Shown here: piece by piece, positions 1 to 64,000 of the stretch | Layout of the letters: the number at the start of each line of letters is the position of its first letter | How positions within the stretch are numbered: the stretch's first letter is position 1 | Source: a virus | IMG/VR virus record: IMGVR_UViG_3300025645_000048 | Span: 1 to 64,000 of that record | Length of the DNA stretch: 64,000 nt | Direction: 5' to 3' (one strand) | Notes under the pieces: model-generated | The model's input: only the letters and a program-made list of their open reading frames with translations | Told to the model about the DNA's origin: nothing | The model's database searches: none | Made by a program: the position numbers and the translations under genes

Positions 1-2
1 AT

Positions 3-2048
3 GGTTTAAATACTGGAATTCCAAATTCTTTGACAAGTGCCAGTTTTAGCGAAAGTGGTGGGCAGTTAAAAGGGTTAACAATAGGCTACAGAACAGATGA
101 AACAACTGCTGTTATTGCCGCAAGAACTGCAACAGGTGATATAGCTTTTATGGGTTATAATGGTGGATGGTTAGAAACTGCAAGATTTACAAACGATAAT
201 AGATTAGGAATTGGAACGACTTCACCTACTTCAAAATTATCAATATTTGGTTCGCAAGCTGCTATAGATATAACAAGAGGTAATTCTGGAGATTCTAAAT
301 GGGAATTTTCTTCTGATTCAACTGCATTATATTTTTCAGAAATGTCAACTGGCACTCGTGCCTATATGATGGCTATAAAAGAAACAACTGGAAATGTAGG
401 AATCGGAACGACTTCGCCTGATAATATTTTACATATAGAAACTTCTAACGCTGGTGGTCCACAAATACAATTAGAAAGCACATCTGGTACAGCTAGTGCA
501 GCTTTTATTAATTTTGATAGTACTAGTTTACAATTGTCTACTCAAAGAGATATGGTAGATGGAGATTGGTATGATACATCAAAATCTTGGGGCGGAATAA
601 ATATACAAGGTCCAGCAAGCGGCTCTTTTATTACTTTTCACACAGCAGGAGCATCAAACACCAGCCCTACAGAAAGAATGCGTATAGTTCCTGCTGGTGC
701 AGTTGGAATTAATAATAGTTCCCCTGATAGTTTTAGTGGTGGTGGAAGCACAGCCGCATCATTAGTTATAGGTAAAGGAACAAGTGGTGTTTCACCGCAT
801 ATAACATTGTGGCAAGGTAATTCAGCTCAAGCCGCTATATCTTTTGCAAGTGCTAACACTGGTGCTGGTCAATATGAAGGTAGGATTCGTTATACAAGAG
901 ATACTGGTGTAATGGATTTTAGAACTAATGGTGTAGCTAATGTGTTGGTTTTAAATGCTAGTGGCAACGTAGGAATTGGAACGACTTCGCCTAATGAAAA
1001 ATTACAACTTGCTGGTAATCTTAATGCATATGCTCCTGGTGGTATTGATGCTGGTTTATTCGCAAGTACGGCCGCAGGTTCTACAACTATTGCAATAAGA
1101 TCAAGTGGTGTAACTCATTTTAATGGTGGTAACGTCGGGATCGGGACGGCTACGCCTGGAAGAGGTTTAACTATTGATAAATCTAATCAATATGCTGCAC
1201 TTGAAATAATAAAAAATAATACAACTAACCAAATTGTTTATTTAGGTACTGGTTCCAGTGCAGGAACTGATGATCCTATTCTGCAAATGAAACATAATGG
1301 CACAGAAAATATTAGATTATATGCGACTGGTAATAGTTGGATTAATGGCGGCAACGTAGGAATAGGAACTGATTCGCCTGGGGCTAAATTAGTAGTTTCA
1401 AATAGTGGGGCATTAGGATATGAAATAGACCCTTTAAATGCAAGTGGAGAAGTAGTTTCTATATTTTCTTACAATAGGTCAACTGCAGCTTGGAAAACAA
1501 CTAGATATTCATCACTAGACCATAGATTTGAAATCAATGGTACTACAGAAGCAATGCGTATTACAAGTGGGGGGAAAGTTAATATTGGACAAGGAACAAG
1601 TATTACAGGATTTTTAAATATTGAACAATCAGGAAATCATATTCATTTAAGAAATGGTGCTGCAGCATCTGGCAAATATTGGAATTTTGATGTAGCCAGT
1701 CAAAATAGATTATACATACTTAACAATGGAGATACAGGTGTTTATATAACAGATGGTGGCACGTCTTGGACTGCAAATTCTGATGAAACTTTAAAAGAAA
1801 ATATTAAACCTTTAAATAATGTTTTAGATAAAATAAAAGATTATAGATGTGTTGAATATAATTTAAAAAATGTACCTAATGATAAAAAAATAGGTTTTAT
1901 TGCACAAGATTGGGTGGATGATTTTGCCCCAATAGTTAATAAAGAAGATGATGGATTGTTAGGAATGAAATATACAGAAACAATTCCTGTCTTATTAAAA
2001 GCAATCCAAGAACTAAAAGCAGAAATAGAATTATTAAAAAATAAATAA
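3..2048 (+). CDS. Tail fibre protein with C-terminal intramolecular chaperone (peptidase S74-like), 5'-truncated by window edge
   Basis: Frame is open from position 3. Repeated GNVGIGTxSP modules; C-terminal SDETLKENI...GFIAQD...LLKAIQEL chaperone signature. Confidence 0.9.
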   Translation, partial: GLNTGIPNSLTSASFSESGGQLKGLTIGYRTDETTAVIAARTATGDIAFMGYNGGWLETARFTNDNRLGIGTTSPTSKLSIFGSQAAIDITRGNSGDSKWEFSSDSTALYFSEMSTGTRAYMMAIKETTGNVGIGTTSPDNILHIETSNAGGPQIQLESTSGTASAAFINFDSTSLQLSTQRDMVDGDWYDTSKSWGGINIQGPASGSFITFHTAGASNTSPTERMRIVPAGAVGINNSSPDSFSGGGSTAASLVIGKGTSGVSPHITLWQGNSAQAAISFASANTGAGQYEGRIRYTRDTGVMDFRTNGVANVLVLNASGNVGIGTTSPNEKLQLAGNLNAYAPGGIDAGLFASTAAGSTTIAIRSSGVTHFNGGNVGIGTATPGRGLTIDKSNQYAALEIIKNNTTNQIVYLGTGSSAGTDDPILQMKHNGTENIRLYATGNSWINGGNVGIGTDSPGAKLVVSNSGALGYEIDPLNASGEVVSIFSYNRSTAAWKTTRYSSLDHRFEINGTTEAMRITSGGKVNIGQGTSITGFLNIEQSGNHIHLRNGAAASGKYWNFDVASQNRLYILNNGDTGVYITDGGTSWTANSDETLKENIKPLNNVLDKIKDYRCVEYNLKNVPNDKKIGFIAQDWVDDFAPIVNKEDDGLLGMKYTETIPVLLKAIQELKAEIELLKNK

Positions 2049-2049
2049 T

Positions 2050-2057
2050 TATCTTTG
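2050..2057 (+). promoter_or_regulatory. Bacteroidota-type -7 promoter box TAnnTTTG
   Basis: TATCTTTG, intergenic, 15 nt before the ATG at 2073; the same box recurs before many genes. Confidence 0.65.
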
Positions 2058-2072
2058 TAAAAATATTAAACA

Positions 2073-2432
2073 ATGGCAAATTTTTATAAGTGGACAATAA
2101 ATCAAATGAATGCCCGTATTGAAGAAGATGGGAATCAAAATGTAATCTACACAGTACATTGGACGTATACCGCACAAGACGACAAAGATCCTAAGTATAT
2201 CGCTAGCCAAATAGGAGCTTACTCTTTACAGTACGATCCGTCTTCACCTTTTGTTCCTTATGCAGATGATGAGGCATTTGAGAATGTAGTAATTGGATGG
2301 TTAAAAGATGGATTGCCTGTTGCTGAAATGGAAGCAAGTTTATCTAAACAAATAGATTTAGAAAAAAAACCTGTGGATGAAGACTTATATTTTACTTGGG
2401 ACAATCCACCAGTACCACCTATTGAAGAATAA
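2073..2432 (+). CDS. Tail-fibre-associated small protein
   Basis: YKWTI...VIYTVHWTY...VIGW pattern typical of ORFs that follow S74 fibres; position. Confidence 0.65.
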   Translation: MANFYKWTINQMNARIEEDGNQNVIYTVHWTYTAQDDKDPKYIASQIGAYSLQYDPSSPFVPYADDEAFENVVIGWLKDGLPVAEMEASLSKQIDLEKKPVDEDLYFTWDNPPVPPIEE

Positions 2433-2481
2433 TATTATTTTACTATATTTGTTTTTTATAACTTAAATTAAATCTAATACA

Positions 2482-2736
2482 ATGGCAAAAAAAATTACAG
2501 AAGAAGAATTAAAAAGACTTCAAGGCATGAATGCTGAGTTTACAAAAACTAAACTAGCACTCGCAGATTCATTACTTCAACAAAAAGAATTAATGGTTCA
2601 AATGGACAACCTAAGATCTGCGTTTAAAGTAGATGAAAAAAATCTAATGGAAGCTTATGGAAAAGATGTTTCTATAGATTTAGCAACTGGAGAAATAAAA
2701 GAAAACGTAGAAGAGGCACAAACTGTAGAAGAATAA
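2482..2736 (+). CDS. Small coiled-coil protein, homologous to 61284..61517
   Basis: KITEEELK...YGKDVSIDLATGE resembles KITKEELK...YGKINIDLKDGS at 61284. Confidence 0.75.
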   Translation: MAKKITEEELKRLQGMNAEFTKTKLALADSLLQQKELMVQMDNLRSAFKVDEKNLMEAYGKDVSIDLATGEIKENVEEAQTVEE

Positions 2737-2739
2737 AAA

Positions 2740-3273
2740 ATGGCAAGAATAAGTAACACTAGCGTTTATCCAAATATTAATCCTGTATTGTCAGATTACT
2801 TTGTATTGACTGATGCTAATGACGACTTATCTACTAAAACTTGTACACTAGAGTCCCTACAACAACTTTATAATGTTGATGTAGTTTCAAAATCTATAAC
2901 AGTTTCTCCACTTTATTTAAATGTTTTAGCAACTCAAGACTTTGAAATACTTCCTGCACCAGGTTCTGCATACGTATATGACATACAAAGAATTTTAGTT
3001 TTTATGGATCCAGGCTCTACAGTGTATGATTTTGCAACAGATTTACCATCATTTGATATGGGATCACGATCACTTAATGACATTCAACTAACCACTATGA
3101 ATTCTGCAACAGATGTTGTTGAAGTAATTTGGACTGGAGGCACAAATAACTTTGTGTTACCAACTAATACTTCGGTGGTTTTGTCTAAAGCTGGTAGCAA
3201 CCCTACACAAGGCAATGGAACACTTTATGTCAATATTTCTTACAGAAAACTAAAGTTAAATTCAACTTTCTAG
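2740..3273 (+). CDS. Putative virion structural protein
   Basis: N-terminus MARIS..YP...SDY...DA.....TK..T.ES is shared with 57419..58144. Confidence 0.6.
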   Translation: MARISNTSVYPNINPVLSDYFVLTDANDDLSTKTCTLESLQQLYNVDVVSKSITVSPLYLNVLATQDFEILPAPGSAYVYDIQRILVFMDPGSTVYDFATDLPSFDMGSRSLNDIQLTTMNSATDVVEVIWTGGTNNFVLPTNTSVVLSKAGSNPTQGNGTLYVNISYRKLKLNSTF

Positions 3274-3277
3274 TCAA

Positions 3278-3502
3278 ATGGACATCCGTAAGATTTCCAT
3301 AGGAGCAGATTACAAGTCTGGTGCCATGCATTATATTGTAGGGCAGAATGTTTTAGGAGGCTCTTATATTATTCATTTAATTCAACACGATGCAAATTCT
3401 AATTCATTTAAAATATGGATAGAAAAGAATCAAGAATTAATTATGTGGAAGGAGTTTAAAAACACAATGCCTATTTCTGTAGAATATAATCTAAACTTTT
3501 AA
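3278..3502 (+). CDS. Hypothetical protein
   Basis: ORF in operon context, TAATG-coupled to the next gene. Confidence 0.7.
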   Translation: MDIRKISIGADYKSGAMHYIVGQNVLGGSYIIHLIQHDANSNSFKIWIEKNQELIMWKEFKNTMPISVEYNLNF

Positions 3503-4068
3503 TGCAGTCACCACATTCTTTCATAGTTCGACCAGTAAAAGGGAGAAGGTATGATAATATAAAAGACATTGGTGGTATTGACTTTATAACCAGTGTTTCT
3601 AAAGAAGACCATAAAGCATCTAATAGACATGCAGAAGTTGTGTCTACACCAGTAAATTATTCTGGAGATATAAAAAAAGGAGATATACTTTTAGTTCATC
3701 ACAATGTTTTTAAATTTTATTTTGACATGAAGGGTAGAGAAAAAAGTGGTAAAAGTTTTTTTAAAGATGATTTATTTTTTATTGACAATGATCAGTTTTT
3801 TTTATATAACAAAAAAGGTAAATGGTATGGTCATGACAAATATTGTTTTGTAAAACCTATTCCTAAAAAAGATTTTTATTTAAAAGGCATTGGTGTTAAG
3901 GAAGAACCCTTACATGGTGTAATAAAATACTCAAACAAACAATTAGAACAATTAGGTGTTAATGAAGGGGATGAAGTCTGTTTCACTCCTGATAGTGAAT
4001 ATGAGTTTTATGTTGATGATGAAAAATTATATCGTATGTTTACCAACAACATAGCATTAACATTATGA
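3502..4068 (+). CDS. Tandem GroES-like (co-chaperonin fold) protein
   Basis: Two GroES-like halves: FIVRP...AEVVSTP...IKKGDILLV and FVKP...GVIKY...VNEGDEVCF...EFYVDDEKLYRM. Confidence 0.6.
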   Translation: MQSPHSFIVRPVKGRRYDNIKDIGGIDFITSVSKEDHKASNRHAEVVSTPVNYSGDIKKGDILLVHHNVFKFYFDMKGREKSGKSFFKDDLFFIDNDQFFLYNKKGKWYGHDKYCFVKPIPKKDFYLKGIGVKEEPLHGVIKYSNKQLEQLGVNEGDEVCFTPDSEYEFYVDDEKLYRMFTNNIALTL

Positions 4069-4343
4069 TGGATAGTAAAAAAATAAAAGAAGAAATAATT
4101 AAAGCTGGTGAAAAAGCAGTTATACAATTAATAAAAGTAGCAAAAGAAGATATTATTAAATACGAAAAAGATGATGAGTTGGCAGCTGACAGATTGAAAA
4201 ATGCAGCCGCTACAAAAAAACTTGCTATCTTTGATGCATTCGAGATATTAAAAAGAATTGAAGATGAAAAGCAATTAATAGATGGAATTGATATAGTAAA
4301 AAATAATACACCTAAAGGATTTGCAGAATCAAGATCAAAATAG
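4065..4343 (+). CDS. Putative terminase small subunit
   Basis: Small helical ORF immediately upstream of and overlapping terL. Confidence 0.5.
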   Translation: MMDSKKIKEEIIKAGEKAVIQLIKVAKEDIIKYEKDDELAADRLKNAAATKKLAIFDAFEILKRIEDEKQLIDGIDIVKNNTPKGFAESRSK

Positions 4344-6570
4344 TTTATATAGAAAATTGTACAAAATTGTGCCGAACAATGTTATGGCAACAAAAAACAG
4401 AGCTCGTACATGGCTATATGGTTATAATCCTAAATATGATTTTGTAGTTATTTCTAAAACTGGGCAAATTGACCAAATAATAAATATAAATGGTTTAAAT
4501 ATAGCCTTACCTAAACCTCCCGCGCGCGTGCACACGCGAGACAAAAAAAACAAAGAACAGTACTGGGAGCCACATGTTTTACCTAAAGAATTAAAAAAAA
4601 TACAATCTATATTTCATTGGCATGAAACCCCACCTCAATTTAAAAATAAATGGGTAGATTATATAGAACAAGAGTTTGATAGAAGAGAAGAAGGTTTTTG
4701 GTTTATGAATAATGGGGAGCCAACCTATATAACTGGCACTCATTATATGTATCTGCAATGGACAAAAATTGATGTTGGTCATCCAGATTTTAGAGAAGCG
4801 AATAGACTTTTTTATATATTTTGGGAAGCATCTAAAGCTGACAAAAGAAGTTTTGGTATGTGTTATTTAAAAATAAGACGTTCAGGATTTTCTTTTATGA
4901 GTTCATGTGAAGGTGTTAACACTGCAACAATTACTAAAGATTCTAGAATAGGTATATTATCTAAAACTGGTGCCGATGCTAAAAAAATGTTTACAGATAA
5001 AATAGTTCCAATATCTAACAACTATCCGTTCTTTTTTAAACCCATACAAGATGGTATGGATAAACCTAAAACAGAATTAGCTTATCGAGTTCCTGCTTCT
5101 AAGATTACTAAAAAAAATATGTATGTTATAGATGAGGAAGAATTAGAAGGCTTAGATACAACCATTGACTGGAAGAATACATCTGACAATAGTTATGATG
5201 GTGAGAAGTTACAACTTCTACTTCATGATGAAAGTGGTAAATGGGAAAGGCCAGAAAACATATTAAACAACTGGAGGGTAACTAAAACATGTCTTAGACT
5301 AGGTAGTAAAGTTATAGGTAAGTGTATGATGGGTTCAACTTCTAATGCTCTAGATAAAGGGGGTGCAAATTTTAAATCCCTATATGAAGATTCTGATTGT
5401 ATGAAAAGAAATTCCAATGGACAAACAAAAAGTGGTTTGTATAATCTGTTTGTGCCTATGGAATGGAATATGGAAGGGTTTATTGACAGACATGGAATGC
5501 CAGTGTTAAAAAACCCACAAGAACCTATTATGGGTATAGATGGCGAATTAATATATCAAGGTGCAATTAATTATTGGGAGAATGAGGTAGAGTCATTAAA
5601 AAATGATCCAGATGCATTGAATGAATTTTATAGACAATTCCCTAGGTCTGAGTCTCATGCATTTAGAGATGAAAGTAAACAGTCATTATTTAATTTGACA
5701 AAAATATATCAACAAATAGATTACAATGACTCATTAATAATGCAACATCATGTAACTCAAGGTGGGTTTCATTGGAAAGATGGAATTAAAGATTCTAAGG
5801 TAATATGGAGCCCAAATAAAAGAGGAAGATTTTTTGTAACTTACATTCCAAAGGCTTCGCTTCAAAATAACGTTATAGAAAGAGGAGGGCAGAAACGACC
5901 AGGGAACGAACATCTTGGCTCGTTTGGTTGTGACTCTTATGATATTTCTGGAGTAGTTGTTGGGAAAGGTTCTAATGGATCATTACATGGGCTTACTAAA
6001 TTTAATATGGATGATGCACCTAGTAATGAATTTTTTCTTGAATATATAGCCAGACCACAAACAGCTGAGATATTTTTTGAAGAAGTCTTGATGGCTTGTG
6101 TTTTTTATGGTATGCCAATTTTATGTGAAAATAATAAACCACGTTTATTATATCATTTTAAAAATAGAGGATATAGAGGGTATTGTTTAAATAGACCAGA
6201 TAAAAAATATAATAAGTTGTCAAAAACAGAAAGAGAATTAGGTGGTATACCTAATAGCTCAGAAGATGTAAAACAATCTCATGCATCTGCAATTGAATCT
6301 TATATAGAAAAACATATAGGATTGGATTTAGAAGAAACATATAGAGATAAAGATATAATGGGAAGTATGTATTTTCAAAGAACTTTAGAAGATTGGGCAA
6401 AATTTGACATAAACAACAGAACACGATTTGATGCTGCTATTAGTTCAGGGTTAGCAATTATGTCTAATCAAAAACACCTATATACCCCAACTCAAAAACA
6501 ATCAAAAATAAGCATTAACTTTGCAAGATATAATAACAAAAGTTCAGTTAGTCAATTACTTAAAAGATGA
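4321..6570 (+). CDS. terL: Terminase large subunit
   Basis: Walker A variant LKIRRSGFS, Walker B LLLHDESGK, MGST motif, RNase H-like GCDSYD; lies before the portal. Confidence 0.9.
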   Translation: MQNQDQNSLYRKLYKIVPNNVMATKNRARTWLYGYNPKYDFVVISKTGQIDQIININGLNIALPKPPARVHTRDKKNKEQYWEPHVLPKELKKIQSIFHWHETPPQFKNKWVDYIEQEFDRREEGFWFMNNGEPTYITGTHYMYLQWTKIDVGHPDFREANRLFYIFWEASKADKRSFGMCYLKIRRSGFSFMSSCEGVNTATITKDSRIGILSKTGADAKKMFTDKIVPISNNYPFFFKPIQDGMDKPKTELAYRVPASKITKKNMYVIDEEELEGLDTTIDWKNTSDNSYDGEKLQLLLHDESGKWERPENILNNWRVTKTCLRLGSKVIGKCMMGSTSNALDKGGANFKSLYEDSDCMKRNSNGQTKSGLYNLFVPMEWNMEGFIDRHGMPVLKNPQEPIMGIDGELIYQGAINYWENEVESLKNDPDALNEFYRQFPRSESHAFRDESKQSLFNLTKIYQQIDYNDSLIMQHHVTQGGFHWKDGIKDSKVIWSPNKRGRFFVTYIPKASLQNNVIERGGQKRPGNEHLGSFGCDSYDISGVVVGKGSNGSLHGLTKFNMDDAPSNEFFLEYIARPQTAEIFFEEVLMACVFYGMPILCENNKPRLLYHFKNRGYRGYCLNRPDKKYNKLSKTERELGGIPNSSEDVKQSHASAIESYIEKHIGLDLEETYRDKDIMGSMYFQRTLEDWAKFDINNRTRFDAAISSGLAIMSNQKHLYTPTQKQSKISINFARYNNKSSVSQLLKR

Positions 6571-9002
6571 AAGACGTTACAATTAATATACAATCTGCTG
6601 CTTTTCCTGATCAATTTGTTTCAGACTCAACAAAAGACACAGTAGAATATGGTTTACAGATAGGACAAGCAATACAATATGAATGGTTTAGAAGAGATAA
6701 TGGTTCATGTAGATTTTATGATCAATGGGGTGAGTTCATGCGCCTGCGCCTGTACGCGCGAGGGGAACAGTCTATTGCTAAATATAAAAACGAATTAGCT
6801 ATAGATGGTGATTTATCTTATTTAAATTTAGACTGGACTCCTGTCCCAATTATACCAAAGTTTGTTGACATCGTTGTAAATGGCATGTCTGACAGACTTT
6901 TTAAAGTAAAAGCATATGCCGAAGACGCAATGTCTGCCGAAAAAAGAAATGAGTTTCAAAAACAAATAGAAGGTGAAGTAATTGCAAAACCTTTATTTAA
7001 TCAGATACAAGAAGAGTTTGGCATAAATGTATTTCAAACCGATCCTGATCAATTGCCTGAATCAGATGAGGAAATGGAATTGTATATGAATATGAAATAT
7101 AAACCAGCTGTAGAAATTGCTGAAGAGGTTGCAATAAATACATTGTTTTCTGAAAATCATTATAACGACATTAGAAATAGAGTTGATTATGATTTAACTA
7201 CATTAGGCATAGGAATAACCAAACATGAATTTCTGTTAGGACAAGGTGTAAAACTAGATTATGTTGATCCTGCTAATGTAGTGTATAGTTATACTGAAGA
7301 TCCTTATTTCAAAGATTGTTTTTATTGGGGTGAAATTAAAACAGTACCTATGACGGAATTAATAAAAATTGATCCATCATTAACTAATTCAGATTTAAAT
7401 GAGATAGCTAAATATAGTCAATCATGGTATAATTATTTTAATACATCACAGTTTTATGAAAACAGTATGTTTTATAGAGATACTGCAACATTATTATATT
7501 TTAATTATAAAACCACACACTCATTTGTATATAAAAGAAAAAAATTATCTGATGGCTCGTACAAGACTGTACAGAAAGATGACCAATTTAATCCGCCACA
7601 AGAAATGATGGAGGAAGGTAATTTTGAAAAAGTAGAAAAAAGAATTGATGTATGGTATACTGGTGTAATGGTAATGGGTACTAATATTGTTTTAGAATGG
7701 AAATTAGCCGAAAACATGGTAAGACCAAAATCAGCAAATCAATTTGCTATGCCAAATTATGTTGCATGTGCGCCAAGAATGTATAAAGGACAGTTAGAGT
7801 CTTTAGTTAGAAGAATGATTCCTTTTGCTGATTTGATACAAATGACTCATTTAAAAATTCAACAAGTAGTTTCTAGAATTGTACCAGATGGTGTTTTTAT
7901 TGATGCTGATGGATTAAATGAAGTTGATTTAGGAACAGGTAATGCATATAATCCAGAAGATGCTTTGAGGTTATATTTCCAAACTGGTAGTGTTATTGGT
8001 AGAAGTTATACTCAAGATGGTGAATTTAATAATGCTAAAGTACCTATACAACAACTAACTGCTAACAGTGGTTCTAGTAAAATGCAAATGTTAATAGCAA
8101 ATTATAATCATTATTTAGACATGATTAGATCAGTAACAGGTTTGAATGAAGCCAGAGACGGATCAACACCAGATCCTAACTCTTTAGTCGGTGTTCAAAA
8201 ATTAGCAGCTTTAAATTCTAATACAGCAACTAGACATATATTAGATGGTAGTTTATTTATAACCAGAACTTTAGCAGAGTGTTTATCTATAAGGACAGCT
8301 GATATATTAGAATTTGCAGATTTCAAAGATGAATTTGTCATGCAAATAGGTAAATATAATTCTGGTATTTTAGAAGAAATAAAAGATTTATACATTTATG
8401 ATTTCGGTATATTTATTGAGATGTCTCCTGATGAAGAAGAAAAAGCGATGTTAGAAGCTAATATTCAAATGGCATTATCAAAAGAAAATATAAGTTTAGA
8501 AGATGCTATTGATATTAGAGAGATTAACAATCTTAAAATGGCTAATCAATTATTAAAATTGAAACGTAAACAGAAGCAGGAGCAAGAGCAACAACAAAGA
8601 ATGCAAGAGCAACAAATGGCCGCACAGATGCAAATGCAGGCTGAACAAGCTAAAGCTCAACTTGAGGCACAAAAAGTCCAAATGGAAACTCAATCTAAAA
8701 TGCAAGTTAAACAAGCTGAAATAAGTTTCGAAATAGAGAAACTTAAAAATGAAGCAATGTTGAAAGAACAACTTATGCAGACAGAGTTTCAATTTCAAAT
8801 GCAGTTAAAAGGTGTTGAGCAACAAGGTTTACAGTCAAGAGAAACTGAAAGAGAAAATGCTAAAGATGCGCGTATAAGTCAACAGTCAACACAAACATCT
8901 AAAATGATAGAACAAAAGAAAAGAGATTTACCTGCAATAAATTTTGAATCAAATGAAGATAGTTTAGATGGTTTTGATTTAGCAGAGTTTGAGCCAAGAT
9001 AA
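6567..9002 (+). CDS. Portal protein
   Basis: 811 aa after terL; LDWTPVPIIPKFVDIVVNG motif; Q-rich C-terminal coiled-coil barrel. Confidence 0.85.
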   Translation: MKDVTINIQSAAFPDQFVSDSTKDTVEYGLQIGQAIQYEWFRRDNGSCRFYDQWGEFMRLRLYARGEQSIAKYKNELAIDGDLSYLNLDWTPVPIIPKFVDIVVNGMSDRLFKVKAYAEDAMSAEKRNEFQKQIEGEVIAKPLFNQIQEEFGINVFQTDPDQLPESDEEMELYMNMKYKPAVEIAEEVAINTLFSENHYNDIRNRVDYDLTTLGIGITKHEFLLGQGVKLDYVDPANVVYSYTEDPYFKDCFYWGEIKTVPMTELIKIDPSLTNSDLNEIAKYSQSWYNYFNTSQFYENSMFYRDTATLLYFNYKTTHSFVYKRKKLSDGSYKTVQKDDQFNPPQEMMEEGNFEKVEKRIDVWYTGVMVMGTNIVLEWKLAENMVRPKSANQFAMPNYVACAPRMYKGQLESLVRRMIPFADLIQMTHLKIQQVVSRIVPDGVFIDADGLNEVDLGTGNAYNPEDALRLYFQTGSVIGRSYTQDGEFNNAKVPIQQLTANSGSSKMQMLIANYNHYLDMIRSVTGLNEARDGSTPDPNSLVGVQKLAALNSNTATRHILDGSLFITRTLAECLSIRTADILEFADFKDEFVMQIGKYNSGILEEIKDLYIYDFGIFIEMSPDEEEKAMLEANIQMALSKENISLEDAIDIREINNLKMANQLLKLKRKQKQEQEQQQRMQEQQMAAQMQMQAEQAKAQLEAQKVQMETQSKMQVKQAEISFEIEKLKNEAMLKEQLMQTEFQFQMQLKGVEQQGLQSRETERENAKDARISQQSTQTSKMIEQKKRDLPAINFESNEDSLDGFDLAEFEPR

Positions 9003-9062
9003 GCTTAAAAAGATATTTAAATTTTGTTTAACTTTGTTTAAAATTTAATCTAATTTAATATT

Positions 9063-10208
9063 ATGGAAATAAAAGTAAGAGACTTAGGGCATAAAGAAGA
9101 AAAGTCCAAAGCTGAAATTGAAGAGTCATTGTTACAAAAACATGAAGAGAAGTTTGAAGACAGTGAGCAACAAGAAGAACAAACAGATACAGTAAAGGTT
9201 TCAAACGAAAACGATACTGAAAAAGAAACTCCCTCATCAGAGACAATTGGTGAAACTCCCTCATCAGAGTTAAATGATGAAAACGTTCTTTCTTATATTA
9301 GAGATAGATACAACAAAGATATAAATTCAGTTGATGAATTGTTTGAGGAAAAAGAAGCAAACGAAGAATTACCTGAAGATGTGTCTGCGTATTTAAAGTA
9401 CAAAAAAGACACTGGACGTGGAATCCAAGATTTCTATAATTTACAGAAAGATTACGATTCTATGGAAGATGACTCTGTACTTGCTAGTTATTATAGTATA
9501 ACCGAAGATGGGTTAGATGATATTGACATTCAAGATATTATTGAGGAAAAATTTAGTTTTGATGAAGAATTAGATGAGCCTCGCGATATTAAGAGAGTAA
9601 AACTAGCAAAAAAACGAGAACTTGCGAAAGCGAAAAAGTTTTTGAATGAGCACAAAGATAAATACAAAATGCCTCTTGAGTCAAGCGGGGATCAGTTATC
9701 TAATGATCAACAAGAAAATTTAAATGCTTATGAAAGTTATCTTAAAGAATCTAAATCTATTGAGGAGCAAAACAAAAAGAAGTATAATTACTTCCTAGAT
9801 AAAACCGATGAGGTTTTTAACAATGAATTCAAAGGTTTTGAGTTTAATGTGGGAGATAATAATATAACTTTTAAACCTGGGACAGGTGAAGAGCTTAAAA
9901 ATGTGCAGTCCGATTTTAACAATTTTGTTAATAAATACATGGACAAACAAACAGGGTTAATCGCCGATCCAAAGGGATATCATCGTTCACTAGCAGTAGC
10001 TATGAACCCTGAAAAATTTGCTCAATTTTTTTACGACCAAGGTGTTTCGGCAACTGTGGATAATGTTTCTAGAAAATCTAAAAACATAAACATGGACATT
10101 AGAAACGCTGCTCAACAAACTGTCACAAAAGATGGTATGAGAATAAGGGCTGTAGGAGATACCAATAGTGGAAGAGGACTTAAAATTAGAAGTATTAAAA
10201 AAGTTTAA
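9063..10208 (+). CDS. Capsid scaffolding protein
   Basis: Highly acidic, helical, located between portal and capsid genes. Confidence 0.65.
   Translation: MEIKVRDLGHKEEKSKAEIEESLLQKHEEKFEDSEQQEEQTDTVKVSNENDTEKETPSSETIGETPSSELNDENVLSYIRDRYNKDINSVDELFEEKEANEELPEDVSAYLKYKKDTGRGIQDFYNLQKDYDSMEDDSVLASYYSITEDGLDDIDIQDIIEEKFSFDEELDEPRDIKRVKLAKKRELAKAKKFLNEHKDKYKMPLESSGDQLSNDQQENLNAYESYLKESKSIEEQNKKKYNYFLDKTDEVFNNEFKGFEFNVGDNNITFKPGTGEELKNVQSDFNNFVNKYMDKQTGLIADPKGYHRSLAVAMNPEKFAQFFYDQGVSATVDNVSRKSKNINMDIRNAAQQTVTKDGMRIRAVGDTNSGRGLKIRSIKKV
9225..9269 (+). repeat. 18-bp direct repeat GAAACTCCCTCATCAGAG x2 (ETPSSE)
   Basis: Exact copies at 9225-9242 and 9252-9269 in the scaffold linker. Confidence 0.9.
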
Positions 10209-10230
10209 CAAATTAAAAATTTAAATTATT

Positions 10231-11694
10231 ATGGCAGTACAAGCGGTACCCGGATTCGATTTACAACCGAGTTCACAACAAGTCCCTGTATCAACTAATT
10301 ATCTGTCTTCGGCAGACTTTACTTGGTTACAGCAATATCTTCCTGACACTTACGAAAAAGAATTCGAAAGATACGGGAATAGAACAGTAGCATCATTCTT
10401 AAGAATGGTAGGCGCTGAAATGCCTTCTAACTCTGACCTTATCAAATGGGCAGAACAAGGAAGGTTACACAATAAATACCAAGGTTTAACAACTGGATCA
10501 GGAGCAGGTTCTGATACAGCAGTATTCGTTATTCCAGCAGCAGATTTTAATCCAGCATTAGCTTCGCCAAATTTGGCAGCTCTTAGAGCAGGACAAACAG
10601 TAATGTTAAGTTCTTCTGTAGCAGGATCTACATTATCAGCTAAAGGAATTGTAACTGTAGCACCTACTGGAGCTGGAGCTGGAGCTAGAACTTTTAGTGT
10701 AGGATTTTATGAAGCAGCAGGTATGCCTGCATTTACTTCAGGTTCTATAGATTGTTTTATATATGGTTCTGAATTTGCAAAAGGAACAAATGGAATGGTT
10801 GGTTCTAATGAGGCAGATGATTTTATCTTTCAAAACAAACCTATTATTATCAAAGACAAGTATGCAGTGTCTGGTTCTGATATGGCTCAAATTGGTTGGA
10901 TTGAAATCCAGTCTGAAAACGGAGCTAATGGATATTTATGGTATCTTAAATCTGAGCACGAAACGAGACTTAGATTTGAAGACTATTTAGAAACAGCTAT
11001 GGTGGAAGCAGTTCCAGCTGAAGCAGGTTCAGATGCAGGTAATTATCTGCAAGGTTTATTAGCAGGTGGTGCATCAGCAGCAGAAAAATCTGGTTCTGAT
11101 GGTATCTTCTATGTTGTTGAAAATAGAGGTAATGTTTTTGGTGGAGGTAATCCAACAAGTTTAGCTCAGTTTGATAGTGTTATACAAAGACTAGACAAGC
11201 AAGGAGCTATTGAAGAAAATGTTATTTTCTTAAACAGAAACTTCTCGTTTGATATTGATGATATGTTAGCACAACAAAACTCTTATGGAGGTGGTGGTAC
11301 ATCATATGGTCTATTTGACAATGATAAAGACATGGCTTTAAATCTTGGATTTACAGGATTTAGAAGAGGTTATGACTTTTATAAGTCTGACTGGAAGTAC
11401 CTAAACGATCCTACAATGAGAGGTGGTTTAGTTGGTGGAGCAGTTAATGGATTATTAGTTCCAGCTGGTTCAACTACTGTATATGACCAAATCTTAGGAA
11501 AGAATGCTAAAAGACCATTCTTACACGTTAGATATAGAGCTTCTGAAACTGAAGATAGAAGATATAAAACTTGGATTACTGGTTCTGCTGGTGGTGCAAG
11601 AACTTCTGACTTAGATGCGATGGAAGTCAATTTCTTAAGTGAAAGAGCTGTATGTACTTTAGGTGCAAACAACTTCTTTATCTTTAAGGATTAA
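10231..11694 (+). CDS. Major capsid protein
   Basis: 487 aa after the scaffold; QYLPD.YEKEFERYGNR...WAEQGRLH pattern recalled from Bacteroidota podovirus capsids; followed by a terminator. Confidence 0.85.
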   Translation: MAVQAVPGFDLQPSSQQVPVSTNYLSSADFTWLQQYLPDTYEKEFERYGNRTVASFLRMVGAEMPSNSDLIKWAEQGRLHNKYQGLTTGSGAGSDTAVFVIPAADFNPALASPNLAALRAGQTVMLSSSVAGSTLSAKGIVTVAPTGAGAGARTFSVGFYEAAGMPAFTSGSIDCFIYGSEFAKGTNGMVGSNEADDFIFQNKPIIIKDKYAVSGSDMAQIGWIEIQSENGANGYLWYLKSEHETRLRFEDYLETAMVEAVPAEAGSDAGNYLQGLLAGGASAAEKSGSDGIFYVVENRGNVFGGGNPTSLAQFDSVIQRLDKQGAIEENVIFLNRNFSFDIDDMLAQQNSYGGGGTSYGLFDNDKDMALNLGFTGFRRGYDFYKSDWKYLNDPTMRGGLVGGAVNGLLVPAGSTTVYDQILGKNAKRPFLHVRYRASETEDRRYKTWITGSAGGARTSDLDAMEVNFLSERAVCTLGANNFFIFKD

Positions 11695-11708
11695 TATTAT
11701 TGTAAATT

Positions 11709-11744
11709 TTACCCCTACTTAGGTGGGGGTAATATTTATTTTTT
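11709..11744 (+). terminator. Rho-independent terminator after capsid gene
   Basis: TTACCCCTAC / GTGGGGGTAA hairpin followed by a T-rich tract. Confidence 0.7.
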
Positions 11745-11775
11745 ACTGGAATTAAATTAAATTAAATTAAATACA

Positions 11776-12537
11776 ATGAAAAAAAAAGCAAATTACGTTA
11801 CTAAAATATATAAGCTTACTGGTAACAAAGCACCTCTCTCATACATGTTAGCATCAAGGCATTCTCAAAGATCTCCTTTGTTATATTTTGATGAAGAACA
11901 AGGAATTAATAGACCATTAAGATACGCAAGAAATCAAAAAAGTCCATTTGAAGACAAACAAGACGGTAATGCAATTCTAGAACCTATAGTGTTCGATGAT
12001 GGTATGCTAGTAGCTCAAAAAGAAGACCAAGTACTACAAGAGTTTTTACATTATCATCCTGGTAATGGGAAAGTGTTTGTAGAGGTTAATAAAGAGCAAG
12101 ATGCATTGAATGAGCTTTCAGATGCTGAAAGTGTTTTAGAAGCCCAAATAATAGCAAAAGAATTGTCTAGTAATACTCAGAAATTATTACAAGTATCTAG
12201 AGTTTTATTAGGTAATGTGGTTGACAACATGACTATTCCAGAGTTAAAAAGGGATTTGTTAATATACTCAAAGAATAATCCAGAAGACTTTATTAATACG
12301 ATAAACGATCCAATGTTACAATTACAAGATGATGTTTATCAAATATTTAAAGCTGGGTTCTTACAAACACGAAACAATGGTAAAGAGGTTTATTATAACC
12401 TTCCTAACAATAAAAAAAGATTAATATCTGTTCCTTTCGGAGAAGATGCTAATTGGATTGTTGGTTCGTTTTTTCAATCAGATGATGGTGTTGAAATATA
12501 TAAGCTACTTAAAAATCGCTTAAAAAAATCAGAATAA
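11776..12537 (+). CDS. Hypothetical protein of the head module
   Basis: 253-aa ORF with AATTA-repeat leader, directly after the capsid gene. Confidence 0.7.
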   Translation: MKKKANYVTKIYKLTGNKAPLSYMLASRHSQRSPLLYFDEEQGINRPLRYARNQKSPFEDKQDGNAILEPIVFDDGMLVAQKEDQVLQEFLHYHPGNGKVFVEVNKEQDALNELSDAESVLEAQIIAKELSSNTQKLLQVSRVLLGNVVDNMTIPELKRDLLIYSKNNPEDFINTINDPMLQLQDDVYQIFKAGFLQTRNNGKEVYYNLPNNKKRLISVPFGEDANWIVGSFFQSDDGVEIYKLLKNRLKKSE

Positions 12538-12583
12538 AATAATTATCTTTGTATAATTGTTTAACCCCATAAATTTATAAGAT

Positions 12584-12913
12584 ATGGAAAAATTTTTAAA
12601 AGTAACTGTAAGTGATCAAGATTATTTAATTAATGTTAATCACATTCTTACAGTAGAACAAGGATCAGGAACTGGAGCTGTAGACATTTTATATGATATA
12701 GTCGGACATTCAGCAACTGGTGCAAGTGAGGTAATAGGTGTTACATTAACTGCTTCAACAGCAGATGATACAGCTAAAAAGAAAGAGCAAATTGGTAGCA
12801 TCGTAGAGGCTATTGAAGATGCGCTATCTACAAGTTGGAACAGACCTATTTTCAGTATTTCACCGAAATATCCTGTTACAAGCGTTGCTCAAGTAGAAAA
12901 AGCATGGGCATAG
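12584..12913 (+). CDS. Putative virion/decoration protein
   Basis: Has its own TATCTTTG box (12544-12551) and a downstream terminator. Confidence 0.55.
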   Translation: MEKFLKVTVSDQDYLINVNHILTVEQGSGTGAVDILYDIVGHSATGASEVIGVTLTASTADDTAKKKEQIGSIVEAIEDALSTSWNRPIFSISPKYPVTSVAQVEKAWA

Positions 12914-12938
12914 TTTAATCTATTAGACTTAAATTAAG

Positions 12939-12971
12939 AAGAGGCTTAAACAATTGAGCCTCTTTTTTTTT
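12939..12971 (+). terminator. Rho-independent terminator
   Basis: AAGAGGCTTAA-loop-TTGAGCCTCTT hairpin followed by a T run. Confidence 0.85.
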
Positions 12972-12996
12972 GTTTATATTTGTAAAAAGAACTAGA

Positions 12997-14010
12997 ATGA
13001 TTAATTCAGTTAGAAATACAGTACAAGCAATCGCAAACAAGAATAATTATGGATATATATCTCCACAAGATTTTAATTTGTACGCACAACAAGCACAAAT
13101 GGATTTGTTTGAAGACTATTTTTATCAATACAATAGTTGGATAAATAAACAAAACCAAAGAGTGTCTGGTACTGGTTATGCAGATATAGTAAAAAGTTTA
13201 GTAGAAGTAATTGATAGTTTTTCAGTAACTAAAGGATTAATTAAACAAGCAAATAATATGTTTAATCTGCCTGCAGATTACTATTATATAAATAAAATAA
13301 ATTATTACCCCAACTTTGTGGACAGTGGATTCACTACTGCCGCAGGAGTATCTAATCGTTTAACAGACTCAGCTGCTCAGTTTTCTACTAGTGGTGTCGT
13401 TAAAGTAGGGCAATTAATAACAAACACAACATCATCCAGTGATTATGCTGGATTTAGTGCATTTATAGTAAGTATTGATAGCAATACACAATTAACATTA
13501 AGCACAAATATATTTCCTATAGGTGGAGCTGGTGGTGACACATATTCTACATACAATACAACTGGTATTGTAGAGGTTGAACGAGTTAATCAAAATAAAA
13601 TATTTTATTTGAACAACTCACCACTTACTGCTCCTACAACTGGTTTTCCTGCTTATGTGTTAGGTGGTGCAACAAGTGGTATTGTAGGATCGAGTGATTC
13701 TGCACAAGGTCAGTTAGGTAATACTGTTACAGTATATCCAACTACTATAAGCACTGCAGGATCTGTTATTACTGATTATGTAAGATATCCTTTGCCTCCT
13801 AAATGGACATACCAAACTGTAGGTGGGACTTCAGGAAGCCCAGAGTTTGATTCTAACCAAGCTGATTATCAAGATTTTGAATTACCATTATCTGATGAAC
13901 CTGGTATAGTAGCAAAAATTTGTCAGTATGTAGGTATTGAAATAAGAGAAGCTGATGTGTATCAGTTTGGAAAACAAGAAATAGTTGAAGACAATCAAAT
14001 ACAAATATAG
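12997..14010 (+). CDS. Putative head-tail adaptor / tail ring protein
   Basis: ATG at 12997 after TATATTTG box (12975-12982); YISPQDFNLYAQQAQ N-terminus; YVRYPLPPKW...DFELP C-terminus; position. Confidence 0.6.
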   Translation: MINSVRNTVQAIANKNNYGYISPQDFNLYAQQAQMDLFEDYFYQYNSWINKQNQRVSGTGYADIVKSLVEVIDSFSVTKGLIKQANNMFNLPADYYYINKINYYPNFVDSGFTTAAGVSNRLTDSAAQFSTSGVVKVGQLITNTTSSSDYAGFSAFIVSIDSNTQLTLSTNIFPIGGAGGDTYSTYNTTGIVEVERVNQNKIFYLNNSPLTAPTTGFPAYVLGGATSGIVGSSDSAQGQLGNTVTVYPTTISTAGSVITDYVRYPLPPKWTYQTVGGTSGSPEFDSNQADYQDFELPLSDEPGIVAKICQYVGIEIREADVYQFGKQEIVEDNQIQI

Positions 14011-14013
14011 ATT

Positions 14014-14922
14014 ATGGCGTATTTAAACGATTATCAATATTATGCAAATGAAGGTGGCACTCCTAAAGATAAAAATTGGGGTTCATATCAATATGTTACT
14101 TTAGATGAAATAGTTAACAATTTCATGTTAATGTATCAAGGTAATAATGAATTGATAAATAATATTACACGATATAAAGTTTTATTTCATGCAAAAAGAG
14201 GGATACAAGAGTTGAACTATGATGCAATGAAAGAAATAAAAATATTACAATTAGCTTTAGATGATTCATTATTATTTGTTTTACCTCATGATTATGTAAA
14301 CTGGGTTAGAGTGTCAATGTTTCAAAATGGAGTGTTATTTCCACTTACTGAAAATATACAAACACAATGGGCTAGTACTTATTTACAAGACAACAATAAT
14401 AATATACTGTTTGATCAAAATGGAAATGTTCTAAAGCCACAAGATTCACCATTGGATTTATCAAAAAAAACAATCTATTTAAATAACGAAAGCCTATACG
14501 ACGGGTGTGAAGGTTATTGTGTAGATGGTTTATGGTATTTTGATTTTGCTATTGGTGGACATTTTGGATTAAACACTGAAACTGCTAACACTAATCCTAC
14601 TTTTTCTATAGATAAACAAAGAGGTGTTATCAATTTTAGCTCTATTGCATCTGGGCAGTCTATTGTATTAGAATATGTTTCTGATGGAATGGAGAAAGGC
14701 AACGATGCTGACATTAGTGTAAATAAGTTATTTGAAGAATTTATTTATGCATATATTAAATACTCTATATTAAATGGTAAATTAGGAGTTCAAGAATATG
14801 TTGTAAACAGAGCTAGAAAAGATAAGTCTTCTTTATTAAGAAACGCAAAAATTAGATTAAGTAATATACACCCTGGTCGACTTTTAATGAATATGAGAGG
14901 TCAGGCTAAATGGATTAAGTAA
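14014..14922 (+). CDS. Putative tail tubular/ring protein
   Basis: LPHDYVNWVRV motif typical of podovirus ring proteins; position before the nozzle-like gene. Confidence 0.6.
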   Translation: MAYLNDYQYYANEGGTPKDKNWGSYQYVTLDEIVNNFMLMYQGNNELINNITRYKVLFHAKRGIQELNYDAMKEIKILQLALDDSLLFVLPHDYVNWVRVSMFQNGVLFPLTENIQTQWASTYLQDNNNNILFDQNGNVLKPQDSPLDLSKKTIYLNNESLYDGCEGYCVDGLWYFDFAIGGHFGLNTETANTNPTFSIDKQRGVINFSSIASGQSIVLEYVSDGMEKGNDADISVNKLFEEFIYAYIKYSILNGKLGVQEYVVNRARKDKSSLLRNAKIRLSNIHPGRLLMNMRGQAKWIK

Positions 14923-14923
14923 T

Positions 14924-17900
14924 ATGCCAATAGTAACTACAAATTTTGTACGCGGAAGAATGAATAAAAGCGTGGATGAGAGACTTCTTCCTCCAGGCGA
15001 ATATGTCAATGCTATAAATGTTAGGCTAGGATCAACTGAAACCACAGAAATAGGAGCTGTAGAAAATTCTAAAGGAAATACTAAACTTACAACATTACAA
15101 TATGAAGGTGCTGATTTAACAAATGCAACTTGTATTGGTGCATATGATGATGGAGCTAATGAAACTATATATTGGTTTATAACATCAACAACTGTAGATA
15201 TGATTGTTTCTTTTGATACAAAAAATGAACTAATCACTTATCACGTAGTTTCTGTAAGCGTTTTAAATTTTAACACTACAAACCTAATTAATAGTGTAAA
15301 CAAAATAGGTAATTTATTGTTTTTTACTGATGATGTAAATCCACCACGAAAAATTAATGTTACCAGAAATTATCCTAGTCCACTATCTGGTGCAGATGTT
15401 GTAACAGATAAAGAGTTAAATGTCATTGTTCAGCCACCTTTAGCGGCACCTACATTTAATTTAATATCACAGGCGACTGAAGCGAATTATATGGAAACTC
15501 GTATGATTTCTTTTGCTTATAGATATAAATATCAAGATGATGAGTATAGTGCACTATCACAATTTACTGACATAGCCTTTGTTCCTGGAGTTTTTAAGCT
15601 AGATATAGCCACAAATCTAAACAGTGGTATGAAAAACATTTATAATGCAGTAGAGCTTAGTTTTAACACTGGAGACTCTAATGTAGTTGGGGTTGATTTA
15701 ATTTTTAAATTTGCAGACTCTAACGTATTAAATGTTATTGAAAGATTTAACAAGTCTAATTATGGATGGCCAGATAATACAATTCAGACACAAACATTTA
15801 GTAATAGTAAAATATATACAATACTACCAGATAGTGAATTATTAAGGCTTTATGATAATGTGCCAAGAACTGCAAAAGCACAAACTTTAATGGGTAATAG
15901 GTTGGTGTATGGTAACTATGTAGATGGTTACGATATGGTAGATAGTGATGGCAATAGTTGTCAAATGACTTTTGAAGCAGAAAGAGTTAGTAGTAATATA
16001 GAAACAAATGATTTCACTCCTACTTTAGTAAGTGGAGCACAATACACTATTGACACTCCACAAACTATAGCTAATAGTACTGTTTCTATAGATTTATCTG
16101 ATATTGCCACAAAATTAAAAAGTGGAGCTGTATTAGATTTTGATTTTACATTTATTCATTCTACATTTTCTGGCAATAGTGGTTCAACAACCACATCACA
16201 ACCTTCAACTGACATCTCTACAATATTTACATTAGCACAAGATTTTAATAGTGTTTATGAAATGGTAAATAGTGTTGATTTTAAAACCAGAATTGGAAGT
16301 GAACCTGCATACTTTACAACTGTTGCTAATGCTTGTTCTAATGGAACAAGTTTTACCGATACATTTAATTGTGCTGTAACTAATCCTGGTGATAGTAATT
16401 CTAACATTGGTTGGTCAAAAAGCGAAAGTGGTATTTCTGGTTTAAATCAAGGAATTAGAATAACATCACAACCAGGTTCAAATGTAGTTACATTTCAAAT
16501 ACCAGCAATGAAGTTTGTTGATTCTGATCCTTCAATAGGAACTTCAGCACCTTTATATGAATATTATAAATTTACTTCTGGCGAGGTGTTGTTTTTAGGA
16601 AATGGTAACACTAAAAGTTTACATAGTAACAGAAATTACGAAGTAGGGGTGGTTTATATGGATGAATATTTAAGAAGTTCTACCGCTTTAGTCTCACCAG
16701 ACAATACAATATTTACACCTGCATCAACATCAGCTCAAAAAAATCAAATTAAAGTTACTATACCAATTACTCAAAAACCTCCTTACTGGGCAAGTAAGTA
16801 TAAATTTGTAGTAAAAAGAGCTGAGGGGCCTTATGAAACTATTTATAGTAATTTTTATTACAGAGACACTACCACTAATACAGTGTATTTTAAATTAGAA
16901 GGGCAAAATCAAACTAAAGTAAAAACTGGGGATATATTAAGGGTAAAAGCTGATACATTTGGAGCTTTATCTACTTATCAAACACAAGAAGTTTTGAGTG
17001 TAGATGCAAAAGAACAAAACTTTTTAACTCCTGCGGCAAATATAGAAACAGGTGGAATTGCTCCTTATATTTCTGAATTAGCAGGATTATACATGGAGTT
17101 AAAACCAACTAATTTCAATATAGACACATCAGAAGACTCTTCTGCATGGAGCTCTGGAACTGAATCTGATCAGTCGAAAAGAAATTACCCAAGTATTCAA
17201 ATACCTTGTTTTAGAAACAGAACGAGTGGAGATACAAACGTTGTGTTGCCAGAAGGGAGTTTAGTAACATTTGATTTTGAGTTTTTTAGAAGCGAAAGAA
17301 ATAACCGAGCAGGTTCAGAAATATACAACTATAATAAAACTTTTCAAGCATCTAATGATTACGATAATTTATATGATTTTGTAGTTGGTGAGGCTATTGA
17401 TTTTACTGGTGGTGTAGACACAAGCACAGATGATTCTGGTGCAAATCAAAATATATTTATTAATGAAAATCCATTACCATCTAAAAGTATACCTGGAAGA
17501 ATACAAGGTAAGAATCAATATAGGTTTTCTACAACTAATGGAAATACACCATCTACAGGAACAGGACAAACTAATTTTTTATATTTAGCATTAAAAAGTG
17601 GTACACAAGGAGTTGGAGGACACCCATCAAGAGTAAAAGGTAGGATATCTGTACAAGTTGCAAATTCAATAATAACTTTTGAGTCAATACCAGTAGATGT
17701 TGATAATGACATATATTATGAAGACGATGCATGTTATGATATAACAGGTGGTTTTCACACTGGAACAACACAAACACAAACTAGCACACTACCAGCTATT
17801 AGTACTTTAGGCTTTTTTGATTGTTTTTCATTTGGTAATGGTGTAGAAAGTTTTAAAGTAGAAGATTCTCTTATAGGACAATCGTTCACTCTAGGACAAA

Positions 17901-19747
17901 GAGTGACATCTGTATCGGACCAAGACTATAAAGAAGCAGATAGGTTTGCAGGAATGACTTACAGTGGCTTATACAGTGAAGAATCTAATGTAAATAGACT
18001 AAATGAGTTTAATTTAGGTTTAGCGAACTTCAAAGACTGTGAGGTTACTTATGGTCCAATTCAGGTTTTACATGCAAGAGAAACAGATATAATGTGTTTA
18101 CAAGAAGACAAAATATCTTATGTGTTGGCACAAAAAGATGTTTTAACAACTGCGGATGGTGGGGGTGCAATATCAGCTTCTCCTTTAGTCTTAGGACAAC
18201 AAGTAGCAAGAATAGAGGAATATGGTATAAGTAGCAACCCTGAAAGTTTTGCCTCACATGGTGATTCTATGTATTTTACAGATGCTAAAAGAAATGCAGT
18301 AATACAGTTAAAAGGAGCAGGAAGACAACAAGCATTAGTTGTTATATCTGAACTAGGAATGAGGTCTTATTTTAGAGATTTATTTACACAAAATTTTAAT
18401 AAACAAAAACTAGGTGGATTTGATCCGTATATGAATGAATATATATTATCTTCTACTGTAACTGATATACCATCAGTAATTGTACCATTACCATGTGGTA
18501 CATTAATTTCAAGACAATCTGTTACAAATGCTTCATCTTATTCAATAGATTTTGGAACTTCTCAAGGTACTGTAGACTTTACATTTAATGTAACTGGAAC
18601 GGTGACTTTACAAGTGGTTTGGGATAATAATAGTGTTATTAATCAATCAATTACTGGAAGTGGCACTGTAAGTTTTAACAAAAACAAAGCTAATCCAGCA
18701 ACTGCTACAGTTACAATAACACCAAGTGGAAGTGCTACATATGATATTACACCTAATTGTCCAACAACTAATGAAATTATTGTTGTTCAAATAACTTTAG
18801 GTTCACCAGTAGATGATGGTAAGTTTATTCATAATCAATATTACTGGAACAAAGGAACATTAACAAGTCCTGTTTCAAGTGAACTTATAACTTTTAATTC
18901 TGCTGATCCTGTAGAAAGTTTTATATCAACGACTGGACAAACTTCAGTTGGGATTATGCCAGTATCTGGTTCAAGTATTACAATGCAGTCTAATAAAAAA
19001 GATTTTGATGATTTTGTTTTTGATGGAACAGTAGATAAGTTTAAATACTTAGTAAGCCCTATACAATATACTGCAAATGATTGGGCTATAATTGATGCTG
19101 CATCAACAACTGCAACACCAATAACAAATCCATCAACTGGATTGTATCAAGCATCATTTACTTATACTAATAGTAGTCCTATAACAGACAAATATTTATA
19201 CATGGTATGGGATTACAGAAATGTAACTAATATAGTGCTTAGAGATGGATCGACTGATTTAACTGCATGTTGCTCTGGAAACTCTGTCAGCTATTACATA
19301 GACACAGATAGTTTTGCTACAGCTACAGCAGTATGGACAGATTCAAATTTACACACTAAAGCGCCTAATCAATTTTATCAAGCAACGAGTATTGTGAGAG
19401 AACAATCTGCAGGACTTTTATTGCCTTCAGTAACTTGTGCTCCATGTGGTACTGCTATACCATTATGCTCAAGCACTACAGGTGCTTCAGATATATGTTG
19501 TACTGGTTGCACATACTCTTCTTATTCTTCTTCTATAATGAAGTCTTTAAGGTCAGAAGCTTGTGGATTAGCTCAAGATCAAACATATTATCACAATGGA
19601 ACTGGAACGACACCAGTTGTAAATAATTTTGTATATTCTAATAACACTGGAACTACTCTACTTGCAGCGGGATATTATTCTCTGAGTGCAACATCAGTAA
19701 TATATGTCAATAGCTCTGGTATGGTAGAAAATTTATTAACTTGCTAA
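14924..19747 (+). CDS. Tail stabilisation/nozzle (P22 gp10-like) protein, N-terminal part, with Cys-rich C-terminal extension
   Basis: GRMNKSVDERLLPPGEYVNAINV start; LFFTDDVNPPRKIN; FAYRYKYQDDEYSALS; EYGISSNPESFA; YFTDAKR. Confidence 0.75.
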   Translation: MPIVTTNFVRGRMNKSVDERLLPPGEYVNAINVRLGSTETTEIGAVENSKGNTKLTTLQYEGADLTNATCIGAYDDGANETIYWFITSTTVDMIVSFDTKNELITYHVVSVSVLNFNTTNLINSVNKIGNLLFFTDDVNPPRKINVTRNYPSPLSGADVVTDKELNVIVQPPLAAPTFNLISQATEANYMETRMISFAYRYKYQDDEYSALSQFTDIAFVPGVFKLDIATNLNSGMKNIYNAVELSFNTGDSNVVGVDLIFKFADSNVLNVIERFNKSNYGWPDNTIQTQTFSNSKIYTILPDSELLRLYDNVPRTAKAQTLMGNRLVYGNYVDGYDMVDSDGNSCQMTFEAERVSSNIETNDFTPTLVSGAQYTIDTPQTIANSTVSIDLSDIATKLKSGAVLDFDFTFIHSTFSGNSGSTTTSQPSTDISTIFTLAQDFNSVYEMVNSVDFKTRIGSEPAYFTTVANACSNGTSFTDTFNCAVTNPGDSNSNIGWSKSESGISGLNQGIRITSQPGSNVVTFQIPAMKFVDSDPSIGTSAPLYEYYKFTSGEVLFLGNGNTKSLHSNRNYEVGVVYMDEYLRSSTALVSPDNTIFTPASTSAQKNQIKVTIPITQKPPYWASKYKFVVKRAEGPYETIYSNFYYRDTTTNTVYFKLEGQNQTKVKTGDILRVKADTFGALSTYQTQEVLSVDAKEQNFLTPAANIETGGIAPYISELAGLYMELKPTNFNIDTSEDSSAWSSGTESDQSKRNYPSIQIPCFRNRTSGDTNVVLPEGSLVTFDFEFFRSERNNRAGSEIYNYNKTFQASNDYDNLYDFVVGEAIDFTGGVDTSTDDSGANQNIFINENPLPSKSIPGRIQGKNQYRFSTTNGNTPSTGTGQTNFLYLALKSGTQGVGGHPSRVKGRISVQVANSIITFESIPVDVDNDIYYEDDACYDITGGFHTGTTQTQTSTLPAISTLGFFDCFSFGNGVESFKVEDSLIGQSFTLGQRVTSVSDQDYKEADRFAGMTYSGLYSEESNVNRLNEFNLGLANFKDCEVTYGPIQVLHARETDIMCLQEDKISYVLAQKDVLTTADGGGAISASPLVLGQQVARIEEYGISSNPESFASHGDSMYFTDAKRNAVIQLKGAGRQQALVVISELGMRSYFRDLFTQNFNKQKLGGFDPYMNEYILSSTVTDIPSVIVPLPCGTLISRQSVTNASSYSIDFGTSQGTVDFTFNVTGTVTLQVVWDNNSVINQSITGSGTVSFNKNKANPATATVTITPSGSATYDITPNCPTTNEIIVVQITLGSPVDDGKFIHNQYYWNKGTLTSPVSSELITFNSADPVESFISTTGQTSVGIMPVSGSSITMQSNKKDFDDFVFDGTVDKFKYLVSPIQYTANDWAIIDAASTTATPITNPSTGLYQASFTYTNSSPITDKYLYMVWDYRNVTNIVLRDGSTDLTACCSGNSVSYYIDTDSFATATAVWTDSNLHTKAPNQFYQATSIVREQSAGLLLPSVTCAPCGTAIPLCSSTTGASDICCTGCTYSSYSSSIMKSLRSEACGLAQDQTYYHNGTGTTPVVNNFVYSNNTGTTLLAAGYYSLSATSVIYVNSSGMVENLLTC

Positions 19748-19750
19748 ATA

Positions 19751-21469
19751 ATGGCTACAGATAACACATATTATATAGACACGAGTTTGTTCTCAACAGC
19801 TACAGCGGTGTGGTCTGATAGTGCATTAACAACTAAAGCACCAGATGGGTGGTATCAAGCACCTACAGAAACTACAGTTACATACAGGCAACAAACAGGT
19901 GGAACTTTAGGAACTGCGGCAAACTGTGAGTGTCCAGTGCCATGTGGTAGTAATATTAGTGGAAGTGGAAATGTTGGTAGTTATATTATTGATATTGATA
20001 TGGGTAACACCACGGCAGATGTGGGTGCAATAATTGTGTATTTTCAACCTTATAATATTCCAGATGGAATTTTAGCAACTTTTGATTCAACTACTTACAA
20101 TACCTTAACTACTAATAATCATGGTATTGAATTAGCTACTGCTGGAGAAATAAATTTTGTAGGTACACCTACTGGAGGTTGTACAGCTAGTGATTTAGAA
20201 GGAAGTTCTACCACAGTTTCTAACTACACATATAATGGAACTGCTTTTGTAGATACGGGTACAGATACTACTATAGTCATACCAGCTTCAGGTACAGTAA
20301 ACTTAAATGCTACTGGTAATATTTTTTATACTATGGTGATACCTAAACCAAATGCAACACCTTCTAATTTAAGGTTACAGTTGGTTGGGGTTTGTGGTAG
20401 TACAGCATTTCAGTTTGATGCAATATGTCCAGCGGCTTTACCTTCGTTTACTACCAATACGGTTCAAACAAATCCAGGCTTAGCTTGTAGCGCGACACAA
20501 GATCAAACATATTATTTTGCACGAAATTCATCTTCCTTAGGTCAAACTACTCCTGTGCCAGACAGCAATACAATTCCTCAAATAGGAAACTTTGTGTTTT
20601 CTAACAATACCGGTGCTACAGCTTTAGCTGATGGGTTTTATAAATTAGATGCAACAATTGTTGCTCAAGTTGTTTCTGGTGTAGTTTCTGCAACTTCAAC
20701 ATGTCCAACTAACACTGCATTTGCATCCTCATCAACTGGTGCATCTGTAAGTGCAGCTTGTACAGACACAATCGATCAGACATTTTATCATAATGGTTCT
20801 GGAACATTACCTACATCTGGAGATAATGCATTCTCTGATGCTGGTGGAACAACTCCATTATCAGCAGGGTACTACAAATTAAATGCAACTTCTTATATTG
20901 AAATAACTGGTTCTGCAGGACTGGTTAGTGGTCCATCTAGTTTTGCATTAGGCACATCATTCAGTTCAAGCACAAGTCAAGCTAGTGGAACCGATGCATG
21001 TGCAGCTTCATTAACAACAACATTTTATCATAATGGCTCTGGTTCATTGCCTGTAGCTAGTGACACATGTTATACAGATGCATGTAAGACCATAACATTA
21101 CCCGATGGTTTATATAAAATAACAACTACCAATGGAGGTAGTTATATTACAATAACTGGAGGAAGTGGTGTAGTTGCATCTGTAACTAACTGTAATACTT
21201 GTACAGCTTACCCAAGTAGTAATCCATTAAGTTTTGGAGCAATATGTAACCCTGGTGCTACTCCATCTATAGATAACATGTATTATCATAACGGATCGGG
21301 TACATACCCAGTAACTGGAGACACAGTATATACTACTATAGGATGTAGTAATCCTTTAAATGGTGGTAATTCTTACTTTTATATTTATTCAGTAGGAACT
21401 AATAATTTTTATATACGTGTAAATTCAAGTGGTGTAGTAATTTTAGACTCAAGTTGTACACCACCTTAA
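19751..21469 (+). CDS. Cys/Thr/Ser-rich repeat virion protein (putative adhesin/appendage)
   Basis: Several AC...T(F/Y)YHNGSG..P...D repeats, similar to the C-terminus of 14924..19747. Confidence 0.6.
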   Translation: MATDNTYYIDTSLFSTATAVWSDSALTTKAPDGWYQAPTETTVTYRQQTGGTLGTAANCECPVPCGSNISGSGNVGSYIIDIDMGNTTADVGAIIVYFQPYNIPDGILATFDSTTYNTLTTNNHGIELATAGEINFVGTPTGGCTASDLEGSSTTVSNYTYNGTAFVDTGTDTTIVIPASGTVNLNATGNIFYTMVIPKPNATPSNLRLQLVGVCGSTAFQFDAICPAALPSFTTNTVQTNPGLACSATQDQTYYFARNSSSLGQTTPVPDSNTIPQIGNFVFSNNTGATALADGFYKLDATIVAQVVSGVVSATSTCPTNTAFASSSTGASVSAACTDTIDQTFYHNGSGTLPTSGDNAFSDAGGTTPLSAGYYKLNATSYIEITGSAGLVSGPSSFALGTSFSSSTSQASGTDACAASLTTTFYHNGSGSLPVASDTCYTDACKTITLPDGLYKITTTNGGSYITITGGSGVVASVTNCNTCTAYPSSNPLSFGAICNPGATPSIDNMYYHNGSGTYPVTGDTVYTTIGCSNPLNGGNSYFYIYSVGTNNFYIRVNSSGVVILDSSCTPP

Positions 21470-21478
21470 TAACAAACT

Positions 21479-22252
21479 ATGGCAGCAGAGACATTAACAT
21501 TTAGCGATGACAAAAGAAGCCCAGGGTGGCCATCTTTTTACACATACTATCCAGAGTATATAAAAGGTATGAATGGATATTTATATACATTTTACCAAGG
21601 AAACTTATGGAGACATAATACTAACTCATTAAGAAACAACTATTATGGTGTGCAAGGTATTTCAACCGTTACTAGTGTGTTTAATCCAGAGCCTACATTA
21701 AGTATTAAGTTATTTAAGACCATGTCTTATGAAAGTTCTCACAGTTGGGCAGTTACTGATTTAAACACTGATTTAAGCAGTGGTTCAATGCTTGAGACAT
21801 ATTTTGAACAAAAAGAAGGTGAATGGTATTCATATATAAGAAGTAAATCAGGAACAGTGGACTGGAAGTTAAGATCAGGAAATGGTATTGCTACTTGTAC
21901 AGGAGTCACTGGTCCAGCTACTGCTACAGTAATAACATTTGCTAAATCAATTGGAAACATATTAAGTATAGGAGATATTATTTATAGTTTAGATGTAGCA
22001 GCAGGGCAGACTAATCCAGTTATAGCGGGAGCAGTTACTGCGGTAACTAGTAAAACTATTACTGTAAGTATTGACACAGCCACTGGTGGTGTTGTTCCTT
22101 CTACAGGCTTTTTTATATTGTATTATAAAAACAGTATTGCAGAGTCACATGGAGCTCGTGGATACTATATGGAGTTTACAATGACTAATGATGATACTAG
22201 TGCAGTAGAGCTATTTTCTGTAGGTAGTAATGTAATGAAAAGTTATCCTTAG
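21479..22252 (+). CDS. Probable C-terminal part of tail stabilisation protein encoded as a separate gene
   Basis: TLTFS...GWPSFYTYYPE, KLFKTMSYES, FEQKEGEWYSYI, RGYYMEFTM...VELFSV motifs recalled from nozzle C-termini. Confidence 0.6.
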   Translation: MAAETLTFSDDKRSPGWPSFYTYYPEYIKGMNGYLYTFYQGNLWRHNTNSLRNNYYGVQGISTVTSVFNPEPTLSIKLFKTMSYESSHSWAVTDLNTDLSSGSMLETYFEQKEGEWYSYIRSKSGTVDWKLRSGNGIATCTGVTGPATATVITFAKSIGNILSIGDIIYSLDVAAGQTNPVIAGAVTAVTSKTITVSIDTATGGVVPSTGFFILYYKNSIAESHGARGYYMEFTMTNDDTSAVELFSVGSNVMKSYP

Positions 22253-22272
22253 AATTTGTTATCTTTGTGTGA

Positions 22273-22800
22273 ATGGAATTACAAATAGCTCATGATGTAT
22301 TAAACTCTGTAGTAGCTAGAAGAGGTTTAATGTGGGAAAAAATTGAGAATTTTCATAAAAAAGCACAGGCTTTAGAAATTTCTTTAGATCATACCGCTGG
22401 AGAACCTTATAGTCAAGAGTTTTCAGAGTTATGTCCATTAAAACAACACATCGAAGGTGGTCTCTATACAAGAGAACTTTTTATGCCTAAAGATGGGATT
22501 ATAATAAGTATGATTCACAAACAACAACACCCTTCTTTTTTATTAAAGGGTAAGGTTTCGTACATCACAGATGCGGGAGAAATTAAAACAATAGTTGCTC
22601 CACACACTATTTTTACACAAATAGGGACACAAAGAGTGTTTTATGTACATGAAGACAGTAGTTTTTGTTGTGTTTATAAGGTAAAAGCTAAAACTTTTGA
22701 AGAAGCAGAAGCTGAGGTATATACTAATAATTATAGAGATTTACCTAAAAAAATAATAAATAAAATAAATAAAAAATTATGGCAGGTCCAGCAGCAATAA
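22273..22800 (+). CDS. Cupin-fold protein
   Basis: PLKQHIEGGLYTRELFMPK...IH...HPSFLLKGKV cupin-like pattern. Confidence 0.65.
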   Translation: MELQIAHDVLNSVVARRGLMWEKIENFHKKAQALEISLDHTAGEPYSQEFSELCPLKQHIEGGLYTRELFMPKDGIIISMIHKQQHPSFLLKGKVSYITDAGEIKTIVAPHTIFTQIGTQRVFYVHEDSSFCCVYKVKAKTFEEAEAEVYTNNYRDLPKKIINKINKKLWQVQQQ

Positions 22801-23702
22801 TATTAGGAAGTATAGCAGCCGCAACAGGTTTAGCAGGCATGGGTATTGGTTTAGGTCAAGCAGGTAAACAACGAAGAGCAGCGAGTCAAGCAAAAGCTGA
22901 CTCAGAAAGGTTAATGCAACAAGCAAGAAATAGAATGATGGCAGACAATTTTGAAAACATTAAGTTGCCTACAGAATCTTATGACAGAGCTTTTAGAGAA
23001 AATACTGCACAACAAAGACAAGCTATAGACTCACTACAAGGTGCTGATGCAAGAACTTTAGCAGCAGGTATAGGTAAAGTAAGTGCGGCAGGAACTGCGG
23101 CAAATGAAGAACAAAGACTTGTAATGGGTAAAGACTTATATGACTTAGAACTTAAAAAAGCACAAAACGCAGAACGAATAAAAGATGAGTTGGTAGGTAT
23201 GGATGTAGGACAAGCTAGAGACTTAACAACAATGTCGGCTGACTCAAGAGAAGCTGCAGCGGCATCAACAATGGGTGCTATACAATCTGGAGTAGCTGGT
23301 GTTTCTGCACTTGCAAGTTCATTGCCAGATTACATGAAATCTGGTGCTGATAGGAAAGCTGGAACTTTTGCTGAAAGTGATGTGTTTAAAAATATGGATA
23401 AAGGCGGTAATGTTGTAATTGATAAAAATACTGGCAAAGCAGTTCAAACTGATAATCCAGCATATTTGAATAGAGCTGATGATTATAATATGGATTTAAA
23501 ACCAGGAGATGCGGGATATATAGCTCCTACAATTGATTATTACCAACCATATACAGATAAACAGGCTGAACAATTAATTGGAGAAAACTACGAAAGTATA
23601 TTTGGTGACAATAAAACATTTAGAGAGTTAAAAAAGGATGACTTTAAAAATTTAACTCCAGCACAATTAGCAAAAATAAAAGAAATATTAGGTCAACGAT
23701 AA
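22779..23702 (+). CDS. Internal virion (ejection) protein
   Basis: Gly/Ala-rich hydrophobic N-terminus, coiled coil; position typical of podovirus ejection genes. Confidence 0.6.
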   Translation: MAGPAAIILGSIAAATGLAGMGIGLGQAGKQRRAASQAKADSERLMQQARNRMMADNFENIKLPTESYDRAFRENTAQQRQAIDSLQGADARTLAAGIGKVSAAGTAANEEQRLVMGKDLYDLELKKAQNAERIKDELVGMDVGQARDLTTMSADSREAAAASTMGAIQSGVAGVSALASSLPDYMKSGADRKAGTFAESDVFKNMDKGGNVVIDKNTGKAVQTDNPAYLNRADDYNMDLKPGDAGYIAPTIDYYQPYTDKQAEQLIGENYESIFGDNKTFRELKKDDFKNLTPAQLAKIKEILGQR

Positions 23703-23711
23703 TTATAAACT

Positions 23712-25835
23712 ATGGCAGTAGATCCAAAAAAATACTCTTTGTATGCTCAACGAGACCTAGAAAAACAGTATGTTAACTGGGGAAAAGTAGCACAAGACAT
23801 TACTACAGGAATAACAACAATAGCAGGTGAGAGACAGGCTAGGAAGGATGAGTTAGATAAATTGACTAATGAAGCCATAGAAAACTTAAGTGCTGTTCCT
23901 GATGTAGAAAGCCAAGATGCTGGCACAATGATTATTAATGCCAGTGACATGTCTAAAAAAAATCTACAAATTCAATCTGATTTGTTAAAAAGAGGGTTAA
24001 TCACTCCTAAAGATTTTAAACTTTTTATGGAGAAACAAAAAACAGGATACTCTTCATATAGTACTGCAATAAAACAATGGGACGGGTGGTATCAAAAATC
24101 CCTAGAAAGGATTGATAAAGAAGAGGCGAGTGCAGGTGAAATGTATAATAACACTTCTTTAGAGGCTTTTGGTAATTTACAAAACAAAGTACTCATGACT
24201 AATCCAGCTAATGGACAATTACAGTTAGTAGAGATGGGTAAAGCACCAGATGGTACTTATACTAAAATGCCAGATTTAAAAAAGAATCCGAGCAAAGTAG
24301 TTAGTCCACATGCTATCAACCTTCGTATGAATATGAAGTCAAACAAAAAAGTTTTGACAGATGAGGCTAAAAAGCTAGTTGATCCAATGGGTAGAATTAT
24401 AAAATCTTATACTGGTGAAGATGGTAAAATGTTTTCTAAAGAAGGTTTTAGGTATAGAGACAGCCAAGATGTAGAAAGAACATATAAGGATTGGCTAAAT
24501 TCTTCAGCCGATGCACTTACAGCAACTAATGATGATCAAATGCAAATATTAGCAGGTCAAGGATACCATATAGCACAGAGTGTAGATGAGTTTAAAGAAA
24601 AGCATGGAGATGACACTTCTAAAATGATTTTAGTTAGTTATGCCTCTGGCACACCAGTTTATAAACTTTTAGGAGAGGGTGAAGATGGTTATAAAGGGCT
24701 AGGTATAGAAGGTGAATCAAAAAAAGTTGCGAGATTCGCGTTAGATGACCAGATAGATGACATGGTTAAGGTAGATCAAGAAGATAAGAGACCACCATCT
24801 GAAGTAGATGAGGAAGATACTCTTATTGGATTTATGGATGATGTAAATGCATTAATATCTGATGACAAAGAAACATTTGATGCCACTGCTCAAGATAGAA
24901 TTATTTCTATGAACAATAGGGCTAGAGAAAAAGGGGGTAGAATGATTGACAATATTGATAGAAATGATAATCAAATTGTGGTTACTTACCAAGATGGATC
25001 AAAAGAATATGTTGAAAGAAAAGGAGACGATGGTACTCCACTGGATGCACAAACACAATCAAGAAAATTATGGAGACTAATTACTAATCTAGAAGACAGT
25101 TCGTATAGAAAAGCTATCAAATTATATGAAGATGAAGGTGGATTTAGATCTTCAGATAGAGAGGCAACAAGAGGAGAGAATAGACTATTCCTTACAACAC
25201 AAAAAGCTGAAGAAGTTTTAGCTAACAAGGGTATGAACCCAGGGGATGATGGTTATGAAGATGCATTAAAAATTGAGATTGTTAATCAAGATAAATCATT
25301 AAATCCTAAAGAACTTGCTGCAATAAAACGAAGAGTGCTTAAAGGTAAAAATATTACATCATACTCTTCATTACCATCTATAGGAATGGAAGACGGTAAG
25401 TTAAAGAACAATAGCAAGAGTGTTATTGGATTTGGGGATGATGGTAAGACTATGAAAACAGGAACTGAACTTATTGAACAAGATATAGGCGCTAGAATTA
25501 GTTGGTCAAGTGATGAAACTTTAACTAATGGTATGGACAAAGTCTTAAAACTATACTTACCAAAATCATTACGAGCTGGTGCCAGAGCAACATTTGTAGA
25601 CAACCCAGATGGTGATGATTTAATTATAGAATATTATGATGCAAAAGGTCAACTGCAAACAATAGGAAAAGAAGTTAATACTGGAAATTTCTTTGTGGGT
25701 GGTGCGCTAAAAGCAGCAGAAATAAATGATATTTTATATGATGCCTCTTTAGATATACTGAATCAAGAAAATGACAGAAGAAGAACAAGAAACAAAAGAG
25801 GAGTATCTAAAGAAGTAATAAAGTTCAATGGATAA
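23712..25835 (+). CDS. Internal virion (ejection) protein
   Basis: 707-aa helical protein between the small and the giant ejection-like genes. Confidence 0.55.
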   Translation: MAVDPKKYSLYAQRDLEKQYVNWGKVAQDITTGITTIAGERQARKDELDKLTNEAIENLSAVPDVESQDAGTMIINASDMSKKNLQIQSDLLKRGLITPKDFKLFMEKQKTGYSSYSTAIKQWDGWYQKSLERIDKEEASAGEMYNNTSLEAFGNLQNKVLMTNPANGQLQLVEMGKAPDGTYTKMPDLKKNPSKVVSPHAINLRMNMKSNKKVLTDEAKKLVDPMGRIIKSYTGEDGKMFSKEGFRYRDSQDVERTYKDWLNSSADALTATNDDQMQILAGQGYHIAQSVDEFKEKHGDDTSKMILVSYASGTPVYKLLGEGEDGYKGLGIEGESKKVARFALDDQIDDMVKVDQEDKRPPSEVDEEDTLIGFMDDVNALISDDKETFDATAQDRIISMNNRAREKGGRMIDNIDRNDNQIVVTYQDGSKEYVERKGDDGTPLDAQTQSRKLWRLITNLEDSSYRKAIKLYEDEGGFRSSDREATRGENRLFLTTQKAEEVLANKGMNPGDDGYEDALKIEIVNQDKSLNPKELAAIKRRVLKGKNITSYSSLPSIGMEDGKLKNNSKSVIGFGDDGKTMKTGTELIEQDIGARISWSSDETLTNGMDKVLKLYLPKSLRAGARATFVDNPDGDDLIIEYYDAKGQLQTIGKEVNTGNFFVGGALKAAEINDILYDASLDILNQENDRRRTRNKRGVSKEVIKFNG

Positions 25836-28800
25836 GTTTAAAGAACTATATCAATACCTCGTTGATAACGAGATGACTGACTTATCTGAAGAAGATTTTA
25901 AGGTTAAATATGCTCAAGGAACAGATAATAACTCTATACTATTTACCTACCTTCAAGACAATGAATTAACTGATTTAGACCAACAAACATTTAATTCTAA
26001 ATACTTTCCACAACAAACACAAGTAGATGTTGATGTTGTTACTGATGAAGTAACAGATGTAAAAGATGGTCAAGAGGTTGATTCATCTACAATGGTAGAA
26101 GAAACTGTTGCTTATGATCCTAGAGAACAAGGTATGGATGACACAATATCCTACAACAACAATGCTACTGTTTTTGAAAAATCACTAGCATATGTTACTC
26201 CAGATTTAATTGATAGGGAAGAAGAAGAGGTGGTTAACAGAATGAATTATCATTTTGGCGACTATGGTTTTACTTTTGAAGAAGGGGGAGGTATGATGTC
26301 TGGCATGGATGGAATGAGTGTTCGTGCAGAAAATGGTCAAACCATAAATGTAAACCTCGATCCAATATTTGGAGATTTATTCGGTGGTGAAACTCAAGAA
26401 TCTAACAAGTTACAGGATTTTTTAAAAAAGAATAAAAAAACTAACCCAGAGCTAGAGGCTTTTAATGCTGAGAATAATCGTAAAAGAAAAAAATACTTTA
26501 GCAAGAAGGCAGTTGATGAGGATTTAGATGATTTAAAAACTAAAGCTACTTCTATAAATAAACGAGCACAAGTTTATCAAACTGAAAAAACCAAGCATGA
26601 AGAGGCTATGGATGGTTTAATGATGGTGCCTTCACAAGAAAGAGGTGCTGAGTGGCAGTTAAAATACCAACAACAGTTAGCGGTTGGTAAAAGACTAAAC
26701 GAACTTAAACAAACAGTATCTAACGAACTCAAGTCATATAGAACTATAGAAAAACAAGTTCATTCTGCTGTAGGAAACTACATGGAAATGAAATTAAATG
26801 ATGGAAGTGGTCCTGGAACATTTTTAAAAGGTTTTTATAATAGTGTGGTGGGAAGAGGTATTTCTCAAATTTTTGCATATGGTGCTGATTTAGGAATAGA
26901 CGGATTATATGGTATAGGTCAAGCTATAAATGAGGATTTTTCTTTACGAAGTCTATCAGGTGTGACTGAAGAAGAGAAAAAAGAAAGGTATATAACTATT
27001 GCAAAAGATTTAGGTTATGATGTTCCTACTGATGTAATGGATAGTGATGAGTCTTATCAAAACTGGTTGAACAGCCTCAGTGAAGAAGATGAGATGGCAC
27101 TAGATGGTGATACTGATTTATTTACTTCACAATTAAATAAAGAAGGAAGAAAGGCATTAAAAGACTCTGGAAAAGAATTAAAAAACATTAATGGTAAGTT
27201 ACAATTATATAATCCTAAAGGTGGAATTTTAGGTAAAGGTGGGTATGAGGATGTTCCTGCAGACTATTTAGACAAAACCAAAAGAGACAAACTAGATAGA
27301 TTAGTTTTGGATGCAGAAGTTAAGTCGGCAAAAAAACCTACTAAAGAGTTTATTAAAAAGAACTGGAATCAATTATTGTCTTTTGATGATGTTTCTGATG
27401 AAAAAATTGCTGAAATGCGAGAAGACAGTATTATAGCCGAGGGTTTATTAGGCTTAGGTGAGTCATTACCGGCTATAGGGTTGTCATTAGCTTCAAGAGG
27501 TAAAATAAAAGCAACTGGACAATTTGCTAATGTAAGAAACATAGCTGGAAGAATACTAGGGTTAGACTCTAAAGGTGGGGTAGCCCAAGTGTTAGCTTTT
27601 TCAGCTTTACAAGCTGAGGCAATGCAAGAGGAAATGGATGCTGATGAAGATTTTAAATATGTTACAGAAGGAGAAAGAAAATTAATTTTAGGCCCTACAG
27701 CATTAACAGTAGCAGTATTAGAAAGATATGGTCTAAGAAATTTATTGCGTAATAAAACTATAATGACTGGTTTAATGAATCAAGTTACTAAGACTTTACC
27801 TCAAGGTGCATCTGCCGCACTATATAAATCTACATTAGAAAAAATAGTTAAAAGTAATATTGCCAAAGGAATATACACTAATAAAGGAGTAAAGTTTAGT
27901 ACTTCTGTAGCAAAAGCAGCCTTAGCTGAAGCAGAAACAGGAGGCTTACAACAGATAGCAGAAATGGGCTACAAGGATATATGGAATGATATGAACGAAA
28001 AAGACATGTTCGATCAACCAGAAATGTGGTCTAAAGAGTTTTGGCAAGAAGCTAAACATGCTGCAATGGCCGAAGCAGTAGGTGGGTTTGTTATGGGTAT
28101 ACCAGGGGGTATAGTAAATGCCTATAAGGTTGGTGAAACTGATAATATATCTGATGCAACATTAGAGTTGTTTGATGCAATAAGAGGTGATAATATTACC
28201 ATGAAAGCATACAAAGAACAATTAAATCTTCAAGTGGCTGATGGTACAAAAACACAAAAACAAGCTAATGAAGAGTTATTGCAATTTGAAACTTTATCTG
28301 GTGCGGCAAACACTATACCAGTTGATTTAGATATAACTGCTAGAAAAAAAGCATTAGGATTAATTTTTGAAAGACAAGGTCTTGAAGCAGAAATGGAAGG
28401 GATGGATAAAGACCTAGGTTCTTACAAGAAAAAAGAAGCTAGAGTTGAAGAAATTAAAAATGAATTATCACAAATTGGAAGTGAACAAGCTGATGATTCT
28501 GCATCGCTAGAAAAGGAAAGTGAAAATATCCCTACATTTGTTTCTGAAGAAAAAATTACTAGAGAGGAATTAAATGAGCCTGATACTTTTACTCACAGAA
28601 CAATGAGTAAAGATGCAATTACTAGTTGGGCTGATGGAGGTCAAGTGATTGGGAAAAAAGAAGATTTAGGAGATTTTGACTCTAGAGTACCCAATAACCC
28701 ATTAGAAGCGGCATCAAAAAAAGAAGGCTTCAATAGGCAGTCTCCTAATTTCCAAAAAGGTGGTGTTTATTCTGGAAAATTAAAACCTGGAGAGTTTGTT

Positions 28801-31800
28801 GTTGTTGCTAAAGGAGAAAATAAATTTATACCTAGTGCAAGTTTTCAAAACAGAAAAACTTTTGAAAAAAGTGGTGGAATTTCAACTTTAAAACCAGATT
28901 CAAGAGATTTATCTAATTTTAATTTATATAAAGTAAATGAAAAAGGAGAGTTAGTAAAACAAAATTGGAACAATTATAAAACAAGTAAAAATGCCATTCA
29001 AAAGTCAAAAACAACGAGCATGGATGTACGCCAATCTTCCGGAGATGGCAAAACGATGGGAAAAGGAAACAAAGGGACCACTACCCAACAGAGCACCCAA
29101 GAAAACCAAGATGCGTCTCAAACGAAATCGGAAGAGAAAGTAACTAAAGAAGAGCAAGAAGATATTGACGCCTTTTTTGGTCAAGAGGTTGGGTTAGAGG
29201 TTGAATCTATTTCTGACAACTTATCTATAAACCGTCAACAAAAAGATGGTAGTAAGGTTAAAGACACTAAATTAAGCACACAAATCATAAGAAGAGCCAA
29301 GTTAGCTGCAAAAGCTATAAAAAAAATTGCTCCAAATGTAAAAATGGTGCTACACCAAACAACAGAAGAGTTTGAAAAGTTTGCACCTAAAGGAAATGGA
29401 TATTATAATCCAAACACTAAAGTAATTCATATAAACTTAGCAACTGCAAAAAATAAAACTGTAGCTCATGAGGTATTTCATGCAGTGTTTTTAGAAAAAA
29501 TTGCCGGCGGTGACAAAGGTGCAATAGCAGCAGCCGACAGATTAATTAAATCTGTAAGAAAAAGTTTGCCTAATGATTCTATGTTAGCAAAACGAATGGA
29601 TGCATTTGCTAATAAATATAAAGACAGTGCGTTCCAAAATGAGGAAAGAGTAGCTGAGTTGTTTTCTTTAATGGCTACAGAGTACAAATCTTTAACTAAA
29701 CCTGCTAAAAACAGAGTAGTTGAGTTTATTAAAAGTGTAGCAAAAAAATTAGGTATAAAAATTTCTAATGATTTTACAAGTTCTGATGAAGCTGTTATTG
29801 ATTTTTTAAATACATTTTCTAAAAAAGTACAGTCTGGTGAAGAAGTAGTTGAGTCTGACTTAACTGCATTAGATGAAATAAATGAGCAACTAGCTCAAGA
29901 TGGTACTGCACCAATTGGTAATCCAACTGAAATAAATAAACCTCAAGAGGGGAGGCAGTCTAAAATAAAGTTTAATGATAGTTATCCTTTATCCTTAGTT
30001 ACTCCAGAAAATAAAATAGATATAAATAGTCTTATTGATAATATTTCTAACAAAAAACAAAAAGTTTGGTTTTGGGTTGCAGATCAGTTAGGGCTAGGTA
30101 ATGTAGATGGAATTGAAATGGATGCTGGACCAAGTTTTTCTTTACAACCAGAAAACTTAAAGAAAAAAACTATATGGGCAAGTGGTTTAGATAATTCAAA
30201 ATTAAGCAAAAACATAGATGCAGCCGATTATATTTTTATTATAAGTGGATCACCTGAAACTAGTAAATTGTTTAATAAAAAAGTATTTGATAGATATATT
30301 AAAGATTTAGGTGATTATGCAAAATTTAAAAAAGATGCATTAGCAACTAATCCAACAAAAGCAATAAGAGATAGTCTTGAAGAATTTGATAGTTGGTCGG
30401 CAATGAGAAAAAGTCCAAAAAGAAAAAACTTCTTAATAGCTCTAAACGAACAAAGCAGAAAGCCTAACACTAAATTTCATGCATTAATTAATAATTTAGG
30501 AGGATTTGTAAGTGCTCAATCTTTAAGAGATGGGTTTTACAGAGATAATAATTTTGCTCAAAATGATATAATGATGGTGTTAAAGCCAACAGGATTAGGA
30601 GGTAAATCAAATCATTCTACTTATTCTACAGACATCTTAGGGGATGTTGTGGGAGTTCCAGATGCAAAAATAAATGCTAGAGAAATAGTTCCAGAAAATA
30701 TAAAAAAGAAAATAGAGGGAACAAATATTTCAGTGCAAACTTCTAGTATAGCTCCTTATGGCGGTTCTACTCAAACAGCAGTAAAAACCATCACTAAACC
30801 TCAAGAGGGGAGGCAACAAAGAGATACACTCGCTGAGATAAATGTGTTTTATAATATGAATAACAGTGGCTTTTTTAGTCCACAAGTCGATACATATAGA
30901 TTACAAAAAGAATTAGATGCTTTAAACCAAGGTTATAAACTAAGACAGGCACCATACAATCAGTATGGTCAAGGTGGTGGATACTCTATATATGACTCTA
31001 GAGGTAAAAGAGTAAGACCACCTAAAGACAGTGAGTATAGACAGGGTAGGCAACAGAAGATGGATAAAGAAAACGACCTTCTAAAAATTATTGTTATAGG
31101 TAGGGAACAAGGTGGATTTAAAGATGGTGCTATTAAAGATTATTTAAAAAGAAGAAAAAAAGAAGTAAATGGCAAGTTAGTTCCTGCATATTCTGCAGCA
31201 GAAATAAACAATGCTATGGAGGTGGTTGAAGGATACAATGAAGATAAATATTTATTTAAATCATTTCCTAAAAGTTTTAACAACATAGAGGGAGGTTTTT
31301 TAGCTGGTCTAAAATTGTTAAAAAAGGTAAATGCATACTACAAAAGACTTGTAACAAATAACGAAAAAAAGAAATCTGTAGCTGTTAAAGGCACACCATT
31401 AACTGAAGAACAGATAAGAGAAAAAGTAATAGAGTATTTTGTTAATTTAAAAGAATATCAAAATGAAGGTGCTCAAGGTAATAGGTTGACTGCACAACAA
31501 ATGGCTATGGAAAAAGATTTGTTAGAATTACTTTTACCCGATCCATTAAAAGCTAACCCACAAAGAATTAGAGCTATAAACAAAAGAATTAGAGAAATAA
31601 AGTTTGATGAAAAGAATTTAAAAAAGGTACAAATAGCATTAAGAAATTATATAAGATCGGTTCTTCCAAGAGATTTATATACTCCAGGTGAAATTGATAA
31701 CTTAATTAATAAAGTAAATAGAATTAATAAAGAAAATTTTGACTCTGTTAAAAATGAGGTGTTTAAAATTGTCACTACTAAAACAAATAAATCTTTACAG

Positions 31801-34800
31801 GAATCTATATTTGATATATTGAACAAGAAGTATCAAACAATTCAGTCTGGTAGACTAAAAGGAGTAACAGTTGACAACGAAACTAGAAAAAAAATAGAAA
31901 GAATTAATGCAATGGTAGTAAACCCTAAAGCTACCGCTGATGAGATTATGAAAGCTAATGAAAAGCTTTTAAAAGAATACAACAAAATAACTCAAGAAGA
32001 GGTTGATATAGATAAATCTTTTGTGTTTTCTAAAAACACAAGTGAAAAAAGGACACAAGTTAAAAGCAGTTTAGATGAAGATGCATTGAGTAGATTGGCA
32101 GAAATTACTACAGCTATGCAAATAAACAATTCATTTTTAGCAGAAATGAACGATCCAAATAAAACCACTTTATTGTCTAATGTATTAAATTCTCTAAATC
32201 AAATGCAAGAGACTGGTAGAGCAAACTTAGAATATGTTCTTCTTAATGATGCAATTACTTACAGAGAAAATGAAAGGAAAGTTTTTAGAGAGATGACTGG
32301 CATAAATTTAGATGCAAAACAATCTTTAATAGACCAAGGAGTTTCTGAAAATGAAATAACAGAGGGAATGATTAATGTAGAGTTTAATAGACTTAAGCAA
32401 GATGTATCAATCGACGCTAAAAGAAAGGGTGGATTAAGACCTCCTACAGTCAGAAAAAGATTTCAAAACATAATTAATAAAATGTTAAACAGTTTTGATC
32501 GTAATGTATTTGCATCAGCTGAAGATTTAACAGGCTTAATAGATAGAATTGTAACTCAACCAGGTGAATTATTTGAAGGTGACACACAGACGATTGTACA
32601 AAAAGCAGTAAGAGAAGCTACTAGAATGTACAAGGCTAGGATGATGGGACAGAAGGATATTTTTGAAAATAAAATGACTGAATTGTTTGGCAAAAGATGG
32701 TTAAAAAACAACGCTAAAAACTCTCAACAGACTGAGATTATAATAATTAGTCAAGCTAAAAATGACCAACTAGTAAAAGAAAAGGAAAAGGTATTGGCTG
32801 ATAAATCTTTAACAAGTGGTGAAAAAACAGCAAAAGTAAAAGGATTAGATGAGGCAATAGATACTAATACTATTTATATAAGTCAAAATCAGTTGATGTA
32901 TTACTACTCTCAAATGCAAGATCCTTCGCTTCAAGAAAGTTTTATAAATACTTTTGCACCTACTGGTAATTATAAAAATGAATTTGAGTCTAGAATAAGA
33001 AAAGAGTTAGAGGATAAGTTAGATCCTAGATTAAAAGAATTTTCTAGTTGGATGATAAATGACTACTACCCATCTTTATATAATCACTACAACGAAACAT
33101 ATAAACAGATTTACCGAACAGACATGCCTTGGAATCAATTTTATGCAGGTAGAGTTTATAGAAAAAATGCCAATGATTCTGAAGGTTTAGATTTATTAGC
33201 TGACAGTAATAATTCTTGGATGACAAATGTAGGTGCTGCAAGTTCTAAAGTTAGATTACAGAACTCTAATCCAATCTCAATGGTTGATGGTATGGATGCT
33301 CTAATTAATTATACTAAAGATATGGAGTACTTTGCTGCTTATGCAGTTCCAGTAAGAAATATTAATAAAATATTTACATCTCCTGCTATTAAAGAAACAA
33401 TTCAAGAAAAGTATGGTAAAGATGTGTGGCAATATATTAATGATTCGATAGAAAAAATTGCAAACAAGGGTGTGCAGAATCAAGGTGAAACTAAGGTTAT
33501 AAATTTATTTAACAATACATTTTTATTATCTCGCCTTGGATTAAACCCAACTCTTACTTTAAAACAGTTGACTTCATTTGTAACCTATGGAAATGAAATA
33601 GGTTATATGAACTGGGTAAAAAACAGTGCAATAAGTTTAGCGAGTATAAAAACAAACTTCAGAGAAGTTATGGACAACTCTATAATTTTACAAGATAGAT
33701 ATGGTAAACCTATAACTAGAGCTGTAGAAAATTATTCTGACAGTAAATTTGAAGAACTTAATGCTAGAGATTTTTCTAATTTTGGTTTAGGTAAACAAAA
33801 TTTAGATAAAATATCAAAAGTATTAATGTTTACAACTATGACTGGTGATAAGGGTGCAATCTTAATTGGTGGTATACCTAACTATGTGTATTATAAAAAC
33901 CAGTATAAAAAGAAAAACCCTAATGCATCTAAACAAGAAGTAATTGATTATGCAATAAGAAAGTTTGAACAAGATACATTAAGAACTCAACAGTCTTATG
34001 ACCTACAAGACAAAGACTACTTTCAAAGCAAAGGCTCTATGGTTAGAGCATTCAATATGTTCTTGACTACACCAAAACAATACTTTAGAAAAGAAATTAT
34101 TGCAATGAGAAACATATATAGACTCGCATCGAGTGGAGGGTTTCTGTCTGCAAAAAACGCTAAATCAGGTAGAGGAACAATGTTCCAAAATTTACGAACA
34201 CTAGGTGTTTATCATGTGGTTATGCCGGTATTCTTTCAATGGGTATCTTCTGGTTTTCCTGGATTAGCAAGAGGCTGGGATGATGAAGACACTGATGACA
34301 TTGCTTTTGCAGCTATGCTTGGTAATTTAAATGCATTGTTTATATATGGTAAAATAGCTGAGACAATAGTAGATGCTGCTGCGGGTAAGCCATGGGTAAG
34401 CAAACCATCAACAATTCCAGTATTAGGGCAAATAGCTTTACTGGGTGATTTATATGTGAGAATGAATAATGCTACATCCCCTGAAAAACAAAAAGAACAC
34501 TTTAATAAATTAATGGCTGAGTTAGTGGCTACTACTGGTATACCAGCTCCACAGCTAAAAAGGTTTTATGAAAATTGGAGTCAATTAGATAAAAGTAAAA
34601 GTTTTGGAGACTTTGTTTTAAAACTATTTAACTTCTCTCAATATGCTCAAAAGAAAAAGAAAAAAGGTGGAGGATTGACTAAAGCAGAACAGAAAAAATA
34701 TTTTCCAGATTTATTTCCAGATGATTTAGAAGGAACAAATGAGGCAAGTGAAATAAAAAAAGAACAAAGAAGATTAAGACAAGAACTTTTAGATGATATG

Positions 34801-34806
34801 TTTTAA
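25828..34806 (+). CDS. Giant internal virion / polyvalent-like protein with zincin motif
   Basis: 2992 aa; GYYNP...IHINL...VAHEVFH...EERVAE metallopeptidase-like motif (HEVFH at 29467-29481). Confidence 0.7.
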   Translation: MDKFKELYQYLVDNEMTDLSEEDFKVKYAQGTDNNSILFTYLQDNELTDLDQQTFNSKYFPQQTQVDVDVVTDEVTDVKDGQEVDSSTMVEETVAYDPREQGMDDTISYNNNATVFEKSLAYVTPDLIDREEEEVVNRMNYHFGDYGFTFEEGGGMMSGMDGMSVRAENGQTINVNLDPIFGDLFGGETQESNKLQDFLKKNKKTNPELEAFNAENNRKRKKYFSKKAVDEDLDDLKTKATSINKRAQVYQTEKTKHEEAMDGLMMVPSQERGAEWQLKYQQQLAVGKRLNELKQTVSNELKSYRTIEKQVHSAVGNYMEMKLNDGSGPGTFLKGFYNSVVGRGISQIFAYGADLGIDGLYGIGQAINEDFSLRSLSGVTEEEKKERYITIAKDLGYDVPTDVMDSDESYQNWLNSLSEEDEMALDGDTDLFTSQLNKEGRKALKDSGKELKNINGKLQLYNPKGGILGKGGYEDVPADYLDKTKRDKLDRLVLDAEVKSAKKPTKEFIKKNWNQLLSFDDVSDEKIAEMREDSIIAEGLLGLGESLPAIGLSLASRGKIKATGQFANVRNIAGRILGLDSKGGVAQVLAFSALQAEAMQEEMDADEDFKYVTEGERKLILGPTALTVAVLERYGLRNLLRNKTIMTGLMNQVTKTLPQGASAALYKSTLEKIVKSNIAKGIYTNKGVKFSTSVAKAALAEAETGGLQQIAEMGYKDIWNDMNEKDMFDQPEMWSKEFWQEAKHAAMAEAVGGFVMGIPGGIVNAYKVGETDNISDATLELFDAIRGDNITMKAYKEQLNLQVADGTKTQKQANEELLQFETLSGAANTIPVDLDITARKKALGLIFERQGLEAEMEGMDKDLGSYKKKEARVEEIKNELSQIGSEQADDSASLEKESENIPTFVSEEKITREELNEPDTFTHRTMSKDAITSWADGGQVIGKKEDLGDFDSRVPNNPLEAASKKEGFNRQSPNFQKGGVYSGKLKPGEFVVVAKGENKFIPSASFQNRKTFEKSGGISTLKPDSRDLSNFNLYKVNEKGELVKQNWNNYKTSKNAIQKSKTTSMDVRQSSGDGKTMGKGNKGTTTQQSTQENQDASQTKSEEKVTKEEQEDIDAFFGQEVGLEVESISDNLSINRQQKDGSKVKDTKLSTQIIRRAKLAAKAIKKIAPNVKMVLHQTTEEFEKFAPKGNGYYNPNTKVIHINLATAKNKTVAHEVFHAVFLEKIAGGDKGAIAAADRLIKSVRKSLPNDSMLAKRMDAFANKYKDSAFQNEERVAELFSLMATEYKSLTKPAKNRVVEFIKSVAKKLGIKISNDFTSSDEAVIDFLNTFSKKVQSGEEVVESDLTALDEINEQLAQDGTAPIGNPTEINKPQEGRQSKIKFNDSYPLSLVTPENKIDINSLIDNISNKKQKVWFWVADQLGLGNVDGIEMDAGPSFSLQPENLKKKTIWASGLDNSKLSKNIDAADYIFIISGSPETSKLFNKKVFDRYIKDLGDYAKFKKDALATNPTKAIRDSLEEFDSWSAMRKSPKRKNFLIALNEQSRKPNTKFHALINNLGGFVSAQSLRDGFYRDNNFAQNDIMMVLKPTGLGGKSNHSTYSTDILGDVVGVPDAKINAREIVPENIKKKIEGTNISVQTSSIAPYGGSTQTAVKTITKPQEGRQQRDTLAEINVFYNMNNSGFFSPQVDTYRLQKELDALNQGYKLRQAPYNQYGQGGGYSIYDSRGKRVRPPKDSEYRQGRQQKMDKENDLLKIIVIGREQGGFKDGAIKDYLKRRKKEVNGKLVPAYSAAEINNAMEVVEGYNEDKYLFKSFPKSFNNIEGGFLAGLKLLKKVNAYYKRLVTNNEKKKSVAVKGTPLTEEQIREKVIEYFVNLKEYQNEGAQGNRLTAQQMAMEKDLLELLLPDPLKANPQRIRAINKRIREIKFDEKNLKKVQIALRNYIRSVLPRDLYTPGEIDNLINKVNRINKENFDSVKNEVFKIVTTKTNKSLQESIFDILNKKYQTIQSGRLKGVTVDNETRKKIERINAMVVNPKATADEIMKANEKLLKEYNKITQEEVDIDKSFVFSKNTSEKRTQVKSSLDEDALSRLAEITTAMQINNSFLAEMNDPNKTTLLSNVLNSLNQMQETGRANLEYVLLNDAITYRENERKVFREMTGINLDAKQSLIDQGVSENEITEGMINVEFNRLKQDVSIDAKRKGGLRPPTVRKRFQNIINKMLNSFDRNVFASAEDLTGLIDRIVTQPGELFEGDTQTIVQKAVREATRMYKARMMGQKDIFENKMTELFGKRWLKNNAKNSQQTEIIIISQAKNDQLVKEKEKVLADKSLTSGEKTAKVKGLDEAIDTNTIYISQNQLMYYYSQMQDPSLQESFINTFAPTGNYKNEFESRIRKELEDKLDPRLKEFSSWMINDYYPSLYNHYNETYKQIYRTDMPWNQFYAGRVYRKNANDSEGLDLLADSNNSWMTNVGAASSKVRLQNSNPISMVDGMDALINYTKDMEYFAAYAVPVRNINKIFTSPAIKETIQEKYGKDVWQYINDSIEKIANKGVQNQGETKVINLFNNTFLLSRLGLNPTLTLKQLTSFVTYGNEIGYMNWVKNSAISLASIKTNFREVMDNSIILQDRYGKPITRAVENYSDSKFEELNARDFSNFGLGKQNLDKISKVLMFTTMTGDKGAILIGGIPNYVYYKNQYKKKNPNASKQEVIDYAIRKFEQDTLRTQQSYDLQDKDYFQSKGSMVRAFNMFLTTPKQYFRKEIIAMRNIYRLASSGGFLSAKNAKSGRGTMFQNLRTLGVYHVVMPVFFQWVSSGFPGLARGWDDEDTDDIAFAAMLGNLNALFIYGKIAETIVDAAAGKPWVSKPSTIPVLGQIALLGDLYVRMNNATSPEKQKEHFNKLMAELVATTGIPAPQLKRFYENWSQLDKSKSFGDFVLKLFNFSQYAQKKKKKGGGLTKAEQKKYFPDLFPDDLEGTNEASEIKKEQRRLRQELLDDMF
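28991..29143 (+). CDS. Overprinted 50-aa basic protein MPFKSQKQRAWMYANLPEMAKRWEKET..., +1 frame inside the giant gene
   Basis: ATG 28991 to TAA 29143; A-rich leader; locally high GC and CG content; resembles a recalled stand-alone small phage protein family. Confidence 0.7.
   Translation: MPFKSQKQRAWMYANLPEMAKRWEKETKGPLPNRAPKKTKMRLKRNRKRK
29937..30815 (+). repeat. 21-bp direct repeat TAAACCTCAAGAGGGGAGGCA flanking an in-frame module
   Basis: Exact copies at 29937-29957 and 30795-30815, both encoding KPQEGRQ. Confidence 0.9.
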
Positions 34807-34998
34807 TTAAACTTCATCAGACAATGACTGAATTAAATCAGCCATAAGTTTACAAACTTTTTGCGCCTTGGCTTTTGCTTCGTTGTGATCTCTCTCCATT
34901 AAGTCTTCATATAATTCGGTGATGAGGTTGTGTGAGTTGTTTGTCACAAAGTTAATATGCTTAATCGCACTCACATCGTCTTGAGATATACCGTTCAT
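34807..34998 (-). CDS. Hypothetical protein
   Basis: Convergent with the giant gene; TATATTTG box on the - strand at 35019-35026. Confidence 0.65.
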   Translation of the reverse strand: MNGISQDDVSAIKHINFVTNNSHNLITELYEDLMERDHNEAKAKAQKVCKLMADLIQSLSDEV

Positions 34999-35044
34999 TT
35001 TTTTTTACCCATCTATACCAAATATAAAAAAATTTTAGTAAGAT

Positions 35045-35260
35045 TCAAATGTCAGTACCTAATTCTTGGTTTATTTTAGCGATATGAATTTCTAGTCTAC
35101 TAATCTCTTTAAGCAATCCTAACATGTTATGTGCAGATATAGGGATGCGTCCACCATTAGGATTATAGGTCCCAGGATAACAACAATTAATAATTAAAAA
35201 TTGATATAAATTTCTTTTATATGATTTGAAATATTCTAAATCTTCGACTTTGTATATCAT
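35045..35260 (-). CDS. Hypothetical protein
   Basis: ORF in the - strand operon with ATGA overlap. Confidence 0.6.
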   Translation of the reverse strand: MIYKVEDLEYFKSYKRNLYQFLIINCCYPGTYNPNGGRIPISAHNMLGLLKEISRLEIHIAKINQELGTDI

Positions 35261-35580
35261 TTTCTAGGTTTTATGTATGAATTTAAACATATCAAATCTA
35301 AATATTCATTCATATTTATTAATGATAAGTCTGTAAGTGTTAAATACTCTCCATGTGTTTTCATCACTTCAACAGCAAAAGTAATAGGTTCATTATAATA
35401 ATGTACTACACCACCTAACACATAAGTAGTAAAATTATTAGGAGAAATATCTCTTAGATTATCTTGTATAAACAAAGCTATTTTTATAGCGATAGGTTCT
35501 TCTATCTCTTCTAGTGAGGTTACAAAGTTATCTTCTACTTCATAGCCTCTATCCTTTATGTACCTCGGTTCTAAATCCAT
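35257..35580 (-). CDS. Hypothetical protein
   Basis: ORF in the - strand operon. Confidence 0.6.
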   Translation of the reverse strand: MDLEPRYIKDRGYEVEDNFVTSLEEIEEPIAIKIALFIQDNLRDISPNNFTTYVLGGVVHYYNEPITFAVEVMKTHGEYLTLTDLSLINMNEYLDLICLNSYIKPRK

Positions 35581-35788
35581 ATTCTTCTAATTCTTTTAAT
35601 CTATACTTCTGTAAAACTGACACCTTACCTTTCGGAGTTTTAACTTCCGAAAACAATACTTCACAGTTCGGAGGTATTGCAAGTAAATCAGGTATCCCAT
35701 TTTTATTAGTCTTAATTAATTTAAGCACATAATATCCTTCAGCCTCTAGTTCTTTTATTCTTTTGCTTTGTATTTGTTGCTCTGTCAT
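35549..35788 (-). CDS. VRR-NUC domain nuclease
   Basis: EQQIQ...GIPDL...FSEVKTPKGKVSVLQ PD-(D/E)xK signature. Confidence 0.88.
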   Translation of the reverse strand: MTEQQIQSKRIKELEAEGYYVLKLIKTNKNGIPDLLAIPPNCEVLFSEVKTPKGKVSVLQKYRLKELEEYGFRTEVHKG

Positions 35789-35960
35789 TTTTATAATCTA
35801 AATAAAAGCCTATAGCTACAATCACATTCATTCCTATTGAAGATACTAACTCAATTAAGTCATGAAAACTATGAATTGATAAATGTATGTGCCCTACAAT
35901 CCAAAAAGGTATTGCTAAGTTCTGGCTTATCCAAATAAGAGTAAACTTAATAAACCTCAT
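35739..35960 (-). CDS. Small membrane protein
   Basis: Two hydrophobic segments and a basic tail. Confidence 0.55.
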   Translation of the reverse strand: MRFIKFTLIWISQNLAIPFWIVGHIHLSIHSFHDLIELVSSIGMNVIVAIGFYLDYKNDRATNTKQKNKRTRG

Positions 35961-35961
35961 A

Positions 35962-37194
35962 TTACAAATTTAGTAAATCCTTTTTGAAATGATTAAGGGT
36001 GTAATCTTTCTTCTTTATAACACTCTTGTATATGTCATCCTCAATACCACCCTCAGAAAATACCCAGTATATTTTATTATACAACCTATCTTTTGTGGTC
36101 ATTCTGTCTCTTGATTGCCAGTAACTTGTAGCACTAAAGTCTATATTGTAATATACCAAGGCTTGTGCATTTTTTAAACTTATACCCTCTCTTCCTGAAA
36201 CTATTTGTAGTGCAATACTTTTATTAGTAGTGTTAAACTCTTCTAGTTCTGTACACAAACCTTTACGATATACTTTTTTTAAAGCATTTAACTCTTCTTT
36301 AAACTTATAAAATATAGCAATCTTTTTACTTCTAAATTGTTTTCTGATAAATTCTGCCTTAGATAAATCTATAACCATAGACTCTCCACTTTCAAATTTA
36401 ACTGTACCAGAATACAGTTGATGTAATTTTGACATAAGCTTTACTGCTGTGTCTGCCAATATTACATTCTCCGATCCTTCAACAACCCTATCTTTGGTAA
36501 GCCTTCTTACTAATGATTTTATCACACTAGTAAGTGGAACATGTAAAACTTCTTCATCAGTGTTAACTTTAAACCCAGCTTCTTTCTGAGTATATGCAAT
36601 TGTATATGGTTTCATATCATCGAGTATTGATTGTAACCCATGACTCCAGTCATTTATAGTCATGGCTCCTATTTTTTTTTGTTTAACTTGTACATATTGT
36701 TTAGCAAACTTGTAAAAACTTTTATATTGATTAAAAGGATTATTTCTAATAGCATAAACCTGGTGGTACATTTGTGAGTAAGATTCTGGTGTTGGTGTAC
36801 CAGATAAAAGAATTACATATGGATTATGTTTTAATATAAACTCTTTAACTGTCTTGGCTCTAAGGCTAGGTTTTGGAAATGCACCCATCGAATGTGCCTC
36901 ATCACAAACTATTAAGTCCCACTTTGTCTCATGAGACACTTTATGTAGGCTTTCGTAATTTATTATAGTAATATTATAGGAAGGATTAAGCATATCATAA
37001 TCTCCTTGTATACTGGAGATTGCTTTTTTCTTTGTAATAAATAAGAGGTTATGAACTGGAAGAGCAAGACTCATAGCCAAACTTGTCAAGGTTTTACCAG
37101 TCCTAACCTCCATAGCAAGATACAAAAATCCATGTTTTTTTAAAACCTCTGTACCTTTTTCTACGATGTCAGATTGATATTGTCTTAATTTCAT
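35962..37194 (-). CDS. SNF2-like superfamily 2 helicase
   Basis: LRQYQ Q-motif, RTGKT Walker A, DEAH, SGTP, SGREGISL, QSRDR; ATGA overlap with the methyltransferase stop. Confidence 0.9.
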   Translation of the reverse strand: MKLRQYQSDIVEKGTEVLKKHGFLYLAMEVRTGKTLTSLAMSLALPVHNLLFITKKKAISSIQGDYDMLNPSYNITIINYESLHKVSHETKWDLIVCDEAHSMGAFPKPSLRAKTVKEFILKHNPYVILLSGTPTPESYSQMYHQVYAIRNNPFNQYKSFYKFAKQYVQVKQKKIGAMTINDWSHGLQSILDDMKPYTIAYTQKEAGFKVNTDEEVLHVPLTSVIKSLVRRLTKDRVVEGSENVILADTAVKLMSKLHQLYSGTVKFESGESMVIDLSKAEFIRKQFRSKKIAIFYKFKEELNALKKVYRKGLCTELEEFNTTNKSIALQIVSGREGISLKNAQALVYYNIDFSATSYWQSRDRMTTKDRLYNKIYWVFSEGGIEDDIYKSVIKKKDYTLNHFKKDLLNL

Positions 37195-38381
37195 ATTATG
37201 TCTTTGCATTTATTAACCACTGCTTGAACAACATCTACAGTCACTGCATTCCCACACATCTTATATCTTTGAGTGTTGCTTACCTTTTTAGTCACCCCAT
37301 CATATATACCATACTCAGTCCAGTTATCAGGAAATCCTTGTAGTCTTTCACACTCTATAGGTGTCAGTCTTCTTATAGATTCATTTTCTATTATGCCATT
37401 GGGTTCAGAGGACCTTAAAGTAAATGCATCCTCACCATCAGATTTAACTGCATTACCAAATTTATCTGAATTGCCTAGTTGTGTTGGCACAACTATACTA
37501 TCTAATGGACTTGTTGTTACTGCATTAGCCACATTATCTTTTCTTGTTTCTAAATCTTTACCATTATCTCTTGTTCTCAATGCACCAGATAAAACTAAAG
37601 GAGGCATGGTGCTAATATCTTTTTCACTGTGTCTTCTTGCAGATAGACAAGGGCTATCACCCTCAGTTCTTATTCGTAGTCCTTCATCATTTCTGTAGTC
37701 TGCAGCTCTTACTATCTTAGGATCTTTATAGTCTCTTGACAACAAAGCTGGTGCAGTATCTTTAAAACCAAACTCTCTTTCAGAAAAGTTACTTACCTGG
37801 GCTACTCCTTTTTGTATTCCTTGAGTCTTGCTTGAGCTGATTTCGATAGGAAAAACTCCTTTCCAATCTCTTGGGGGGTTTGCAGAATATCCGACAAGGT
37901 AGATTCTCTCTCTGTTTTGGGGTAGAAACCACGATGTATTACACAATTGCCATTCAAGTCTATAACCCCCAATGTTGGTAAAGGCTTGGAGGATTGCCGC
38001 AAAATCTCTGCCATCGTTTGAGCTGAATGTTCCTTTAACATTTTCCCAGATAAAAATTCCTGGTCGGCATTCATCAATGAGTCTAATCGCTTCAAGGATA
38101 AGGCTCGATCTATCTCCTCCCATCCCTTTACGATTTCCAGCGACACTAAAGTCTTGGCAAGGGCTTCCAAAGGTGATAGCGTCAATTTTTGGTAACTGTG
38201 TTCCTCGAACATCTGTAACTGATCCGACATACTTACTATTTTTAAAATTATATTTATACACTGCAATGGCATGAGCATCAACTTCTGAAAAGAAAGTTTT
38301 AACTTTATAACCCGCTTTTTCAAAACCTTTGTGAAATCCACCAATTCCTGAAAAAAGGTCTAAAACAGTGATTTTCTTCAT
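37191..38381 (-). CDS. DNA (cytosine-5)-methyltransferase
   Basis: DLFSGIGG (I), GSPCQDFS (IV), ENV (VI), QNRERIY (VIII), RRLTPIECERLQGFP (IX), GNAV (X). Confidence 0.95.
   Translation of the reverse strand: MKKITVLDLFSGIGGFHKGFEKAGYKVKTFFSEVDAHAIAVYKYNFKNSKYVGSVTDVRGTQLPKIDAITFGSPCQDFSVAGNRKGMGGDRSSLILEAIRLIDECRPGIFIWENVKGTFSSNDGRDFAAILQAFTNIGGYRLEWQLCNTSWFLPQNRERIYLVGYSANPPRDWKGVFPIEISSSKTQGIQKGVAQVSNFSEREFGFKDTAPALLSRDYKDPKIVRAADYRNDEGLRIRTEGDSPCLSARRHSEKDISTMPPLVLSGALRTRDNGKDLETRKDNVANAVTTSPLDSIVVPTQLGNSDKFGNAVKSDGEDAFTLRSSEPNGIIENESIRRLTPIECERLQGFPDNWTEYGIYDGVTKKVSNTQRYKMCGNAVTVDVVQAVVNKCKDII
37802..38230 (-). CDS. Nested alternative-frame ORF, putative methyltransferase beta-like subunit
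   Basis: Frame open for 180 codons inside the MTase; ATG at 38230 (MSDQLQMF...); ends ESTLSDIL...FFLS, reminiscent of M.EcoHK31I-type beta polypeptides. Confidence 0.6.
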   Translation of the reverse strand: MSDQLQMFEEHSYQKLTLSPLEALAKTLVSLEIVKGWEEIDRALSLKRLDSLMNADQEFLSGKMLKEHSAQTMAEILRQSSKPLPTLGVIDLNGNCVIHRGFYPKTERESTLSDILQTPQEIGKEFFLSKSAQARLKEYKKE

Positions 38382-38452
38382 ATTTTCTAAAATTCGGCTT
38401 TCATAGATGCGTTCTAAGAGACTTTCTCATAGTTAGTGATACCTACATACCC

Positions 38453-40864
38453 CTAAAAATCTATTTTTCCATTTTCTTCTATTTTCTGTGCATTTCTGAA
38501 TACTATCCATCTACCTCCTGCTTCTCTTCCTTCTTCAGGATCGCACTTGTGCTTGTACTGGTTGTAAGCAGTTAACCATTTATAGAACCTAGTCCTTGAC
38601 ACTGTCATTTTAGACTTAGGTGCAAAGTCTGGATTGTCTTCAATAAAATCAAAGTACAAGTCTTGTTTAAATATTTTTGTATTGGTTGCTAACATTTTGT
38701 TCAAAGGCATTCCATCCAGTATACCACACCATTCTATAAACTCATGACATGTTTCGGCAGATAGCCTTCTAATCTTCAAGTTAACAAATTCACTCTTAAC
38801 TAAACCATCTCTTAGGTAAAGCTGAAGACACTCAATCATAAAATTATCAAAAGCACACCACTCATCATCATTCCATTCTCCGAACATAAGTTTACCAAAC
38901 TCTTTTACTGGAGTATGCTCTCTAGTATAATGTTGTGCTAATTCTAACTCCCACTTTCTTCGTTCAAATGATGAGCCTTTACCTCTAATTGCATAGTTTG
39001 TAGTTATTGCAACCTTTGGAGATTTAGAAAAAGGAATCTTTATAGCATCTTTGTTTTTCTTTTCCAGTGTTAATCCCTCAGTAACAACTGAGAATAATCG
39101 TTCAAAGTTAAAATGCTTACTTACATCATCAAAACATAATATTTGTGTGTCTGCACTTACTAATTGATAGGCGAATGATTTCTCAAAATTAAAAGACTTA
39201 CCATCTATTACAACAACCTTCTTCATGTGTGACAAAGCATTTATAAATAAACCCTTACCAGTACCACCTTCAGGAGAATCAGATATTTGTTCATCATTAA
39301 GTATTGTAGCTGGGCTATACGATAAATTTTTCCATGCATGTAGCAAATATCCTATTGTAGACCTCATTGAATTGACTCTACTCTCATCCTTACCACATAT
39401 ATTAGTAATAAAACTTTTATAGTCACACTCATTAGACTCACATGAAACATAAGTTCTGTCTATTACATGGTCCTTCCAAACATATCCACCTAAATCTAGG
39501 TAGTCTATTGGTGTAACACTATTGTGTGTAACCTTTACTGCACCAGATTTATAATATAAGTATGCAGTATTCTTATTGTCTTCTATAAAATACACATCAA
39601 TAGAAGATAATAAAGTTAAAAACTCTTCTCTAAAATATCTTGTATGCTCTGCAAAGTAATTATAAACTGTCAAATCATCTATTTCTAACAAGTAGTTAAG
39701 AATAAAATCTTTAATCTCTTTTTCTGATGTGTGGTCTATAAGGTTGTTTGTAACCCTTACAAATACATAACTTCTACTGCCTTCAGGATTAAATTTATAA
39801 AAACCATTCTCTTCTAAGAAACTTTTAAAAGATATGTGTACAATTTTTATAACTCCTTTATCATTCTTTGTCCAGAACTTACTATTAGATTGCTCATCCT
39901 CGAGTCTGACTAAAACATTCTCTATTGTGCCGACCTCAACATCAGACTCTTCAAGCTGGGATCGGATTTCTTTTTTTGATACACCTCTTTTTAACTTCTC
40001 TCTAACTAAGTTAACCTTGTCTTCATCCTCATAATACTTTGTACCAAAGTTTTGTTTTTGTGCATATGCAGAAGATATAGTCCTCTTAATTTCTGTAGCA
40101 CTAAAATTTTGACTAGAAAAACTATTCATGACATACTCTGCTAGAGTCTGGTTAACACCAAAATCATTAAATGCTGCGGCCAATATATAGATGTTTTGAT
40201 TTCTCTGACCTTCTATCATTGGGTACTTCTTTTGCCACCACTTAGTTAAAATGTCAACTATTTTATTCTCATCTGTTACTGGTATGGTAGGGATATCTAC
40301 ATGTTTTATAACCTCTGTATACTCTTGCTCTACAATTTTATCCCATGTACTTGAATTAGCATTAACATAAAGTAATGGATCATAAGACTCATAACAAACT
40401 CTAGATATGTTTTTACAAGTTTTATCGAAATACTCTGAGTTTACATGATGTTGCAGACTTAAGAAATAATTTTTATGATTTTCTGGCTCTTTAGGAATTT
40501 TAACAACTGCCTTTAATCCTTTGCCACTAGGTGAAATAAACAAAGCAAATATATATTTGTTTTTACTTAGCCTTTCTTTTTCCTGAAGCATGTCTTTGTT
40601 AGTCTTATAACCATCAAAGTCTAAACATATTAAGCCACTGTGACTCTGTAGTGAGGAATCATTTCTTTTTGTGAATGTCCCACTGAAACAAATGGCCGGG
40701 AGTTGTTGTTTTAATAAGTTTCTTTTTTCTTTGTCTTTCTCAGCTCGGATTCTTTTAACTAAATCTTTTGATGAGCCTTCTTGTATTCTTTTTAAGATAA
40801 CATCGACCTTTCTATAGAATGGTTGTGCTGTTTCTTTAATATCTTTAAAGATGGTGATGTCCAT
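38453..40864 (-). CDS. Primase-helicase (VirE N-terminal/BT4734-like + PriCT + P-loop helicase)
   Basis: KQQLPAICFSGTF, GLICLDFD, FISPSGKGLK, GQRNQ, Walker A GGTGKG, Walker B ILCFDD. Confidence 0.88.
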   Translation of the reverse strand: MDITIFKDIKETAQPFYRKVDVILKRIQEGSSKDLVKRIRAEKDKEKRNLLKQQLPAICFSGTFTKRNDSSLQSHSGLICLDFDGYKTNKDMLQEKERLSKNKYIFALFISPSGKGLKAVVKIPKEPENHKNYFLSLQHHVNSEYFDKTCKNISRVCYESYDPLLYVNANSSTWDKIVEQEYTEVIKHVDIPTIPVTDENKIVDILTKWWQKKYPMIEGQRNQNIYILAAAFNDFGVNQTLAEYVMNSFSSQNFSATEIKRTISSAYAQKQNFGTKYYEDEDKVNLVREKLKRGVSKKEIRSQLEESDVEVGTIENVLVRLEDEQSNSKFWTKNDKGVIKIVHISFKSFLEENGFYKFNPEGSRSYVFVRVTNNLIDHTSEKEIKDFILNYLLEIDDLTVYNYFAEHTRYFREEFLTLLSSIDVYFIEDNKNTAYLYYKSGAVKVTHNSVTPIDYLDLGGYVWKDHVIDRTYVSCESNECDYKSFITNICGKDESRVNSMRSTIGYLLHAWKNLSYSPATILNDEQISDSPEGGTGKGLFINALSHMKKVVVIDGKSFNFEKSFAYQLVSADTQILCFDDVSKHFNFERLFSVVTEGLTLEKKNKDAIKIPFSKSPKVAITTNYAIRGKGSSFERRKWELELAQHYTREHTPVKEFGKLMFGEWNDDEWCAFDNFMIECLQLYLRDGLVKSEFVNLKIRRLSAETCHEFIEWCGILDGMPLNKMLATNTKIFKQDLYFDFIEDNPDFAPKSKMTVSRTRFYKWLTAYNQYKHKCDPEEGREAGGRWIVFRNAQKIEENGKIDF

Positions 40865-40908
40865 TTGATGTCGATTTAATTTAATTTAATTTTAACTTTT
40901 ACTCTGTT

Positions 40909-41017
40909 ATGTCAATTATGTCAATATTTAATAATATATAATAATATAAAAAAATATAATACTAATTGTTATTATAGTGGTCTATAGTAAATTTTTTTTG
41001 TCATTTGTCATTTGACA
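40909..41017. other. Putative replication-origin-like element, copy A
   Basis: ATGTCAATTATGTCAA, then an AT-rich spacer, then TGTCATTTGACA; same layout at 50041-50145; adjacent to the primase gene. Confidence 0.5.
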
Positions 41018-41056
41018 AAAGAGCAGAGAAGAGAAACCACACTCTTCTCATACCCT
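41017..41056 (-). terminator. Terminator-like hairpin after ssb
   Basis: GAGAAGAG/CTCTTCTC stem extended by AGGGTA/TGCTCT, followed by a T run on the - strand. Confidence 0.6.
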
Positions 41057-41067
41057 ATTGTCTTGAT

Positions 41068-41118
41068 TGTGAGTTAGTGTGGCTTTCGCCTCCTATTTCT
41101 CACACCCAAACACACTAA
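41068..41118 (-). ncRNA. Candidate pseudoknotted RNA element at the ssb stop codon
   Basis: TTAGTGT/ACACTAA stem crossed by TGTGAG/CTCACA, with an inner GGC-GAAA-GCC hairpin. Confidence 0.5.
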
Positions 41119-41411
41119 AATGGAAGATCAGGACTAACCTCTTCTTCTTTCTTTGCTACTGGTGGAGCTGGCTTTTGTTCTTTAGCCTCTGGCTTCCACT
41201 CATTAATAGTCACATAGTGAGACTTACCATAATCATCTACACCATCTCTGTTTCTATTAACTTTTAGTTTAGTATACCATTTTCCTTCATACTGGAAACG
41301 GTGTTCTTGTGGTATTTCAGAAAGACAGACTGATATTTCTATCAAGCCACCATCAAACTTTTCAACACCTTTACCTACTTTAATGTAGTTCTTTTTAGTT
41401 GCTTCACTCAT
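41115..41411 (-). CDS. Single-stranded DNA-binding protein-like
   Basis: Short OB-like body with acidic C-terminal tail ending DLPF; in the recombination cluster. Confidence 0.7.
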   Translation of the reverse strand: MSEATKKNYIKVGKGVEKFDGGLIEISVCLSEIPQEHRFQYEGKWYTKLKVNRNRDGVDDYGKSHYVTINEWKPEAKEQKPAPPVAKKEEEVSPDLPF

Positions 41412-41613
41412 TTTTTACAATTTTAATGTTTTGTTCCAAAAATTTTCTTGTTACAGAAAGAATTTGTCTTCTTTCCTTCCAACTACTACAAGTGTTTGGA
41501 ACATCCACTTGTAAGTGAGTTGGTCTTGTTTTCTTTTTATATAGGTTATATAATTTGCTTATCAATAAATGTGTTAACATCATGAGTTGCCTTATCACCG
41601 AAAAATTTCTCAT
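41404..41613 (-). CDS. Hypothetical protein (start uncertain)
   Basis: Fills the gap between the exonuclease and ssb genes. Confidence 0.4.
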   Translation of the reverse strand: MRNFSVIRQLMMLTHLLISKLYNLYKKKTRPTHLQVDVPNTCSSWKERRQILSVTRKFLEQNIKIVKNE

Positions 41614-42355
41614 AAATTCTAGTTGCTTGTTCTACTTTTAACTTACCTCTTTCAATAGTGTCGGCAGAAACAGGTCTCATTGACAACCTCATTGTCTGCT
41701 TGTCAATTACAAGAAACAACATTGGTTTATTAAATAATCTTTGGTATATATAGCTTTGAGCATCATAATTATAAGTAAAAAATGAGTATCTAAACTTTGT
41801 CATATCTGATGTAGTCTTTAAATCAATGACTGCACCATCACTATAGTCTATAACTTGCTCATTACCATCTTGGTCCTCTGCTATAACTTGAAAAGCAGAG
41901 TCAGTTACAATATCAGCTTTGCCTTTCCACATATTATTCATTATAGATTCTGTGCCAGGAACTTCAAAATTGTTGTCTCTACTATATATAATAGAACTCA
42001 TTTCTAGACTATCCTTCATAGTAGCCACTAATTTGTCTAAATGCTCTTGCTCTTTTCTAAGCAAAAGTATTTCGCCTGGAGGACAAACTTCTTTGTATGC
42101 TTTAGTTGACCTAGATGCTACATCTACTATTTCATACTCTTTAATTCTATCTGGCTCAAGCATTGCAGTATGAAAGTAAGAACCTTCAATCAATGCTTTA
42201 GACTTTAAAGTGTCTTGCTTGAATAAATTAGGAGTAGTAAATAATACTCTGATGTCTGAGTATGATAAAAACTGCTTACCATAGTCACCATAATAATTGA
42301 TGTCATCTTGGAGTTTATCCAAGACTATTGCTTGTGGATCCATAGGGCTATACAT
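41546..42355 (-). CDS. PD-(D/E)xK exonuclease (RecE/exonuclease VIII-like)
   Basis: LSYSDI, GSYFHTAMLEP, KGKADI, IDLKTT, Y..Q..IY motifs. Confidence 0.85.
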   Translation of the reverse strand: MYSPMDPQAIVLDKLQDDINYYGDYGKQFLSYSDIRVLFTTPNLFKQDTLKSKALIEGSYFHTAMLEPDRIKEYEIVDVASRSTKAYKEVCPPGEILLLRKEQEHLDKLVATMKDSLEMSSIIYSRDNNFEVPGTESIMNNMWKGKADIVTDSAFQVIAEDQDGNEQVIDYSDGAVIDLKTTSDMTKFRYSFFTYNYDAQSYIYQRLFNKPMLFLVIDKQTMRLSMRPVSADTIERGKLKVEQATRIYEKFFGDKATHDVNTFIDKQII

Positions 42356-42890
42356 GTTTTTTAATTTCTACTTTTACATCATCACCTATTGTGTATCCAC
42401 CTTCTAAGACTTCTATTATTTTTGGCAGACCTAATTCTTTATTCTTAGCAATCCATCCTAGGACCACATCCCACTTTTCATCCTCAACTTTTAAAGTCCA
42501 TTTACCTTCTTTCTTGGTTTTTTTAATAACCTTAGTAGGTTTGTTTTGATTAGCTATAGCATTACCTACTTCATCTGCACTTGCTACAGATGTATCTAAT
42601 CCTATACCTAAATTACCTAATGCTCTTCCCCAAGCTGAAGTCTCTGCATTTTCTACATAACTTGTTTTATTTATAAATGTAGAATTTTTAGACTCTTCGG
42701 CTAAACCTGTAGCTAAGATTCTATCTTTATCATCTTTTATAATAGCCATGACTAGTATTGATGATTCTGTTTTCTCTATAACTTCTGTAGTTAGAGAATA
42801 CTTAGGATATGTGGCTCTGAAATACTTAAGTCTTTCATGAACTTCAACATAATCCTTACCTTTAATTTTAATTGATTTTAATTTATTCAT
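42348..42890 (-). CDS. Single-strand annealing protein (phage recombinase)
   Basis: KGKDYVEVHER...ENAETSAWGRAL; adjacent to exonuclease and SSB. Confidence 0.7.
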   Translation of the reverse strand: MNKLKSIKIKGKDYVEVHERLKYFRATYPKYSLTTEVIEKTESSILVMAIIKDDKDRILATGLAEESKNSTFINKTSYVENAETSAWGRALGNLGIGLDTSVASADEVGNAIANQNKPTKVIKKTKKEGKWTLKVEDEKWDVVLGWIAKNKELGLPKIIEVLEGGYTIGDDVKVEIKKHV

Positions 42891-43300
42891 AATTGTGATT
42901 TAGATTTAATTTGATTTAATTTTCTTTTATAATTAGTGAACTTAACCATGATAGCCTCTCTTCTGTTTTTTAAATTCTGAATGTGCTTATCGTTTTTTCT
43001 GGTGTTTACTTCCTTTTTAATTCTTTCTTTAATAATGTCTAGTTTATACTGACAATTACTTAATGCTAACAAGATTACTCCAACCTTCCACCCATGGATA
43101 TAAAAAAAGTCATACTCATCTTTAGTGCAGATTCTAAAATAGTCTCCACCCTTACCCATATTAAGTATCTCTATCCTATCAGTAAACTTTTGGATTTTAC
43201 AACCTTTGTTTATTATAGACTCTCTATTGCTAAATTCTGTAATGATAGCTCTAGGATCTTCTTTGGCTTCATTATATATCTCAATCAGAGTTCGCATCAT
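42887..43300 (-). CDS. Hypothetical protein
   Basis: 137-aa ORF in the operon. Confidence 0.65.
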   Translation of the reverse strand: MMRTLIEIYNEAKEDPRAIITEFSNRESIINKGCKIQKFTDRIEILNMGKGGDYFRICTKDEYDFFYIHGWKVGVILLALSNCQYKLDIIKERIKKEVNTRKNDKHIQNLKNRREAIMVKFTNYKRKLNQIKSKSQL

Positions 43301-43586
43301 TTGTGGCTTGGTCTATAAAATTTTTATAATCGGAATCTTGTTCAATCATTTTCTTGGCTTGATTGTAGCCATACATAATATTGGAATGAGTTATGTTGTA
43401 TCCATTTTCTTGTAAAAACCTTTGGATAAAACTAACTCTAATAGGTCTTTCTTTGCAGAGATAATATAATATCTGCCTTGCTTCGACAATGTCTTGTCTC
43501 TTTGTTTTGCTAAACATTTCATCTAATGTTAGATGGAATTGAGTGGCCACAGCTTGACTATACTTATCAAATATTTCTTTTTTCAT
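43281..43586 (-). CDS. DnaA C-terminal-like helix-turn-helix protein
   Basis: SKTKRQDIVEARQILYYLC...HSNIMYG resembles DnaA domain IV. Confidence 0.7.
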   Translation of the reverse strand: MKKEIFDKYSQAVATQFHLTLDEMFSKTKRQDIVEARQILYYLCKERPIRVSFIQRFLQENGYNITHSNIMYGYNQAKKMIEQDSDYKNFIDQATNDANSD

Positions 43587-43805
43587 GTAATTTTTTTAGT
43601 AAATTAAAACCCACCTCTTGTATAACCAACACAAAACAAAATCAAACCATTAACAGATGTTGTGAGGTGGGATTTAACCTAGAATTAACTATCTAACTAA
43701 CTTTTATATAAATAGAATCTCATCATTGTCATCTTCATCTTCTGGATCTGGAGTATAATACTTTATCATTTATTGTCTTATATTTCCTCAAAACTAGACT
43801 TTTAT

Positions 43806-44006
43806 TTATTCAATACCTAATTTTTTGTTCCTTTTATTTATTGCCTTGGTAACTACATCCATACCATGCTTAAACTTACCTTCATGATTTTTTTCTAACC
43901 ACTTAGTCAATGCAATCCATTTCACCTGGAGGACATTTAATTCTTCTTTTGTTTCTTCTAATTCCCACTTGCACTCGGCAAGTACATCTAAACTTGTTTT
44001 TCTCAT
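43806..44006 (-). CDS. Hypothetical protein
   Basis: ORF with AT-rich leader. Confidence 0.6.
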   Translation of the reverse strand: MRKTSLDVLAECKWELEETKEELNVLQVKWIALTKWLEKNHEGKFKHGMDVVTKAINKRNKKLGIE

Positions 44007-44029
44007 TTTTTTAATTTAAAGTTATATAA

Positions 44030-44194
44030 TTATTTAATTCCACCATTTTTTATTTGATTTATGATGTCATTTATTAACTGATGATTGACCGACCATTTGT
44101 TTGCTTCGGCTTCATCATAAGATTGTTCACACCTTGCCTTCATCATTTTAGACAAGATGTGTAACAACTCTACCATGATATCTTTAGGACTCAT
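44030..44194 (-). CDS. Small hypothetical protein (MSPKDIMVELL...), not in ORF track
   Basis: 54-aa ORF read by hand, filling the gap. Confidence 0.55.
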   Translation of the reverse strand: MSPKDIMVELLHILSKMMKARCEQSYDEAEANKWSVNHQLINDIINQIKNGGIK

Positions 44195-44480
44195 CCTCTT
44201 CTAGTTTTCCAATTGCACATACACAGATTGAATAAACATCATTATCTACTTCTAAATCTTCACACCAATCTTTCCAGACCTCATCATCGACATCTTCTCT
44301 ATGCAGTCTAAACATTTTAGCTTTCTTATAGAACTCTACACCTTTGGGATAATATTTCTTTTCTATCACAAGATAAGAGTTCTTAAAGTCTTCTAGTTTT
44401 TCTTCAGCTTGTTCTCTTGCTTCGGTTTCCTTAGCAAGTAGCCCTTGTACATGCTTAATAATTTCAAATTGATTATCCAT
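44184..44480 (-). CDS. Hypothetical protein
   Basis: Early-region ORF. Confidence 0.6.
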   Translation of the reverse strand: MDNQFEIIKHVQGLLAKETEAREQAEEKLEDFKNSYLVIEKKYYPKGVEFYKKAKMFRLHREDVDDEVWKDWCEDLEVDNDVYSICVCAIGKLEEDES

Positions 44481-44724
44481 AATTTCTTTTTAATTTTAAG
44501 TTAATATCTTTTTTTAAGTATTCATAGTCCATTAATTGTTCTAAAGTATAGTCATCAAGGTAAAAAACATCATATACTAATTCACCATATTTCATAACTA
44601 AGTCAACTAAGTTTCCTATTATGTCTTGAATATTATCACCAGATGGTGTGGTCCAAGTTTCTCCATTATCTATTAATTCAGAATACTCTTGAATTACTTG
44701 ATTATATATTTCTTCTCTATTCAT
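44473..44724 (-). CDS. Hypothetical acidic protein
   Basis: Early-region ORF. Confidence 0.6.
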   Translation of the reverse strand: MNREEIYNQVIQEYSELIDNGETWTTPSGDNIQDIIGNLVDLVMKYGELVYDVFYLDDYTLEQLMDYEYLKKDINLKLKRNYG

Positions 44725-44952
44725 AATTTATTTAATTTAAGTTAATATTTCTTTCTAATTTTGTTTTATACCATTCAACATGAACAATATCATTGTTAAA
44801 CATATTGTCTGTATCTAAATCTTCTTTAGGTACATCATAGTGATATATTCCATATAACAAACCATTGTTGTTATCTTTTTTATCGGTTCTTTGTTGTTCA
44901 TAATGAACTGCTAATTTTACTATCATAATTTATTTAATTTAAGTTAATATTT
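44721..44952. repeat. 30-bp exact direct repeat flanking ORF 44732..44926
   Basis: TCATAATTTATTTAATTTAAGTTAATATTT at 44721-44750 and 44923-44952. Confidence 0.9.
44732..44926 (-). CDS. Hypothetical protein (repeat-flanked cassette)
   Basis: 64-aa ORF between the 30-bp repeats. Confidence 0.6.
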   Translation of the reverse strand: MIVKLAVHYEQQRTDKKDNNNGLLYGIYHYDVPKEDLDTDNMFNNDIVHVEWYKTKLERNINLN

Positions 44953-45067
44953 TTTGTACATCATAACTTAGTGCCACTAGTTCTTGAGTATCTTTTATTG
45001 ATTCTAATTGATTTTTAGAATACTTATCAGTAAGATTTAGTATTCTGTTTATTGCTCTTTCTCTCAT
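44939..45067 (-). CDS. Small hypothetical protein (MRERAINRIL...), not in ORF track
   Basis: 42-aa ORF with the same leader motif as its neighbours. Confidence 0.5.
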   Translation of the reverse strand: MRERAINRILNLTDKYSKNQLESIKDTQELVALSYDVQKILT

Positions 45068-45082
45068 ATTATTTAATTTAAG

Positions 45083-45721
45083 TTATACATTATTTGTTGA
45101 TTCTACAATCTCTGCACAAAGTTCTGATGGAATCTTACTTCTATCAAAGTAGCTTCCTCGACCTTGAGTTCCACTTTGACTTCCTCTTGGTGCAGATACA
45201 TGACAAGGATCTCCATTGTTACACATAGGTTTAGGAGTCCAATAAGTATTGTTGGTCCATATGTCTGTTGGCTTCATCCTATCATCTCCATACTGACAAT
45301 AGGTTAAAGTGTGTCGGACATGGTCAACATCATTCCAATGAGGAGACTTTCTCATCTTGCCTCTTGGATTCTCTATGTACCAAATCATATTAGGATTTTT
45401 CTTAAGGAGTATATCTATAATCTTCATAGTTCTCATTAAGATGTTTATTCCTTTGACTGCATTATTTGTCTTTGGCATAAACTCATGTCCTTTCTCCCAA
45501 TGATGTCCAATAGATGCTACAGAAAATGACTCACATGGTGGTGATGCCCATAACATATCTACTCTGTCAAAATTGATTGAACTAACCTGAAAATCCATAA
45601 TATCACAAACATAATTTGTGTTTGGGAAATCCACACAATCAGAAGAGAAGACTTTGTGTCCTCTCTTCTCTGCCTCTTTTCCTATGCTTCGGCTTCCACT
45701 AAAAAGTTCTACCACATTCAT
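45083..45721 (-). CDS. Short DNA (cytosine-5)-methyltransferase-like protein
   Basis: VVELFSGS (I), WASPPCESFS (IV), IENP (VI); compact 212-aa phage type. Confidence 0.85.
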   Translation of the reverse strand: MNVVELFSGSRSIGKEAEKRGHKVFSSDCVDFPNTNYVCDIMDFQVSSINFDRVDMLWASPPCESFSVASIGHHWEKGHEFMPKTNNAVKGINILMRTMKIIDILLKKNPNMIWYIENPRGKMRKSPHWNDVDHVRHTLTYCQYGDDRMKPTDIWTNNTYWTPKPMCNNGDPCHVSAPRGSQSGTQGRGSYFDRSKIPSELCAEIVESTNNV

Positions 45722-46062
45722 TGTTGGTTTCTTTTATAGTGACAAAAGATTAACCACTCATCAAGTCTGTCCTCAATGTAGTGTTGTAAATCAAAACTTA
45801 AGTCAGTTAGATAGTCGGCATAGTACTTAGTGTGGTCCACTTTTTTAGAAAGTGTCTGCCAATCTTTTGGTAATCTACCATTAAAATCTCCAATGATTTC
45901 ATTTTTGATTCTCTCCACTACAATAAGAGTTTGTCTTCTTACTAGTGGCATACTAAGGTGGAGATAATGCTCTTCCATAGCTTGTAAGAAATCATCTTTG
46001 TCGATAAATTCTTTGTCATAAGCATCAAGATTAAACTTTAATGCTTTCATAAATTTGCTCAT
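45718..46062 (-). CDS. Hypothetical protein downstream of the ribozyme
   Basis: ATG at 46062 (MSKFMKALK) with A-rich leader; preferred to the TTG start in the ORF track. Confidence 0.65.
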   Translation of the reverse strand: MSKFMKALKFNLDAYDKEFIDKDDFLQAMEEHYLHLSMPLVRRQTLIVVERIKNEIIGDFNGRLPKDWQTLSKKVDHTKYYADYLTDLSFDLQHYIEDRLDEWLIFCHYKRNQQ

Positions 46063-46080
46063 AATTATTTGTATTAAGTT

Positions 46081-46145
46081 AAACAATGACTCCCAGATGT
46101 CTGGGAGTTTCGTAGGTGTTTAAACCTTTACTCTTCAGATTGTTC
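46081..46145 (-). ncRNA. Hammerhead ribozyme, type I
   Basis: GAACAAU-CUGAAGA-GUAAAGGU UUAAAC ACCUAC-GAAA-CUCCCAG ACAU CUGGGAG-UC-AUUGUUU; full catalytic core and three stems. Confidence 0.92.
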
Positions 46146-46637
46146 TTTCTCTACAAAGTCATACTTCTGTCTTAAGTCTCCCTCTGTACATTCTTTAGGG
46201 AATAACTCTTCCATAAGTGCTTTCTCACAACTATACATCCATTTTGTGCCCTCCTTTTTTATTTGTTCGGCTTTCCTACTGCCTACTGAGGTGTCCTTAA
46301 TTAGTGTTTTATAAGTCTCAACAGAAATGTCTTTCCATAACTTCTTTAATTCTCCTTCAGAATCACACATAGTATTCCAAATGTTATTACCTTCTTTGTC
46401 ATATGCAGAGTCACCTAAAATAGTTATTTTATCTCCTTGCCACCTACCGATAATGGTAGATGGTTGAGGAATTGAATCTTTGTACTCTATGTGTCCTTCT
46501 GCCAATAGTAAAGCAAGTCCTTGCAGAATCTCTCCTCTACTGCTTATAATCTCTCCTATTTTTAACCCACTACCGAAAGTATGAGGAGTAAGTAGTTCTT
46601 TTTTTGTTTTGTTTATTACTCTAAAATATTGTCCCAT
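46128..46637 (-). CDS. Phage early-region protein (MGQYF...)
   Basis: MGQYFRVINKTKKE...GLKIGE...GRWQGDKI..LGD pattern; stop codon lies inside the ribozyme. Confidence 0.7.
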   Translation of the reverse strand: MGQYFRVINKTKKELLTPHTFGSGLKIGEIISSRGEILQGLALLLAEGHIEYKDSIPQPSTIIGRWQGDKITILGDSAYDKEGNNIWNTMCDSEGELKKLWKDISVETYKTLIKDTSVGSRKAEQIKKEGTKWMYSCEKALMEELFPKECTEGDLRQKYDFVEKEQSEE

Positions 46638-46639
46638 AA

Positions 46640-46855
46640 TTATTGTTTTTGTTCTTTTATTAGTTTATTAATGTCTTGTACTATTTTGAATACATTGTCT
46701 CCAACATCTGCACCTTCAATAATCCATTCTATTTTTTCTATAAGTTCTTTTTTGTTCATAATTATTGCTTTTGATTTATTTTTAGATTTTTCTATTAATA
46801 TTAATAAGTCATCTTGTGAATTGTTCCAATCCCAATATTCTTTAGTATTTCTCAT
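46640..46855 (-). CDS. Hypothetical protein
   Basis: Bounded by identical CAAAAACAATAATTATG junctions. Confidence 0.6.
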   Translation of the reverse strand: MRNTKEYWDWNNSQDDLLILIEKSKNKSKAIIMNKKELIEKIEWIIEGADVGDNVFKIVQDINKLIKEQKQ

Positions 46856-46857
46856 AA

Positions 46858-47148
46858 TTATTGTTTTTGATTTAAGATGAATTCATTTAAATGTTCTTTG
46901 TTGCTTTGGTCAAGCATCATATAGAACTCATAGAAGATTATTGTTCCAGTCATATTTCTTACAAATGGATTAGAACATTCTTCTCTTGCCTTAGTTAAGT
47001 GTGTAACCAAAGTATCCCATTTATCTTGTAGGTGGTTTGCAAGTAATGGATTGTCTGTCCAGACTCTATCAATAAAGTCATAGTGAAAATTGTTAGCATA
47101 GTAAGTAAATGCTACAATTGGGTCTTGTTTTGTTTTAGTGTGTGCCAT
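46858..47148 (-). CDS. Hypothetical protein
   Basis: Early ORF with TAACTATG start context. Confidence 0.65.
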   Translation of the reverse strand: MAHTKTKQDPIVAFTYYANNFHYDFIDRVWTDNPLLANHLQDKWDTLVTHLTKAREECSNPFVRNMTGTIIFYEFYMMLDQSNKEHLNEFILNQKQ

Positions 47149-47154
47149 AGTTAT

Positions 47155-47421
47155 TTATTTAATTGTTTTTAAAATTTTAGCATCATGCCATATATGAATC
47201 ATTGAGCATATAACATCATCTGTATGCTCTCCTTTATAATAGAAATTATACCAAGTTGTAAACTCTTCATCTGCTTTACAATATTCTTTTTTGAAAATCT
47301 CATATTCTTCATCACTTGTTCCGAACATATAGTTCAATGCTACATAACCATTTTTGTTGGTTTCTTTATACACCCAAAAGTCATCTACAACAAGGTGTTC
47401 AATCTTTAAAGTATTTTCCAT
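47155..47421 (-). CDS. Hypothetical protein
   Basis: Early ORF with TAACTATG start context. Confidence 0.6.
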   Translation of the reverse strand: MENTLKIEHLVVDDFWVYKETNKNGYVALNYMFGTSDEEYEIFKKEYCKADEEFTTWYNFYYKGEHTDDVICSMIHIWHDAKILKTIK

Positions 47422-47423
47422 AG

Positions 47424-47756
47424 TTATTTCTGTTTTTTAGATAGGTTAGTAATAATGTGTGCCATTGTATTTAAATGGTTTTCTAGTGGAGAATTTTTGT
47501 GTTCATTTCCATTCTCATCCAAGTGGATAATTGGAGATGAATTATCAAATTCCCAAGCTAGATCCTTTCCAGCTGTAGCATCCAAAACATCAATAATTCT
47601 ATTACATTGATTGATTTGTGCTTGAATAATTACTTGTTGTTTAGGCAAGGTTTTTTGTCCACTTATAGTGGTGTAGTAATTCTCTTCTAATCCCTCTTTT
47701 CTATTAGAGATTAAGTCTCGAATTAAGTCTAAATCTTTAGATTCAAATTGATTCAT
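47424..47756 (-). CDS. Hypothetical protein
   Basis: Likely start MNQFESK at 47756 after an A-rich leader. Confidence 0.6.
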   Translation of the reverse strand: MNQFESKDLDLIRDLISNRKEGLEENYYTTISGQKTLPKQQVIIQAQINQCNRIIDVLDATAGKDLAWEFDNSSPIIHLDENGNEHKNSPLENHLNTMAHIITNLSKKQK

Positions 47757-47793
47757 AATTTTATTAAATTTAATTATCTGCATTATTGCATTG

Positions 47794-47837
47794 AGATTAG
47801 GAGAGGAATCGAGCCTCTCCTTGTTCCAAACTAATCT
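47794..47837 (-). ncRNA. tRNA-like mini-element (acceptor-like stem + T-arm, no anticodon arm)
   Basis: AGATTAG-TTTGGAACAAG-GAGAGG-CTCGATT-CCTCTC-CTAATCT. Confidence 0.55.
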
Positions 47838-48469
47838 ATAGTACCACTTGTCATTCCTCTATTCAAGTAATACTCTTTCTCCTTACTTATCTCTTCTTCT
47901 GATTGTTGAGCATCTATAGTGAATAACACATCTTCTTCAATGTAATTGTCTCTCCATTGATTTGTGTCATAGTGCAACATTGCACCACCATCATTACCCT
48001 CATCATCAGTCTGAGGAATTAAGATAGTACCATCATCTAACCATAGTGCAAGTGGAGATTTGTACCATCCAAAACTCTCACATTCTTGTGGATTTAAGTG
48101 TCTGACATTAACAATCTTTCTACCAATTAGATGTGTGAATCTTGACCTATATTTATTGTGAGGTAGATTATTTACATAATCTTGAGCATTCTTACTTAAC
48201 TCTCTAAGCATTGCATTGACTTTATTTGGGTTTTTTGAATATTGTATACCATAAAGTCCTAACTTATAAGTGTTCTTAGCTTCTTTAATAAGTAGTCTAT
48301 CAGTTAACCAATCTGCAATAGTATTATTGTAGTAACCTTGCTTACTGATGAATTTCTTTGGATTCTTTCCTTGAGCAATCCATACTTGTTCTCTAATGTC
48401 CTTTAGAGTAAAAGGTTTGTCATCGAATTTATTAAATAGGTTGACAAAGATTTGTTGTTTGATTTTCAT
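47831..48469 (-). CDS. Hypothetical protein, two-domain
   Basis: Possible winged-helix N-terminus; C-terminal LIGRKIV.VR...GW...LWLDDGT...DDEGNDGGA domain. Confidence 0.7.
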   Translation of the reverse strand: MKIKQQIFVNLFNKFDDKPFTLKDIREQVWIAQGKNPKKFISKQGYYNNTIADWLTDRLLIKEAKNTYKLGLYGIQYSKNPNKVNAMLRELSKNAQDYVNNLPHNKYRSRFTHLIGRKIVNVRHLNPQECESFGWYKSPLALWLDDGTILIPQTDDEGNDGGAMLHYDTNQWRDNYIEEDVLFTIDAQQSEEEISKEKEYYLNRGMTSGTID

Positions 48470-48594
48470 TATGATGTGATTAAGTTAAAAGTTATAAATG
48501 TAATTCCTATAATATCAAAGAATAGTAATGTGTAGACTAAACAAGCTACTATAGGGTTAGTGTCATTCCAAATTGATTTGATTAAGTATTTCAT
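48469..48594 (-). CDS. 41-aa membrane peptide (MKYLIKSIWND...), not in ORF track
   Basis: TAACTATG start, hydrophobic segment, TAATG coupling to the next gene. Confidence 0.55.
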   Translation of the reverse strand: MKYLIKSIWNDTNPIVACLVYTLLFFDIIGITFITFNLITS

Positions 48595-48596
48595 AG

Positions 48597-48800
48597 TTAA
48601 GATATATTAGGGTTAAATTCAGTTATATAATAGTCTAGTAAATCATCTTTAGATTCTATTCTATTTTTATACAATGCATCTTGAGTTGCATAATATTTAG
48701 TGTTGGATTCAGTAATAGTGATGACATTACCATCTTCTATCCACTCATCAAACCTCTTTAAGATTTGAGAAAATTGATTATTTGTAAGTCTTATACTCAT
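48597..48800 (-). CDS. Hypothetical protein
   Basis: Early ORF with TAACTATG start. Confidence 0.6.
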   Translation of the reverse strand: MSIRLTNNQFSQILKRFDEWIEDGNVITITESNTKYYATQDALYKNRIESKDDLLDYYITEFNPNIS

Positions 48801-48805
48801 AGTTA

Positions 48806-48985
48806 TTATTTGTTAGGGTTAATGGTTACACAATAAGAAGAACTTCTTCCATCGGTTAATAATTCTTTAAATTTTAGACTTAATTCCTCTAGTCCATCTG
48901 TACTATTTTGAGGTTGAGTCTTAATCTCCATAGACACTAGGTTAGATAATTTTGCTAAGTCTGTAAGTGTTAGTCTTGTAATCAT
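48806..48985 (-). CDS. 59-aa hypothetical protein (MITRLTLTDL...), not in ORF track
   Basis: TAACTATG start; fills the gap. Confidence 0.55.
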   Translation of the reverse strand: MITRLTLTDLAKLSNLVSMEIKTQPQNSTDGLEELSLKFKELLTDGRSSSYCVTINPNK

Positions 48986-49199
48986 AGTTATAGGTTTAAA
49001 GGGTTAATGTTAATGTCTAATGCTTCACTCATTGTGAATACATTCTCGATAATAATAGTTAATTCATCCATTGTATTTAATTTAATTAAGTTAGATATGA
49101 GAGGTAAGTCACTGACTATCAGTGAGTTAGGTGTAAATTGTGTGTATAGTGTGTCTCTCATAGAGTAAATATACAATAAATATCTAATATATTACTAAT

Positions 49200-49670
49200 A
49201 CTTTACTAATACTTTTAGACTAGGAGAAACAATTCTCTTTAATACTTATTTCAAATGATTACTATTTAATATTTAATTGACTAATCATAATCAAGTGTGA
49301 AATGATAGTTGAGTTTTGTTTGTGTTTTGTTTAGTTGTAATTCAGTCGGTGAGGGGGTTAAGGGAAGGCTCTCTGTCTCTTCTCTTTTGTTTAACCAATT
49401 GAAGAGGGAAGGCTACAGATAGTGGAGTAGGAGTTATGTATACACCTAATTAACAAGGGATGTGAGGAGTCACACCTACCTAGTACCTACCTATGTCATA
49501 AGGGGTGGAGGAATTCTGAAAAAATCTGAAAAAAAAAGTTGAAATCCTTTTTTAATCAAAAAAAAATAATGACTTTCTGTGGGGGTGGGGTGTGTGTATA
49601 AGCACTAATAACCCTCAACCTCTATATATCTAATAACTCAAAAAAATTTTCAGTATCTTTACTATCTAAA
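49200..49670. other. Non-coding strand-switch region, candidate genome terminus/packaging site
   Basis: Divergent gene arms; G-runs, A-tracts, short repeats AGGGAAGGCT x2 and TCTGAAAAAA x2. Confidence 0.45.
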
Positions 49671-49679
49671 TTTATAGCT

Positions 49680-49877
49680 ATGAATAAATCTGATTACATT
49701 GATGGGTTGTACGTTAAGAACGGAAGACTTATAAATGAACGACCAAACAGTATGACTGGGATTCAAAAGGCAGTATCTATTAAACGATCAGTAACTAACG
49801 ATCGTAAGATAAATCAAGTTGCAGAAGCGATACAGTTAGCTGAAAATAAAAAGAACTTTAACGAACTTAATTTCTAA
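49680..49877 (+). CDS. Hypothetical protein
   Basis: First rightward ORF; followed by a terminator. Confidence 0.65.
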   Translation: MNKSDYIDGLYVKNGRLINERPNSMTGIQKAVSIKRSVTNDRKINQVAEAIQLAENKKNFNELNF

Positions 49878-49907
49878 AAAATTTTCTGTTTTCTTTTTGT
49901 TTGAATT

Positions 49908-49938
49908 AAGGGGTTTAGAAATAAATCTCTTTTTTTTT
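49908..49938 (+). terminator. Rho-independent terminator
   Basis: AGGGGTTTA-GAAA-TAAATCTCT hairpin followed by a T run. Confidence 0.7.
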
Positions 49939-50040
49939 GCAAAGTGTATGATAACTGACACAACTATGACAACTAAAATTTAAAATCGACACAACCTAAC
50001 TAACTGATTACTAGTACTTTTATTATTATAATTATTAATA

Positions 50041-50145
50041 ATGTCGATTATGTCGAAAAAAATACTATTATAAAAATAAAAAAAAAGTAAAGTATAGTAA
50101 AATATATATAGAGTGTATAGTAGCAAAAAACATTGTCATTTGACA
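50041..50145. other. Putative replication-origin-like element, copy B
   Basis: ATGTCGATTATGTCGA, then an AT-rich spacer, then TGTCATTTGACA; extra TGACA/CGACA boxes at about 49955-49992. Confidence 0.5.
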
Positions 50146-50203
50146 TTTTGCTTTTTCACAAATTATACTATCTTTGTTTAGTAATCTAATTTAATTTAAT
50201 CTA

Positions 50204-51817
50204 ATGAGTGCACAAGGCTATATACCCAAAGACCTAACTTTTGATGAAGAAGGTCGTAAACAATTAATCCAAGGAATTACTGCAATATCTAAAGCTGTAA
50301 AAAGTACGCTAGGCCCACGCGGTCAGACTGTACTCATTGAATCACCCGATCATGTTGGTGGAATCACAGTGACTAAGGATGGTGTGACTGTAGCCAAGTC
50401 TATATTCCTAGACAACCCAATAGAAAACCTAGCCATACAAATGATGAAGGATGCAGCAACTAGAACTGCTAACTCTGCGGGTGATGGGACAACTACTGCA
50501 ATAGTATTAACTGAAGCGATAGTAAATGCAGGACAAGAACTATTAAAAGAAAACCATAACATCACCGAGGTGATTAAAGCAATCAACAAGCATTGTGATA
50601 AAATAATTAGTATACTTGAAAAAGATGCCAAGAAGATTACTCCTGAAACTCTACTAGATGTTGCAACAATATCTGCCAACAACGACAAAGAGATAGGCCA
50701 GATAATATCTGATGCCTATAAAAAAGTTGGTGCCAATGGTATAGTTACTGTAGAAAAGTCACAGAACCACGAGACCTATGCCGAGGTGACTAATGGTATA
50801 AAAGTAGATCGAGGATACTCCTCACCTATGTTTTTGAACAATCATCGTAAAGACGAGTGTGTGCTTGAAGATGTCTTGGTCTTAGTGTGTGACATAACAA
50901 TTGACAATATTCTGCAAATAGAGAATGTACTCAAACCAATCATACAACAAAACAAGAAACTACTAATCATCGCACCATGTGCTGACAATGTGGTCAACAC
51001 TCTTGCGGCCAATGTGGTTCGTAATAATTTAAAAGTATGTACTGTTCTGCCTCCACAGTTTGGCTACAAAAGTCACGAGCTGATGCAAGATATAGCATTC
51101 GCGGTCGGTGCAAAAATATTCTCAGAACAAACTGGTGACGACTTAAGTCTTATAAACATGAACGACCTTGGTCATGTAGATAAAATAATAGTTGGTAAAG
51201 ACTCCAGTGTGTTAATCAAGGACGCAGACATAAGCGAGGCAACACAAAACAGAATAGAAGAGCTGAAGGAACAACAACAAAATATGACAATTAAAAGCGA
51301 TAAAGACTTTATAAACGAGAGAGTGGCAAGTCTAGCTGGTGCCATTGGTTGTATATATGTCGGAGCTAATAGCGACGTGGAGCAAAAAGAAAAATTTGAC
51401 CGAGTCGATGACTCGGTGTGTGCAGTTCGTAGCGCCTTGCAAGAAGGCATTATTCCCGGCGGAGGACTGGCACTATTTCATTGTGCTAGGTTTTTAAAAG
51501 AATATATTAAGTCATACAAGCCATTTGAGAACGAACCCAACATACAAGTAGCTGGTGAGATATTAGCCCAAGCAATACAAGTGCCATTAAAACAAATAAT
51601 TATTAATTCAGGTCAAGATGTGACTGAAATAATTAGTAAATTTCAACACATGGGAGGTAATATAGGATACGATGTTAAGAATGAAGATGTTGATGACATG
51701 TATGTGTTAGGTGTAATCGATCCACTTAAAGTAACTAAGAATGCACTGGTCAATGCAGTGTCTGTAGCCACAACAATACTATCAACTAATGCAATAATAA
51801 CACATAAACGAGCATGA
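50204..51817 (+). CDS. groEL: Phage-encoded chaperonin GroEL
   Basis: AVKSTLGPRG, TKDGVTVAK, AGDGTTTA, VATISAN, GIIPGGG, GVIDPLKVT; no GGM tail. Confidence 0.97.
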   Translation: MSAQGYIPKDLTFDEEGRKQLIQGITAISKAVKSTLGPRGQTVLIESPDHVGGITVTKDGVTVAKSIFLDNPIENLAIQMMKDAATRTANSAGDGTTTAIVLTEAIVNAGQELLKENHNITEVIKAINKHCDKIISILEKDAKKITPETLLDVATISANNDKEIGQIISDAYKKVGANGIVTVEKSQNHETYAEVTNGIKVDRGYSSPMFLNNHRKDECVLEDVLVLVCDITIDNILQIENVLKPIIQQNKKLLIIAPCADNVVNTLAANVVRNNLKVCTVLPPQFGYKSHELMQDIAFAVGAKIFSEQTGDDLSLINMNDLGHVDKIIVGKDSSVLIKDADISEATQNRIEELKEQQQNMTIKSDKDFINERVASLAGAIGCIYVGANSDVEQKEKFDRVDDSVCAVRSALQEGIIPGGGLALFHCARFLKEYIKSYKPFENEPNIQVAGEILAQAIQVPLKQIIINSGQDVTEIISKFQHMGGNIGYDVKNEDVDDMYVLGVIDPLKVTKNALVNAVSVATTILSTNAIITHKRA

Positions 51818-52071
51818 TCCCTATAAATAAATACATTATTATCGACACAATTGAAGAGGAGATAAAGACTGACTCTGGGTTGTTATTGTCTGCAAACGAC
51901 ATAAAAGATTTTAGATATAAAAAAGGTAAGGTGGTGAAGCCTGGGACCAATGTAAGTGATATAGAAGAAGGGGACCTAATATACTATGACAAGATGTCTG
52001 GATATACTATGATAATTAACGACAAACAGTATACTATAATTCTTGAGAGAGATGTCGTTGTTGTTTTATAA
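51814..52071 (+). CDS. groES: Co-chaperonin GroES
   Basis: IPINKYII...TDSGLLL...GKVVKPG...IEEGDLIYY...ILERDVV; ATGA-coupled to groEL. Confidence 0.88.
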   Translation: MIPINKYIIIDTIEEEIKTDSGLLLSANDIKDFRYKKGKVVKPGTNVSDIEEGDLIYYDKMSGYTMIINDKQYTIILERDVVVVL

Positions 52072-52519
52072 AATCATTCATCTCAATAATCGTATTACGG
52101 TAGACCTTATCCATGTACGATGCATCATTTCTAAATAAAGGGTTAGAGTGTGCAGTCTCCGCAATCTCCTCACCATTTAATTTTTTATAAATCATTGTTA
52201 TGATGCGCTTGGCCTTGTAAGTAAGCTCATAAAGTGTAGCCTTATTACCCTCACGTTTTCTCCAAACATGAATCCAGTCGTCACGAAGAAGTCTAGCAAA
52301 CCTAGGATACTCCCAACTCATAACCTCTTCATACTTTTTAAACTGTTCTTTGTTGAATATATCCTCACTGTATAAAAACAATAACATCTCAAGATCAGGT
52401 GTAGATAATTTGTACTTAGCCTTAACCCAATACCTAATGACTCTCCAGTATTTTAAATAGTTGTGGGAAGGTGTAATTCTTGATGTTGCCTTGCGCTGAT
52501 AGACGCCTTTAGATTTCAT
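52034..52519 (-). CDS. Winged-helix (MarR-like) DNA-binding protein
   Basis: LSTPDLEMLLFL...LLRDDWIHVW...LYELTYKAK. Confidence 0.6.
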   Translation of the reverse strand: MKSKGVYQRKATSRITPSHNYLKYWRVIRYWVKAKYKLSTPDLEMLLFLYSEDIFNKEQFKKYEEVMSWEYPRFARLLRDDWIHVWRKREGNKATLYELTYKAKRIITMIYKKLNGEEIAETAHSNPLFRNDASYMDKVYRNTIIEMNDFIKQQRHLSQEL

Positions 52520-52570
52520 TAAATTAAAGTTAGTATATTTGTAAATATAATTATTTTAATAACAAAAATT

Positions 52571-52666
52571 ATGGCTAAGAAAAAAGTAGTAAAAAAAGCA
52601 GCTCCAAAAAAAGTTGCAGTCAAATCGCCAAGCGTAAAGAAAGAAAGTAAAAGAGTTATTATCTAA
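52571..52666 (+). CDS. 31-aa Lys-rich peptide MAKKKVVKKAAPKK...
   Basis: After TATATTTG box (52534-52541); histone-H1-like composition. Confidence 0.55.
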   Translation: MAKKKVVKKAAPKKVAVKSPSVKKESKRVII

Positions 52667-52668
52667 TA

Positions 52669-52794
52669 ATGGCTTTAAATAATTTCGTATCTTATTTGTC
52701 GAAAGGTAAAAAGAAAAGACCTGGTGTTCATAGTAAGAATGCTTCGCGTAGTCAAAATGCTTACAAGAAGGCTTATCGTGGACAAGGTAGATAA
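52669..52794 (+). CDS. 41-aa basic peptide ending YRGQGR
   Basis: Homologue at 63546..63680 ends YKGQGK. Confidence 0.7.
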   Translation: MALNNFVSYLSKGKKKRPGVHSKNASRSQNAYKKAYRGQGR

Positions 52795-52819
52795 AGTTTA
52801 ATATTTTAAAAATATAATT

Positions 52820-52972
52820 ATGCCAACAGTAAAATCAAAATCTGGTAATAAAGTATTTCCATACAATGCAGTAGGTAAAGCACAGGCTCACCAATATGCA
52901 AAAATGAATGGAGGTAAAGTAAAAAATAATCCAAACTACGGTATGGAGAAAAAAATGAACTCATCATATTAA
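52820..52972 (+). CDS. 50-aa basic peptide MPTVKSKSGNKVFPY...
   Basis: ORF read by hand in a tight cluster. Confidence 0.6.
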   Translation: MPTVKSKSGNKVFPYNAVGKAQAHQYAKMNGGKVKNNPNYGMEKKMNSSY

Positions 52973-52976
52973 TATT

Positions 52977-53159
52977 ATGGCTAAAAAAGATTACAACAGT
53001 ATCAATTTTAAAAACAAAGACATTGATAAAATTATATCAAAAAGAAAACCAGTAAAAAAAATTAAAAGTCATTTATTACCACAAGGGGTTAAAAAAACTG
53101 CATGGACAACAGTTGGATTAAATACATATCCTAAAAATATGGATCACTTGAAAAAATAA
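52977..53159 (+). CDS. Small basic protein
   Basis: ORF track; MAKK start as in neighbours. Confidence 0.55.
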   Translation: MAKKDYNSINFKNKDIDKIISKRKPVKKIKSHLLPQGVKKTAWTTVGLNTYPKNMDHLKK

Positions 53160-53162
53160 ATT

Positions 53163-53276
53163 ATGGCTAGAAAAAAGAAAATGAAGAACCCATGTTGGAA
53201 AGGTTTTATTGCATATGGAATGAAAATGAAGAACGGAAAAGAAGTTCCAAATTGTGTTCCTAAGAAAAAGAAATAA
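53163..53276 (+). CDS. 37-aa peptide with CWKG...GMK...VPNCVP motif
   Basis: MARKKKMKNPCWKGFIAYGMKMKNGKEVPNCVPKKKK; motif recalled from many phage small proteins. Confidence 0.7.
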   Translation: MARKKKMKNPCWKGFIAYGMKMKNGKEVPNCVPKKKK

Positions 53277-53278
53277 TT

Positions 53279-53554
53279 ATGCCTATAGCAAGAACCACAG
53301 GCAAAGGAGGTAACTATAGGTCCACATCATCTGGTGCGGGTATGACTGCTAGAGGGGTGGCTGCATATAAAAGAGCCAATCCTGGATCAAACCTAAAAAC
53401 TGCGGTTACTGAAAAGAAACCTAGCAAAATGAGGTCAAAAAGAAGAAAGTCTTATTGCTCTAGGTCTGCTGGTCAAATGCGTATGCACAATATTAATTGT
53501 TCTAAGACTCCAGAAAAAAGAATTTGTGCAGCTCGTAGACGTTGGAGATGTTAA
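53279..53554 (+). CDS. Small basic phage protein
   Basis: GAGMTARGVAAY..ANPGSNLK...RRKSYCSRS...RRRWRC pattern. Confidence 0.8.
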   Translation: MPIARTTGKGGNYRSTSSGAGMTARGVAAYKRANPGSNLKTAVTEKKPSKMRSKRRKSYCSRSAGQMRMHNINCSKTPEKRICAARRRWRC

Positions 53555-53564
53555 ATAAAAAATT

Positions 53565-53906
53565 ATGGCTAAGAAAAAAAATGATCCTGAATATATTAGA
53601 CTTCGTTCTTCAACCAAGTCTAATCAAAAAATGGGTAAGAAAAAGAAAAGTAAAACTGTTTCTGAATCCTCTAATACTCCCGCTTATGGCAATAAGCCAA
53701 ATGTTTCATACAGCAAAACTACAACAAAAACTAAAGGAAATAAAACTACACAAAAAAGTAAATTTAAACAGGTTAGCGAAAACAATGGTGAATTTACTAA
53801 GTATGTTTCCAGAACCAGAAATGGTAATAGAAGAGTTAGAACAAAAAAAATATCTGCAAGTAGGGCGGAAGGAATAGCTAGAAGGTTGAAGAAAAAATAT
53901 AAATAA
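53565..53906 (+). CDS. Lys/Ser/Thr-rich basic protein
   Basis: ATG start in the cluster. Confidence 0.6.
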   Translation: MAKKKNDPEYIRLRSSTKSNQKMGKKKKSKTVSESSNTPAYGNKPNVSYSKTTTKTKGNKTTQKSKFKQVSENNGEFTKYVSRTRNGNRRVRTKKISASRAEGIARRLKKKYK

Positions 53907-53942
53907 AATATTAGTATATTTGTATATATAAATTTTTAAATT

Positions 53943-54140
53943 ATGAAAAAACAAGGATATAATTCAAGACTAGATGAGTCTTTAGGTGCTAAGCATGGGA
54001 AAAAATCTCAATCTTATAAAGATCGTAGAGATGAATCAAAAGCTATGTCTAAAAAAGAATATGGACATTCTTACGGAGGTGACTCTGGAATGTCATACAG
54101 ACATTCATCTAGTTGGAAAACTCACGGTCATTTAAAATAA
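53943..54140 (+). CDS. Small basic protein
   Basis: MKKQGYNSRLDESLG...; TATATTTG box at 53915-53922. Confidence 0.7.
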   Translation: MKKQGYNSRLDESLGAKHGKKSQSYKDRRDESKAMSKKEYGHSYGGDSGMSYRHSSSWKTHGHLK

Positions 54141-54295
54141 TGGCTAAGAACTTTATACAAAATGTTTTTCAAGGAGCAAAACGAAGAGGAACTCTTGGTG
54201 ATTGCACTGGGAAAAAATTTGGCAGCAAGAGTTGTCCAGTAGGAAGTAAAAAATATAATTTTGCAAAAACAATGCGCAAAATAAATAAAAAATAA
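54140..54295 (+). CDS. Small basic protein (MAKNFIQ...CTGKKFGSKSCP)
   Basis: TAATG-coupled on both sides. Confidence 0.65.
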   Translation: MAKNFIQNVFQGAKRRGTLGDCTGKKFGSKSCPVGSKKYNFAKTMRKINKK

Positions 54296-54453
54296 TGGCT
54301 AAGAAAAAAATCAAATTAGTTAATAAAAAAATAACTAAACAAGATCCTCCTACAGCAGGCTTCGTAGAATGGCATGATAGATCACAGGAAATCAAAGATA
54401 GAATGGCTGCAAGACAGGTTGCATTAGCAAAAGAGTTTAAAAAGAAAAAATAA
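54295..54453 (+). CDS. Small basic protein MAKKKIKLV...
   Basis: Read by hand; coupled stop and start. Confidence 0.55.
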   Translation: MAKKKIKLVNKKITKQDPPTAGFVEWHDRSQEIKDRMAARQVALAKEFKKKK

Positions 54454-54594
54454 ATGGGCAAGTTATTAGTTAAGATAGGACATTGGATTCAGAAAGTTTG
54501 GAAAAAACTTTTATGTAAATGGAACTGGTTAGTGTCAAAACTAATTATAGATGTTAAAGAATGTCCAGTCGCACAGTGTGTTTGTAAAAAATAA
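54454..54594 (+). CDS. Small Trp/Cys-containing amphipathic peptide
   Basis: MGKLLVKIGHWIQKVWKKLLCKWNW...CPVAQCVCKK. Confidence 0.55.
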   Translation: MGKLLVKIGHWIQKVWKKLLCKWNWLVSKLIIDVKECPVAQCVCKK

Positions 54595-54596
54595 TT

Positions 54597-54743
54597 ATGA
54601 AATCAAGAGGCATAGGCGATAGTATAGAAAAATTTACCAAGGCTACTGGTATAAAAAAAGTAGTCGAAACAGTAACGAAAGGCGACTGTGGTTGTAACAA
54701 GCGTAGAGATACGTTGAACCGTATGTTTCCTTACGATAGATAA
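54597..54743 (+). CDS. Small protein with GDSIEKFTKATGIK...DCGC.KRR motif
   Basis: Read by hand; motif recalled from Bacteroidota phages. Confidence 0.7.
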   Translation: MKSRGIGDSIEKFTKATGIKKVVETVTKGDCGCNKRRDTLNRMFPYDR

Positions 54744-54773
54744 AGAGATTTTTAACCCTCTAAATTAAATAAA

Positions 54774-55568
54774 ATGGCGTATCCTAAAATTACCGTTAAC
54801 ACGGGACAAGCACTTATAGTAGTGCCAAGTGACACAATTCCAATACCAAATCCAAACTTTATAGCAGCTACAGGCGTGGGCAATCAAGTTGACAATGGAG
54901 TAAATACTTCTGTTGTAACAAACAAACTGGTTGACACTGGTGCAACATGGACAGCAACAACTCCACCACTTCCAGTAGTTGTTGGTGATGTTGTTTATAA
55001 TACAACAACTCCAGCAAATGCCGCAGTAACAGCTGTAGATTCTGCCACACAATTAGCTTTTGGTAGTAATATTTTTCAAGCAACACCCGAAAACTATTTA
55101 ATAGTAAGACAAAATGCGTTAGTAGATGATGAAATAGATTTTGTAGCTAAAGGGGTTAAGCCTGGAGATATAGTTTTAAATACTGACAATCCAGGTATTG
55201 CTACAGTTTCAGCAGTCGTTGGTGTAGATGAATTAACCTTAAGTGCTAATATATTTGGTACAGACTCTACATACGATGACAACTTTAGAATATATTCACA
55301 AGCAGAAGGCGGTTCTAATTATCCAGCATATGGTGGCACAAATGGAGGTGTGGCTACAACATCAAACAACGAAGGGTGTTTAATATATGTAGGAGATGCA
55401 ACTGCAGCTACTACTATAGCTACTCAGTTTTATAATGTAACAGTAAGAACTGTAGCTGGAGATATAATTACATTTCATAATTGTCAAGTAGGTTCTTACC
55501 TACCAATACAATGTGTACAAGTAATGGCAACAGGAACTACAGCAGATAAACTTATAGCAATATGGTAA
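54774..55568 (+). CDS. Putative capsid decoration/spike protein
   Basis: C-terminal ITFHN...GSYLPIQ..QVMATGTTA; two internal beta-rich repeats. Confidence 0.55.
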   Translation: MAYPKITVNTGQALIVVPSDTIPIPNPNFIAATGVGNQVDNGVNTSVVTNKLVDTGATWTATTPPLPVVVGDVVYNTTTPANAAVTAVDSATQLAFGSNIFQATPENYLIVRQNALVDDEIDFVAKGVKPGDIVLNTDNPGIATVSAVVGVDELTLSANIFGTDSTYDDNFRIYSQAEGGSNYPAYGGTNGGVATTSNNEGCLIYVGDATAATTIATQFYNVTVRTVAGDIITFHNCQVGSYLPIQCVQVMATGTTADKLIAIW

Positions 55569-55647
55569 ATAAATATTACTACACGCAAACAAATAGTTTG
55601 TTAAACGATGAAATAGTTTTTAATTACACTTATGTAAAATAATAATA

Positions 55648-55923
55648 ATGAAAAAATTTAATCCACAAAGTAAATTTAGTTTATCAATAAAAGAACTTAT
55701 AACTGGAGCACTTGGATTAGGTTCATTATTAGCTGTTTTTTTTACTCTTAAAGCTGATATTGCATTGGCAAAACAATTGCCATTACCAGAAGTCACGAAA
55801 ATTGAATTGTCTTATAAAGATGAGTTAATAAAAAATGATTTCGAAAATATGAAAGAAGATATTTCTGACATAAAAGATGACATTAAATACATAAAAGATT
55901 ATATAATAAAAAATAAAAAATAA
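55648..55923 (+). CDS. Single-TM coiled-coil protein of lysis cassette
   Basis: N-terminal TM, FFTLKADI, coiled coil; weak paralogue of the next ORF. Confidence 0.6.
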   Translation: MKKFNPQSKFSLSIKELITGALGLGSLLAVFFTLKADIALAKQLPLPEVTKIELSYKDELIKNDFENMKEDISDIKDDIKYIKDYIIKNKK

Positions 55924-55925
55924 CC

Positions 55926-56237
55926 ATGGCAACTAAGATTGGTGAAGATACTAACGTACAGCTTGATTTAAAAACAATCGGCATAATTATAGCAGGAACA
56001 ATTTCTTTAGCTAGTATGTGGTTTACTTTACAAAGTGATATATCAGAATTACAAAACAAAATAGATAATTTTTCTGGAGATGAGTTTGTACAACAAATGG
56101 AGTTTAAATTTAAAGATGAGTTAATTCGTTCTAACATAGTTACAATTGATAAGCTTACTGAAAATATAAAAGAAGATGTTGAAGAAAATAAAGAAGCAAT
56201 AAAAGATTTAGAAGATAAAGTTTATAAAAAAAGATGA
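55926..56237 (+). CDS. Single-TM coiled-coil protein, copy 1
   Basis: TM IGIIIAGTISLASMWF; highly similar to 62409..62717. Confidence 0.7.
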   Translation: MATKIGEDTNVQLDLKTIGIIIAGTISLASMWFTLQSDISELQNKIDNFSGDEFVQQMEFKFKDELIRSNIVTIDKLTENIKEDVEENKEAIKDLEDKVYKKR

Positions 56238-56554
56238 AAAATTTAATATGTGTTTTTTTTGTGTTTTTTTTGTGTTTTATAAATGCACAAGATTTAACAT
56301 TAATGCATATAAATGCAAAATGGAATCAACCTAATAATTTTGATTTAAAGGGCATACAGAATTGTAAAGTGAGATATGCATTATTAGAAGATCAAGTCCC
56401 ATCACTCAAAGCACAAATAAAATCTGTTCCAATAATAATTTTATTAGACAAAAATGGAAAACCAAGAGGACAATGGGTTGCTAATTTAAGTTTTAAAATA
56501 ACAGCGACTAAAGAAGAAATACAAGATAGAGTAAATATTATTGCTAAAGAATAG
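56234..56554 (+). CDS. Exported thioredoxin-like-fold protein lacking CxxC, copy 1
   Basis: Signal peptide, INAKWN, IKSVPIIILLD..GK; similar to 62714..63037. Confidence 0.6.
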   Translation: MKNLICVFFVFFLCFINAQDLTLMHINAKWNQPNNFDLKGIQNCKVRYALLEDQVPSLKAQIKSVPIIILLDKNGKPRGQWVANLSFKITATKEEIQDRVNIIAKE

Positions 56555-56558
56555 TTAA

Positions 56559-56972
56559 ATGAGAAACATAGATAAAATTATTGTCCACTGTTCAGCAACT
56601 CCAAAAGGAAAACATTTCAGTGCTGATACTATAAAGAAATGGCATTTAGAAAGAGGCTTCTCAGATATTGGTTATCATTATATTGTTCATATTGATGGAA
56701 GTATGGAGTATGGAAGAATGGTTAACATTCAAGGTGCTCATTGTAAAGGACAAAATAAATCTAGCATAGGTGTATGTTATATTGGGGGGATGGATGAAGA
56801 TATGAATGAATGGGAAGACACAAGAACTGAAGAACAAAAATCTACACTTTTAGATTTATTAAATTTATTAAAAAAATTTCATCCAAATGCAGAAATATAT
56901 GGTCACAGAGACTTTTCTACAAAAGCATGTCCTAGTTTCGATGCAAAGGAAGAATATAAATATTTAACATGA
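56559..56972 (+). CDS. N-acetylmuramoyl-L-alanine amidase (T7 lysozyme-like endolysin)
   Basis: IIVHCSAT, DIGYHY, GAHC.G.N..SIGVCYIGG, GHRDF..KACPSF. Confidence 0.95.
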   Translation: MRNIDKIIVHCSATPKGKHFSADTIKKWHLERGFSDIGYHYIVHIDGSMEYGRMVNIQGAHCKGQNKSSIGVCYIGGMDEDMNEWEDTRTEEQKSTLLDLLNLLKKFHPNAEIYGHRDFSTKACPSFDAKEEYKYLT

Positions 56973-57376
56973 AAAAATTATTTGCAAAAATGTTTGGTGG
57001 AGCTGGAGTCTCTATCGCAGAAAAACTAGGAGGAGTAGTTGATAAGTTTGTAAGGACTAAAGATGAAAAGGCGGAGTTTGAAAAACAAATGACAGAGATT
57101 TTTATGTCTCATGAATTGAGTCTAGAAAAAGAAATCACATCACGTCATGCCGCAGACATGCAATCGGATTCATGGCTTTCGAAGAATATACGTCCTCTAC
57201 TTACTATTTTTAGCTTAATATTATATACACTATTTGCTATATCAGATGGCAATATAGGAGAATTTAATATAGCAAATCAGTATGTAGATCTGCTTGGACA
57301 AATTGTAATAATGAGTCTAGGTTTTTATTTTACTTCTCGAGGTATTGAAAAAACTGCAAAGATTTGGAAGAAATAA
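56969..57376 (+). CDS. Holin-like membrane protein, copy 1
   Basis: DMQSDSWLSKNIRPL, two TMs, FYFTSRGIEK; follows the endolysin. Confidence 0.75.
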   Translation: MKKLFAKMFGGAGVSIAEKLGGVVDKFVRTKDEKAEFEKQMTEIFMSHELSLEKEITSRHAADMQSDSWLSKNIRPLLTIFSLILYTLFAISDGNIGEFNIANQYVDLLGQIVIMSLGFYFTSRGIEKTAKIWKK

Positions 57377-57418
57377 AACAAAGCAAAAGATTTATTAACT
57401 TTGTTAAAATAAATTATT

Positions 57419-58144
57419 ATGGCAAGAATTAGTACTTACCCTTTAGACACTAAACTAGTTGGCTCCGATTATTGGATTGGATCAGACGCTAATAGTAGTT
57501 TTGCTACTAAAAACTTTACTATAGAGTCTGTAGCTAAGTTTATGAACAGGGAAGCTGTTCAGTCACAAGCTATAAGATTTGTATATACTAATACTGTTCC
57601 AGTTGGGACTGGAAGTTTATCATTTAATCCACAAGGTAATGACAATGTATCGTTTTCTGGAATAACAGGATTTAAAATTAGCAAGTATGCATTAGTAGAA
57701 CCTACAACAGACATTTCTGGGTATTATGAAACTGGATTATTAGGTGCAGATGTATTGGTCACTCAATGTGATGACATATCTAAATGGGCTATTTTTACTT
57801 GGAACACCGCTACAGTAGATGCAAGTGGAAACTTTTACGACATAGCTGTTACCCATAAGAACAGTCAAAATGGCTTAACAGCAAACAAAGATTATTTTAT
57901 ATCTTTGCTAAGTATTCCAGGGACATCTGATGCAAACTTTACATTTGCATTAACTGGATCAAATCAATACACTGTTGTTCATGGTTTGAACAAAATTCCA
58001 TCAGTAACAGTTTTGACAGGAACAATTGCAAGTCCTGGAGTAGAAATTTTTTGCGATGTTGATTTTGTTGATAACAATCAAGTAACATTAACATTTGCAC
58101 AACCTGCAAACCCAGGATTTACTGGGGTTGTAACATTTAATTAA
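57419..58144 (+). CDS. Virion structural / fibre-associated protein
   Basis: MARISTYP N-terminus; C-terminal VVHGLNKIPSVTV domain; TAACTTTG box at 57396-57403. Confidence 0.6.
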   Translation: MARISTYPLDTKLVGSDYWIGSDANSSFATKNFTIESVAKFMNREAVQSQAIRFVYTNTVPVGTGSLSFNPQGNDNVSFSGITGFKISKYALVEPTTDISGYYETGLLGADVLVTQCDDISKWAIFTWNTATVDASGNFYDIAVTHKNSQNGLTANKDYFISLLSIPGTSDANFTFALTGSNQYTVVHGLNKIPSVTVLTGTIASPGVEIFCDVDFVDNNQVTLTFAQPANPGFTGVVTFN

Positions 58145-58155
58145 AATAAAAAATT

Positions 58156-59646
58156 ATGGCAATAAAATATTTATCTAATATTAATCTTGATAATAATGAG
58201 CTGAAAGGCTTTATTGTCGATAATCAATCATCTAACCCAAGTGGACTAGCTGGTGAAGGACAACTTATATACAGAACTGACACAAATGAACTTTACTATC
58301 ACACTGGTAGTAATACATGGGTAGCGATATCATCTGGTATGGTTACGTGGATATTAGCAGGAGATTCAGGAACACAAACTATTGGAAATGGTCAATCTGC
58401 AACTGTAGCTGGTGAGTCAGGGTTTATAACAACAACTGCGGGAGCTACTAGACAGGTAACAATTACAATGGATGATAATGCACCTAGTGCTGCAGCAGGC
58501 ACAGTCGCATTCCCAACTAGTATTGGTTACAATAAAAAAGGACAAATCACAGCAGTTACTGCTGGTACACAACCCGTAACTAGTTTTAATATAAGTGATG
58601 GTACAACTTCAGAGACTGTTGAAAATGGAGACACAATTACATTTGCACATAATACAGGTTTAGAAGCAACAATTAGTGCTACAGATACAGTAACATATAG
58701 CTTACAATTAGAAGATTTACCAGACATGACTCAAACCTGGGTTAACACTGATGAATTTATTGTATTAGATGGAACAGCTCAGAAAAGAAAACAAAGTAGT
58801 GAAATACCTATTAACTTACTAGGAGCTCCAGCCGCAAATTTAGATATTAATACAAATAAACTTATAAATGTAACTAATCCTACAGATGCACAAGACGCAG
58901 CAACAAAAGCATATGTTGATGCTGCTGTAACGGGACTTTTAGAATTTAAAGGAGGATTTGATGGTAGTACCGGTAAGGTTGCAGGAACAACAGACTTTTT
59001 AGATAGTAGAGGTACACAGATTGCATGTGCAGTCGGTGATACTTATGTCGTAACTGTAGATGGTACTTTTTATACTGAAACTGTAGCGGTTGGTGACACA
59101 TTAATATGTCAAACTGCAACTGCAGCTGGGGCAGGAGCATTAACTGACTGGATTACTGTTCAAAATAACATAGGTATAGCAACAGCAACAACTACAGGTA
59201 TTGTAAGCATTCCTACAGCAGGAGGACTTACGGTAAGTGCGGCAGGAGCAGTATCTTTAGACACTCAAGGTGGATTAACTGCAGATACATATGGTGCAGC
59301 AGCAAAAGCAACCGTAATTACTGTAGATGATAAAGGTGTTATTACTGGAGCATCAGAACCAGCTATCGCAATAACAGCATCTCAAGTAACAGACTTTTGT
59401 ACTGAAGTTCAATCTTGTGTAGGAACAAATTTAAATTATGCAGTTGACATTGGAGATGGCTCAACTAACCCTATTATTGTAACTCATAACTTAGGAACAT
59501 TAGATGTAATTGTACAGTTAGTATTAAAGTCTACTGGCGAAACAATTTATGCAGATACAGTTAGAAACAGTACAACACAAGTAACTATAACTACTACAAC
59601 AACTTTAGCTACTGCTGAAGCTAGGATTTTGGTAACCGCTGTGTAA
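58156..59646 (+). CDS. Tail fibre-like structural protein
   Basis: Thr/Gly-rich; PTDAQDAATKAYVD motif; C-terminal VTHNLGT.DV.VQ. Confidence 0.75.
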   Translation: MAIKYLSNINLDNNELKGFIVDNQSSNPSGLAGEGQLIYRTDTNELYYHTGSNTWVAISSGMVTWILAGDSGTQTIGNGQSATVAGESGFITTTAGATRQVTITMDDNAPSAAAGTVAFPTSIGYNKKGQITAVTAGTQPVTSFNISDGTTSETVENGDTITFAHNTGLEATISATDTVTYSLQLEDLPDMTQTWVNTDEFIVLDGTAQKRKQSSEIPINLLGAPAANLDINTNKLINVTNPTDAQDAATKAYVDAAVTGLLEFKGGFDGSTGKVAGTTDFLDSRGTQIACAVGDTYVVTVDGTFYTETVAVGDTLICQTATAAGAGALTDWITVQNNIGIATATTTGIVSIPTAGGLTVSAAGAVSLDTQGGLTADTYGAAAKATVITVDDKGVITGASEPAIAITASQVTDFCTEVQSCVGTNLNYAVDIGDGSTNPIIVTHNLGTLDVIVQLVLKSTGETIYADTVRNSTTQVTITTTTTLATAEARILVTAV

Positions 59647-59664
59647 AACATTAACTTTACTCAC

Positions 59665-61251
59665 ATGGCGATTAGATTCTTAAGTAGCGGAGACATAGAT
59701 GGTGCTTTAACCATAAACTCTACCGTCACCTTAAATAAAACTAATAATGTTATTAGTATTCCTAGTTTAGTCGATAATGGAACTTTTCTAGAAATTACAC
59801 AAACAGGAAATGAAACTTGGTTATTTAAGTGTGAATCATTAAGTGGATCATTAGATGGTGTTTCAATCGGCACTAGCAGTGCAGGTAAAGTGACGTTCGA
59901 TGAAAATGGACAAATTCATAGCACTCAATTATTAGATGTAGCAACAGCAGGAGGAAGGTTAATAGGTGAAAGTAGTAGGGGGTATCTATCATCAATTCAT
60001 TTAGAACAGTCAGCTACTGGTGCAGATGGAGGCTATATTAGATTTGAAACTGCAACTTCTGGAACGACAAGTGGTGTTGAAAGATTAAGAATTACAGATA
60101 CTGGAGCTATATCTGTCGGATCGACAGGAACTAACTATGGTTCATCTGGTCAAGTATTAACTTCTGGTGGAAACTCTAATCCTACATGGACAACCCCAAC
60201 AACAGGAACCGTAACTGGTACTGGTGTTAATAATAGATTAGCAATTTGGAATGGCACAACTGCTATTGATTCTGATTCTGATTTTTATGTTGATGGTGAT
60301 ACTATATTCACAGCAAACTTTCAAGCATCTGGAAACATATCTATAACAGGCACATCATTTTTAGATGGTGATGTTACAATTGGTGATACAAATTCAGCAT
60401 TTATAGGAATGGCAAGAGCAGGTGCAAATTATTTAGCTGCAACAAATGCGTCTGGATATTTAGTATTTAGAACTGCTGGTTCAAATGAAAGAATGCGTAT
60501 AGACATTTCAGGGGATGTCGGGATAGGAGTTACAGACGGAGATATATTTGGTAGATTTTATGGTAGAAGTGTTGGTATAGGAGGAACTGGTATTGCTAAG
60601 TTACAGATAAATGGAACTTCTTATTCTGGAATTGATTTAGGTCAAAATGGAACAAGATACGGAGAATTAAATGCAAGTGCTACCATAGTTCAACTTCAAA
60701 CACTTGCAGACATTCCATTAACTTTTGGTACAGGCACAAGTGCTACAGAAAGAATGCGTATAACATCTGGGGGTCAAGTTTGTATTGGCACAGATTCAAC
60801 AACAGTATCATCATCAGTTGTAAGTGCTGTTTTTGGCTCTGGTAGTGATGCAACTTTAAAATTAGGTGGGCATAGTGGTACACACACTATGGTACAATTT
60901 TTCCATACAGGTTCATCAGTTGGTAGTATAACATCTACTACAAGTGCAACTTCCTACAACACATCTTCTGATTATAGATTAAAAGAAGATTTACAAGACT
61001 TTGCAGGTTTAGATATGGTTTCTAAAATACCTGTATATGACTTTAAATGGAAAACAGATGATAGCAGAAGTTATGGAGTTATGGCTCACGAACTACAAGA
61101 AGTTTTACCTCAAGCAGTTTCAGGAGATAAAGATGCAGAAGAAATGCAATCTGTTGATTATTCTAAAATAGTTCCTTTATTAGTTAAGTCAATACAAGAA
61201 CTAAAAGCAGAAGTAGACAAATTGAAACAAGAATGTAAATGTAAAAATTAG
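59665..61251 (+). CDS. Tail fibre with C-terminal S74-like chaperone
   Basis: ERMRI..G.VGIG repeats; TSSDYRLKED...GVMAHELQEV...VDYSKIVPLLVKSIQEL. Confidence 0.9.
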   Translation: MAIRFLSSGDIDGALTINSTVTLNKTNNVISIPSLVDNGTFLEITQTGNETWLFKCESLSGSLDGVSIGTSSAGKVTFDENGQIHSTQLLDVATAGGRLIGESSRGYLSSIHLEQSATGADGGYIRFETATSGTTSGVERLRITDTGAISVGSTGTNYGSSGQVLTSGGNSNPTWTTPTTGTVTGTGVNNRLAIWNGTTAIDSDSDFYVDGDTIFTANFQASGNISITGTSFLDGDVTIGDTNSAFIGMARAGANYLAATNASGYLVFRTAGSNERMRIDISGDVGIGVTDGDIFGRFYGRSVGIGGTGIAKLQINGTSYSGIDLGQNGTRYGELNASATIVQLQTLADIPLTFGTGTSATERMRITSGGQVCIGTDSTTVSSSVVSAVFGSGSDATLKLGGHSGTHTMVQFFHTGSSVGSITSTTSATSYNTSSDYRLKEDLQDFAGLDMVSKIPVYDFKWKTDDSRSYGVMAHELQEVLPQAVSGDKDAEEMQSVDYSKIVPLLVKSIQELKAEVDKLKQECKCKN

Positions 61252-61283
61252 TATATTTATATCTTAATCATAAAATTAATAAA

Positions 61284-61517
61284 ATGTCAAAAATTACAAA
61301 AGAAGAATTAAAAAATTTACAAGAACAACAAGGTAAGCTAAATGCTATTAAACACGATATTGGTTTATTAAGCACACAAATACATAGCTTAAACCATATG
61401 TACGCTGAAGAAATTTCTAAACAAGAAGAAAGTAAAAAAGGTTTAGAAGAATCTTACGGTAAAATAAACATAGACCTAAAGGATGGGTCATATGAAGAAA
61501 TCAAAGAAGATAAATAA
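61284..61517 (+). CDS. Small coiled-coil protein, homologue of 2482..2736
   Basis: KITKEELK...YGKINIDLKDG. Confidence 0.75.
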   Translation: MSKITKEELKNLQEQQGKLNAIKHDIGLLSTQIHSLNHMYAEEISKQEESKKGLEESYGKINIDLKDGSYEEIKEDK

Positions 61518-61687
61518 TGAGTTTACAGGATATGAAATTGTATGCAATTAATTTTTCAGCTTTTACGTTGAGTTTCACAAATATTGATATGATATTAAAA
61601 ATAATACTACTTACAGTTACTATCCTGTACACAACTCACAAATGGTATTTAATGTATGAAGAAAATAAGCGAAAACATAAGTTATAA
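61517..61687 (+). CDS. 56-aa membrane protein (holin-like), not in ORF track
   Basis: MSLQDMKLYAINFSAFTLSFTNIDMILKIILLTVTILYT..KW; overlaps the endopeptidase start. Confidence 0.6.
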   Translation: MSLQDMKLYAINFSAFTLSFTNIDMILKIILLTVTILYTTHKWYLMYEENKRKHKL

Positions 61688-62129
61688 GGAAGCAGTACGT
61701 TCCGAAACAGCTAAACGTTTAGGTATCTCAAATAAACCTAAAAAAGAACATATTGAAAATATGGAGTTAATAGCTGAAAAAATCTTTCAACCATTAAGAG
61801 AATGGGTAGACCATCCTATTAGAATAAACAGCTTTTATCGTTCAGAAGAACTTAATTCAAGAATTGGAGGTGCAATTTCATCGGCTCATAAAGATGGTTT
61901 AGCAATGGATTTAGATTCTTTAGGTGGCAAAACTAACCTTGAGATGTTACATTATATAAAAGACCATTTAGACTTTGATATTTTAATTAATGAATATCCA
62001 AATCAAGAAGGAGAACCAAAATGGATTCACGTTAGTTGGAGTAAAAAGAAAAACAGAAAACAAGTTTTAGAAATAAAACGCAAAGGCAAATACTATACTT
62101 ATACAGGCGAATGTAAAAGCTGTAAATGA
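61656..62129 (+). CDS. Peptidase M15A-like endolysin
   Basis: INSFYRS..LN..IGG...SAH..G.A.D...WIHVS. Confidence 0.9.
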   Translation: MKKISENISYKEAVRSETAKRLGISNKPKKEHIENMELIAEKIFQPLREWVDHPIRINSFYRSEELNSRIGGAISSAHKDGLAMDLDSLGGKTNLEMLHYIKDHLDFDILINEYPNQEGEPKWIHVSWSKKKNRKQVLEIKRKGKYYTYTGECKSCK

Positions 62130-62287
62130 AAAAAGTAGAATTTGCAATAATTGAAAGGTTTGCTTTAGGTATATTAATTGGTTTTAGTTATTTGCCACAA
62201 GATGAAGAAACAAATTTTGATGAATTAAATATATATGTAATTTTTATAGTATTACATTTTAAATTTTATAACGATGCCCATACCTAA
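62126..62287 (+). CDS. Small hypothetical protein, not in ORF track
   Basis: MKKVEFAIIERFALGILIGFSY...; ATGA overlap. Confidence 0.5.
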   Translation: MKKVEFAIIERFALGILIGFSYLPQDEETNFDELNIYVIFIVLHFKFYNDAHT

Positions 62288-62405
62288 AAAGAAACAAGGA
62301 GAAAAACAGAAGGACTATATGATGCGATGTGTACCTCAATTGATGAAATACCATCCAGAAAAACAAGCTGTAGCAATTTGCTATAAAGAATACAGAAACA
62401 AATAA
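62274..62405 (+). CDS. 43-aa peptide MPIPKKKQGEKQKDYMMRC...QAVAICY
   Basis: Motif recalled from small phage proteins; read by hand. Confidence 0.65.
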   Translation: MPIPKKKQGEKQKDYMMRCVPQLMKYHPEKQAVAICYKEYRNK

Positions 62406-62408
62406 AAA

Positions 62409-62717
62409 ATGGCAACAAAGATAAGTGAAGATACAAACGTACAATTAGATTTAAAAACTATTGGAATTATAATAGCAGGAACAATATCACTTGCGAGTAT
62501 GTGGTTTACTTTACAAGGAGATATACAAGACCTAAACAATAAAATTGAGGGGTTTAGTGGAGATGAATTTGTGCAAAGAATGGAATTCCAATTAAAAGAT
62601 GAATTAATTAGAAATAACGTAATACAAATTGATAAGCTAACAGAAAATATGAAAGAGGATATTGAAGAAAATAAAGAAGCTATAAAAGATTTAGAAAACA
62701 AAGTTTTTAGAAGATGA
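62409..62717 (+). CDS. Single-TM coiled-coil protein, copy 2
   Basis: Highly similar to 55926..56237. Confidence 0.7.
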   Translation: MATKISEDTNVQLDLKTIGIIIAGTISLASMWFTLQGDIQDLNNKIEGFSGDEFVQRMEFQLKDELIRNNVIQIDKLTENMKEDIEENKEAIKDLENKVFRR

Positions 62718-63037
62718 AACATTTAATATATGTATTGTTTATTTTGTTATTGTGTTCAATAGGTAACGCTCAAGATTTAACATTATTACACATAAACGCA
62801 AAATGGAATCAATCGAATAATTACGATTTGAAAGGTTTAAAAAATTGTAAAGTTAAAATGACTTTATTAGAGGATTTAGTACCTTCTATGAAAGCACAAA
62901 TAAAATCAGTACCTACTATTATTTTACTTGACCAAAACGGTAAACCAAGAGGACAATGGAAGGCAGGTTTAAGTTTTAAAGTAGAAGCAACAAAAGAAGA
63001 AATACAAGACAGAATTGATTTTATATTTAAACAATAA
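62714..63037 (+). CDS. Exported thioredoxin-like-fold protein, copy 2
   Basis: Highly similar to 56234..56554. Confidence 0.6.
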   Translation: MKHLIYVLFILLLCSIGNAQDLTLLHINAKWNQSNNYDLKGLKNCKVKMTLLEDLVPSMKAQIKSVPTIILLDQNGKPRGQWKAGLSFKVEATKEEIQDRIDFIFKQ

Positions 63038-63041
63038 TATT

Positions 63042-63182
63042 ATGGAAACTATAAAACATTTACTGGGTTTTTGTGGGGAGCATTTGCATCCTAACATTTT
63101 TACAATTACAATAACATTAATTATTTTAAAATTAATTTATGAAAAATATATTAGCAAAACTATTTGGGGGAGCTGGAGGTAG
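63042..63182 (+). CDS. Small membrane peptide METIKHLLGFCGEHLHPNIF...
   Basis: Read by hand; H/C motif then a hydrophobic stretch. Confidence 0.5.
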   Translation: METIKHLLGFCGEHLHPNIFTITITLIILKLIYEKYISKTIWGSWR

Positions 63183-63546
63183 TATAGCAGAAAAAATATC
63201 TGGTATTATTGACAAACATACTTTTAGTAAAGTTGAGAAAGCACAATTTGAAAAAGAGATGGAGGAGATATTTATCAAAGCTGAACTTGATCTTGAAAGA
63301 GAAATAACAAATCGTCACGCAAATGATATGGCAAGTGATAGTTGGTTAAGCAAAAACATCAGACCAATGCTTACTATATTTTCTTTAGTTTTATATACTT
63401 TATTTGCCTTAATTGACGGAAACATAGGAGAATTCAACATAGCGAATCAATATGTAGATTTACTTGGGCAAATAGTTATAATGAGTTTAGGGTTTTACTT
63501 TACATCAAGAGGTATAGAAAAAACAGCAAAGATCATTAAGAAATAA
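63139..63546 (+). CDS. Holin-like membrane protein, copy 2
   Basis: C-terminal half almost identical to 56969..57376. Confidence 0.75.
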   Translation: MKNILAKLFGGAGGSIAEKISGIIDKHTFSKVEKAQFEKEMEEIFIKAELDLEREITNRHANDMASDSWLSKNIRPMLTIFSLVLYTLFALIDGNIGEFNIANQYVDLLGQIVIMSLGFYFTSRGIEKTAKIIKK

Positions 63547-63680
63547 TGGCTAAAGGAATTAATATAAGCACATATAAAAGCAAATCAAAGAAGCGTAAAG
63601 GAATACACGCAAAAAGTAAAATGAGTGCCTTAAAAGGCTCTAAAAACTATTTTAAGAAATATAAAGGTCAAGGTAAATAA
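63546..63680 (+). CDS. 44-aa basic peptide ending YKGQGK
   Basis: Homologue of 52669..52794; TAATG coupling. Confidence 0.7.
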   Translation: MAKGINISTYKSKSKKRKGIHAKSKMSALKGSKNYFKKYKGQGK

Positions 63681-63699
63681 TTTTTTTATATATTTGTTT

Positions 63700-63790
63700 G
63701 GCTTATAGCAAACTTGCACAACCTAATAAAGTTGGACGGTGCTTGGAACAGGTAACTAAATTATTTCTTTTTTGTAGGCTTTTTTCTTTC
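63700..63790 (+). ncRNA. Candidate small RNA
   Basis: Follows TATATTTG box (63689-63696); ends pair (GGCUUAUAG/UUGUAGGCU) and are followed by a U-rich tract. Confidence 0.35.
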
Positions 63791-63869
63791 TTTTTCTTTT
63801 TGTCCTTTTTCTTTTTCTTTCTTTTTAGTTATTATAAAAACTATAGGTTATAACCAAAAGTTATAATAT

Positions 63870-64000
63870 ATGAATTGTAAGAAATGTAAATACAAAATGT
63901 TATATTTAGGTAGTAATCAAAACGGTTATTATAATTTGTGTAAAAAATGCAATAACGTTATACCTACAAATGAAAAAATTAACAAGAAGCAAACTAATTA
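63870..64000 (+). CDS. Small zinc-ribbon protein (CxxC...CxxC), reaches window edge
   Basis: MNCKKC...LCKKC. Confidence 0.5.
   Translation, partial: MNCKKCKYKMLYLGSNQNGYYNLCKKCNNVIPTNEKINKKQTN

What the first reader, a model, noticed from the sequence alone, without database searches (positions are those of the whole stretch)
28991..29143. Overprinted small basic gene hidden in the +1 frame of the 2992-aa ejection gene
Seen: AATTATAAAACAAGTAAAA-ATG opens MPFKSQKQRAWMYANLPEMAKRWEKETKGPLPNRAPKKTKMRLKRNRKRK-stop. It is too short for the ORF track. The host frame here is a low-complexity linker (NAIQKSKTTSMDVRQSSGDG...), and the DNA is locally richer in GC and CG, as expected under dual coding. 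From recall (unverified), MPFKS..QR.WM.AN.PE.AKRW is a stand-alone small phage protein family. Inference: a real nested gene, similar in character to the tiny basic ORFs at 52.5-54.7 kb, possibly a DNA-condensing or core peptide co-expressed with the ejection protein.
Basis: partly seen in the sequence, partly recalled or inferred. Interest (0 to 1): 0.8.

Follow-up and report, generated by a model that had tools for sequence, protein, structure and literature searches.

The report
Hidden small gene inside giant phage gene
A 50-codon gene for a small, positively charged phage protein is written one base out of step inside a 2992-codon virion gene; relatives carry the same gene hidden in one of two different large genes or standing alone, selection protects the hidden frame, and public annotations miss it.

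Summary
ORF 28991-29143 (+) lies in the +1 frame of the 2992-aa ORF 25828-34806 and is its local GC and CpG peak. It belongs to a large phage family: 63 small homologues, 3473 clusters by profile and at least 376 viral loci.

Of the 72 loci that my motif pattern found among the 80 kept:
- 33 carry the gene embedded in the same relative frame, 20 in the gene after the portal and 13 in giant genes.
- 34 carry it alone, and 5 as the N-terminus of a longer protein.

Selection acts on the hidden frame. In 16 independent embedded pairs, 87 changes are silent in the small frame only, against 26 silent in the host frame only. Stand-alone copies have 1-10 stops in the host frame (0 of 34 open). Eight of eight records searched hold exactly one copy. 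The start site is unstructured and A-rich.

Function is inferred, not shown: a head- or portal-associated basic peptide or N-terminal tag. GenBank records MW202828.1 and NC_055854.1 leave it unannotated.

This scan has noted the same hidden gene before on other genomes.

The parts
28991..29143 (+). Embedded small gene: 50 codons plus TAA. The product has an N-terminal two-helix hairpin (residues 6-15 and 17-26) and a Lys/Arg-rich disordered tail.
   Evidence: ORF; family; selection on this frame; AlphaFold2, mean pLDDT 74.5.
28961..28990 (+). Putative translation-initiation region of the embedded gene. It is A-rich (60% A in the 25 nt before the ATG, with A at -1 to -4), contains no ATG and has no Shine-Dalgarno sequence, as expected for a phage of Bacteroidota.
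   Evidence: the upstream PWM score is reached by 32 of 933 internal same-strand ATGs, and 14 of 41 real gene starts score lower; the -30..+30 fold is -1.4 kcal/mol, and only 1.6% of 910 internal ATGs are as unstructured (real starts average -3.2). Abstract of PMC6847099 read.
25828..34806 (+). Host gene: a 2992-aa giant ORF, the last gene of the rightward virion module. It has an HExxH motif about 109 residues after the embedded gene. No Pfam or PHROG family matches.
   Evidence: Homologous giant genes in L017, L015, L052, L038, L039 and L036.
28990..29142 (+). Dual-coded stretch of the host frame (host residues about 1055-1105). It is hydrophilic and low-complexity, and it is kept free of stops.
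   Evidence: Host-frame amino-acid identity among embedded copies (0.50-0.51) is no higher than that of the unused third frame (0.51-0.55). The Phe-3 codon is always TTC in embedded copies.
9063..10208 (+). Gene after the portal (381 aa, PHROG 16786, function unknown). It is the orthologue of the gene that hosts the embedded copy in 20 related loci, but it carries no copy here.

Best explanation
28991-29143 is a real protein-coding gene, translated on its own and embedded in the +1 frame of a tolerant linker of the giant virion gene.

Shown:
- It is a bona fide member of a very large phage family: a near-invariant N-terminus MPFKS, a conserved two-helix hairpin, then a Lys/Arg tail.
- Purifying selection acts on this frame and hardly at all on the host frame.
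- Each genome searched keeps exactly one copy.
- Within this one phage lineage the gene is found embedded in the post-portal gene, embedded in the giant gene, or free just downstream of the giant gene.

Inferred:
- Ribosomes start internally on the late structural mRNA at an A-rich, unstructured site. Hosts are Flavobacteriia-type, which use no Shine-Dalgarno sequence.
- The embedded state arose when the host ORF extended or fused across an older small gene and was then purged of stops.

Inferred more weakly:
- The product works in head assembly or the virion interior. The hairpin would dock on a head component (portal or procapsid interior) and the basic tail would bind DNA.
- In other phages the same module would serve as an N-terminal tag that carries cargo domains.
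For: Family membership: 63 small homologues, the best at 88% identity and E 3.9e-20. There are 14 invariant columns in 21 sequences. The profile search finds 3473 clusters at E<=1e-3 and 597 at E<=1e-10, and the match begins at residue 1-3 in most of the 150 listed hits. At least 376 viral loci encode it.

Embedded arrangement recurs: 33 of the 72 loci my pattern found, plus the window, always with the host frame at small +2. Twenty lie in orthologues of window gene 9063..10208 and 14, counting the window, in giant genes.

Selection:
- Amino-acid identity in the small frame is 0.68-0.71, against 0.50-0.51 in the host frame and 0.51-0.55 in the third frame.
- In 16 independent embedded pairs, 87 changes are silent only in the small frame and 26 only in the host frame, although opportunities are 0.16 and 0.226.
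- Third-position entropy is 0.93 in embedded copies against 1.32 in stand-alone ones, and Phe-3 is always TTC when embedded, because TTT AAR would create a host stop.
- The host frame is open in 0 of 34 stand-alone copies, which carry 1-10 stops.
- Strain-level contigs from two runs differ from the window at 26 of 1292 bases. Only one difference falls inside the ORF: 29038 T>C, silent in the small frame and Ser>Pro in the host.

One copy per genome in 8 of 8 records.

L036, whose giant protein is 50% identical to the window's, has no embedded copy. It has the gene free, 10 nt after the giant gene's stop, and that copy's best five matches are giant-embedded copies.

Start site.

Head association: in 10 of 18 stand-alone or fused loci whose large neighbours I scanned, a portal gene lies within about 650 nt (8 loci) or a large-terminase gene is adjacent (3 loci, one of them also among the 8). 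The 20 loci embedded in the post-portal gene add to this.

Tag-like behaviour: 19 of the 120 listed longer forms carry Pfam domains behind the module. These are DUF5661 (6), InPase (4), GH24 lysozyme, tail lysozyme, Mu F, SET, AAA kinase, HTH domains and DnaJ.
Against: - There is no direct evidence of translation or of presence in the virion.
- Neither the small protein nor the giant protein has a Pfam hit, and PHROG 1375 is hit only weakly (E 0.02).
- The fold model is a bare helical hairpin with no structural match in the PDB.
- I chose neighbours for the context scan by size, so the 10 of 18 is a biased sample. L016 sits among ribonucleotide-reductase and primase genes, and the Streptomyces phage FlowerPower member (gp48) sits next to a holin.
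- Only 3 of 20 long forms that I scanned myself passed a Pfam cut-off.
- Cellulophaga phage phi38:1, a cultured member of the wider group, gave no match to the profile, so the gene is not universal.
- Eight of the 80 loci did not fit my pattern and were left out of all counts.
Confidence: 0.8

Rival explanations
1. The gene is real, but its product is a cytoplasmic regulator or host-takeover peptide, or a lysis accessory, and not a head or virion component. Its position in structural genes would then reflect only late co-expression.
For: FlowerPower gp48 lies between a 'peptidase' and the holin. L016 lies among DNA-metabolism genes. Some long forms carry HTH (TetR_N, GerE) or DnaJ domains. There are no virion data.
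Against: A portal or large-terminase gene neighbours the small gene in 10 of 18 scanned loci, and the gene is embedded in the post-portal gene in 20 loci. Fusion partners include Mu F, lysozymes and InPase, which are typical of packaged proteins (passages of PMC5512222 read).
Confidence: 0.25
2. The small ORF is the start of a longer product. Ribosomes would begin at 28991, slip -1 in the Lys-rich tail into the host frame, and make a tag fused to the C-terminal ~1900 residues of the giant protein.
For: A -1 shift from the small frame does land in the host frame. In other phages the module is the N-terminus of long proteins. The window has one heptamer of slippery form at codon 28.
Against: Slippery X XXY YYZ heptamers occur in only 6 of 34 embedded copies, against 13 of 34 stand-alone copies, and at no conserved position. 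The stop codon and the tail length of 40-67 codons are kept in embedded copies.
Confidence: 0.05
3. The ORF is an untranslated relic: a small gene captured inside the giant gene that is merely still open.
For: There is no expression evidence, and a 50-codon alternative-frame ORF is not improbable in itself.
Against: 33 other embedded copies are intact and carry the substitution pattern of a coding frame. It is the only copy in each complete genome. When it is lost from the giant gene it is kept elsewhere (L036). The start region resembles a real one.
Confidence: 0.05
4. The conservation belongs to the host protein, or the giant ORF is an assembly frameshift artefact joining two genes.
For: The host frame does show some constraint: the codon-2 third base is only A or G, giving Ile or Val in the host.
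Against: The host frame is no more conserved than the unused frame, and homologues standing alone carry stops in it. Contigs from independent runs span the stretch without indels (table 4 and records 13 and 16). Thirty-three other assemblies show the same layout.
Confidence: 0.02

Closest known systems
Lambda Rz/Rz1 two-component spanin genes, embedded architecture (Kongari et al. 2018, PMC6139136; passages read)
   Same: A small phage gene lies wholly inside a larger one in the +1 frame. The same function also occurs elsewhere in overlapped and separated layouts, and gene callers routinely miss the embedded gene. Here I see embedded and separated layouts. In L016, L018 and L035 there is also an upstream ORF in the host frame that runs 83-122 nt into the small gene.
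   Different: The product has no Cys, no lipobox and no signal sequence, so it is not an o-spanin. The hosts are virion genes, not an i-spanin. In the passages I read, the paper states that no spanin family mixes the embedded layout with the others. This family does, and it does so in two non-homologous host genes.
T4 internal proteins with an N-terminal capsid-targeting sequence, and the small prohead-core proteins gp67/gp68 encoded beside the portal gene (recalled; no call)
   Same: These are small or N-terminally tagged proteins destined for the head interior and encoded next to the portal gene. A short N-terminal element is shared by unrelated cargo proteins.
   Different: There is no sequence similarity that I tested. 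Processing by a prohead protease is not indicated here, and presence in the virion is untested.
Mu F / SPP1 gp7 head protein as N-terminal carrier of effector domains (Iyer et al. 2017, PMC5512222; passages read). That SPP1 gp7 binds the portal is recalled, not seen in a call.
   Same: It is encoded by the portal gene, it is an N-terminal module fused to very diverse enzymatic domains, and the giant host gene resembles the paper's phage polyvalent proteins (HExxH motif, position in the virion module).
   Different: The module is about 40 residues, not a Mu F domain, and Pfam does not match it. One long form carries both the module and Mu F (P0246), so the two are not equivalent.
PHROG 1375 and Pfam PF11450 (DUF3008), both of unknown function
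   Same: PHROG 1375 aligns to residues 3-43 (E 0.02) and matches the module in five of the ten long forms scanned (E 7e-6 to 2e-4). DUF3008 is the nearest named cluster in the ESM Atlas (score 0.85, carried by 15% of members).
   Different: Both are below convincing thresholds for this protein. Pfam gives no hit at E<=1. A full-text search found no paper that mentions DUF3008.

Membership tests
Unnamed 'MPFKS' small basic phage protein / N-terminal module family | N-terminal motif: M-P-F-K-S, then Q at 8, W-M-Y at 11-13, N15, P17, A20, W23, T27. | tested here: met
   All 14 invariant columns of alignment A1 are present in the window peptide. E 3.9e-20 to the best homologue.
Unnamed 'MPFKS' small basic phage protein / N-terminal module family | The motif sits at the very N-terminus and is followed by a Lys/Arg-rich tail. 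Total length is about 40-70 aa when the gene stands alone. | tested here: met
   The 50-aa product has a strongly basic, Lys/Arg-rich tail over its last 15 residues.
Unnamed 'MPFKS' small basic phage protein / N-terminal module family | Purifying selection acts on this reading frame. | tested here: met
Embedded o-spanin (Rz1-like) | Embedded in the +1 frame of a larger phage gene. | tested here: met
Embedded o-spanin (Rz1-like) | Lipoprotein signal with a lipobox Cys, and a host gene that encodes an inner-membrane i-spanin. | tested here: not met
   The 50 residues contain no Cys and no hydrophobic stretch. The host is a 2992-aa gene of the virion module.
Pfam PF11450 DUF3008 | Match to the Pfam model. 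| tested here: not met
   0 families at E<=1. The only support is an Atlas lead at 0.85.
PHROG 1375 | Match to the PHROG profile. | tested here: inconclusive
   E 0.02, 16.3 bits, residues 3-43. Long family members hit it at E 7e-6 to 2e-4.
Packaged head-interior protein (T4 CTS proteins, Mu F / SPP1 gp7 type) | Physically present in procapsids or virions, with targeting that depends on the N-terminal element. | not testable with these tools
   Only gene context and fusion partners bear on it.
Polyvalent protein (the host gene) | Several recognisable effector domains, including a zincin-like metallopeptidase. | tested here: inconclusive
   An HExxH motif is present, but there is no Pfam or PHROG match. 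HExxH is found in 8 of 14 giant hosts.

The most novel reading that the evidence does not exclude
The ~40-residue MPFKS module may be a portable head-loading tag of tailed phages: a free N-terminal hairpin that docks on the portal or procapsid interior, plus a basic tail that rides on the DNA. Alone it would be a minimal packaged DNA-binding peptide. Fused, it would load lysozymes, InPase, SET, kinase and other cargo for co-injection. Because it must be made with the head proteins, large virion ORFs have repeatedly grown over it. That would make this a natural series of separated, overlapped and embedded states in which the older gene is the embedded one.
Probability: 0.25. Interest if true: 0.8.

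Novelty: new member of a known kind. Interest (0 to 1): 0.65.

Why it matters
- Annotation: a gene present once per genome in hundreds of uncultured phages, and in at least one cultured genus, is invisible to standard annotation. It is missing from MW202828.1 and NC_055854.1.
- Evolution: one family is seen free, partly overlapped, and fully embedded in two non-homologous genes of one phage lineage. The host frame shows the signature of the younger coding layer. This reverses the usual picture of overprinting and allows the steps to be studied: loss of stops, and TTT changing to TTC.
- Function: an invariant N-terminal module on very diverse cargo-like domains suggests a general sorting or delivery signal in phage heads. 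If that is confirmed, it would help predict which unknown phage proteins are packaged and injected.
- Testability: a cultured system exists (Flavobacterium phage Elemovirus on strain BAL314).

Tried and rejected
- Pfam, PHROG and fold searches gave no function. Pfam gave 0 hits for the peptide. The giant gene and four post-portal hosts gave 0 hits in PHROGs and Pfam. Foldseek against the PDB gave nothing at E<=0.001.
- I folded the portal (811 aa, alignment A3) together with the small protein (alignment A2) using complex prediction. The verdict was 'no answer' (score 0.00), and the controls were not run. This is no evidence either way.
- The -1 frameshift fusion idea was rejected.
- A fixed position relative to an HExxH domain was rejected. 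The motif is absent from 6 of 14 giant hosts, and the distances range from 109 to 1084 residues.
- I looked for a decayed remnant of the gene in the window's own post-portal gene and found nothing recognisable in the other frames.
- My by-eye impression that the window's giant gene has a ~170-aa insertion relative to L036 could not be confirmed. L036's fragment starts at the locus edge and the global alignment there is ambiguous. What stands is that the whole L036 record has one copy only, the free one.
- blastn of 2.5 kb against cultured phages found no match. tblastn of the peptide found only 7 Streptomyces phage records. The profile search was needed to find the copies in MW202828.1 and NC_055854.1. 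Cellulophaga phage phi38:1 gave no match, which may reflect either divergence or absence.
- Literature. Searches for 'DUF3008' found 0 papers. Searches on Elemovirus and on overlapping or overprinted phage genes (listing only) turned up no description of this family. In PMC5512222 I read only the passages returned by two term searches, and none mentions such an N-terminal motif. Its supplementary domain lists (40 new domains) were not opened and could include it.
- Eight of the 80 loci (L013, L020, L023, L025, L046, L063, L076, L079) did not match my pattern and were dropped from all counts.
Full report
OBSERVATION. The window is the first 64 kb of an 89,305-bp IMG/VR virus record. The ATG at 28991 opens a 50-codon ORF that ends at 29143. 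It lies in the +1 frame of the 2992-aa ORF 25828..34806. The stretch is the compositional outlier of that gene. GC is 0.444 against 0.31-0.34 elsewhere, and CpG observed/expected is 0.93 against 0.28-0.30. Only 13 (GC) and 17 (CpG) of 2942 sliding windows reach these values. The ORF's length alone proves little, because two other same-strand alternative-frame ORFs of 41 and 43 aa exist in the gene.

IT BELONGS TO A LARGE FAMILY. A search of 5.8 billion proteins, limited to 27-88 aa, gave 63 homologues, the best 88% identical at E 3.9e-20. Twenty-one aligned members share 14 invariant positions, all within the first 31 residues, followed by a Lys/Arg tail. A profile search of 1.84 billion representatives found 3473 clusters at E<=1e-3 and 597 at E<=1e-10. 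In most of the 150 listed hits the match begins at residue 1-3, in proteins of 46 to 761 aa. Among the 147 newly fetched hits, 61 are 90 aa or shorter, 49 are 91-200 aa and 37 are longer. Pfam has no model for it. PHROG 1375, of unknown function, is hit weakly (E 0.02). The ESM Atlas places it among unnamed viral clusters of 50-52 aa, with DUF3008 only as a lead. One annotated cultured member is gp48 of Streptomyces phage FlowerPower, 72 aa, lying between a 'peptidase' and the holin.

THE EMBEDDED LAYOUT RECURS. A scan of IMG/VR gave at least 376 confirmed loci, of which 80 were kept. My motif pattern found the gene in 72 of the 80; the other eight were dropped from all counts.
- In 33 loci, and in the window, the whole small ORF lies inside a larger open frame, always with the host frame at small +2.
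- Thirty-four loci have the gene free, and five have the module as the N-terminus of a protein longer than 90 aa.
- The hosts fall into two classes. Twenty are genes of about 400 aa, three of them cut by contig ends. Fourteen, counting the window, are giant genes of 1261-3311 aa, some also cut.
- BLAST against the window's proteins shows that the ~400-aa hosts are orthologues of window gene 9063..10208, the gene between the portal and the 487-aa virion structural protein. Seventeen of the 20 hit it directly, and the other three sit after a portal orthologue at a contig end. These phages are close kin of the window's phage, with terminase 62-69% and portal 44-53% identical.
- Eleven of the 13 giant-host loci share the window's upstream structural genes. 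L009 and L071 show no similarity at E<=1e-5.
- The post-portal hosts start 43-80 codons before the small gene, with a conserved N-terminus, so the small gene is truly internal.
- The window's own post-portal gene has no copy and no recognisable remnant.

ONE COPY PER GENOME, MOVABLE POSITION. Profile searches of whole records found exactly one copy in each of eight records: the window's genome, MW202828.1, NC_055854.1 and five IMG/VR records, four of them rated complete. L036 is the closest relative by giant protein (50% identity over 1387 residues; the next gene is 77% identical). It has the small gene free, 10 nt after the giant gene's stop, and none inside. That free copy's five best matches are giant-embedded copies. 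In L016, L018 and L035 an upstream ORF in the host frame ends 83-122 nt inside the small gene, which is a partial overlap. The family therefore shows separated, overlapped and embedded layouts.

SELECTION IS ON THE SMALL FRAME.
- Over the first 27 codons of the embedded copies, mean pairwise amino-acid identity is 0.68-0.71 in the small frame. It is 0.50-0.51 in the host frame, no better than the unused third frame at 0.51-0.55.
- In 16 phylogenetically independent embedded pairs, 87 differences are silent only in the small frame, 26 only in the host frame and 68 in neither. The mutational opportunities are 0.16 and 0.226, so the excess is about 4.7-fold. Stand-alone copies give about 6.7-fold.
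- Dual coding leaves marks. Third-position entropy is 0.93 in embedded copies against 1.32 in free ones. The Phe-3 codon is always TTC when embedded, since TTT followed by AAR would make a host-frame stop, but varies freely when the gene is alone.
- Free copies carry 1-10 stops in the host frame; 0 of 34 are open. The open host frame of embedded copies is therefore not a by-product of the family's sequence.
- At strain level, contigs of two other runs differ from the window at 26 of 1292 bases, and only one difference lies inside the 153-nt ORF. That change, 29038 T>C, keeps Leu-16 and changes Ser to Pro in the host.
- In the same runs, contigs of other organisms pile up only on 28987-29071, the conserved core.
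- The stretch occurs in 15 runs at half or more of its sampled words; the 20 rows that hold any part of it come from 14 studies (freshwater and marine). Eight of those rows may be the source sample.

TRANSLATION START (INFERRED). The nearest cultured relatives infect Flavobacterium, Cellulophaga, Tenacibaculum and Maribacter. Bacteroidota do not use Shine-Dalgarno sequences. Initiation there is tuned by low mRNA structure and upstream bases such as A at -3 (abstract of PMC6847099). The 25 nt before the embedded ATG are 60% A, with A at -1 to -4. A matrix built from 41 gene starts of the window scores this site above 96.6% of 933 internal same-strand ATGs and above 14 of the 41 real starts. The -30..+30 fold is -1.4 kcal/mol, against a mean of -7.7 for 910 internal ATGs (1.6% are as open) and -3.2 for 28 real starts.

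WHAT IT MAY DO (INFERRED). AlphaFold2 with 76 sequences predicts two helices (residues 6-15 and 17-26) and a disordered basic tail, with mean pLDDT 74.5. There is no structural match.
- Context: I scanned the large neighbours of 18 free or fused loci, chosen by size. In 8 a portal gene lies within about 650 nt, and in 3 the large terminase is adjacent, one locus counting in both groups. That makes 10 of 18. The rest gave ribonucleotide reductase and primase, a virion structural protein, unknown PHROGs or nothing. Together with the 20 loci embedded in the post-portal gene, this ties the gene to the head module.
- Fusions: 19 of the 120 listed longer forms carry Pfam domains behind the module. 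They are DUF5661 (6), InPase (4), GH24 lysozyme, tail lysozyme, Mu F, SET, AAA kinase, TetR and GerE HTH domains, DnaJ and rubrerythrin. In my own scans, 3 of 20 long forms passed a Pfam cut-off: InPase, DUF5661, and SAM lyase with DUF3293. InPase is described among domains of packaged polyvalent proteins, and Mu F as a head protein fused to effector domains (passages of PMC5512222).
- The simplest reading is a head-interior or portal-associated basic peptide whose hairpin also serves as an N-terminal tag for cargo. This part is inference.

ORIGIN (INFERRED). The small gene is phylogenetically widespread, reaching from Flavobacteriia phages to Streptomyces phages. The host frame across it behaves like a young, unconstrained coding layer. 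The embedded state is therefore best explained by the host ORFs growing over an older gene. In other phages the free gene sits just after the portal, exactly where the post-portal host's variable, low-complexity N-terminal extension now covers it. Whether the two host classes acquired it independently, or a stop-free cassette moved between them, is open.

KNOWN PARALLELS AND NOVELTY. The closest known arrangement is the embedded Rz1 gene inside Rz of phage lambda, with overlapped and separated variants in other phages and frequent annotation failure (PMC6139136, passages). This peptide lacks every o-spanin feature. I found no paper describing the family (limits are given under Tried and rejected). 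GenBank records MW202828.1 (embedded copy at 9596-9724, minus strand, inside the gene at 741..12320) and NC_055854.1 (52512-52640, inside gp18 at 48851..59935) leave it unannotated. Both are +1-frame copies. Earlier notes of this scan report the same hidden gene in other genomes. They are not independent evidence, but they agree with what I measured. I file it as a new member of a known kind, the embedded out-of-frame phage gene, and keep the tag hypothesis as the bolder reading.

Noticed in passing
window 52571-54743 (+): A tightly packed run of at least ten tiny ORFs (31-113 aa), mostly Lys/Arg-rich, lies back to back with spacers of a few bases. A protein search of the whole genome with the 50-aa peptide finds no second copy at E<=10, so they resemble the embedded gene in composition only.
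   Followed up: partly
window 25828-34806: The giant gene is strongly CpG-depleted (observed/expected 0.28-0.30) except in the embedded ORF, where the ratio is 0.93.
   Followed up: partly
window 9063-10208: This post-portal gene (PHROG 16786, unknown function) is the orthologue of the gene that hosts the hidden ORF in 20 related loci, but it lacks the ORF here. Its N-terminal ~100 residues are acidic, low-complexity and poorly alignable.
   Followed up: yes
L084 (MW202828.1 9596-9724, minus strand) and L086 (NC_055854.1 52512-52640): These embedded copies are a distinct, Cys-containing subtype of the family (42-43 aa). Both are unannotated, and both lie in the +1 frame of giant 'structural protein' genes.
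   Followed up: yes
L082 4001-4219 (Streptomyces phage FlowerPower gp48): This annotated 72-aa family member has an Ala/Lys-rich tail and lies between a 76-aa 'peptidase' and the holin, which is a lysis-cassette context unlike the head context seen elsewhere.
   Followed up: no
window 28987-29071, run X15: Summed word depth rises from about 46 to 360-675 because contigs of other organisms in the same sample match only the conserved core of the small gene. The family is therefore abundant and diverse in that sample.
   Followed up: partly
window 37802-38344 (-): A 180-aa alternative-frame ORF lies inside the 396-aa ORF 37191..38381 on the minus strand. I did not examine it, but other notes of the scan mention it.
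   Followed up: no
L016, L018, L035: An upstream ORF of 122-144 aa in the 'host' frame ends 83-122 nt inside the small gene. This is a partial-overlap layout, intermediate between the free and embedded states.
   Followed up: partly

Follow-up and report, generated by a model that had tools for sequence, protein, structure and literature searches.

The analysed stretch (hereafter the window) comprises 64,000 nucleotides, positions 1 to 64,000 of IMG/VR record IMGVR_UViG_3300025645_000048, and belongs to an uncultured marine phage, probably with a host in the Flavobacteriia. On its minus strand, from approximately 49.5 to 41.0 kb, a single convincing terminator is present, and three structured elements, namely a tRNA-like minihelix, a hammerhead ribozyme and a 3'-UTR fold behind a gene whose product ends in DLPF (site 3), look like gene-end features of one leftward transcription unit (Table 1). 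The terminator closes this unit ahead of an AT-rich region and the primase gene. Neighbouring genes of the operon mostly lie -8 to +15 nt apart, so that the 44 nt of the one element or the 65 nt of the other take up an entire intergenic gap. In the region from 44.5 to 49.1 kb, a repeated junction motif of the UAACUUAA type recurs at several of the gene boundaries.

A preliminary description of this DNA had reported three different structured RNAs straddling stop codons. All three features were located at the positions given there, each including the named stop codon. The hammerhead and the tRNA mimic proved to be real and conserved; the fold at site 3 is conserved as well, with its pseudoknot half supported. 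Comparison with relatives supports the assignment of the first two to kinds of RNA structure that cut RNA or direct its cutting. Since the 89 kb genome carries a single hammerhead and a single minihelix, the label of a "system" is thin for this phage.

Table 1 RNA features of the leftward unit, ordered from the downstream end (positions refer to the window)
Feature	Position	Strand	Remarks
Intrinsic terminator GAGAAGAG / CUCUUCUC	41016..41049	minus	hairpin 41049-41026, 8-nt loop, U-rich tail
3'-UTR fold (site 3)	41068..41118	minus	after DLPF-tailed (SSB-like) gene
Site 3, helix 1, UUAGUGUG / CACACUAA	41118-41111 / 41081-41074	minus	TAG at 41117-41115 in 5' half
Site 3, linker UUUGG	between 5' strands of helix 1 and helix 2	minus	
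Site 3, helix 2, UGUGAG / CUCACA	41104-41099 / 41073-41068	minus	
Site 3, inner hairpin GGC-GAAA-GCC	41090-41081	minus	
A/U-rich leader, end part	46061..46080	minus	leader runs from predicted cut (46087) to ATG of next gene; contains junction motif UUUAACUUAA
Type I hammerhead ribozyme	46081..46145	minus	complete core, descriptor match, covariation across relatives
Hammerhead, stem I GAACAAU / AUUGUUU	46145-46139 / 46087-46081	minus	
Hammerhead, core CUGAAGA	46138-46132	minus	
Hammerhead, stem II	46131-46112	minus	holds TAA 46130-46128
Hammerhead, GAAA	46111-46108	minus	
Hammerhead, stem III CUCCCAG / CUGGGAG	46108-46089	minus	
Hammerhead, C17 of cleavage triplet GUC	46088	minus	predicted cut between 46088 and 46087
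Conserved leader	47757..47793	minus	C-AA, hairpin, A/U-rich run to ATG; motif scan
Leader hairpin UGCA-AUAA-UGCA	47790-47779	minus	
tRNA-like minihelix	47794..47837	minus	no D arm, no anticodon arm; covariance model match
Minihelix, acceptor-like stem AGAUUAG / CUAAUCU	47837-47831 / 47800-47794	minus	
Minihelix, linker UUUGGAACAAG	47830-47820	minus	11 nt, with GG; replaces D and anticodon arms
Minihelix, T-arm-like stem GAGAGG / CCUCUC	47819-47814 / 47806-47801	minus	stacked on acceptor-like stem
Minihelix, T-arm-like loop CUCGAUU	47813-47807	minus	7 nt

A type I hammerhead ribozyme between two genes

A descriptor search returned one match in the window, the hammerhead itself, and none in 100 dinucleotide shuffles. 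Its CUGAAGA, GAAA and GUC agree with the hammerhead consensus of CUGANGA, GAAA, an A15.1-U16.1 pair and an NUH cleavage triplet. The Rfam search of the window left the element below the gathering threshold of every family, the best match being RF03152, the RAGATH-1 hammerhead (23.3 bits against a gathering score of 56.3; E 0.038 for 141 nt). Its sequence also encodes the end of ORF 46128-46637, with UCU-GAA-GAG-UAA reading S-E-E-stop, as the preliminary description had noted. The following gene probably starts at ATG 46063-46061 (MSKFMKAL), 25 nt past the predicted cut.

In relatives, the core was kept in 21/21 aligned rows as read by eye. Among the 20 type I copies listed, all four bases (A, G, C and U) occur at N7, the sole free core position, and either C or A at H17. 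Pairing was found in 94.7% of cells, compared to 69.2% after shuffling and 33-44% with the partners slid; both sides were changed in 17 of 21 pairs, counted on an alignment that was fitted to the model and included four rows aligned only in part. Stem II of this subfamily measures 20 nt and is nearly invariant. Altogether 13 IMG/VR contigs combine this core and stem II with differing stems I and III, in one case as a permuted type III form, and relatives often carry several hammerheads per genome (four in L014, three in L019). Altogether, these comparisons identify the window element as a genuine type I hammerhead for which self-cleavage is predicted. The gene upstream of it is also followed by a hammerhead in L001, L002, L005 and L021, by a tRNA in L003 and by a four-armed tRNA-like fold in L004.

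A tRNA-like minihelix with a conserved leader

The covariance model R2, seeded with four other phages and with the window left out, recovered the window minihelix at 30.2 bits (E 3e-4, 682 kb searched) as one of 17 matches. A count gave seven distinct elements (10 matches with duplicates) versus one in reversed-sequence controls (684 kb). Across the family, which is 41-44 nt long with a stack of 11-13 pairs, 96.6% of cells were paired, compared to 76.7% in shuffled and 47-58% in slid alignments, and 10 of 12 pairs were altered on both sides in an alignment fitted to the model. At least six unrelated stem sequences share the same geometry and a linker of 10-12 nt with UGG. The T-loop reads UUCGAUU in most relatives, including L006 and L007, from which the window departs at one base. 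The minihelix is nearly identical between contigs whose neighbouring protein shares just 69-78% identity. Minimum-energy folding of the window region does not bring out the acceptor stem, which is rich in A/U, and gives a z-score of only -1.5. Taken together, the window element belongs to a conserved family of acceptor stem plus T arm and is a candidate for a tRNA-like processing signal.

A canonical tRNA was considered and rejected: the D and anticodon arms that would complete a cloverleaf are absent, ARAGORN reported no tRNA at this site and no tRNA gene in the genome, and the Rfam search gave nothing at the site and no tRNA match. As previously described, the 5' strand of the acceptor-like stem includes the TAG (47833-47831) of ORF 47831-48469. 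If RNase P were to cut canonically at the 5' border, 4 of 14 instances, including the window, would lose the upstream stop codon, and in 5 more it would end up at the 3' terminus or no more than 1 nt from it. This effect on upstream stops makes the minihelix awkward as a simple processing signal.

Behind the minihelix lies a conserved leader. The downstream gene probably begins at ATG 47756-47754 (MNQFESKD), and the listed ORF start at 47783, within the leader hairpin, is probably not the real one; in L007, the frame from the upstream ATG ends after 9 codons. Scanning for the leader motif yielded 19 matches, 11 of them behind a minihelix and 2 behind a tRNA or tRNA-like element. Its hairpin stem varies among relatives (UGCA/UGCA, GAC/GUC, GACA/UGUC). 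L003 has a true tRNA-Arg, with CCA not encoded, followed by the same motif in the same register, while L110, L116 and L118 carry the motif without a minihelix, preceded by a terminator and an AT-rich stretch. From the 5' end of the acceptor through to the start codon, the unit is conserved and almost constant in its spacing.

A 3'-UTR fold behind the DLPF-tailed gene

The putative "ssb" label of the gene upstream of site 3 derives solely from the acidic C-terminal DLPF tail of its product and from neighbouring genes (an exonuclease gene). Searches of this protein against Pfam and PHROGs gave no family and the PDB sequence search no meaningful match, and its AlphaFold model is poor (mean pLDDT 57.6). 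On the RNA side, Rfam returned nothing beyond noise for the site 3 strand.

Helix 2 shows two compensatory changes relative to L025, the nearest relative, and is present in the minimum-energy fold. For helix 1, other complementary sequences occur in relatives without helix 2. The preliminary description had placed the TAG in the first stem of a pseudoknot; the triplet does lie within the helix 1 complementarity, but L025 has lost the half that carries it. Both full helices together look strained, because no loop separates their 3' strands and the first loop measures 5 nt. The comparisons are consistent with a site 3 fold of which the pseudoknot is only half supported.

Nine distinct sequences, from the window and eight relatives, have in common the UUUGG start, 3-7 nt past the stop codon. 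Seven of them, together with the cut locus L060, contain the GAAA hairpin, which in L025 is replaced by a larger insert and in L039 is absent. The element is found behind two different, non-homologous families of DLPF-tailed proteins. Most relatives possess a terminator hairpin with a T run at the equivalent place, and most have only that after the DLPF-tailed gene.

Elements keep their distance to the next start codon

The positions of the elements were compared with the flanking stop and start codons. In the 20 type I hammerheads, the longest upstream frame terminates at -14 to +11 from the core C; 13 of these stops fall inside the fold and 7 lie 4-7 nt ahead of stem I. All 20 stay within 7 nt of stem I. 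For 14 minihelices the stop lies at -27 to +3, overlapping the stem in 4, abutting it in 5 and clear of it by 7-24 nt in 5. By comparison, 20-32 nt separate the predicted cut from the ATG in 20/20 hammerheads, and 32-38 nt separate the minihelix 3' end from the ATG in 12 of 13 cases. In the hammerhead core (C-UGA, GAG-UAA) and in the 5' end of the minihelix (two UAGs), a stop is met by two of the three reading frames, so that an overlap arises whenever an upstream gene reads into the element.

The overlap with the stop codon had been proposed as the point of the design, together with a check of whether it is kept when the upstream genes differ. It is not: the stop shifts at hammerheads and minihelices, L025 lacks the half of site 3's helix 1 that holds the stop, and what stays constant is the spacing to the following start codon. 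Because the relatives tie the elements to the start of the following gene, the overlap looks like tight packing rather than a sensor of translation, and genome compaction, named in the preliminary description as the simpler alternative, fits better. It also explains the closeness of the stop to stem I in all 20 hammerheads, with which a coupling to translation would be compatible as well.

Such coupling, in which a terminating ribosome holds the fold open and cutting or stabilisation is gated by upstream translation, appears improbable to us. The geometry is correct at all three sites of the window; from the 20 hammerhead stops a terminating ribosome would, judging by footprint sizes, reach the core; 9/14 minihelices have the stop overlapping or abutting the stem; and as the window stop would go with an RNase P cut, it could matter when cleavage happens relative to translation. 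Nevertheless, the stop varies in position relative to the fold at hammerheads and minihelices, two minihelices have it 19-24 nt upstream of the stem and thus by our estimate beyond the ribosome's reach, and the nearest relative has lost the stop-codon half of helix 1. Two of three frames would in any case terminate inside the hammerhead core or the 5' end of the minihelix, and spacing is held constant on the side of the next start. Self-cleavage, moreover, is irreversible and possible before the first ribosome arrives. It seems very unlikely that cleavage is gated by the ribosome finishing the upstream gene, with hammerhead and tRNA mimic as interchangeable translation-sensing modules in phages of marine Flavobacteriia. 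If true, an RNase P cut at the window minihelix would strip the stop from the 212-codon gene (ORF 47831-48469), untranslated or late copies would turn into non-stop RNAs with a product that is tagged and degraded, and this built-in timer would shut off an early gene while freeing a stable message for the next one.

Probable portable 5' cassettes and rival explanations

The explanation that we consider probable is that of portable 5' cassettes, each consisting of a hammerhead or minihelix, a leader and the downstream gene, complemented by a separate 3'-UTR fold. The structures, their conservation and the constant gap before the following start codon are shown by the genome comparison; we infer from them all cleavage events, the enzymes involved and the downstream effects. 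The window would accordingly hold three unrelated RNA elements at gene ends of one leftward unit. The hammerhead would cut itself, leaving the ribozyme body at the 3' end of the upstream message with its stop codon intact, 42 nt from the new end, and giving the downstream gene a 5'-OH end 25 nt ahead of its start codon. The minihelix may represent a tRNA reduced to the acceptor/T-arm stack and the GG linker, the parts read by RNase P and RNase Z, and a cut at its 3' side would let the leader of the next gene open with a small protective hairpin. Site 3 and the terminator would close the unit, where we would guess at 3'-end stabilisation or regulation. Upstream genes would be packed against the cassettes, often reading in until a stop triplet. 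The earlier proposal of protein-free processing would hold for the hammerhead and not for the tRNA mimic, as the latter would need RNase P and RNase Z.

An unlikely alternative is that minihelix and leader act uncut, by insulating the next start region, aiding initiation in a host without Shine-Dalgarno pairing or forming a stable 3' cap. This would agree with the conserved, almost invariably spaced unit up to the start codon, with the leader standing alone in L110, L116 and L118, which implies that it works without a minihelix, and with the harm that a 5' cut would do to the upstream gene in 9/14 cases. However, the parts retained, namely a stack of approximately 12 acceptor/T pairs, the T-loop and the GG linker, are exactly what tRNA-processing enzymes recognise, and the same leader in the same register follows a true tRNA, which must be excised to work.

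We regard as quite improbable that the elements matter mainly as DNA, serving as homology handles for swapping gene cassettes with incidental RNA folds. The same elements do lie between unrelated flanking genes in different phages, and the UAACUUAA-type motif recurs at boundaries in the 44.5-49.1 kb region, but their sequences differ while pairing is kept (17/21 and 10/12 pairs changed on both sides), a pattern that selection for DNA homology would not yield, and the hammerhead core is invariant precisely at its catalytic positions. Likewise, it is extremely unlikely that the minihelix is a decaying tRNA gene without present function and site 3 a mere part of the terminator region. The lack of tRNA genes in the genome, the off-consensus base in the window T-loop (CUCGAUU, compared with UUCGAUU in L006 and L007) and the relatives with a terminator only after the DLPF-tailed gene would fit decay. 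Set against these are the constant geometry and UGG-containing linker across at least six unrelated stem sequences, a minihelix that stays near-identical while the neighbouring protein is only 69-78% identical, the two compensatory changes in helix 2, and the UUUGG start in nine distinct sequences, with the GAAA hairpin in seven of them and in L060.

Relation to known systems

Polycistronic transcripts are cut at intergenic structured RNAs in mitochondrial tRNA punctuation, which in animals uses full tRNAs, and in T7 early mRNA, which carries double-stranded RNase III sites. The unit described here is likewise polycistronic with structured RNA signals between genes; it differs in the proposed use of a ribozyme and a tRNA fragment, only one of each in this genome. 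An autoregulatory pseudoknot is located in the 5' leader of the T4 gene 32 message for a single-strand DNA-binding protein. Site 3 resembles it as a pseudoknot-like fold on a putative SSB message, but lies in the 3' UTR and behind two non-homologous DLPF-tailed families.

Clustered hammerheads that flank genes of phages and prophages have been on record since 2011, with a proposed role in processing long transcripts into gene-length messages (PMC3088659, Perreault et al. 2011). Compared with the main text of that study, the elements share the complete consensus core, the three helices and the location in short spacers between phage genes; they differ here in being type I with a near-invariant 20-nt stem II, in scoring below threshold in Rfam and in a predicted cut 20-32 nt before the next start in 20/20 copies. 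For plant mitochondria, t-elements are described as directing RNase P/Z cuts that produce mRNA ends, in some cases inside the reading frame, ahead of its stop codon, with true tRNAs serving other boundaries (PMC1920247, Forner et al. 2007). The minihelix shares with them a tRNA-like fold with a conserved T arm inside a longer transcript, but is found in a phage, measures 41-44 nt without D or anticodon arm and has behind it a conserved leader hairpin, whose distance to the start codon is fixed.

RNA runs also contain small parts of the stretch, in the form of assembled contigs.

Structured RNAs at the ends of upstream genes

Each of three RNA elements on the minus strand straddles the stop codon of the gene upstream (Table), and the preliminary description took this overlap as a possible device coupling processing or stabilisation of the message to translation of the upstream gene. 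The three sequence features and their stop codons are correctly described. As RNA structures, the hammerhead ribozyme and the tRNA mimic are well supported and the fold in the 3′-UTR only partly.

Coordinates of the RNA elements and associated features (L numbers denote loci from related phage contigs)
Feature	Sequence	Positions	Strand	Remark
tRNA mimic (minihelix)	window	47837-47794	minus	
Type I hammerhead	window	46145-46081	minus	
3′-UTR fold	window	41118-41068	minus	
Terminator	window	41049-41026	minus	sole convincing one across 49.5-41.0 kb
Junction motif, type (A/U)UUAACUUAA	window	44496-44505, 44737-44746, 44939-44948, 45078-45087	minus	gene boundaries of leftward operon
Junction motif, type (A/U)UUAACUUAA	window	46074-46083 (directly after hammerhead), 48480-48489, 49086-49095	minus	gene boundaries
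Spacer	window	43587-43805	minus	219 nt, only long spacer of leftward gene run
Permuted type III hammerhead	L018	10790-10880		
Type III hammerhead	L003	1620-1710		
Four-armed tRNA-like fold	L004	3611-3727		after homologue of ORF 46128-46637
Structured spacer	L042	1162-1275		starts one base past stop codon

Hammerhead ribozyme

In minus-strand order, the hammerhead comprises stem I (GAACAAU), the core CUGAAGA, a 20-nt stem II, GAAA, stem III (CUCCCAG/CUGGGAG), GUC and AUUGUUU. A custom hammerhead descriptor had its single window match here and no match in any of 100 dinucleotide shuffles, and the top Rfam match on the 141-nt region was the RAGATH-1 hammerhead at 23.3 bits, under the threshold of 56.3. 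The gene upstream has homologues at five IMG/VR loci, three of which keep the ribozyme with changed loops or with a stem III that is wholly different yet complementary. The pattern of core and stem II occurs in 13 contigs with differing stems I and III, one of which, L018, bears the window-type stem II in a circularly permuted type III hammerhead. Using a covariance model built from five copies, we obtained 21 hammerhead copies from 20 sources; the set has extra copies with other stem II sequences (per source, four in L014, three in L019, two each in L001 and L010), and the window holds a single copy even with filters off. In the alignment fitted to the model, where four rows, carrying either long inserts in stem III or the permutation, are only partly aligned, 94.7% of cells pair, compared with 69.2% after shuffling and 33–44% with the partners slid, and both sides change in 17 of 21 pairs. 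Among the 20 type I copies listed, A, C, G and U all occur at the sole free core position, and the cleavage triplet reads GUC or GUA. MAFFT alignments of hammerheads and minihelices lost the structural register and were therefore excluded from counting, for which equal-geometry seed alignments were used instead.

Recurrence of the ribozyme in relatives settles its identity as a genuine hammerhead, for which self-cleavage is predicted. Hammerheads of this kind have been on record from phages since 2011, as described in PMC3088659, and the review PMC6765202 treats the role of self-cleaving ribozymes in bacteria and phages as an open question. The terminator scan also flagged stem III (46108–46089) as terminator-like, a reading that we dropped because the T run is absent there in relatives. 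For a possible loop II pseudoknot, members of the window family have the complementary run, which by eye is unconvincing in members with other flanks. The type III hammerhead of L003 scores 48.1 bits with Rfam Hammerhead_3 (gathering threshold 48.5); a G+C-rich hairpin precedes it and overlaps the 5′ strand of its stem III, and is thus a possible competing fold.

tRNA mimic and leader

In the minihelix, AGAUUAG/CUAAUCU is stacked on GAGAGG/CCUCUC, which closes the loop CUCGAUU, and the linker between the stems is UUUGGAACAAG. The same minihelix with the canonical loop UUCGAUU stands in two other contigs, where the neighbouring protein is just 69–78% identical. When 684 kb of fetched loci were searched with a descriptor, seven distinct minihelices (ten with duplicates) were returned, against one in reversed sequences. 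The window copy is recovered by a covariance model made from four elements of other phages (30.2 bits, E 3e-4), and the minihelix model gave 17 matches over 682 kb, window copy included. On the model-fitted alignment, 96.6% of cells pair, compared with 76.7% shuffled and 47–58% slid, and both sides change in 10 of 12 pairs across 13 distinct rows. The linker measures 10–12 nt and has UGG in every case.

The leader behind the minihelix opens with a hairpin that varies in sequence among relatives yet stays complementary (UGCA/UGCA, GAC/GUC, GACA/UGUC). A scan for this leader gave 19 matches in 17 stretches: eleven are preceded by a minihelix, one by a true tRNA-Arg without encoded CCA, one by a tRNA-like fold whose anticodon loop is oversized and three by a terminator plus AT-rich stretch, the other three being unrelated. 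The listed ATG start of the 119-codon ORF (47783) falls within the conserved hairpin, an example of how ATGs there are miscalled as starts during annotation; in L007, the frame from the hairpin ATG closes after nine codons. Translation of the 119-codon ORF probably begins instead at the ATG at 47756–47754.

The closest described analogue that we found is the t-element of plant mitochondria, which according to PMC1920247 guides cutting by RNase P and RNase Z to produce mRNA ends, at times upstream of the stop codon. Counting against a t-element-like reading, the minimum-energy fold omits the A/U-rich acceptor stem of the window minihelix, and the z-score is only −1.5. Word searches of open-access main texts turned up no account of an acceptor/T-arm minihelix followed by a leader hairpin in phages, and no Rfam counterpart was found for the 41–44 nt tRNA mimic with this hairpin. 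If processing of the mimic by RNase P and RNase Z is true, tRNA punctuation would extend from organelles to phages of bacteria. For the hammerhead and the tRNA mimic, it is reasonable to propose that they are processing signals on a polycistronic message, with cleavage at the level of prediction.

3′-UTR fold and the DLPF-tailed gene

Downstream of the TAG of a 98-codon gene whose protein ends in DLPF, the RNA comprises helix 1 (UUAGUGUG/CACACUAA), UUUGG, helix 2 (UGUGAG/CUCACA), an inner GGC-GAAA-GCC hairpin and the terminator; the minimum-energy fold includes helix 2. In the nearest relative, L025, with a 94% identical primase, helix 2 is replaced by CGUAAG/CUUACG, which amounts to two compensatory changes; the gene ends in TAA with one additional A behind it, and pairing is lost in the outer half of helix 1. 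Our survey covered 80 loci around the primase gene, with 67 rows of distinct spacers or loci without a detected DLPF-type tail, and most of these have the terminator alone after the DLPF-tailed gene. UUUGG at 3–7 nt past the stop codon is common to nine distinct sequences, window counted, seven of which carry the GAAA-capped hairpin, as does the cut locus L060; L025 has a larger insert and L039 none. Several of the UUUGG sequences show short enclosing stems of differing sequence, as judged by eye. The same element stands behind two non-homologous families of DLPF-tailed proteins. Given the shared UUUGG and hairpin and the two compensatory changes, comparison with relatives indicates that the fold is conserved; the pseudoknot proposed for it is half supported.

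For the putative label "ssb" of the 98-codon gene, neither Pfam nor PHROGs nor a sequence search of PDB gave a usable match, and an AlphaFold model built with 14 relatives (mean pLDDT 57.6) was too poor for a fold search. The slot before the primase gene (window 41115–41411; L025–L104) is occupied by at least three unrelated families of 85–117-residue proteins, all with an acidic C-terminal stretch together with DLPF or a near variant of it, and none matching Pfam or PHROGs. The pattern suggests that a small single-strand DNA-binding protein has been replaced non-orthologously. In L042, a larger structured spacer enclosed by AUGUUGGU / ACCAACAU and with a D-arm-like run inside follows the DLPF-tailed gene.

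Stop codon overlap and exchange of elements

Relatives carry different elements behind one and the same upstream gene: a ribozyme, a true tRNA or a tRNA-like fold with four arms. A short leader comes next in each case, and then a downstream gene that differs from one element to another. The upstream protein ends ...DFVEK in L003, which has the tRNA-Arg, ...EKEQEVS in L004 and ...EKEQSEE where the ribozyme follows. In L004, the fold combines a 9-bp acceptor-like stem with a UUCGAAU T-arm and two arms of non-canonical form; it was called by neither ARAGORN nor Rfam and has a z-score of only −2.3. Such interchangeability argues that the elements share a job, predicted to be a defined message start for the next gene. 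The clade offers a natural swap experiment for a hammerhead, a true tRNA and a tRNA-like fold.

We compared the stop of the longest upstream frame, relative to the hammerhead core C or the first paired base of the minihelix, with the distance to the next start. For 20 type I hammerheads (permuted L018 and repeat loci of the same contig left out), the stops lie at −14 (×2), −12 (×2), −11 (×3), −7 (×2), −5, −3 (×3), +8 (×5, all one orthologous locus) and +11 (×2), several upstream frames being short (24–37 codons). For 14 minihelices, they lie at +3, +3, −2, −11, −10, −10, −3, −27, +3, −3, −3, −4, −4 and −22; same-contig repeats, the identical L111 and L119, a by-eye L004 candidate near 2710–2755 and the weak L044 were left out. 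The distance from the hammerhead cut site to the next start is 20–32 nt in all 20 cases, and that from the minihelix 3′ end 32–38 nt in 12 of 13 (75 in L004; L006 ends at the contig edge and gives no value). The variable stop position, near-fixed start distance and differing downstream genes therefore indicate that the elements travel with the downstream gene, and that the upstream gene stops wherever it meets the element.

The elements themselves provide stops in two of three frames, in the hammerhead through UGA in the core and UAA opening this stem II, and at the minihelix 5′ end through two UAGs. A truncated upstream gene in L007 ends in another frame at the other minihelix UAG, and in L014, where the upstream TAA is lost, the gene extends to the next stop within stem II. 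For annotation, this means that genes running into these elements borrow their stop codons. Coupling of processing to translation through the straddled stop codon is not borne out by the relatives: an overlap conserved behind differing upstream genes is not seen, with stops ranging from −14 to +11 for the hammerhead and from −27 to +3 for the minihelix. A point in favour of coupling comes from a permissive search for helix 1, in which the stop-codon region (UUYUAA) of L061, L066, L067, L069 and L072 pairs with the beginning of the terminator 5′ arm; these pairings, which are G-U-rich, weak and absent from the window, would form an anti-terminator-like alternative broken by a terminating ribosome. 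In 9 of the 14 minihelices, a canonical RNase P cut would take away the stop codon or place it no more than 1 nt from the 3′ end. This tension means that either it is the 3′ cut that matters or damage to the upstream message is intended. Overall, we infer that compaction and cassette exchange explain the stop overlap.

Leftward operon and host

The source record (89,305 bp, 31.6% G+C, complete by CheckV), of which the window is the first 64 kb, has no tRNA gene. All genes from about 49.5 to 38.4 kb lie on the minus strand with spacings of mostly −8 to +15 nt, among them genes for a C5 methyltransferase, a RecE-like exonuclease, a DnaA-type HTH protein and a BT4734-type primase. With only one convincing terminator in the scan, a single long leftward transcript is a plausible prediction. 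Neither megablast nor blastn matched the query to cultured phages; tblastn with the primase recovered phages of Flavobacterium, Nonlabens, Polaribacter and Cellulophaga at ≤40% identity and one uncultured record at 66%. Since the cultured phages with related primases infect these genera, a host in the Flavobacteriia is likely.

Rfam gave no match at gathering level across the whole window, and an E-value scan of 40500–48600 and small-region scans of the 3′-UTR fold and the minihelix returned only noise; matches to AniS (opposite strand) and Clostridiales-2 (over the terminator) were discarded as chance. Public RNA data comprise four runs of one study, kept as contigs, which contain 0.07–0.10 of the sampled words. 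Those on 40900–48500 are short, low-depth pieces from this phage and relatives and, as contigs, cannot show RNA ends; one of 151 nt spans 45965–46115 and on one side extends less than 31 nt beyond the predicted hammerhead cut. The junction motif TTTAACTTAA has 37 matches window-wide against a shuffle mean of 31, which is not above chance, although those on the minus strand concentrate at gene junctions from 44.5 to 49.1 kb. Within the long spacer of the leftward run lie a possible small ORF and two segments with long-range complementarity, CCCACCUC ... GAGGUGGG.

Follow-up and report, generated by a model that had tools for sequence, protein, structure and literature searches.

A predicted type I hammerhead ribozyme at a gene junction of a marine phage and its relatives shortly upstream of the start codons of unrelated genes

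Introduction

Hammerhead ribozymes have been known in phages since 2011, and their role there is still stated to be largely unknown (PMC3088659; PMC13725137), in agreement with a preliminary description of the locus treated here.

The closest described systems are the type I hammerheads of bacteria and phages (Perreault et al. 2011, PMC3088659; Rfam family RF00163). Such hammerheads flank genes in prophages and cut polycistronic constructs of about 2 kb in vitro, and those that flank single genes on one strand have been read as processing long phage transcripts into gene-length pieces (PMC3088659). In the HF1/HF2 haloviruses, a hammerhead is placed 13 nt before a start codon and the 5′ end of the transcript lies within 3 nt of the cut (PMC3088659). 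In the 5′-UTRs of chrysoviruses and fusariviruses, cleavage by a type I hammerhead upstream of the ORF is reported to be essential for translation initiation (Lopez-Galiano et al. 2026, PMC13725137).

The ribozyme described here occupies 46081..46145 on the minus strand of a viral window of 64,000 nucleotides (positions 1 to 64,000 of IMG/VR record IMGVR_UViG_3300025645_000048). It resembles the bacterial and phage type I hammerheads in its core, its open stem I, its long stem III and its position at a phage gene junction, and its relatives share with the hammerheads of PMC3088659 the arrays that flank single genes. Unlike the type I members of RF00163, it has a long stem II of 3+3 bp with an AA bulge and a nearly invariant 8-nt loop. 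The HHphage ribozyme of HF1/HF2 is similar in its short distance upstream of a start codon, its early region and its polycistronic transcript, but it is a variant hammerhead of an archaeal virus and is found at the first ORF of the transcript, not at an internal junction (PMC3088659). The chrysovirus and fusarivirus hammerheads are also of type I with a long helix III, and in one third of them helix II is 6 bp long and contains a bulged adenosine; they belong, however, to eukaryotic (fungal and plant) RNA viruses with cap-independent translation, so that they offer an analogy for mechanism only, common descent being unsupported (PMC13725137). Type I hammerheads in phages are already established. 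The single ribozyme at 46081..46145 adds little, and it is its family that gives a testable regularity.

Results

Anatomy of the ribozyme

The coordinates of the ribozyme and of the neighboring genes are collected in Table 1. Stems II (3+3 bp) and III (8 bp) are closed by loops and stem I (7 bp) is open, which is the topology of a type I hammerhead. The core agrees with the consensus at all positions: C3 U4 G5 A6 N7 G8 A9, G12 A13 A14, the A15.1-U16.1 pair and an H17 that is not G.

Table 1. Features of the hammerhead and of the adjoining genes, in window coordinates.
Feature	Position	Strand	Basis or remark
Complete type I hammerhead ribozyme, 65 nt	46081..46145	minus	sequence, descriptor, MFE fold
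Stem I, 5′ strand GAACAAU	46145-46139	minus	also codons E-Q-(S) of the upstream ORF
Catalytic core C3-A9, CUGAAGA, N7 = A	46138-46132	minus	sequence
Stem II hairpin GUA(AA)GGU-UUAAAC-ACCUAC, AA bulge, 3+3 bp	46131-46112	minus	sequence
UAA stop of ORF 46128..46637, inside stem II	46130-46128	minus	
Core G12 A13 A14 (GAA)	46111-46109	minus	sequence
Stem III hairpin ACUCCCAG-ACAU-CUGGGAGU, 8 bp including A15.1-U16.1 (A46108-U46089)	46108-46089	minus	sequence
C17; predicted cut on its 3′ side, 46088/46087	46088	minus	hammerhead consensus
Stem I, 3′ strand AUUGUUU (7 nt), with which the predicted 3′ product begins	46087-46081	minus	sequence
GUUUAA, complementary to loop II UUAAAC	46084-46079	minus	
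Predicted 25-nt 5′-OH leader, A/U-rich, without Shine-Dalgarno motif	46087-46063	minus	sequence
ATG of the downstream ORF	46062-46060	minus	
Upstream ORF, 169 aa, no family match; tail ...EQSEE*	46128..46637	minus	
Downstream ORF, 114 codons from ATG 46062, no family match	45718..46062	minus	
DNA methyltransferase, 212 aa, 4-nt overlap with the 114-codon ORF	45083..45721	minus	phrog_757, E = 4.3e-33

The three-way junction is the minimum free energy (MFE) fold of a 76-nt stretch, with -18.9 kcal/mol and z = -2.43, which one of 200 shuffles equalled, and the same junction is the MFE fold in a 118-nt context. In contrast, the predicted 3′ product has essentially no structure in its first 55 nt (-2.3 kcal/mol), for which an equal or better fold was obtained with 182 of 200 shuffles. 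The preliminary description had proposed a complete type I hammerhead on the minus strand with each of these elements in place, and this is borne out by the sequence, the MFE fold, the shuffles, the synteny and the covariation presented below. The cut that it predicted between 46088 and 46087 agrees, as to position, with the hammerhead rule. Since the next ATG is at 46062, such a cut would give a leader of 25 nt, as had also been proposed.

A descriptor made for this analysis requires every core position and uninterrupted stems of 4, 3 and 3 bp or more, and covers all three circular permutations on both strands. Its sole match in the 89,305-bp single-contig genome is the hammerhead at 46081..46145, which has 18 stem pairs. 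Among 200 dinucleotide-preserving shuffles of the genome, the descriptor found 21 matches in total (one of type I, 13 of type II and seven of type III), none of any type with 18 or more pairs. A chance origin of the hammerhead is excluded.

The family model R1 also has this hammerhead as its only match in the genome, with 81.8 bits, a score to be read with the caveat that the same sequence was in R1. A second hammerhead in the 89,305-bp genome was found neither by the descriptor nor by R1 at E values up to 10, the model being biased toward the stem II of 46081..46145.

Relatives at the same junction

The 169-aa protein encoded upstream of the ribozyme was used as a query, so that relatives were gathered by protein and not by RNA, and it yielded five viral loci. 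In three of them, L001 (81% identity), L002 (55%) and L005 (50%), a hammerhead is found in the same place, overlapping the same C-terminal codons. In L005, stem III has been rebuilt by compensatory change from CUCCCAG/CUGGGAG to CCCUUCAA/UUGAGGGG, and N7 is G instead of A, a change that leaves the amino acid of the overlapping codon unaltered.

The ribozyme is absent from L003 and L004, where the homologue ends in ...FVEK* and ...FVEKEQEVS*, respectively. At this junction L003 has a tRNA-Arg(UCU) (3504-3578), 20 nt past the stop of the homologue and about 35 nt before the next ATG. L004 has a tRNA-like element of about 115 nt with acceptor, D and T arms, which scores 24.3 bits on the tRNA-Sec model, below its threshold. 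tRNA elements are cut by RNase P and RNase Z, as is presumed for these two junctions. The tRNA-type elements thus resemble tRNA punctuation and tRNA-like signals between cistrons: they occupy the junction of the hammerhead in relatives, and both kinds of element create RNA ends. They differ in that a hammerhead cuts by itself and the tRNA elements need RNase P and RNase Z of the host.

The wider family and its covariation

A wider set was collected with a search pattern that fixed the core together with the outer positions of stem II and left eight loop-side bases free, so that the invariance of the core and of most of stem II in the resulting sets is not independent evidence. The stem II pattern was found in 14 viral and 96 metagenome stretches, many of them from ocean surveys. 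Of the 115 matches, 113 are complete type I hammerheads whose stem I measures 6-9 bp; L101 and L115 have the same stem II but are type III permutations.

The family comprises 61 unique ribozyme sequences, whose stems I and III are many and different. Position N7 of the core is A, U, G or C in the relatives, the other six positions being fixed as forced by the pattern. H17 is C, A or U in the 61 unique relatives, the parser having excluded G. The eight free bases of stem II are nearly constant in the same 61, UUUNAACA, and only the fourth varies freely. When stem II alone served as the query, a perfect core accompanied it in 13 of 14 viral matches; the fourteenth, L201, is a type III form in which the 15.1-16.1 pair is swapped to U-A.

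Covariation was scored among the unique members no longer than 80 nt, 47 in number; 41 of them were aligned, and the six with the longest stem III (L102, L147, L150, L182, L183 and L198) were left out. Pairing was found in 95.7% of the cells, against 72.2% after shuffling and 34-42% with slid partners, and the covariation score was 0.555 against 0.145, a value reached by none of 500 shuffles. Changes on both sides were seen in 12 of the 13 varying pairs, namely in all seven pairs of stem I and in five of the six scored pairs of stem III. Stem II, mostly forced by the pattern, is invariant in this alignment and hence uninformative on covariation. Stems I and III covary so as to keep pairing, and selection therefore acts on the RNA.

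Arrays of type I hammerheads on a single strand are found in relatives: at least two are present in 36 of 116 loci, with six in 3.4 kb in L096 and five in 2.8 kb in L102. As the phage genome with 46081..46145 has a single hammerhead, unlike these arrays, full processing of the operon here cannot rest on hammerheads alone.

Of 17 sequencing runs listed for the region, none contains half of its sequence words. The RNA runs X2 and X11 match 46107-46139 only, inside contigs of 2.9-3.3 kb that belong to another member of the family. The three RNA runs (X2, X5 and X11) and X12, whose kind is unspecified, are represented by contigs at depth 2-14; none of these contigs bridges 46088/46087 or gives usable RNA ends, so that they bear neither way on cleavage or expression.

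Matches to Rfam models

Whole-window comparison with Rfam at the gathering threshold gave no match, and a comparison of 401 nt around the site at E values up to 10 gave no hammerhead. When only 86 nt were used at E up to 10, the sole match was RAGATH-1-hammerhead (RF03152), with 23.3 bits against a gathering score of 56.3. Hammerhead_1 (RF00163; gathering score 34 bits) was not matched at E up to 10 by either the 401 or the 86 nt. The comparison with hammerhead models by Infernal, which the preliminary description had named as a check, is thus negative at the Rfam thresholds.

As the best Rfam match, RAGATH-1 aligns over the core and the first part of stem III (CGAAACUCCC...GGGAGUC). The alignment covers only model positions 21-77, and positions 1-20, the 5′ extension, are unmatched. 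Moreover, stem II of the RAGATH-1 model is a single pair, in contrast to the 20-nt bulged hairpin found here, which forms a 17-nt insertion relative to the model.

The relatives behave in the same way. In a comparison of 20 family loci with Rfam at E up to 1, the ribozyme was reported in none of the 19 type I members; the twentieth locus, the type III form L115, scored 33.6 bits on Hammerhead_3, under the cut-off of 48.5. A separate hammerhead in L153 scored 30.1 bits on Hammerhead_1 against the cut-off of 34. The Rfam miss is read here as the result of models that are too narrow and not of a false RNA, since Hammerhead_1 has 45 positions and the RNA described here has a stem II of 20 nt and a stem III of 20 nt.

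Loop II and stem I

The preliminary description noted that loop II, UUAAAC, is complementary to GUUUAA just past the cut site, and suggested a pseudoknot between them. The complementarity is present in this sequence, but the pseudoknot is not a conserved feature of the family. Among the 41 aligned sequences the two elements pair in 51.2% of cells against 51.0% after shuffling, and 262 of 500 shuffles do as well. In close relatives the A at loop position 4 is replaced by U or C (UUUUAAC, UUUCAAC) and GUUUAA is unchanged. The pseudoknot as a conserved feature was accordingly rejected, a conclusion that applies to the family and not to this one sequence. Partial complements to loop II are cheap, since it belongs to the palindrome GUUUAAAC and the DNA is rich in A/U.

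A tertiary contact between stem I and loop II is needed for fast hammerhead cleavage at physiological Mg2+. The A eight bases past the cut (+8) is invariant in all 41 aligned members and loop II is nearly so, which makes some contact of this kind plausible from the sequences. Stem I-II pseudoknots are described for about 40% of hammerheads (Perreault et al. 2011, PMC3088659).

Operon, neighboring genes and host

The minus strand from 49176 to 43806 holds 18 tightly packed ORFs, among which only two gaps exceed 25 nt: one of 65 nt filled by the hammerhead and one of 47 nt at 47784-47830. The hammerhead was initially placed between early genes. It does lie at a gene junction, but it is not strictly intergenic, as its first 18 nt belong to ORF 46128..46637, of which they form the final five codons and the stop. 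The ...EQSEE* tail of this ORF is read from stem I, the core and the beginning of stem II. Similarly, the ATG at 46062 is upstream of the small methyltransferase, as had been noted, but it opens the 114-codon ORF, and the methyltransferase gene comes after it. The 212-aa methyltransferase scores 21.9 bits against Pfam DNA_methylase, for which the cut-off is 22.

Genes farther down the minus strand encode an exonuclease, a primase-helicase, a C5 methyltransferase and a SNF2 helicase. From this gene content (small ORFs, methyltransferases, exonuclease and primase-helicase) we infer that the leftward block is probably early. The box TAnnTTTG is the -7 promoter element of the Bacteroidota type; it was not found on the minus strand of 45,613-50,300, and the promoter of the transcript was not located.

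A blastn search of 45000-47200 against phage records gave seven records, which match over part of the methyltransferase only, and so no cultured close relative was found by this search. With the primase-helicase as a tblastn query, 39 phage records were found, and every named host belongs to the Bacteroidota: Flavobacterium (21), Nonlabens (4), and also Polaribacter, Cellulophaga, Bacteroides and Maribacter. The host of the phage is probably a member of the same phylum. A scan of genome contigs, which gave three matches, was rejected as a source of host information: one was a chance match in a Geopseudomonas contig of 59.5% G+C, and those in Arcobacteraceae and Ilumatobacteraceae MAG bins are family members in contigs of 28-32% G+C, taken as mis-binned phage DNA.

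Placement before start codons

The family occurs in 94 distinct contexts, and in 92 of them an ATG-led ORF of 40 codons or more is present no farther than 400 nt from the cut. The distance from the cut to the ATG is 19-32 nt in 89 of these 92 and 22-27 nt in 82, with outliers at 71, 135 and 158 nt. The 63 distinct downstream proteins form at least 35 unrelated clusters (BLASTP, E <= 1e-5, a lower-bound clustering), so that inheritance along with a single gene does not account for the spacing.

The 74 distinct leaders are of 22-27 nt in 67 cases. None has a Shine-Dalgarno-like 4-mer in its last 18 nt, and G makes up 3% of the bases; position -12 is an A in 95% of the leaders and position -6 in 86%, and position -3 is a purine in 93%. 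Bacteroidetes mRNAs are described as lacking a Shine-Dalgarno sequence, and the structure of the mRNA and upstream bases such as A-3 as tuning initiation (PMC6847099). The leaders behind the hammerheads match this description.

A second set was picked by the sequence of stem III with stem II left free. It comprises 83 contexts with 59 different stem IIs, and stem I has 4 bp or more in 80 of them. Here the same preference is seen, but the spacing is looser and right-skewed, with 18-55 nt in 71 of 79 and 22-33 nt in 47 of 79 contexts.

A literature search of partial coverage did not find the stem II family, its invisibility to Rfam or the fixed distance between cut and ATG described; the supplements of the 2011 paper (Dataset S1, Figures S4-S5) may cover the family and its tertiary contacts.

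Discussion

The evidence argues with good confidence for a functional cis-cleaving type I hammerhead on a polycistronic transcript that runs leftward in a marine phage, probably one that infects Bacteroidota. By analogy with the proposal of Perreault et al. (2011, PMC3088659) for phages, the hammerhead most likely cuts a polycistronic early transcript. The 65-nt motif would fold into its three-way junction during transcription and would cut itself after C46088. The upstream RNA would then end just beyond the stop of the 169-aa gene, with a 2′,3′-cyclic phosphate behind the stable hairpins II and III. The downstream RNA would begin with a 5′-OH and an unstructured, A/U-rich leader of 25 nt without a Shine-Dalgarno sequence, followed by the 114-codon ORF and the small methyltransferase gene. 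The ribozyme would thus act as a punctuation mark, by which an internal cistron becomes 5′-proximal and the fates of the two RNA halves are uncoupled. Four elements of this scheme are inferred: that the site is transcribed, that the RNA is cut, which chemical ends arise (deduced from how hammerheads cleave) and what follows for stability or translation.

A more far-reaching reading joins these observations and is offered tentatively, as one that is possible and on balance doubtful. The ribosomes of the Bacteroidota ignore Shine-Dalgarno sequences, and the hammerheads of their phages would be promoter-independent makers of 5′ ends, for which tRNA or tRNA-like elements would be interchangeable. 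The new end with its A-rich leader of 22-27 nt would be required for efficient translation of the downstream gene, the spacing would be selected for initiation, and the built-in stop would let translation of the upstream gene modulate cutting. The fixed spacing could, however, reflect the minimal unstructured leader that a ribosome accepts beside a folded RNA, combined with genome compaction, with no role for the new 5′ end, and the right-skewed spread of distances in the broader set fits compaction at least as well as it fits such a role.

The last element of that reading can be taken by itself as a refinement of the cis-cleaving hammerhead favored here. A ribosome terminating on the upstream gene would unfold stem I, the core and stem II, so that cutting would depend on upstream translation. 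This is unlikely, if not without points in its favor. In the phage the UAA of ORF 46128..46637 lies in stem II, and in 68 of the 84 family contexts with a long open frame the upstream stop falls between -17 and +8 of the core: as the UAA of stem II (+8) in 19, as the UGA of the core (+1) in three, which makes 22 with the stop inside the ribozyme, and 3-17 nt before the core in 46. However, the module has UGA and UAA in two of the three frames, so that any ORF entering it must stop there, and the stop within the ribozyme could equally be a by-product of these built-in triplets. Stops that abut the ribozyme are, moreover, expected from compaction alone, and in the remaining 16 of the 84 contexts the stop is 75-202 nt upstream. 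A ribozyme of 65 nt can also fold and cut co-transcriptionally ahead of the ribosome.

It is less probable still that the near-invariant 32-nt module of core and stem II is a linker for recombination at the DNA level, which shuffles cassettes of small genes among co-infecting phages, ribozyme activity being secondary. Such a role would agree with the presence of the same module before at least 35 unrelated genes, with the differences between relatives in the genes that follow the conserved 169-aa gene and the ribozyme, with the occurrence of the module in both type I and type III permutations, and with a single stem I (GGUUAA) that is found with differing stem IIs. It is the covariation of stems I and III, an indication of selection on the RNA, that speaks against it, together with the intact core in 13 of the 14 matches to the module alone and with the pattern in the loop, where position 4 is free and its neighbors are not, as is typical of an RNA structure.

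The stem III hairpin with its U-rich tail CAUUGUUU might be taken for an intrinsic transcription terminator as its main function, and a simple consensus scan does list 46108-46089 with this tail as one of four terminator-like sites in 45000-50300, against a shuffle mean of 1.7. This explanation is very improbable. An intrinsic terminator should show a conserved G+C-rich hairpin followed directly by a run of U, and the U-rich tail is absent in most members; the largest group of the family has ...GUCUUAACCAAU past stem III, with two U in any 8-nt window. A terminator would also leave unexplained the invariant core, the covariation of stem I and the start of a gene 25 nt downstream with no promoter-like box before it, and the genes on the same strand continue with gaps of at most 15 nt. 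Finally, a chance match or a decayed, inactive relic, to which the lack of an Rfam hammerhead match at threshold might point, is highly improbable in view of the shuffle controls, the syntenic conservation with compensatory changes, the covariation and the full consensus core.

The cis-cleaving hammerhead as a mark between cistrons thus remains the preferred reading, and its interest lies in the regularity of the family: the same module is found 22-27 nt before the start codons of dozens of unrelated genes, with leaders that lack a Shine-Dalgarno sequence and with a stop codon often inside the ribozyme. That this widespread marine family is missed by the Rfam hammerhead models means that standard annotation under-counts phage ribozymes. 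The placement of the module and its replacement by tRNA-type elements fit a role in RNA punctuation, and suggest a link to translation initiation in the Bacteroidota.

Coding overlap and the hammerhead junction in relatives

The hammerhead sequence at window positions 46128-46145 also encodes the C-terminal tail EQSEE* of the upstream 169-aa protein. In relatives, the fourth residue of this tail follows the free position of the ribozyme core CUGANGA (N7), being Glu where N7 is A or G and Asp where it is U or C. The homologues from two viral loci without the hammerhead, L003 and L004, end in ...FVEK* and ...FVEKEQEVS*, respectively.

The same junction, after the gene of the 169-aa homologue, is occupied in L003 by a tRNA-Arg(UCU) (positions 3504-3578, identified with ARAGORN) and in L004 by a tRNA-like element of ~115 nt (3612-3726), which contains a 58-nt insertion and scores 24.3 bits with the tRNA-Sec model, below the threshold. 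The run of 18 minus-strand open-reading frames in the window has, besides the hammerhead gap, only one gap longer than 25 nt, and this second gap holds an acceptor/T-arm-like sequence (see the table). The T-arm-like hairpin was recovered in the MFE fold of this segment (z = -1.34), while the 7-bp acceptor-like stem was absent from it.

Features related to the hammerhead in the window and in relatives
Feature	Locus	Positions	Strand	Remarks
44-nt acceptor/T-arm-like sequence	window	47784-47837	-	in second gap >25 nt; sequence present
Type III permuted hammerhead	L101	about 10810-10880	+	same stem II module
Type III permuted hammerhead	L115	about 100-165	+	same stem II module
Type III form	L201	5960-6110	-	same stem II module; 15.1-16.1 pair U-A, not A-U
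Hammerhead array	L096	189-3356	+	six type I copies in 3.4 kb
Hammerhead array	L102	3905-6685	+	five type I copies in 2.8 kb

Conserved and permuted forms of the family

The A located eight bases past the predicted cut (alignment column 70, window 46080) is identical in all 41 aligned family members, while the stem I that surrounds it varies. In many unrelated phage type I hammerheads, too, AA comes after a stem I of 6 bp. The invariant A may contact loop II as its tertiary partner.

The stem II module of the window is present also in permuted hammerheads of type III (L101 and L115). The type III form of L201, with its exchanged 15.1-16.1 pair, is possibly weakened or inactive.

Type I hammerheads form arrays on one strand, with approximately one copy per small gene, in the relatives L096, L102, L095, L194 and L134; in the remaining array copies stem II is short and of the GGAUU-NAAU-AUCC type. 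Two family members are found on genome contigs of 28-32% G+C (L203 and L204), in MAG bins labeled as Arcobacteraceae and Ilumatobacteraceae, and these contigs are probably phage DNA mis-binned into bacterial genomes.
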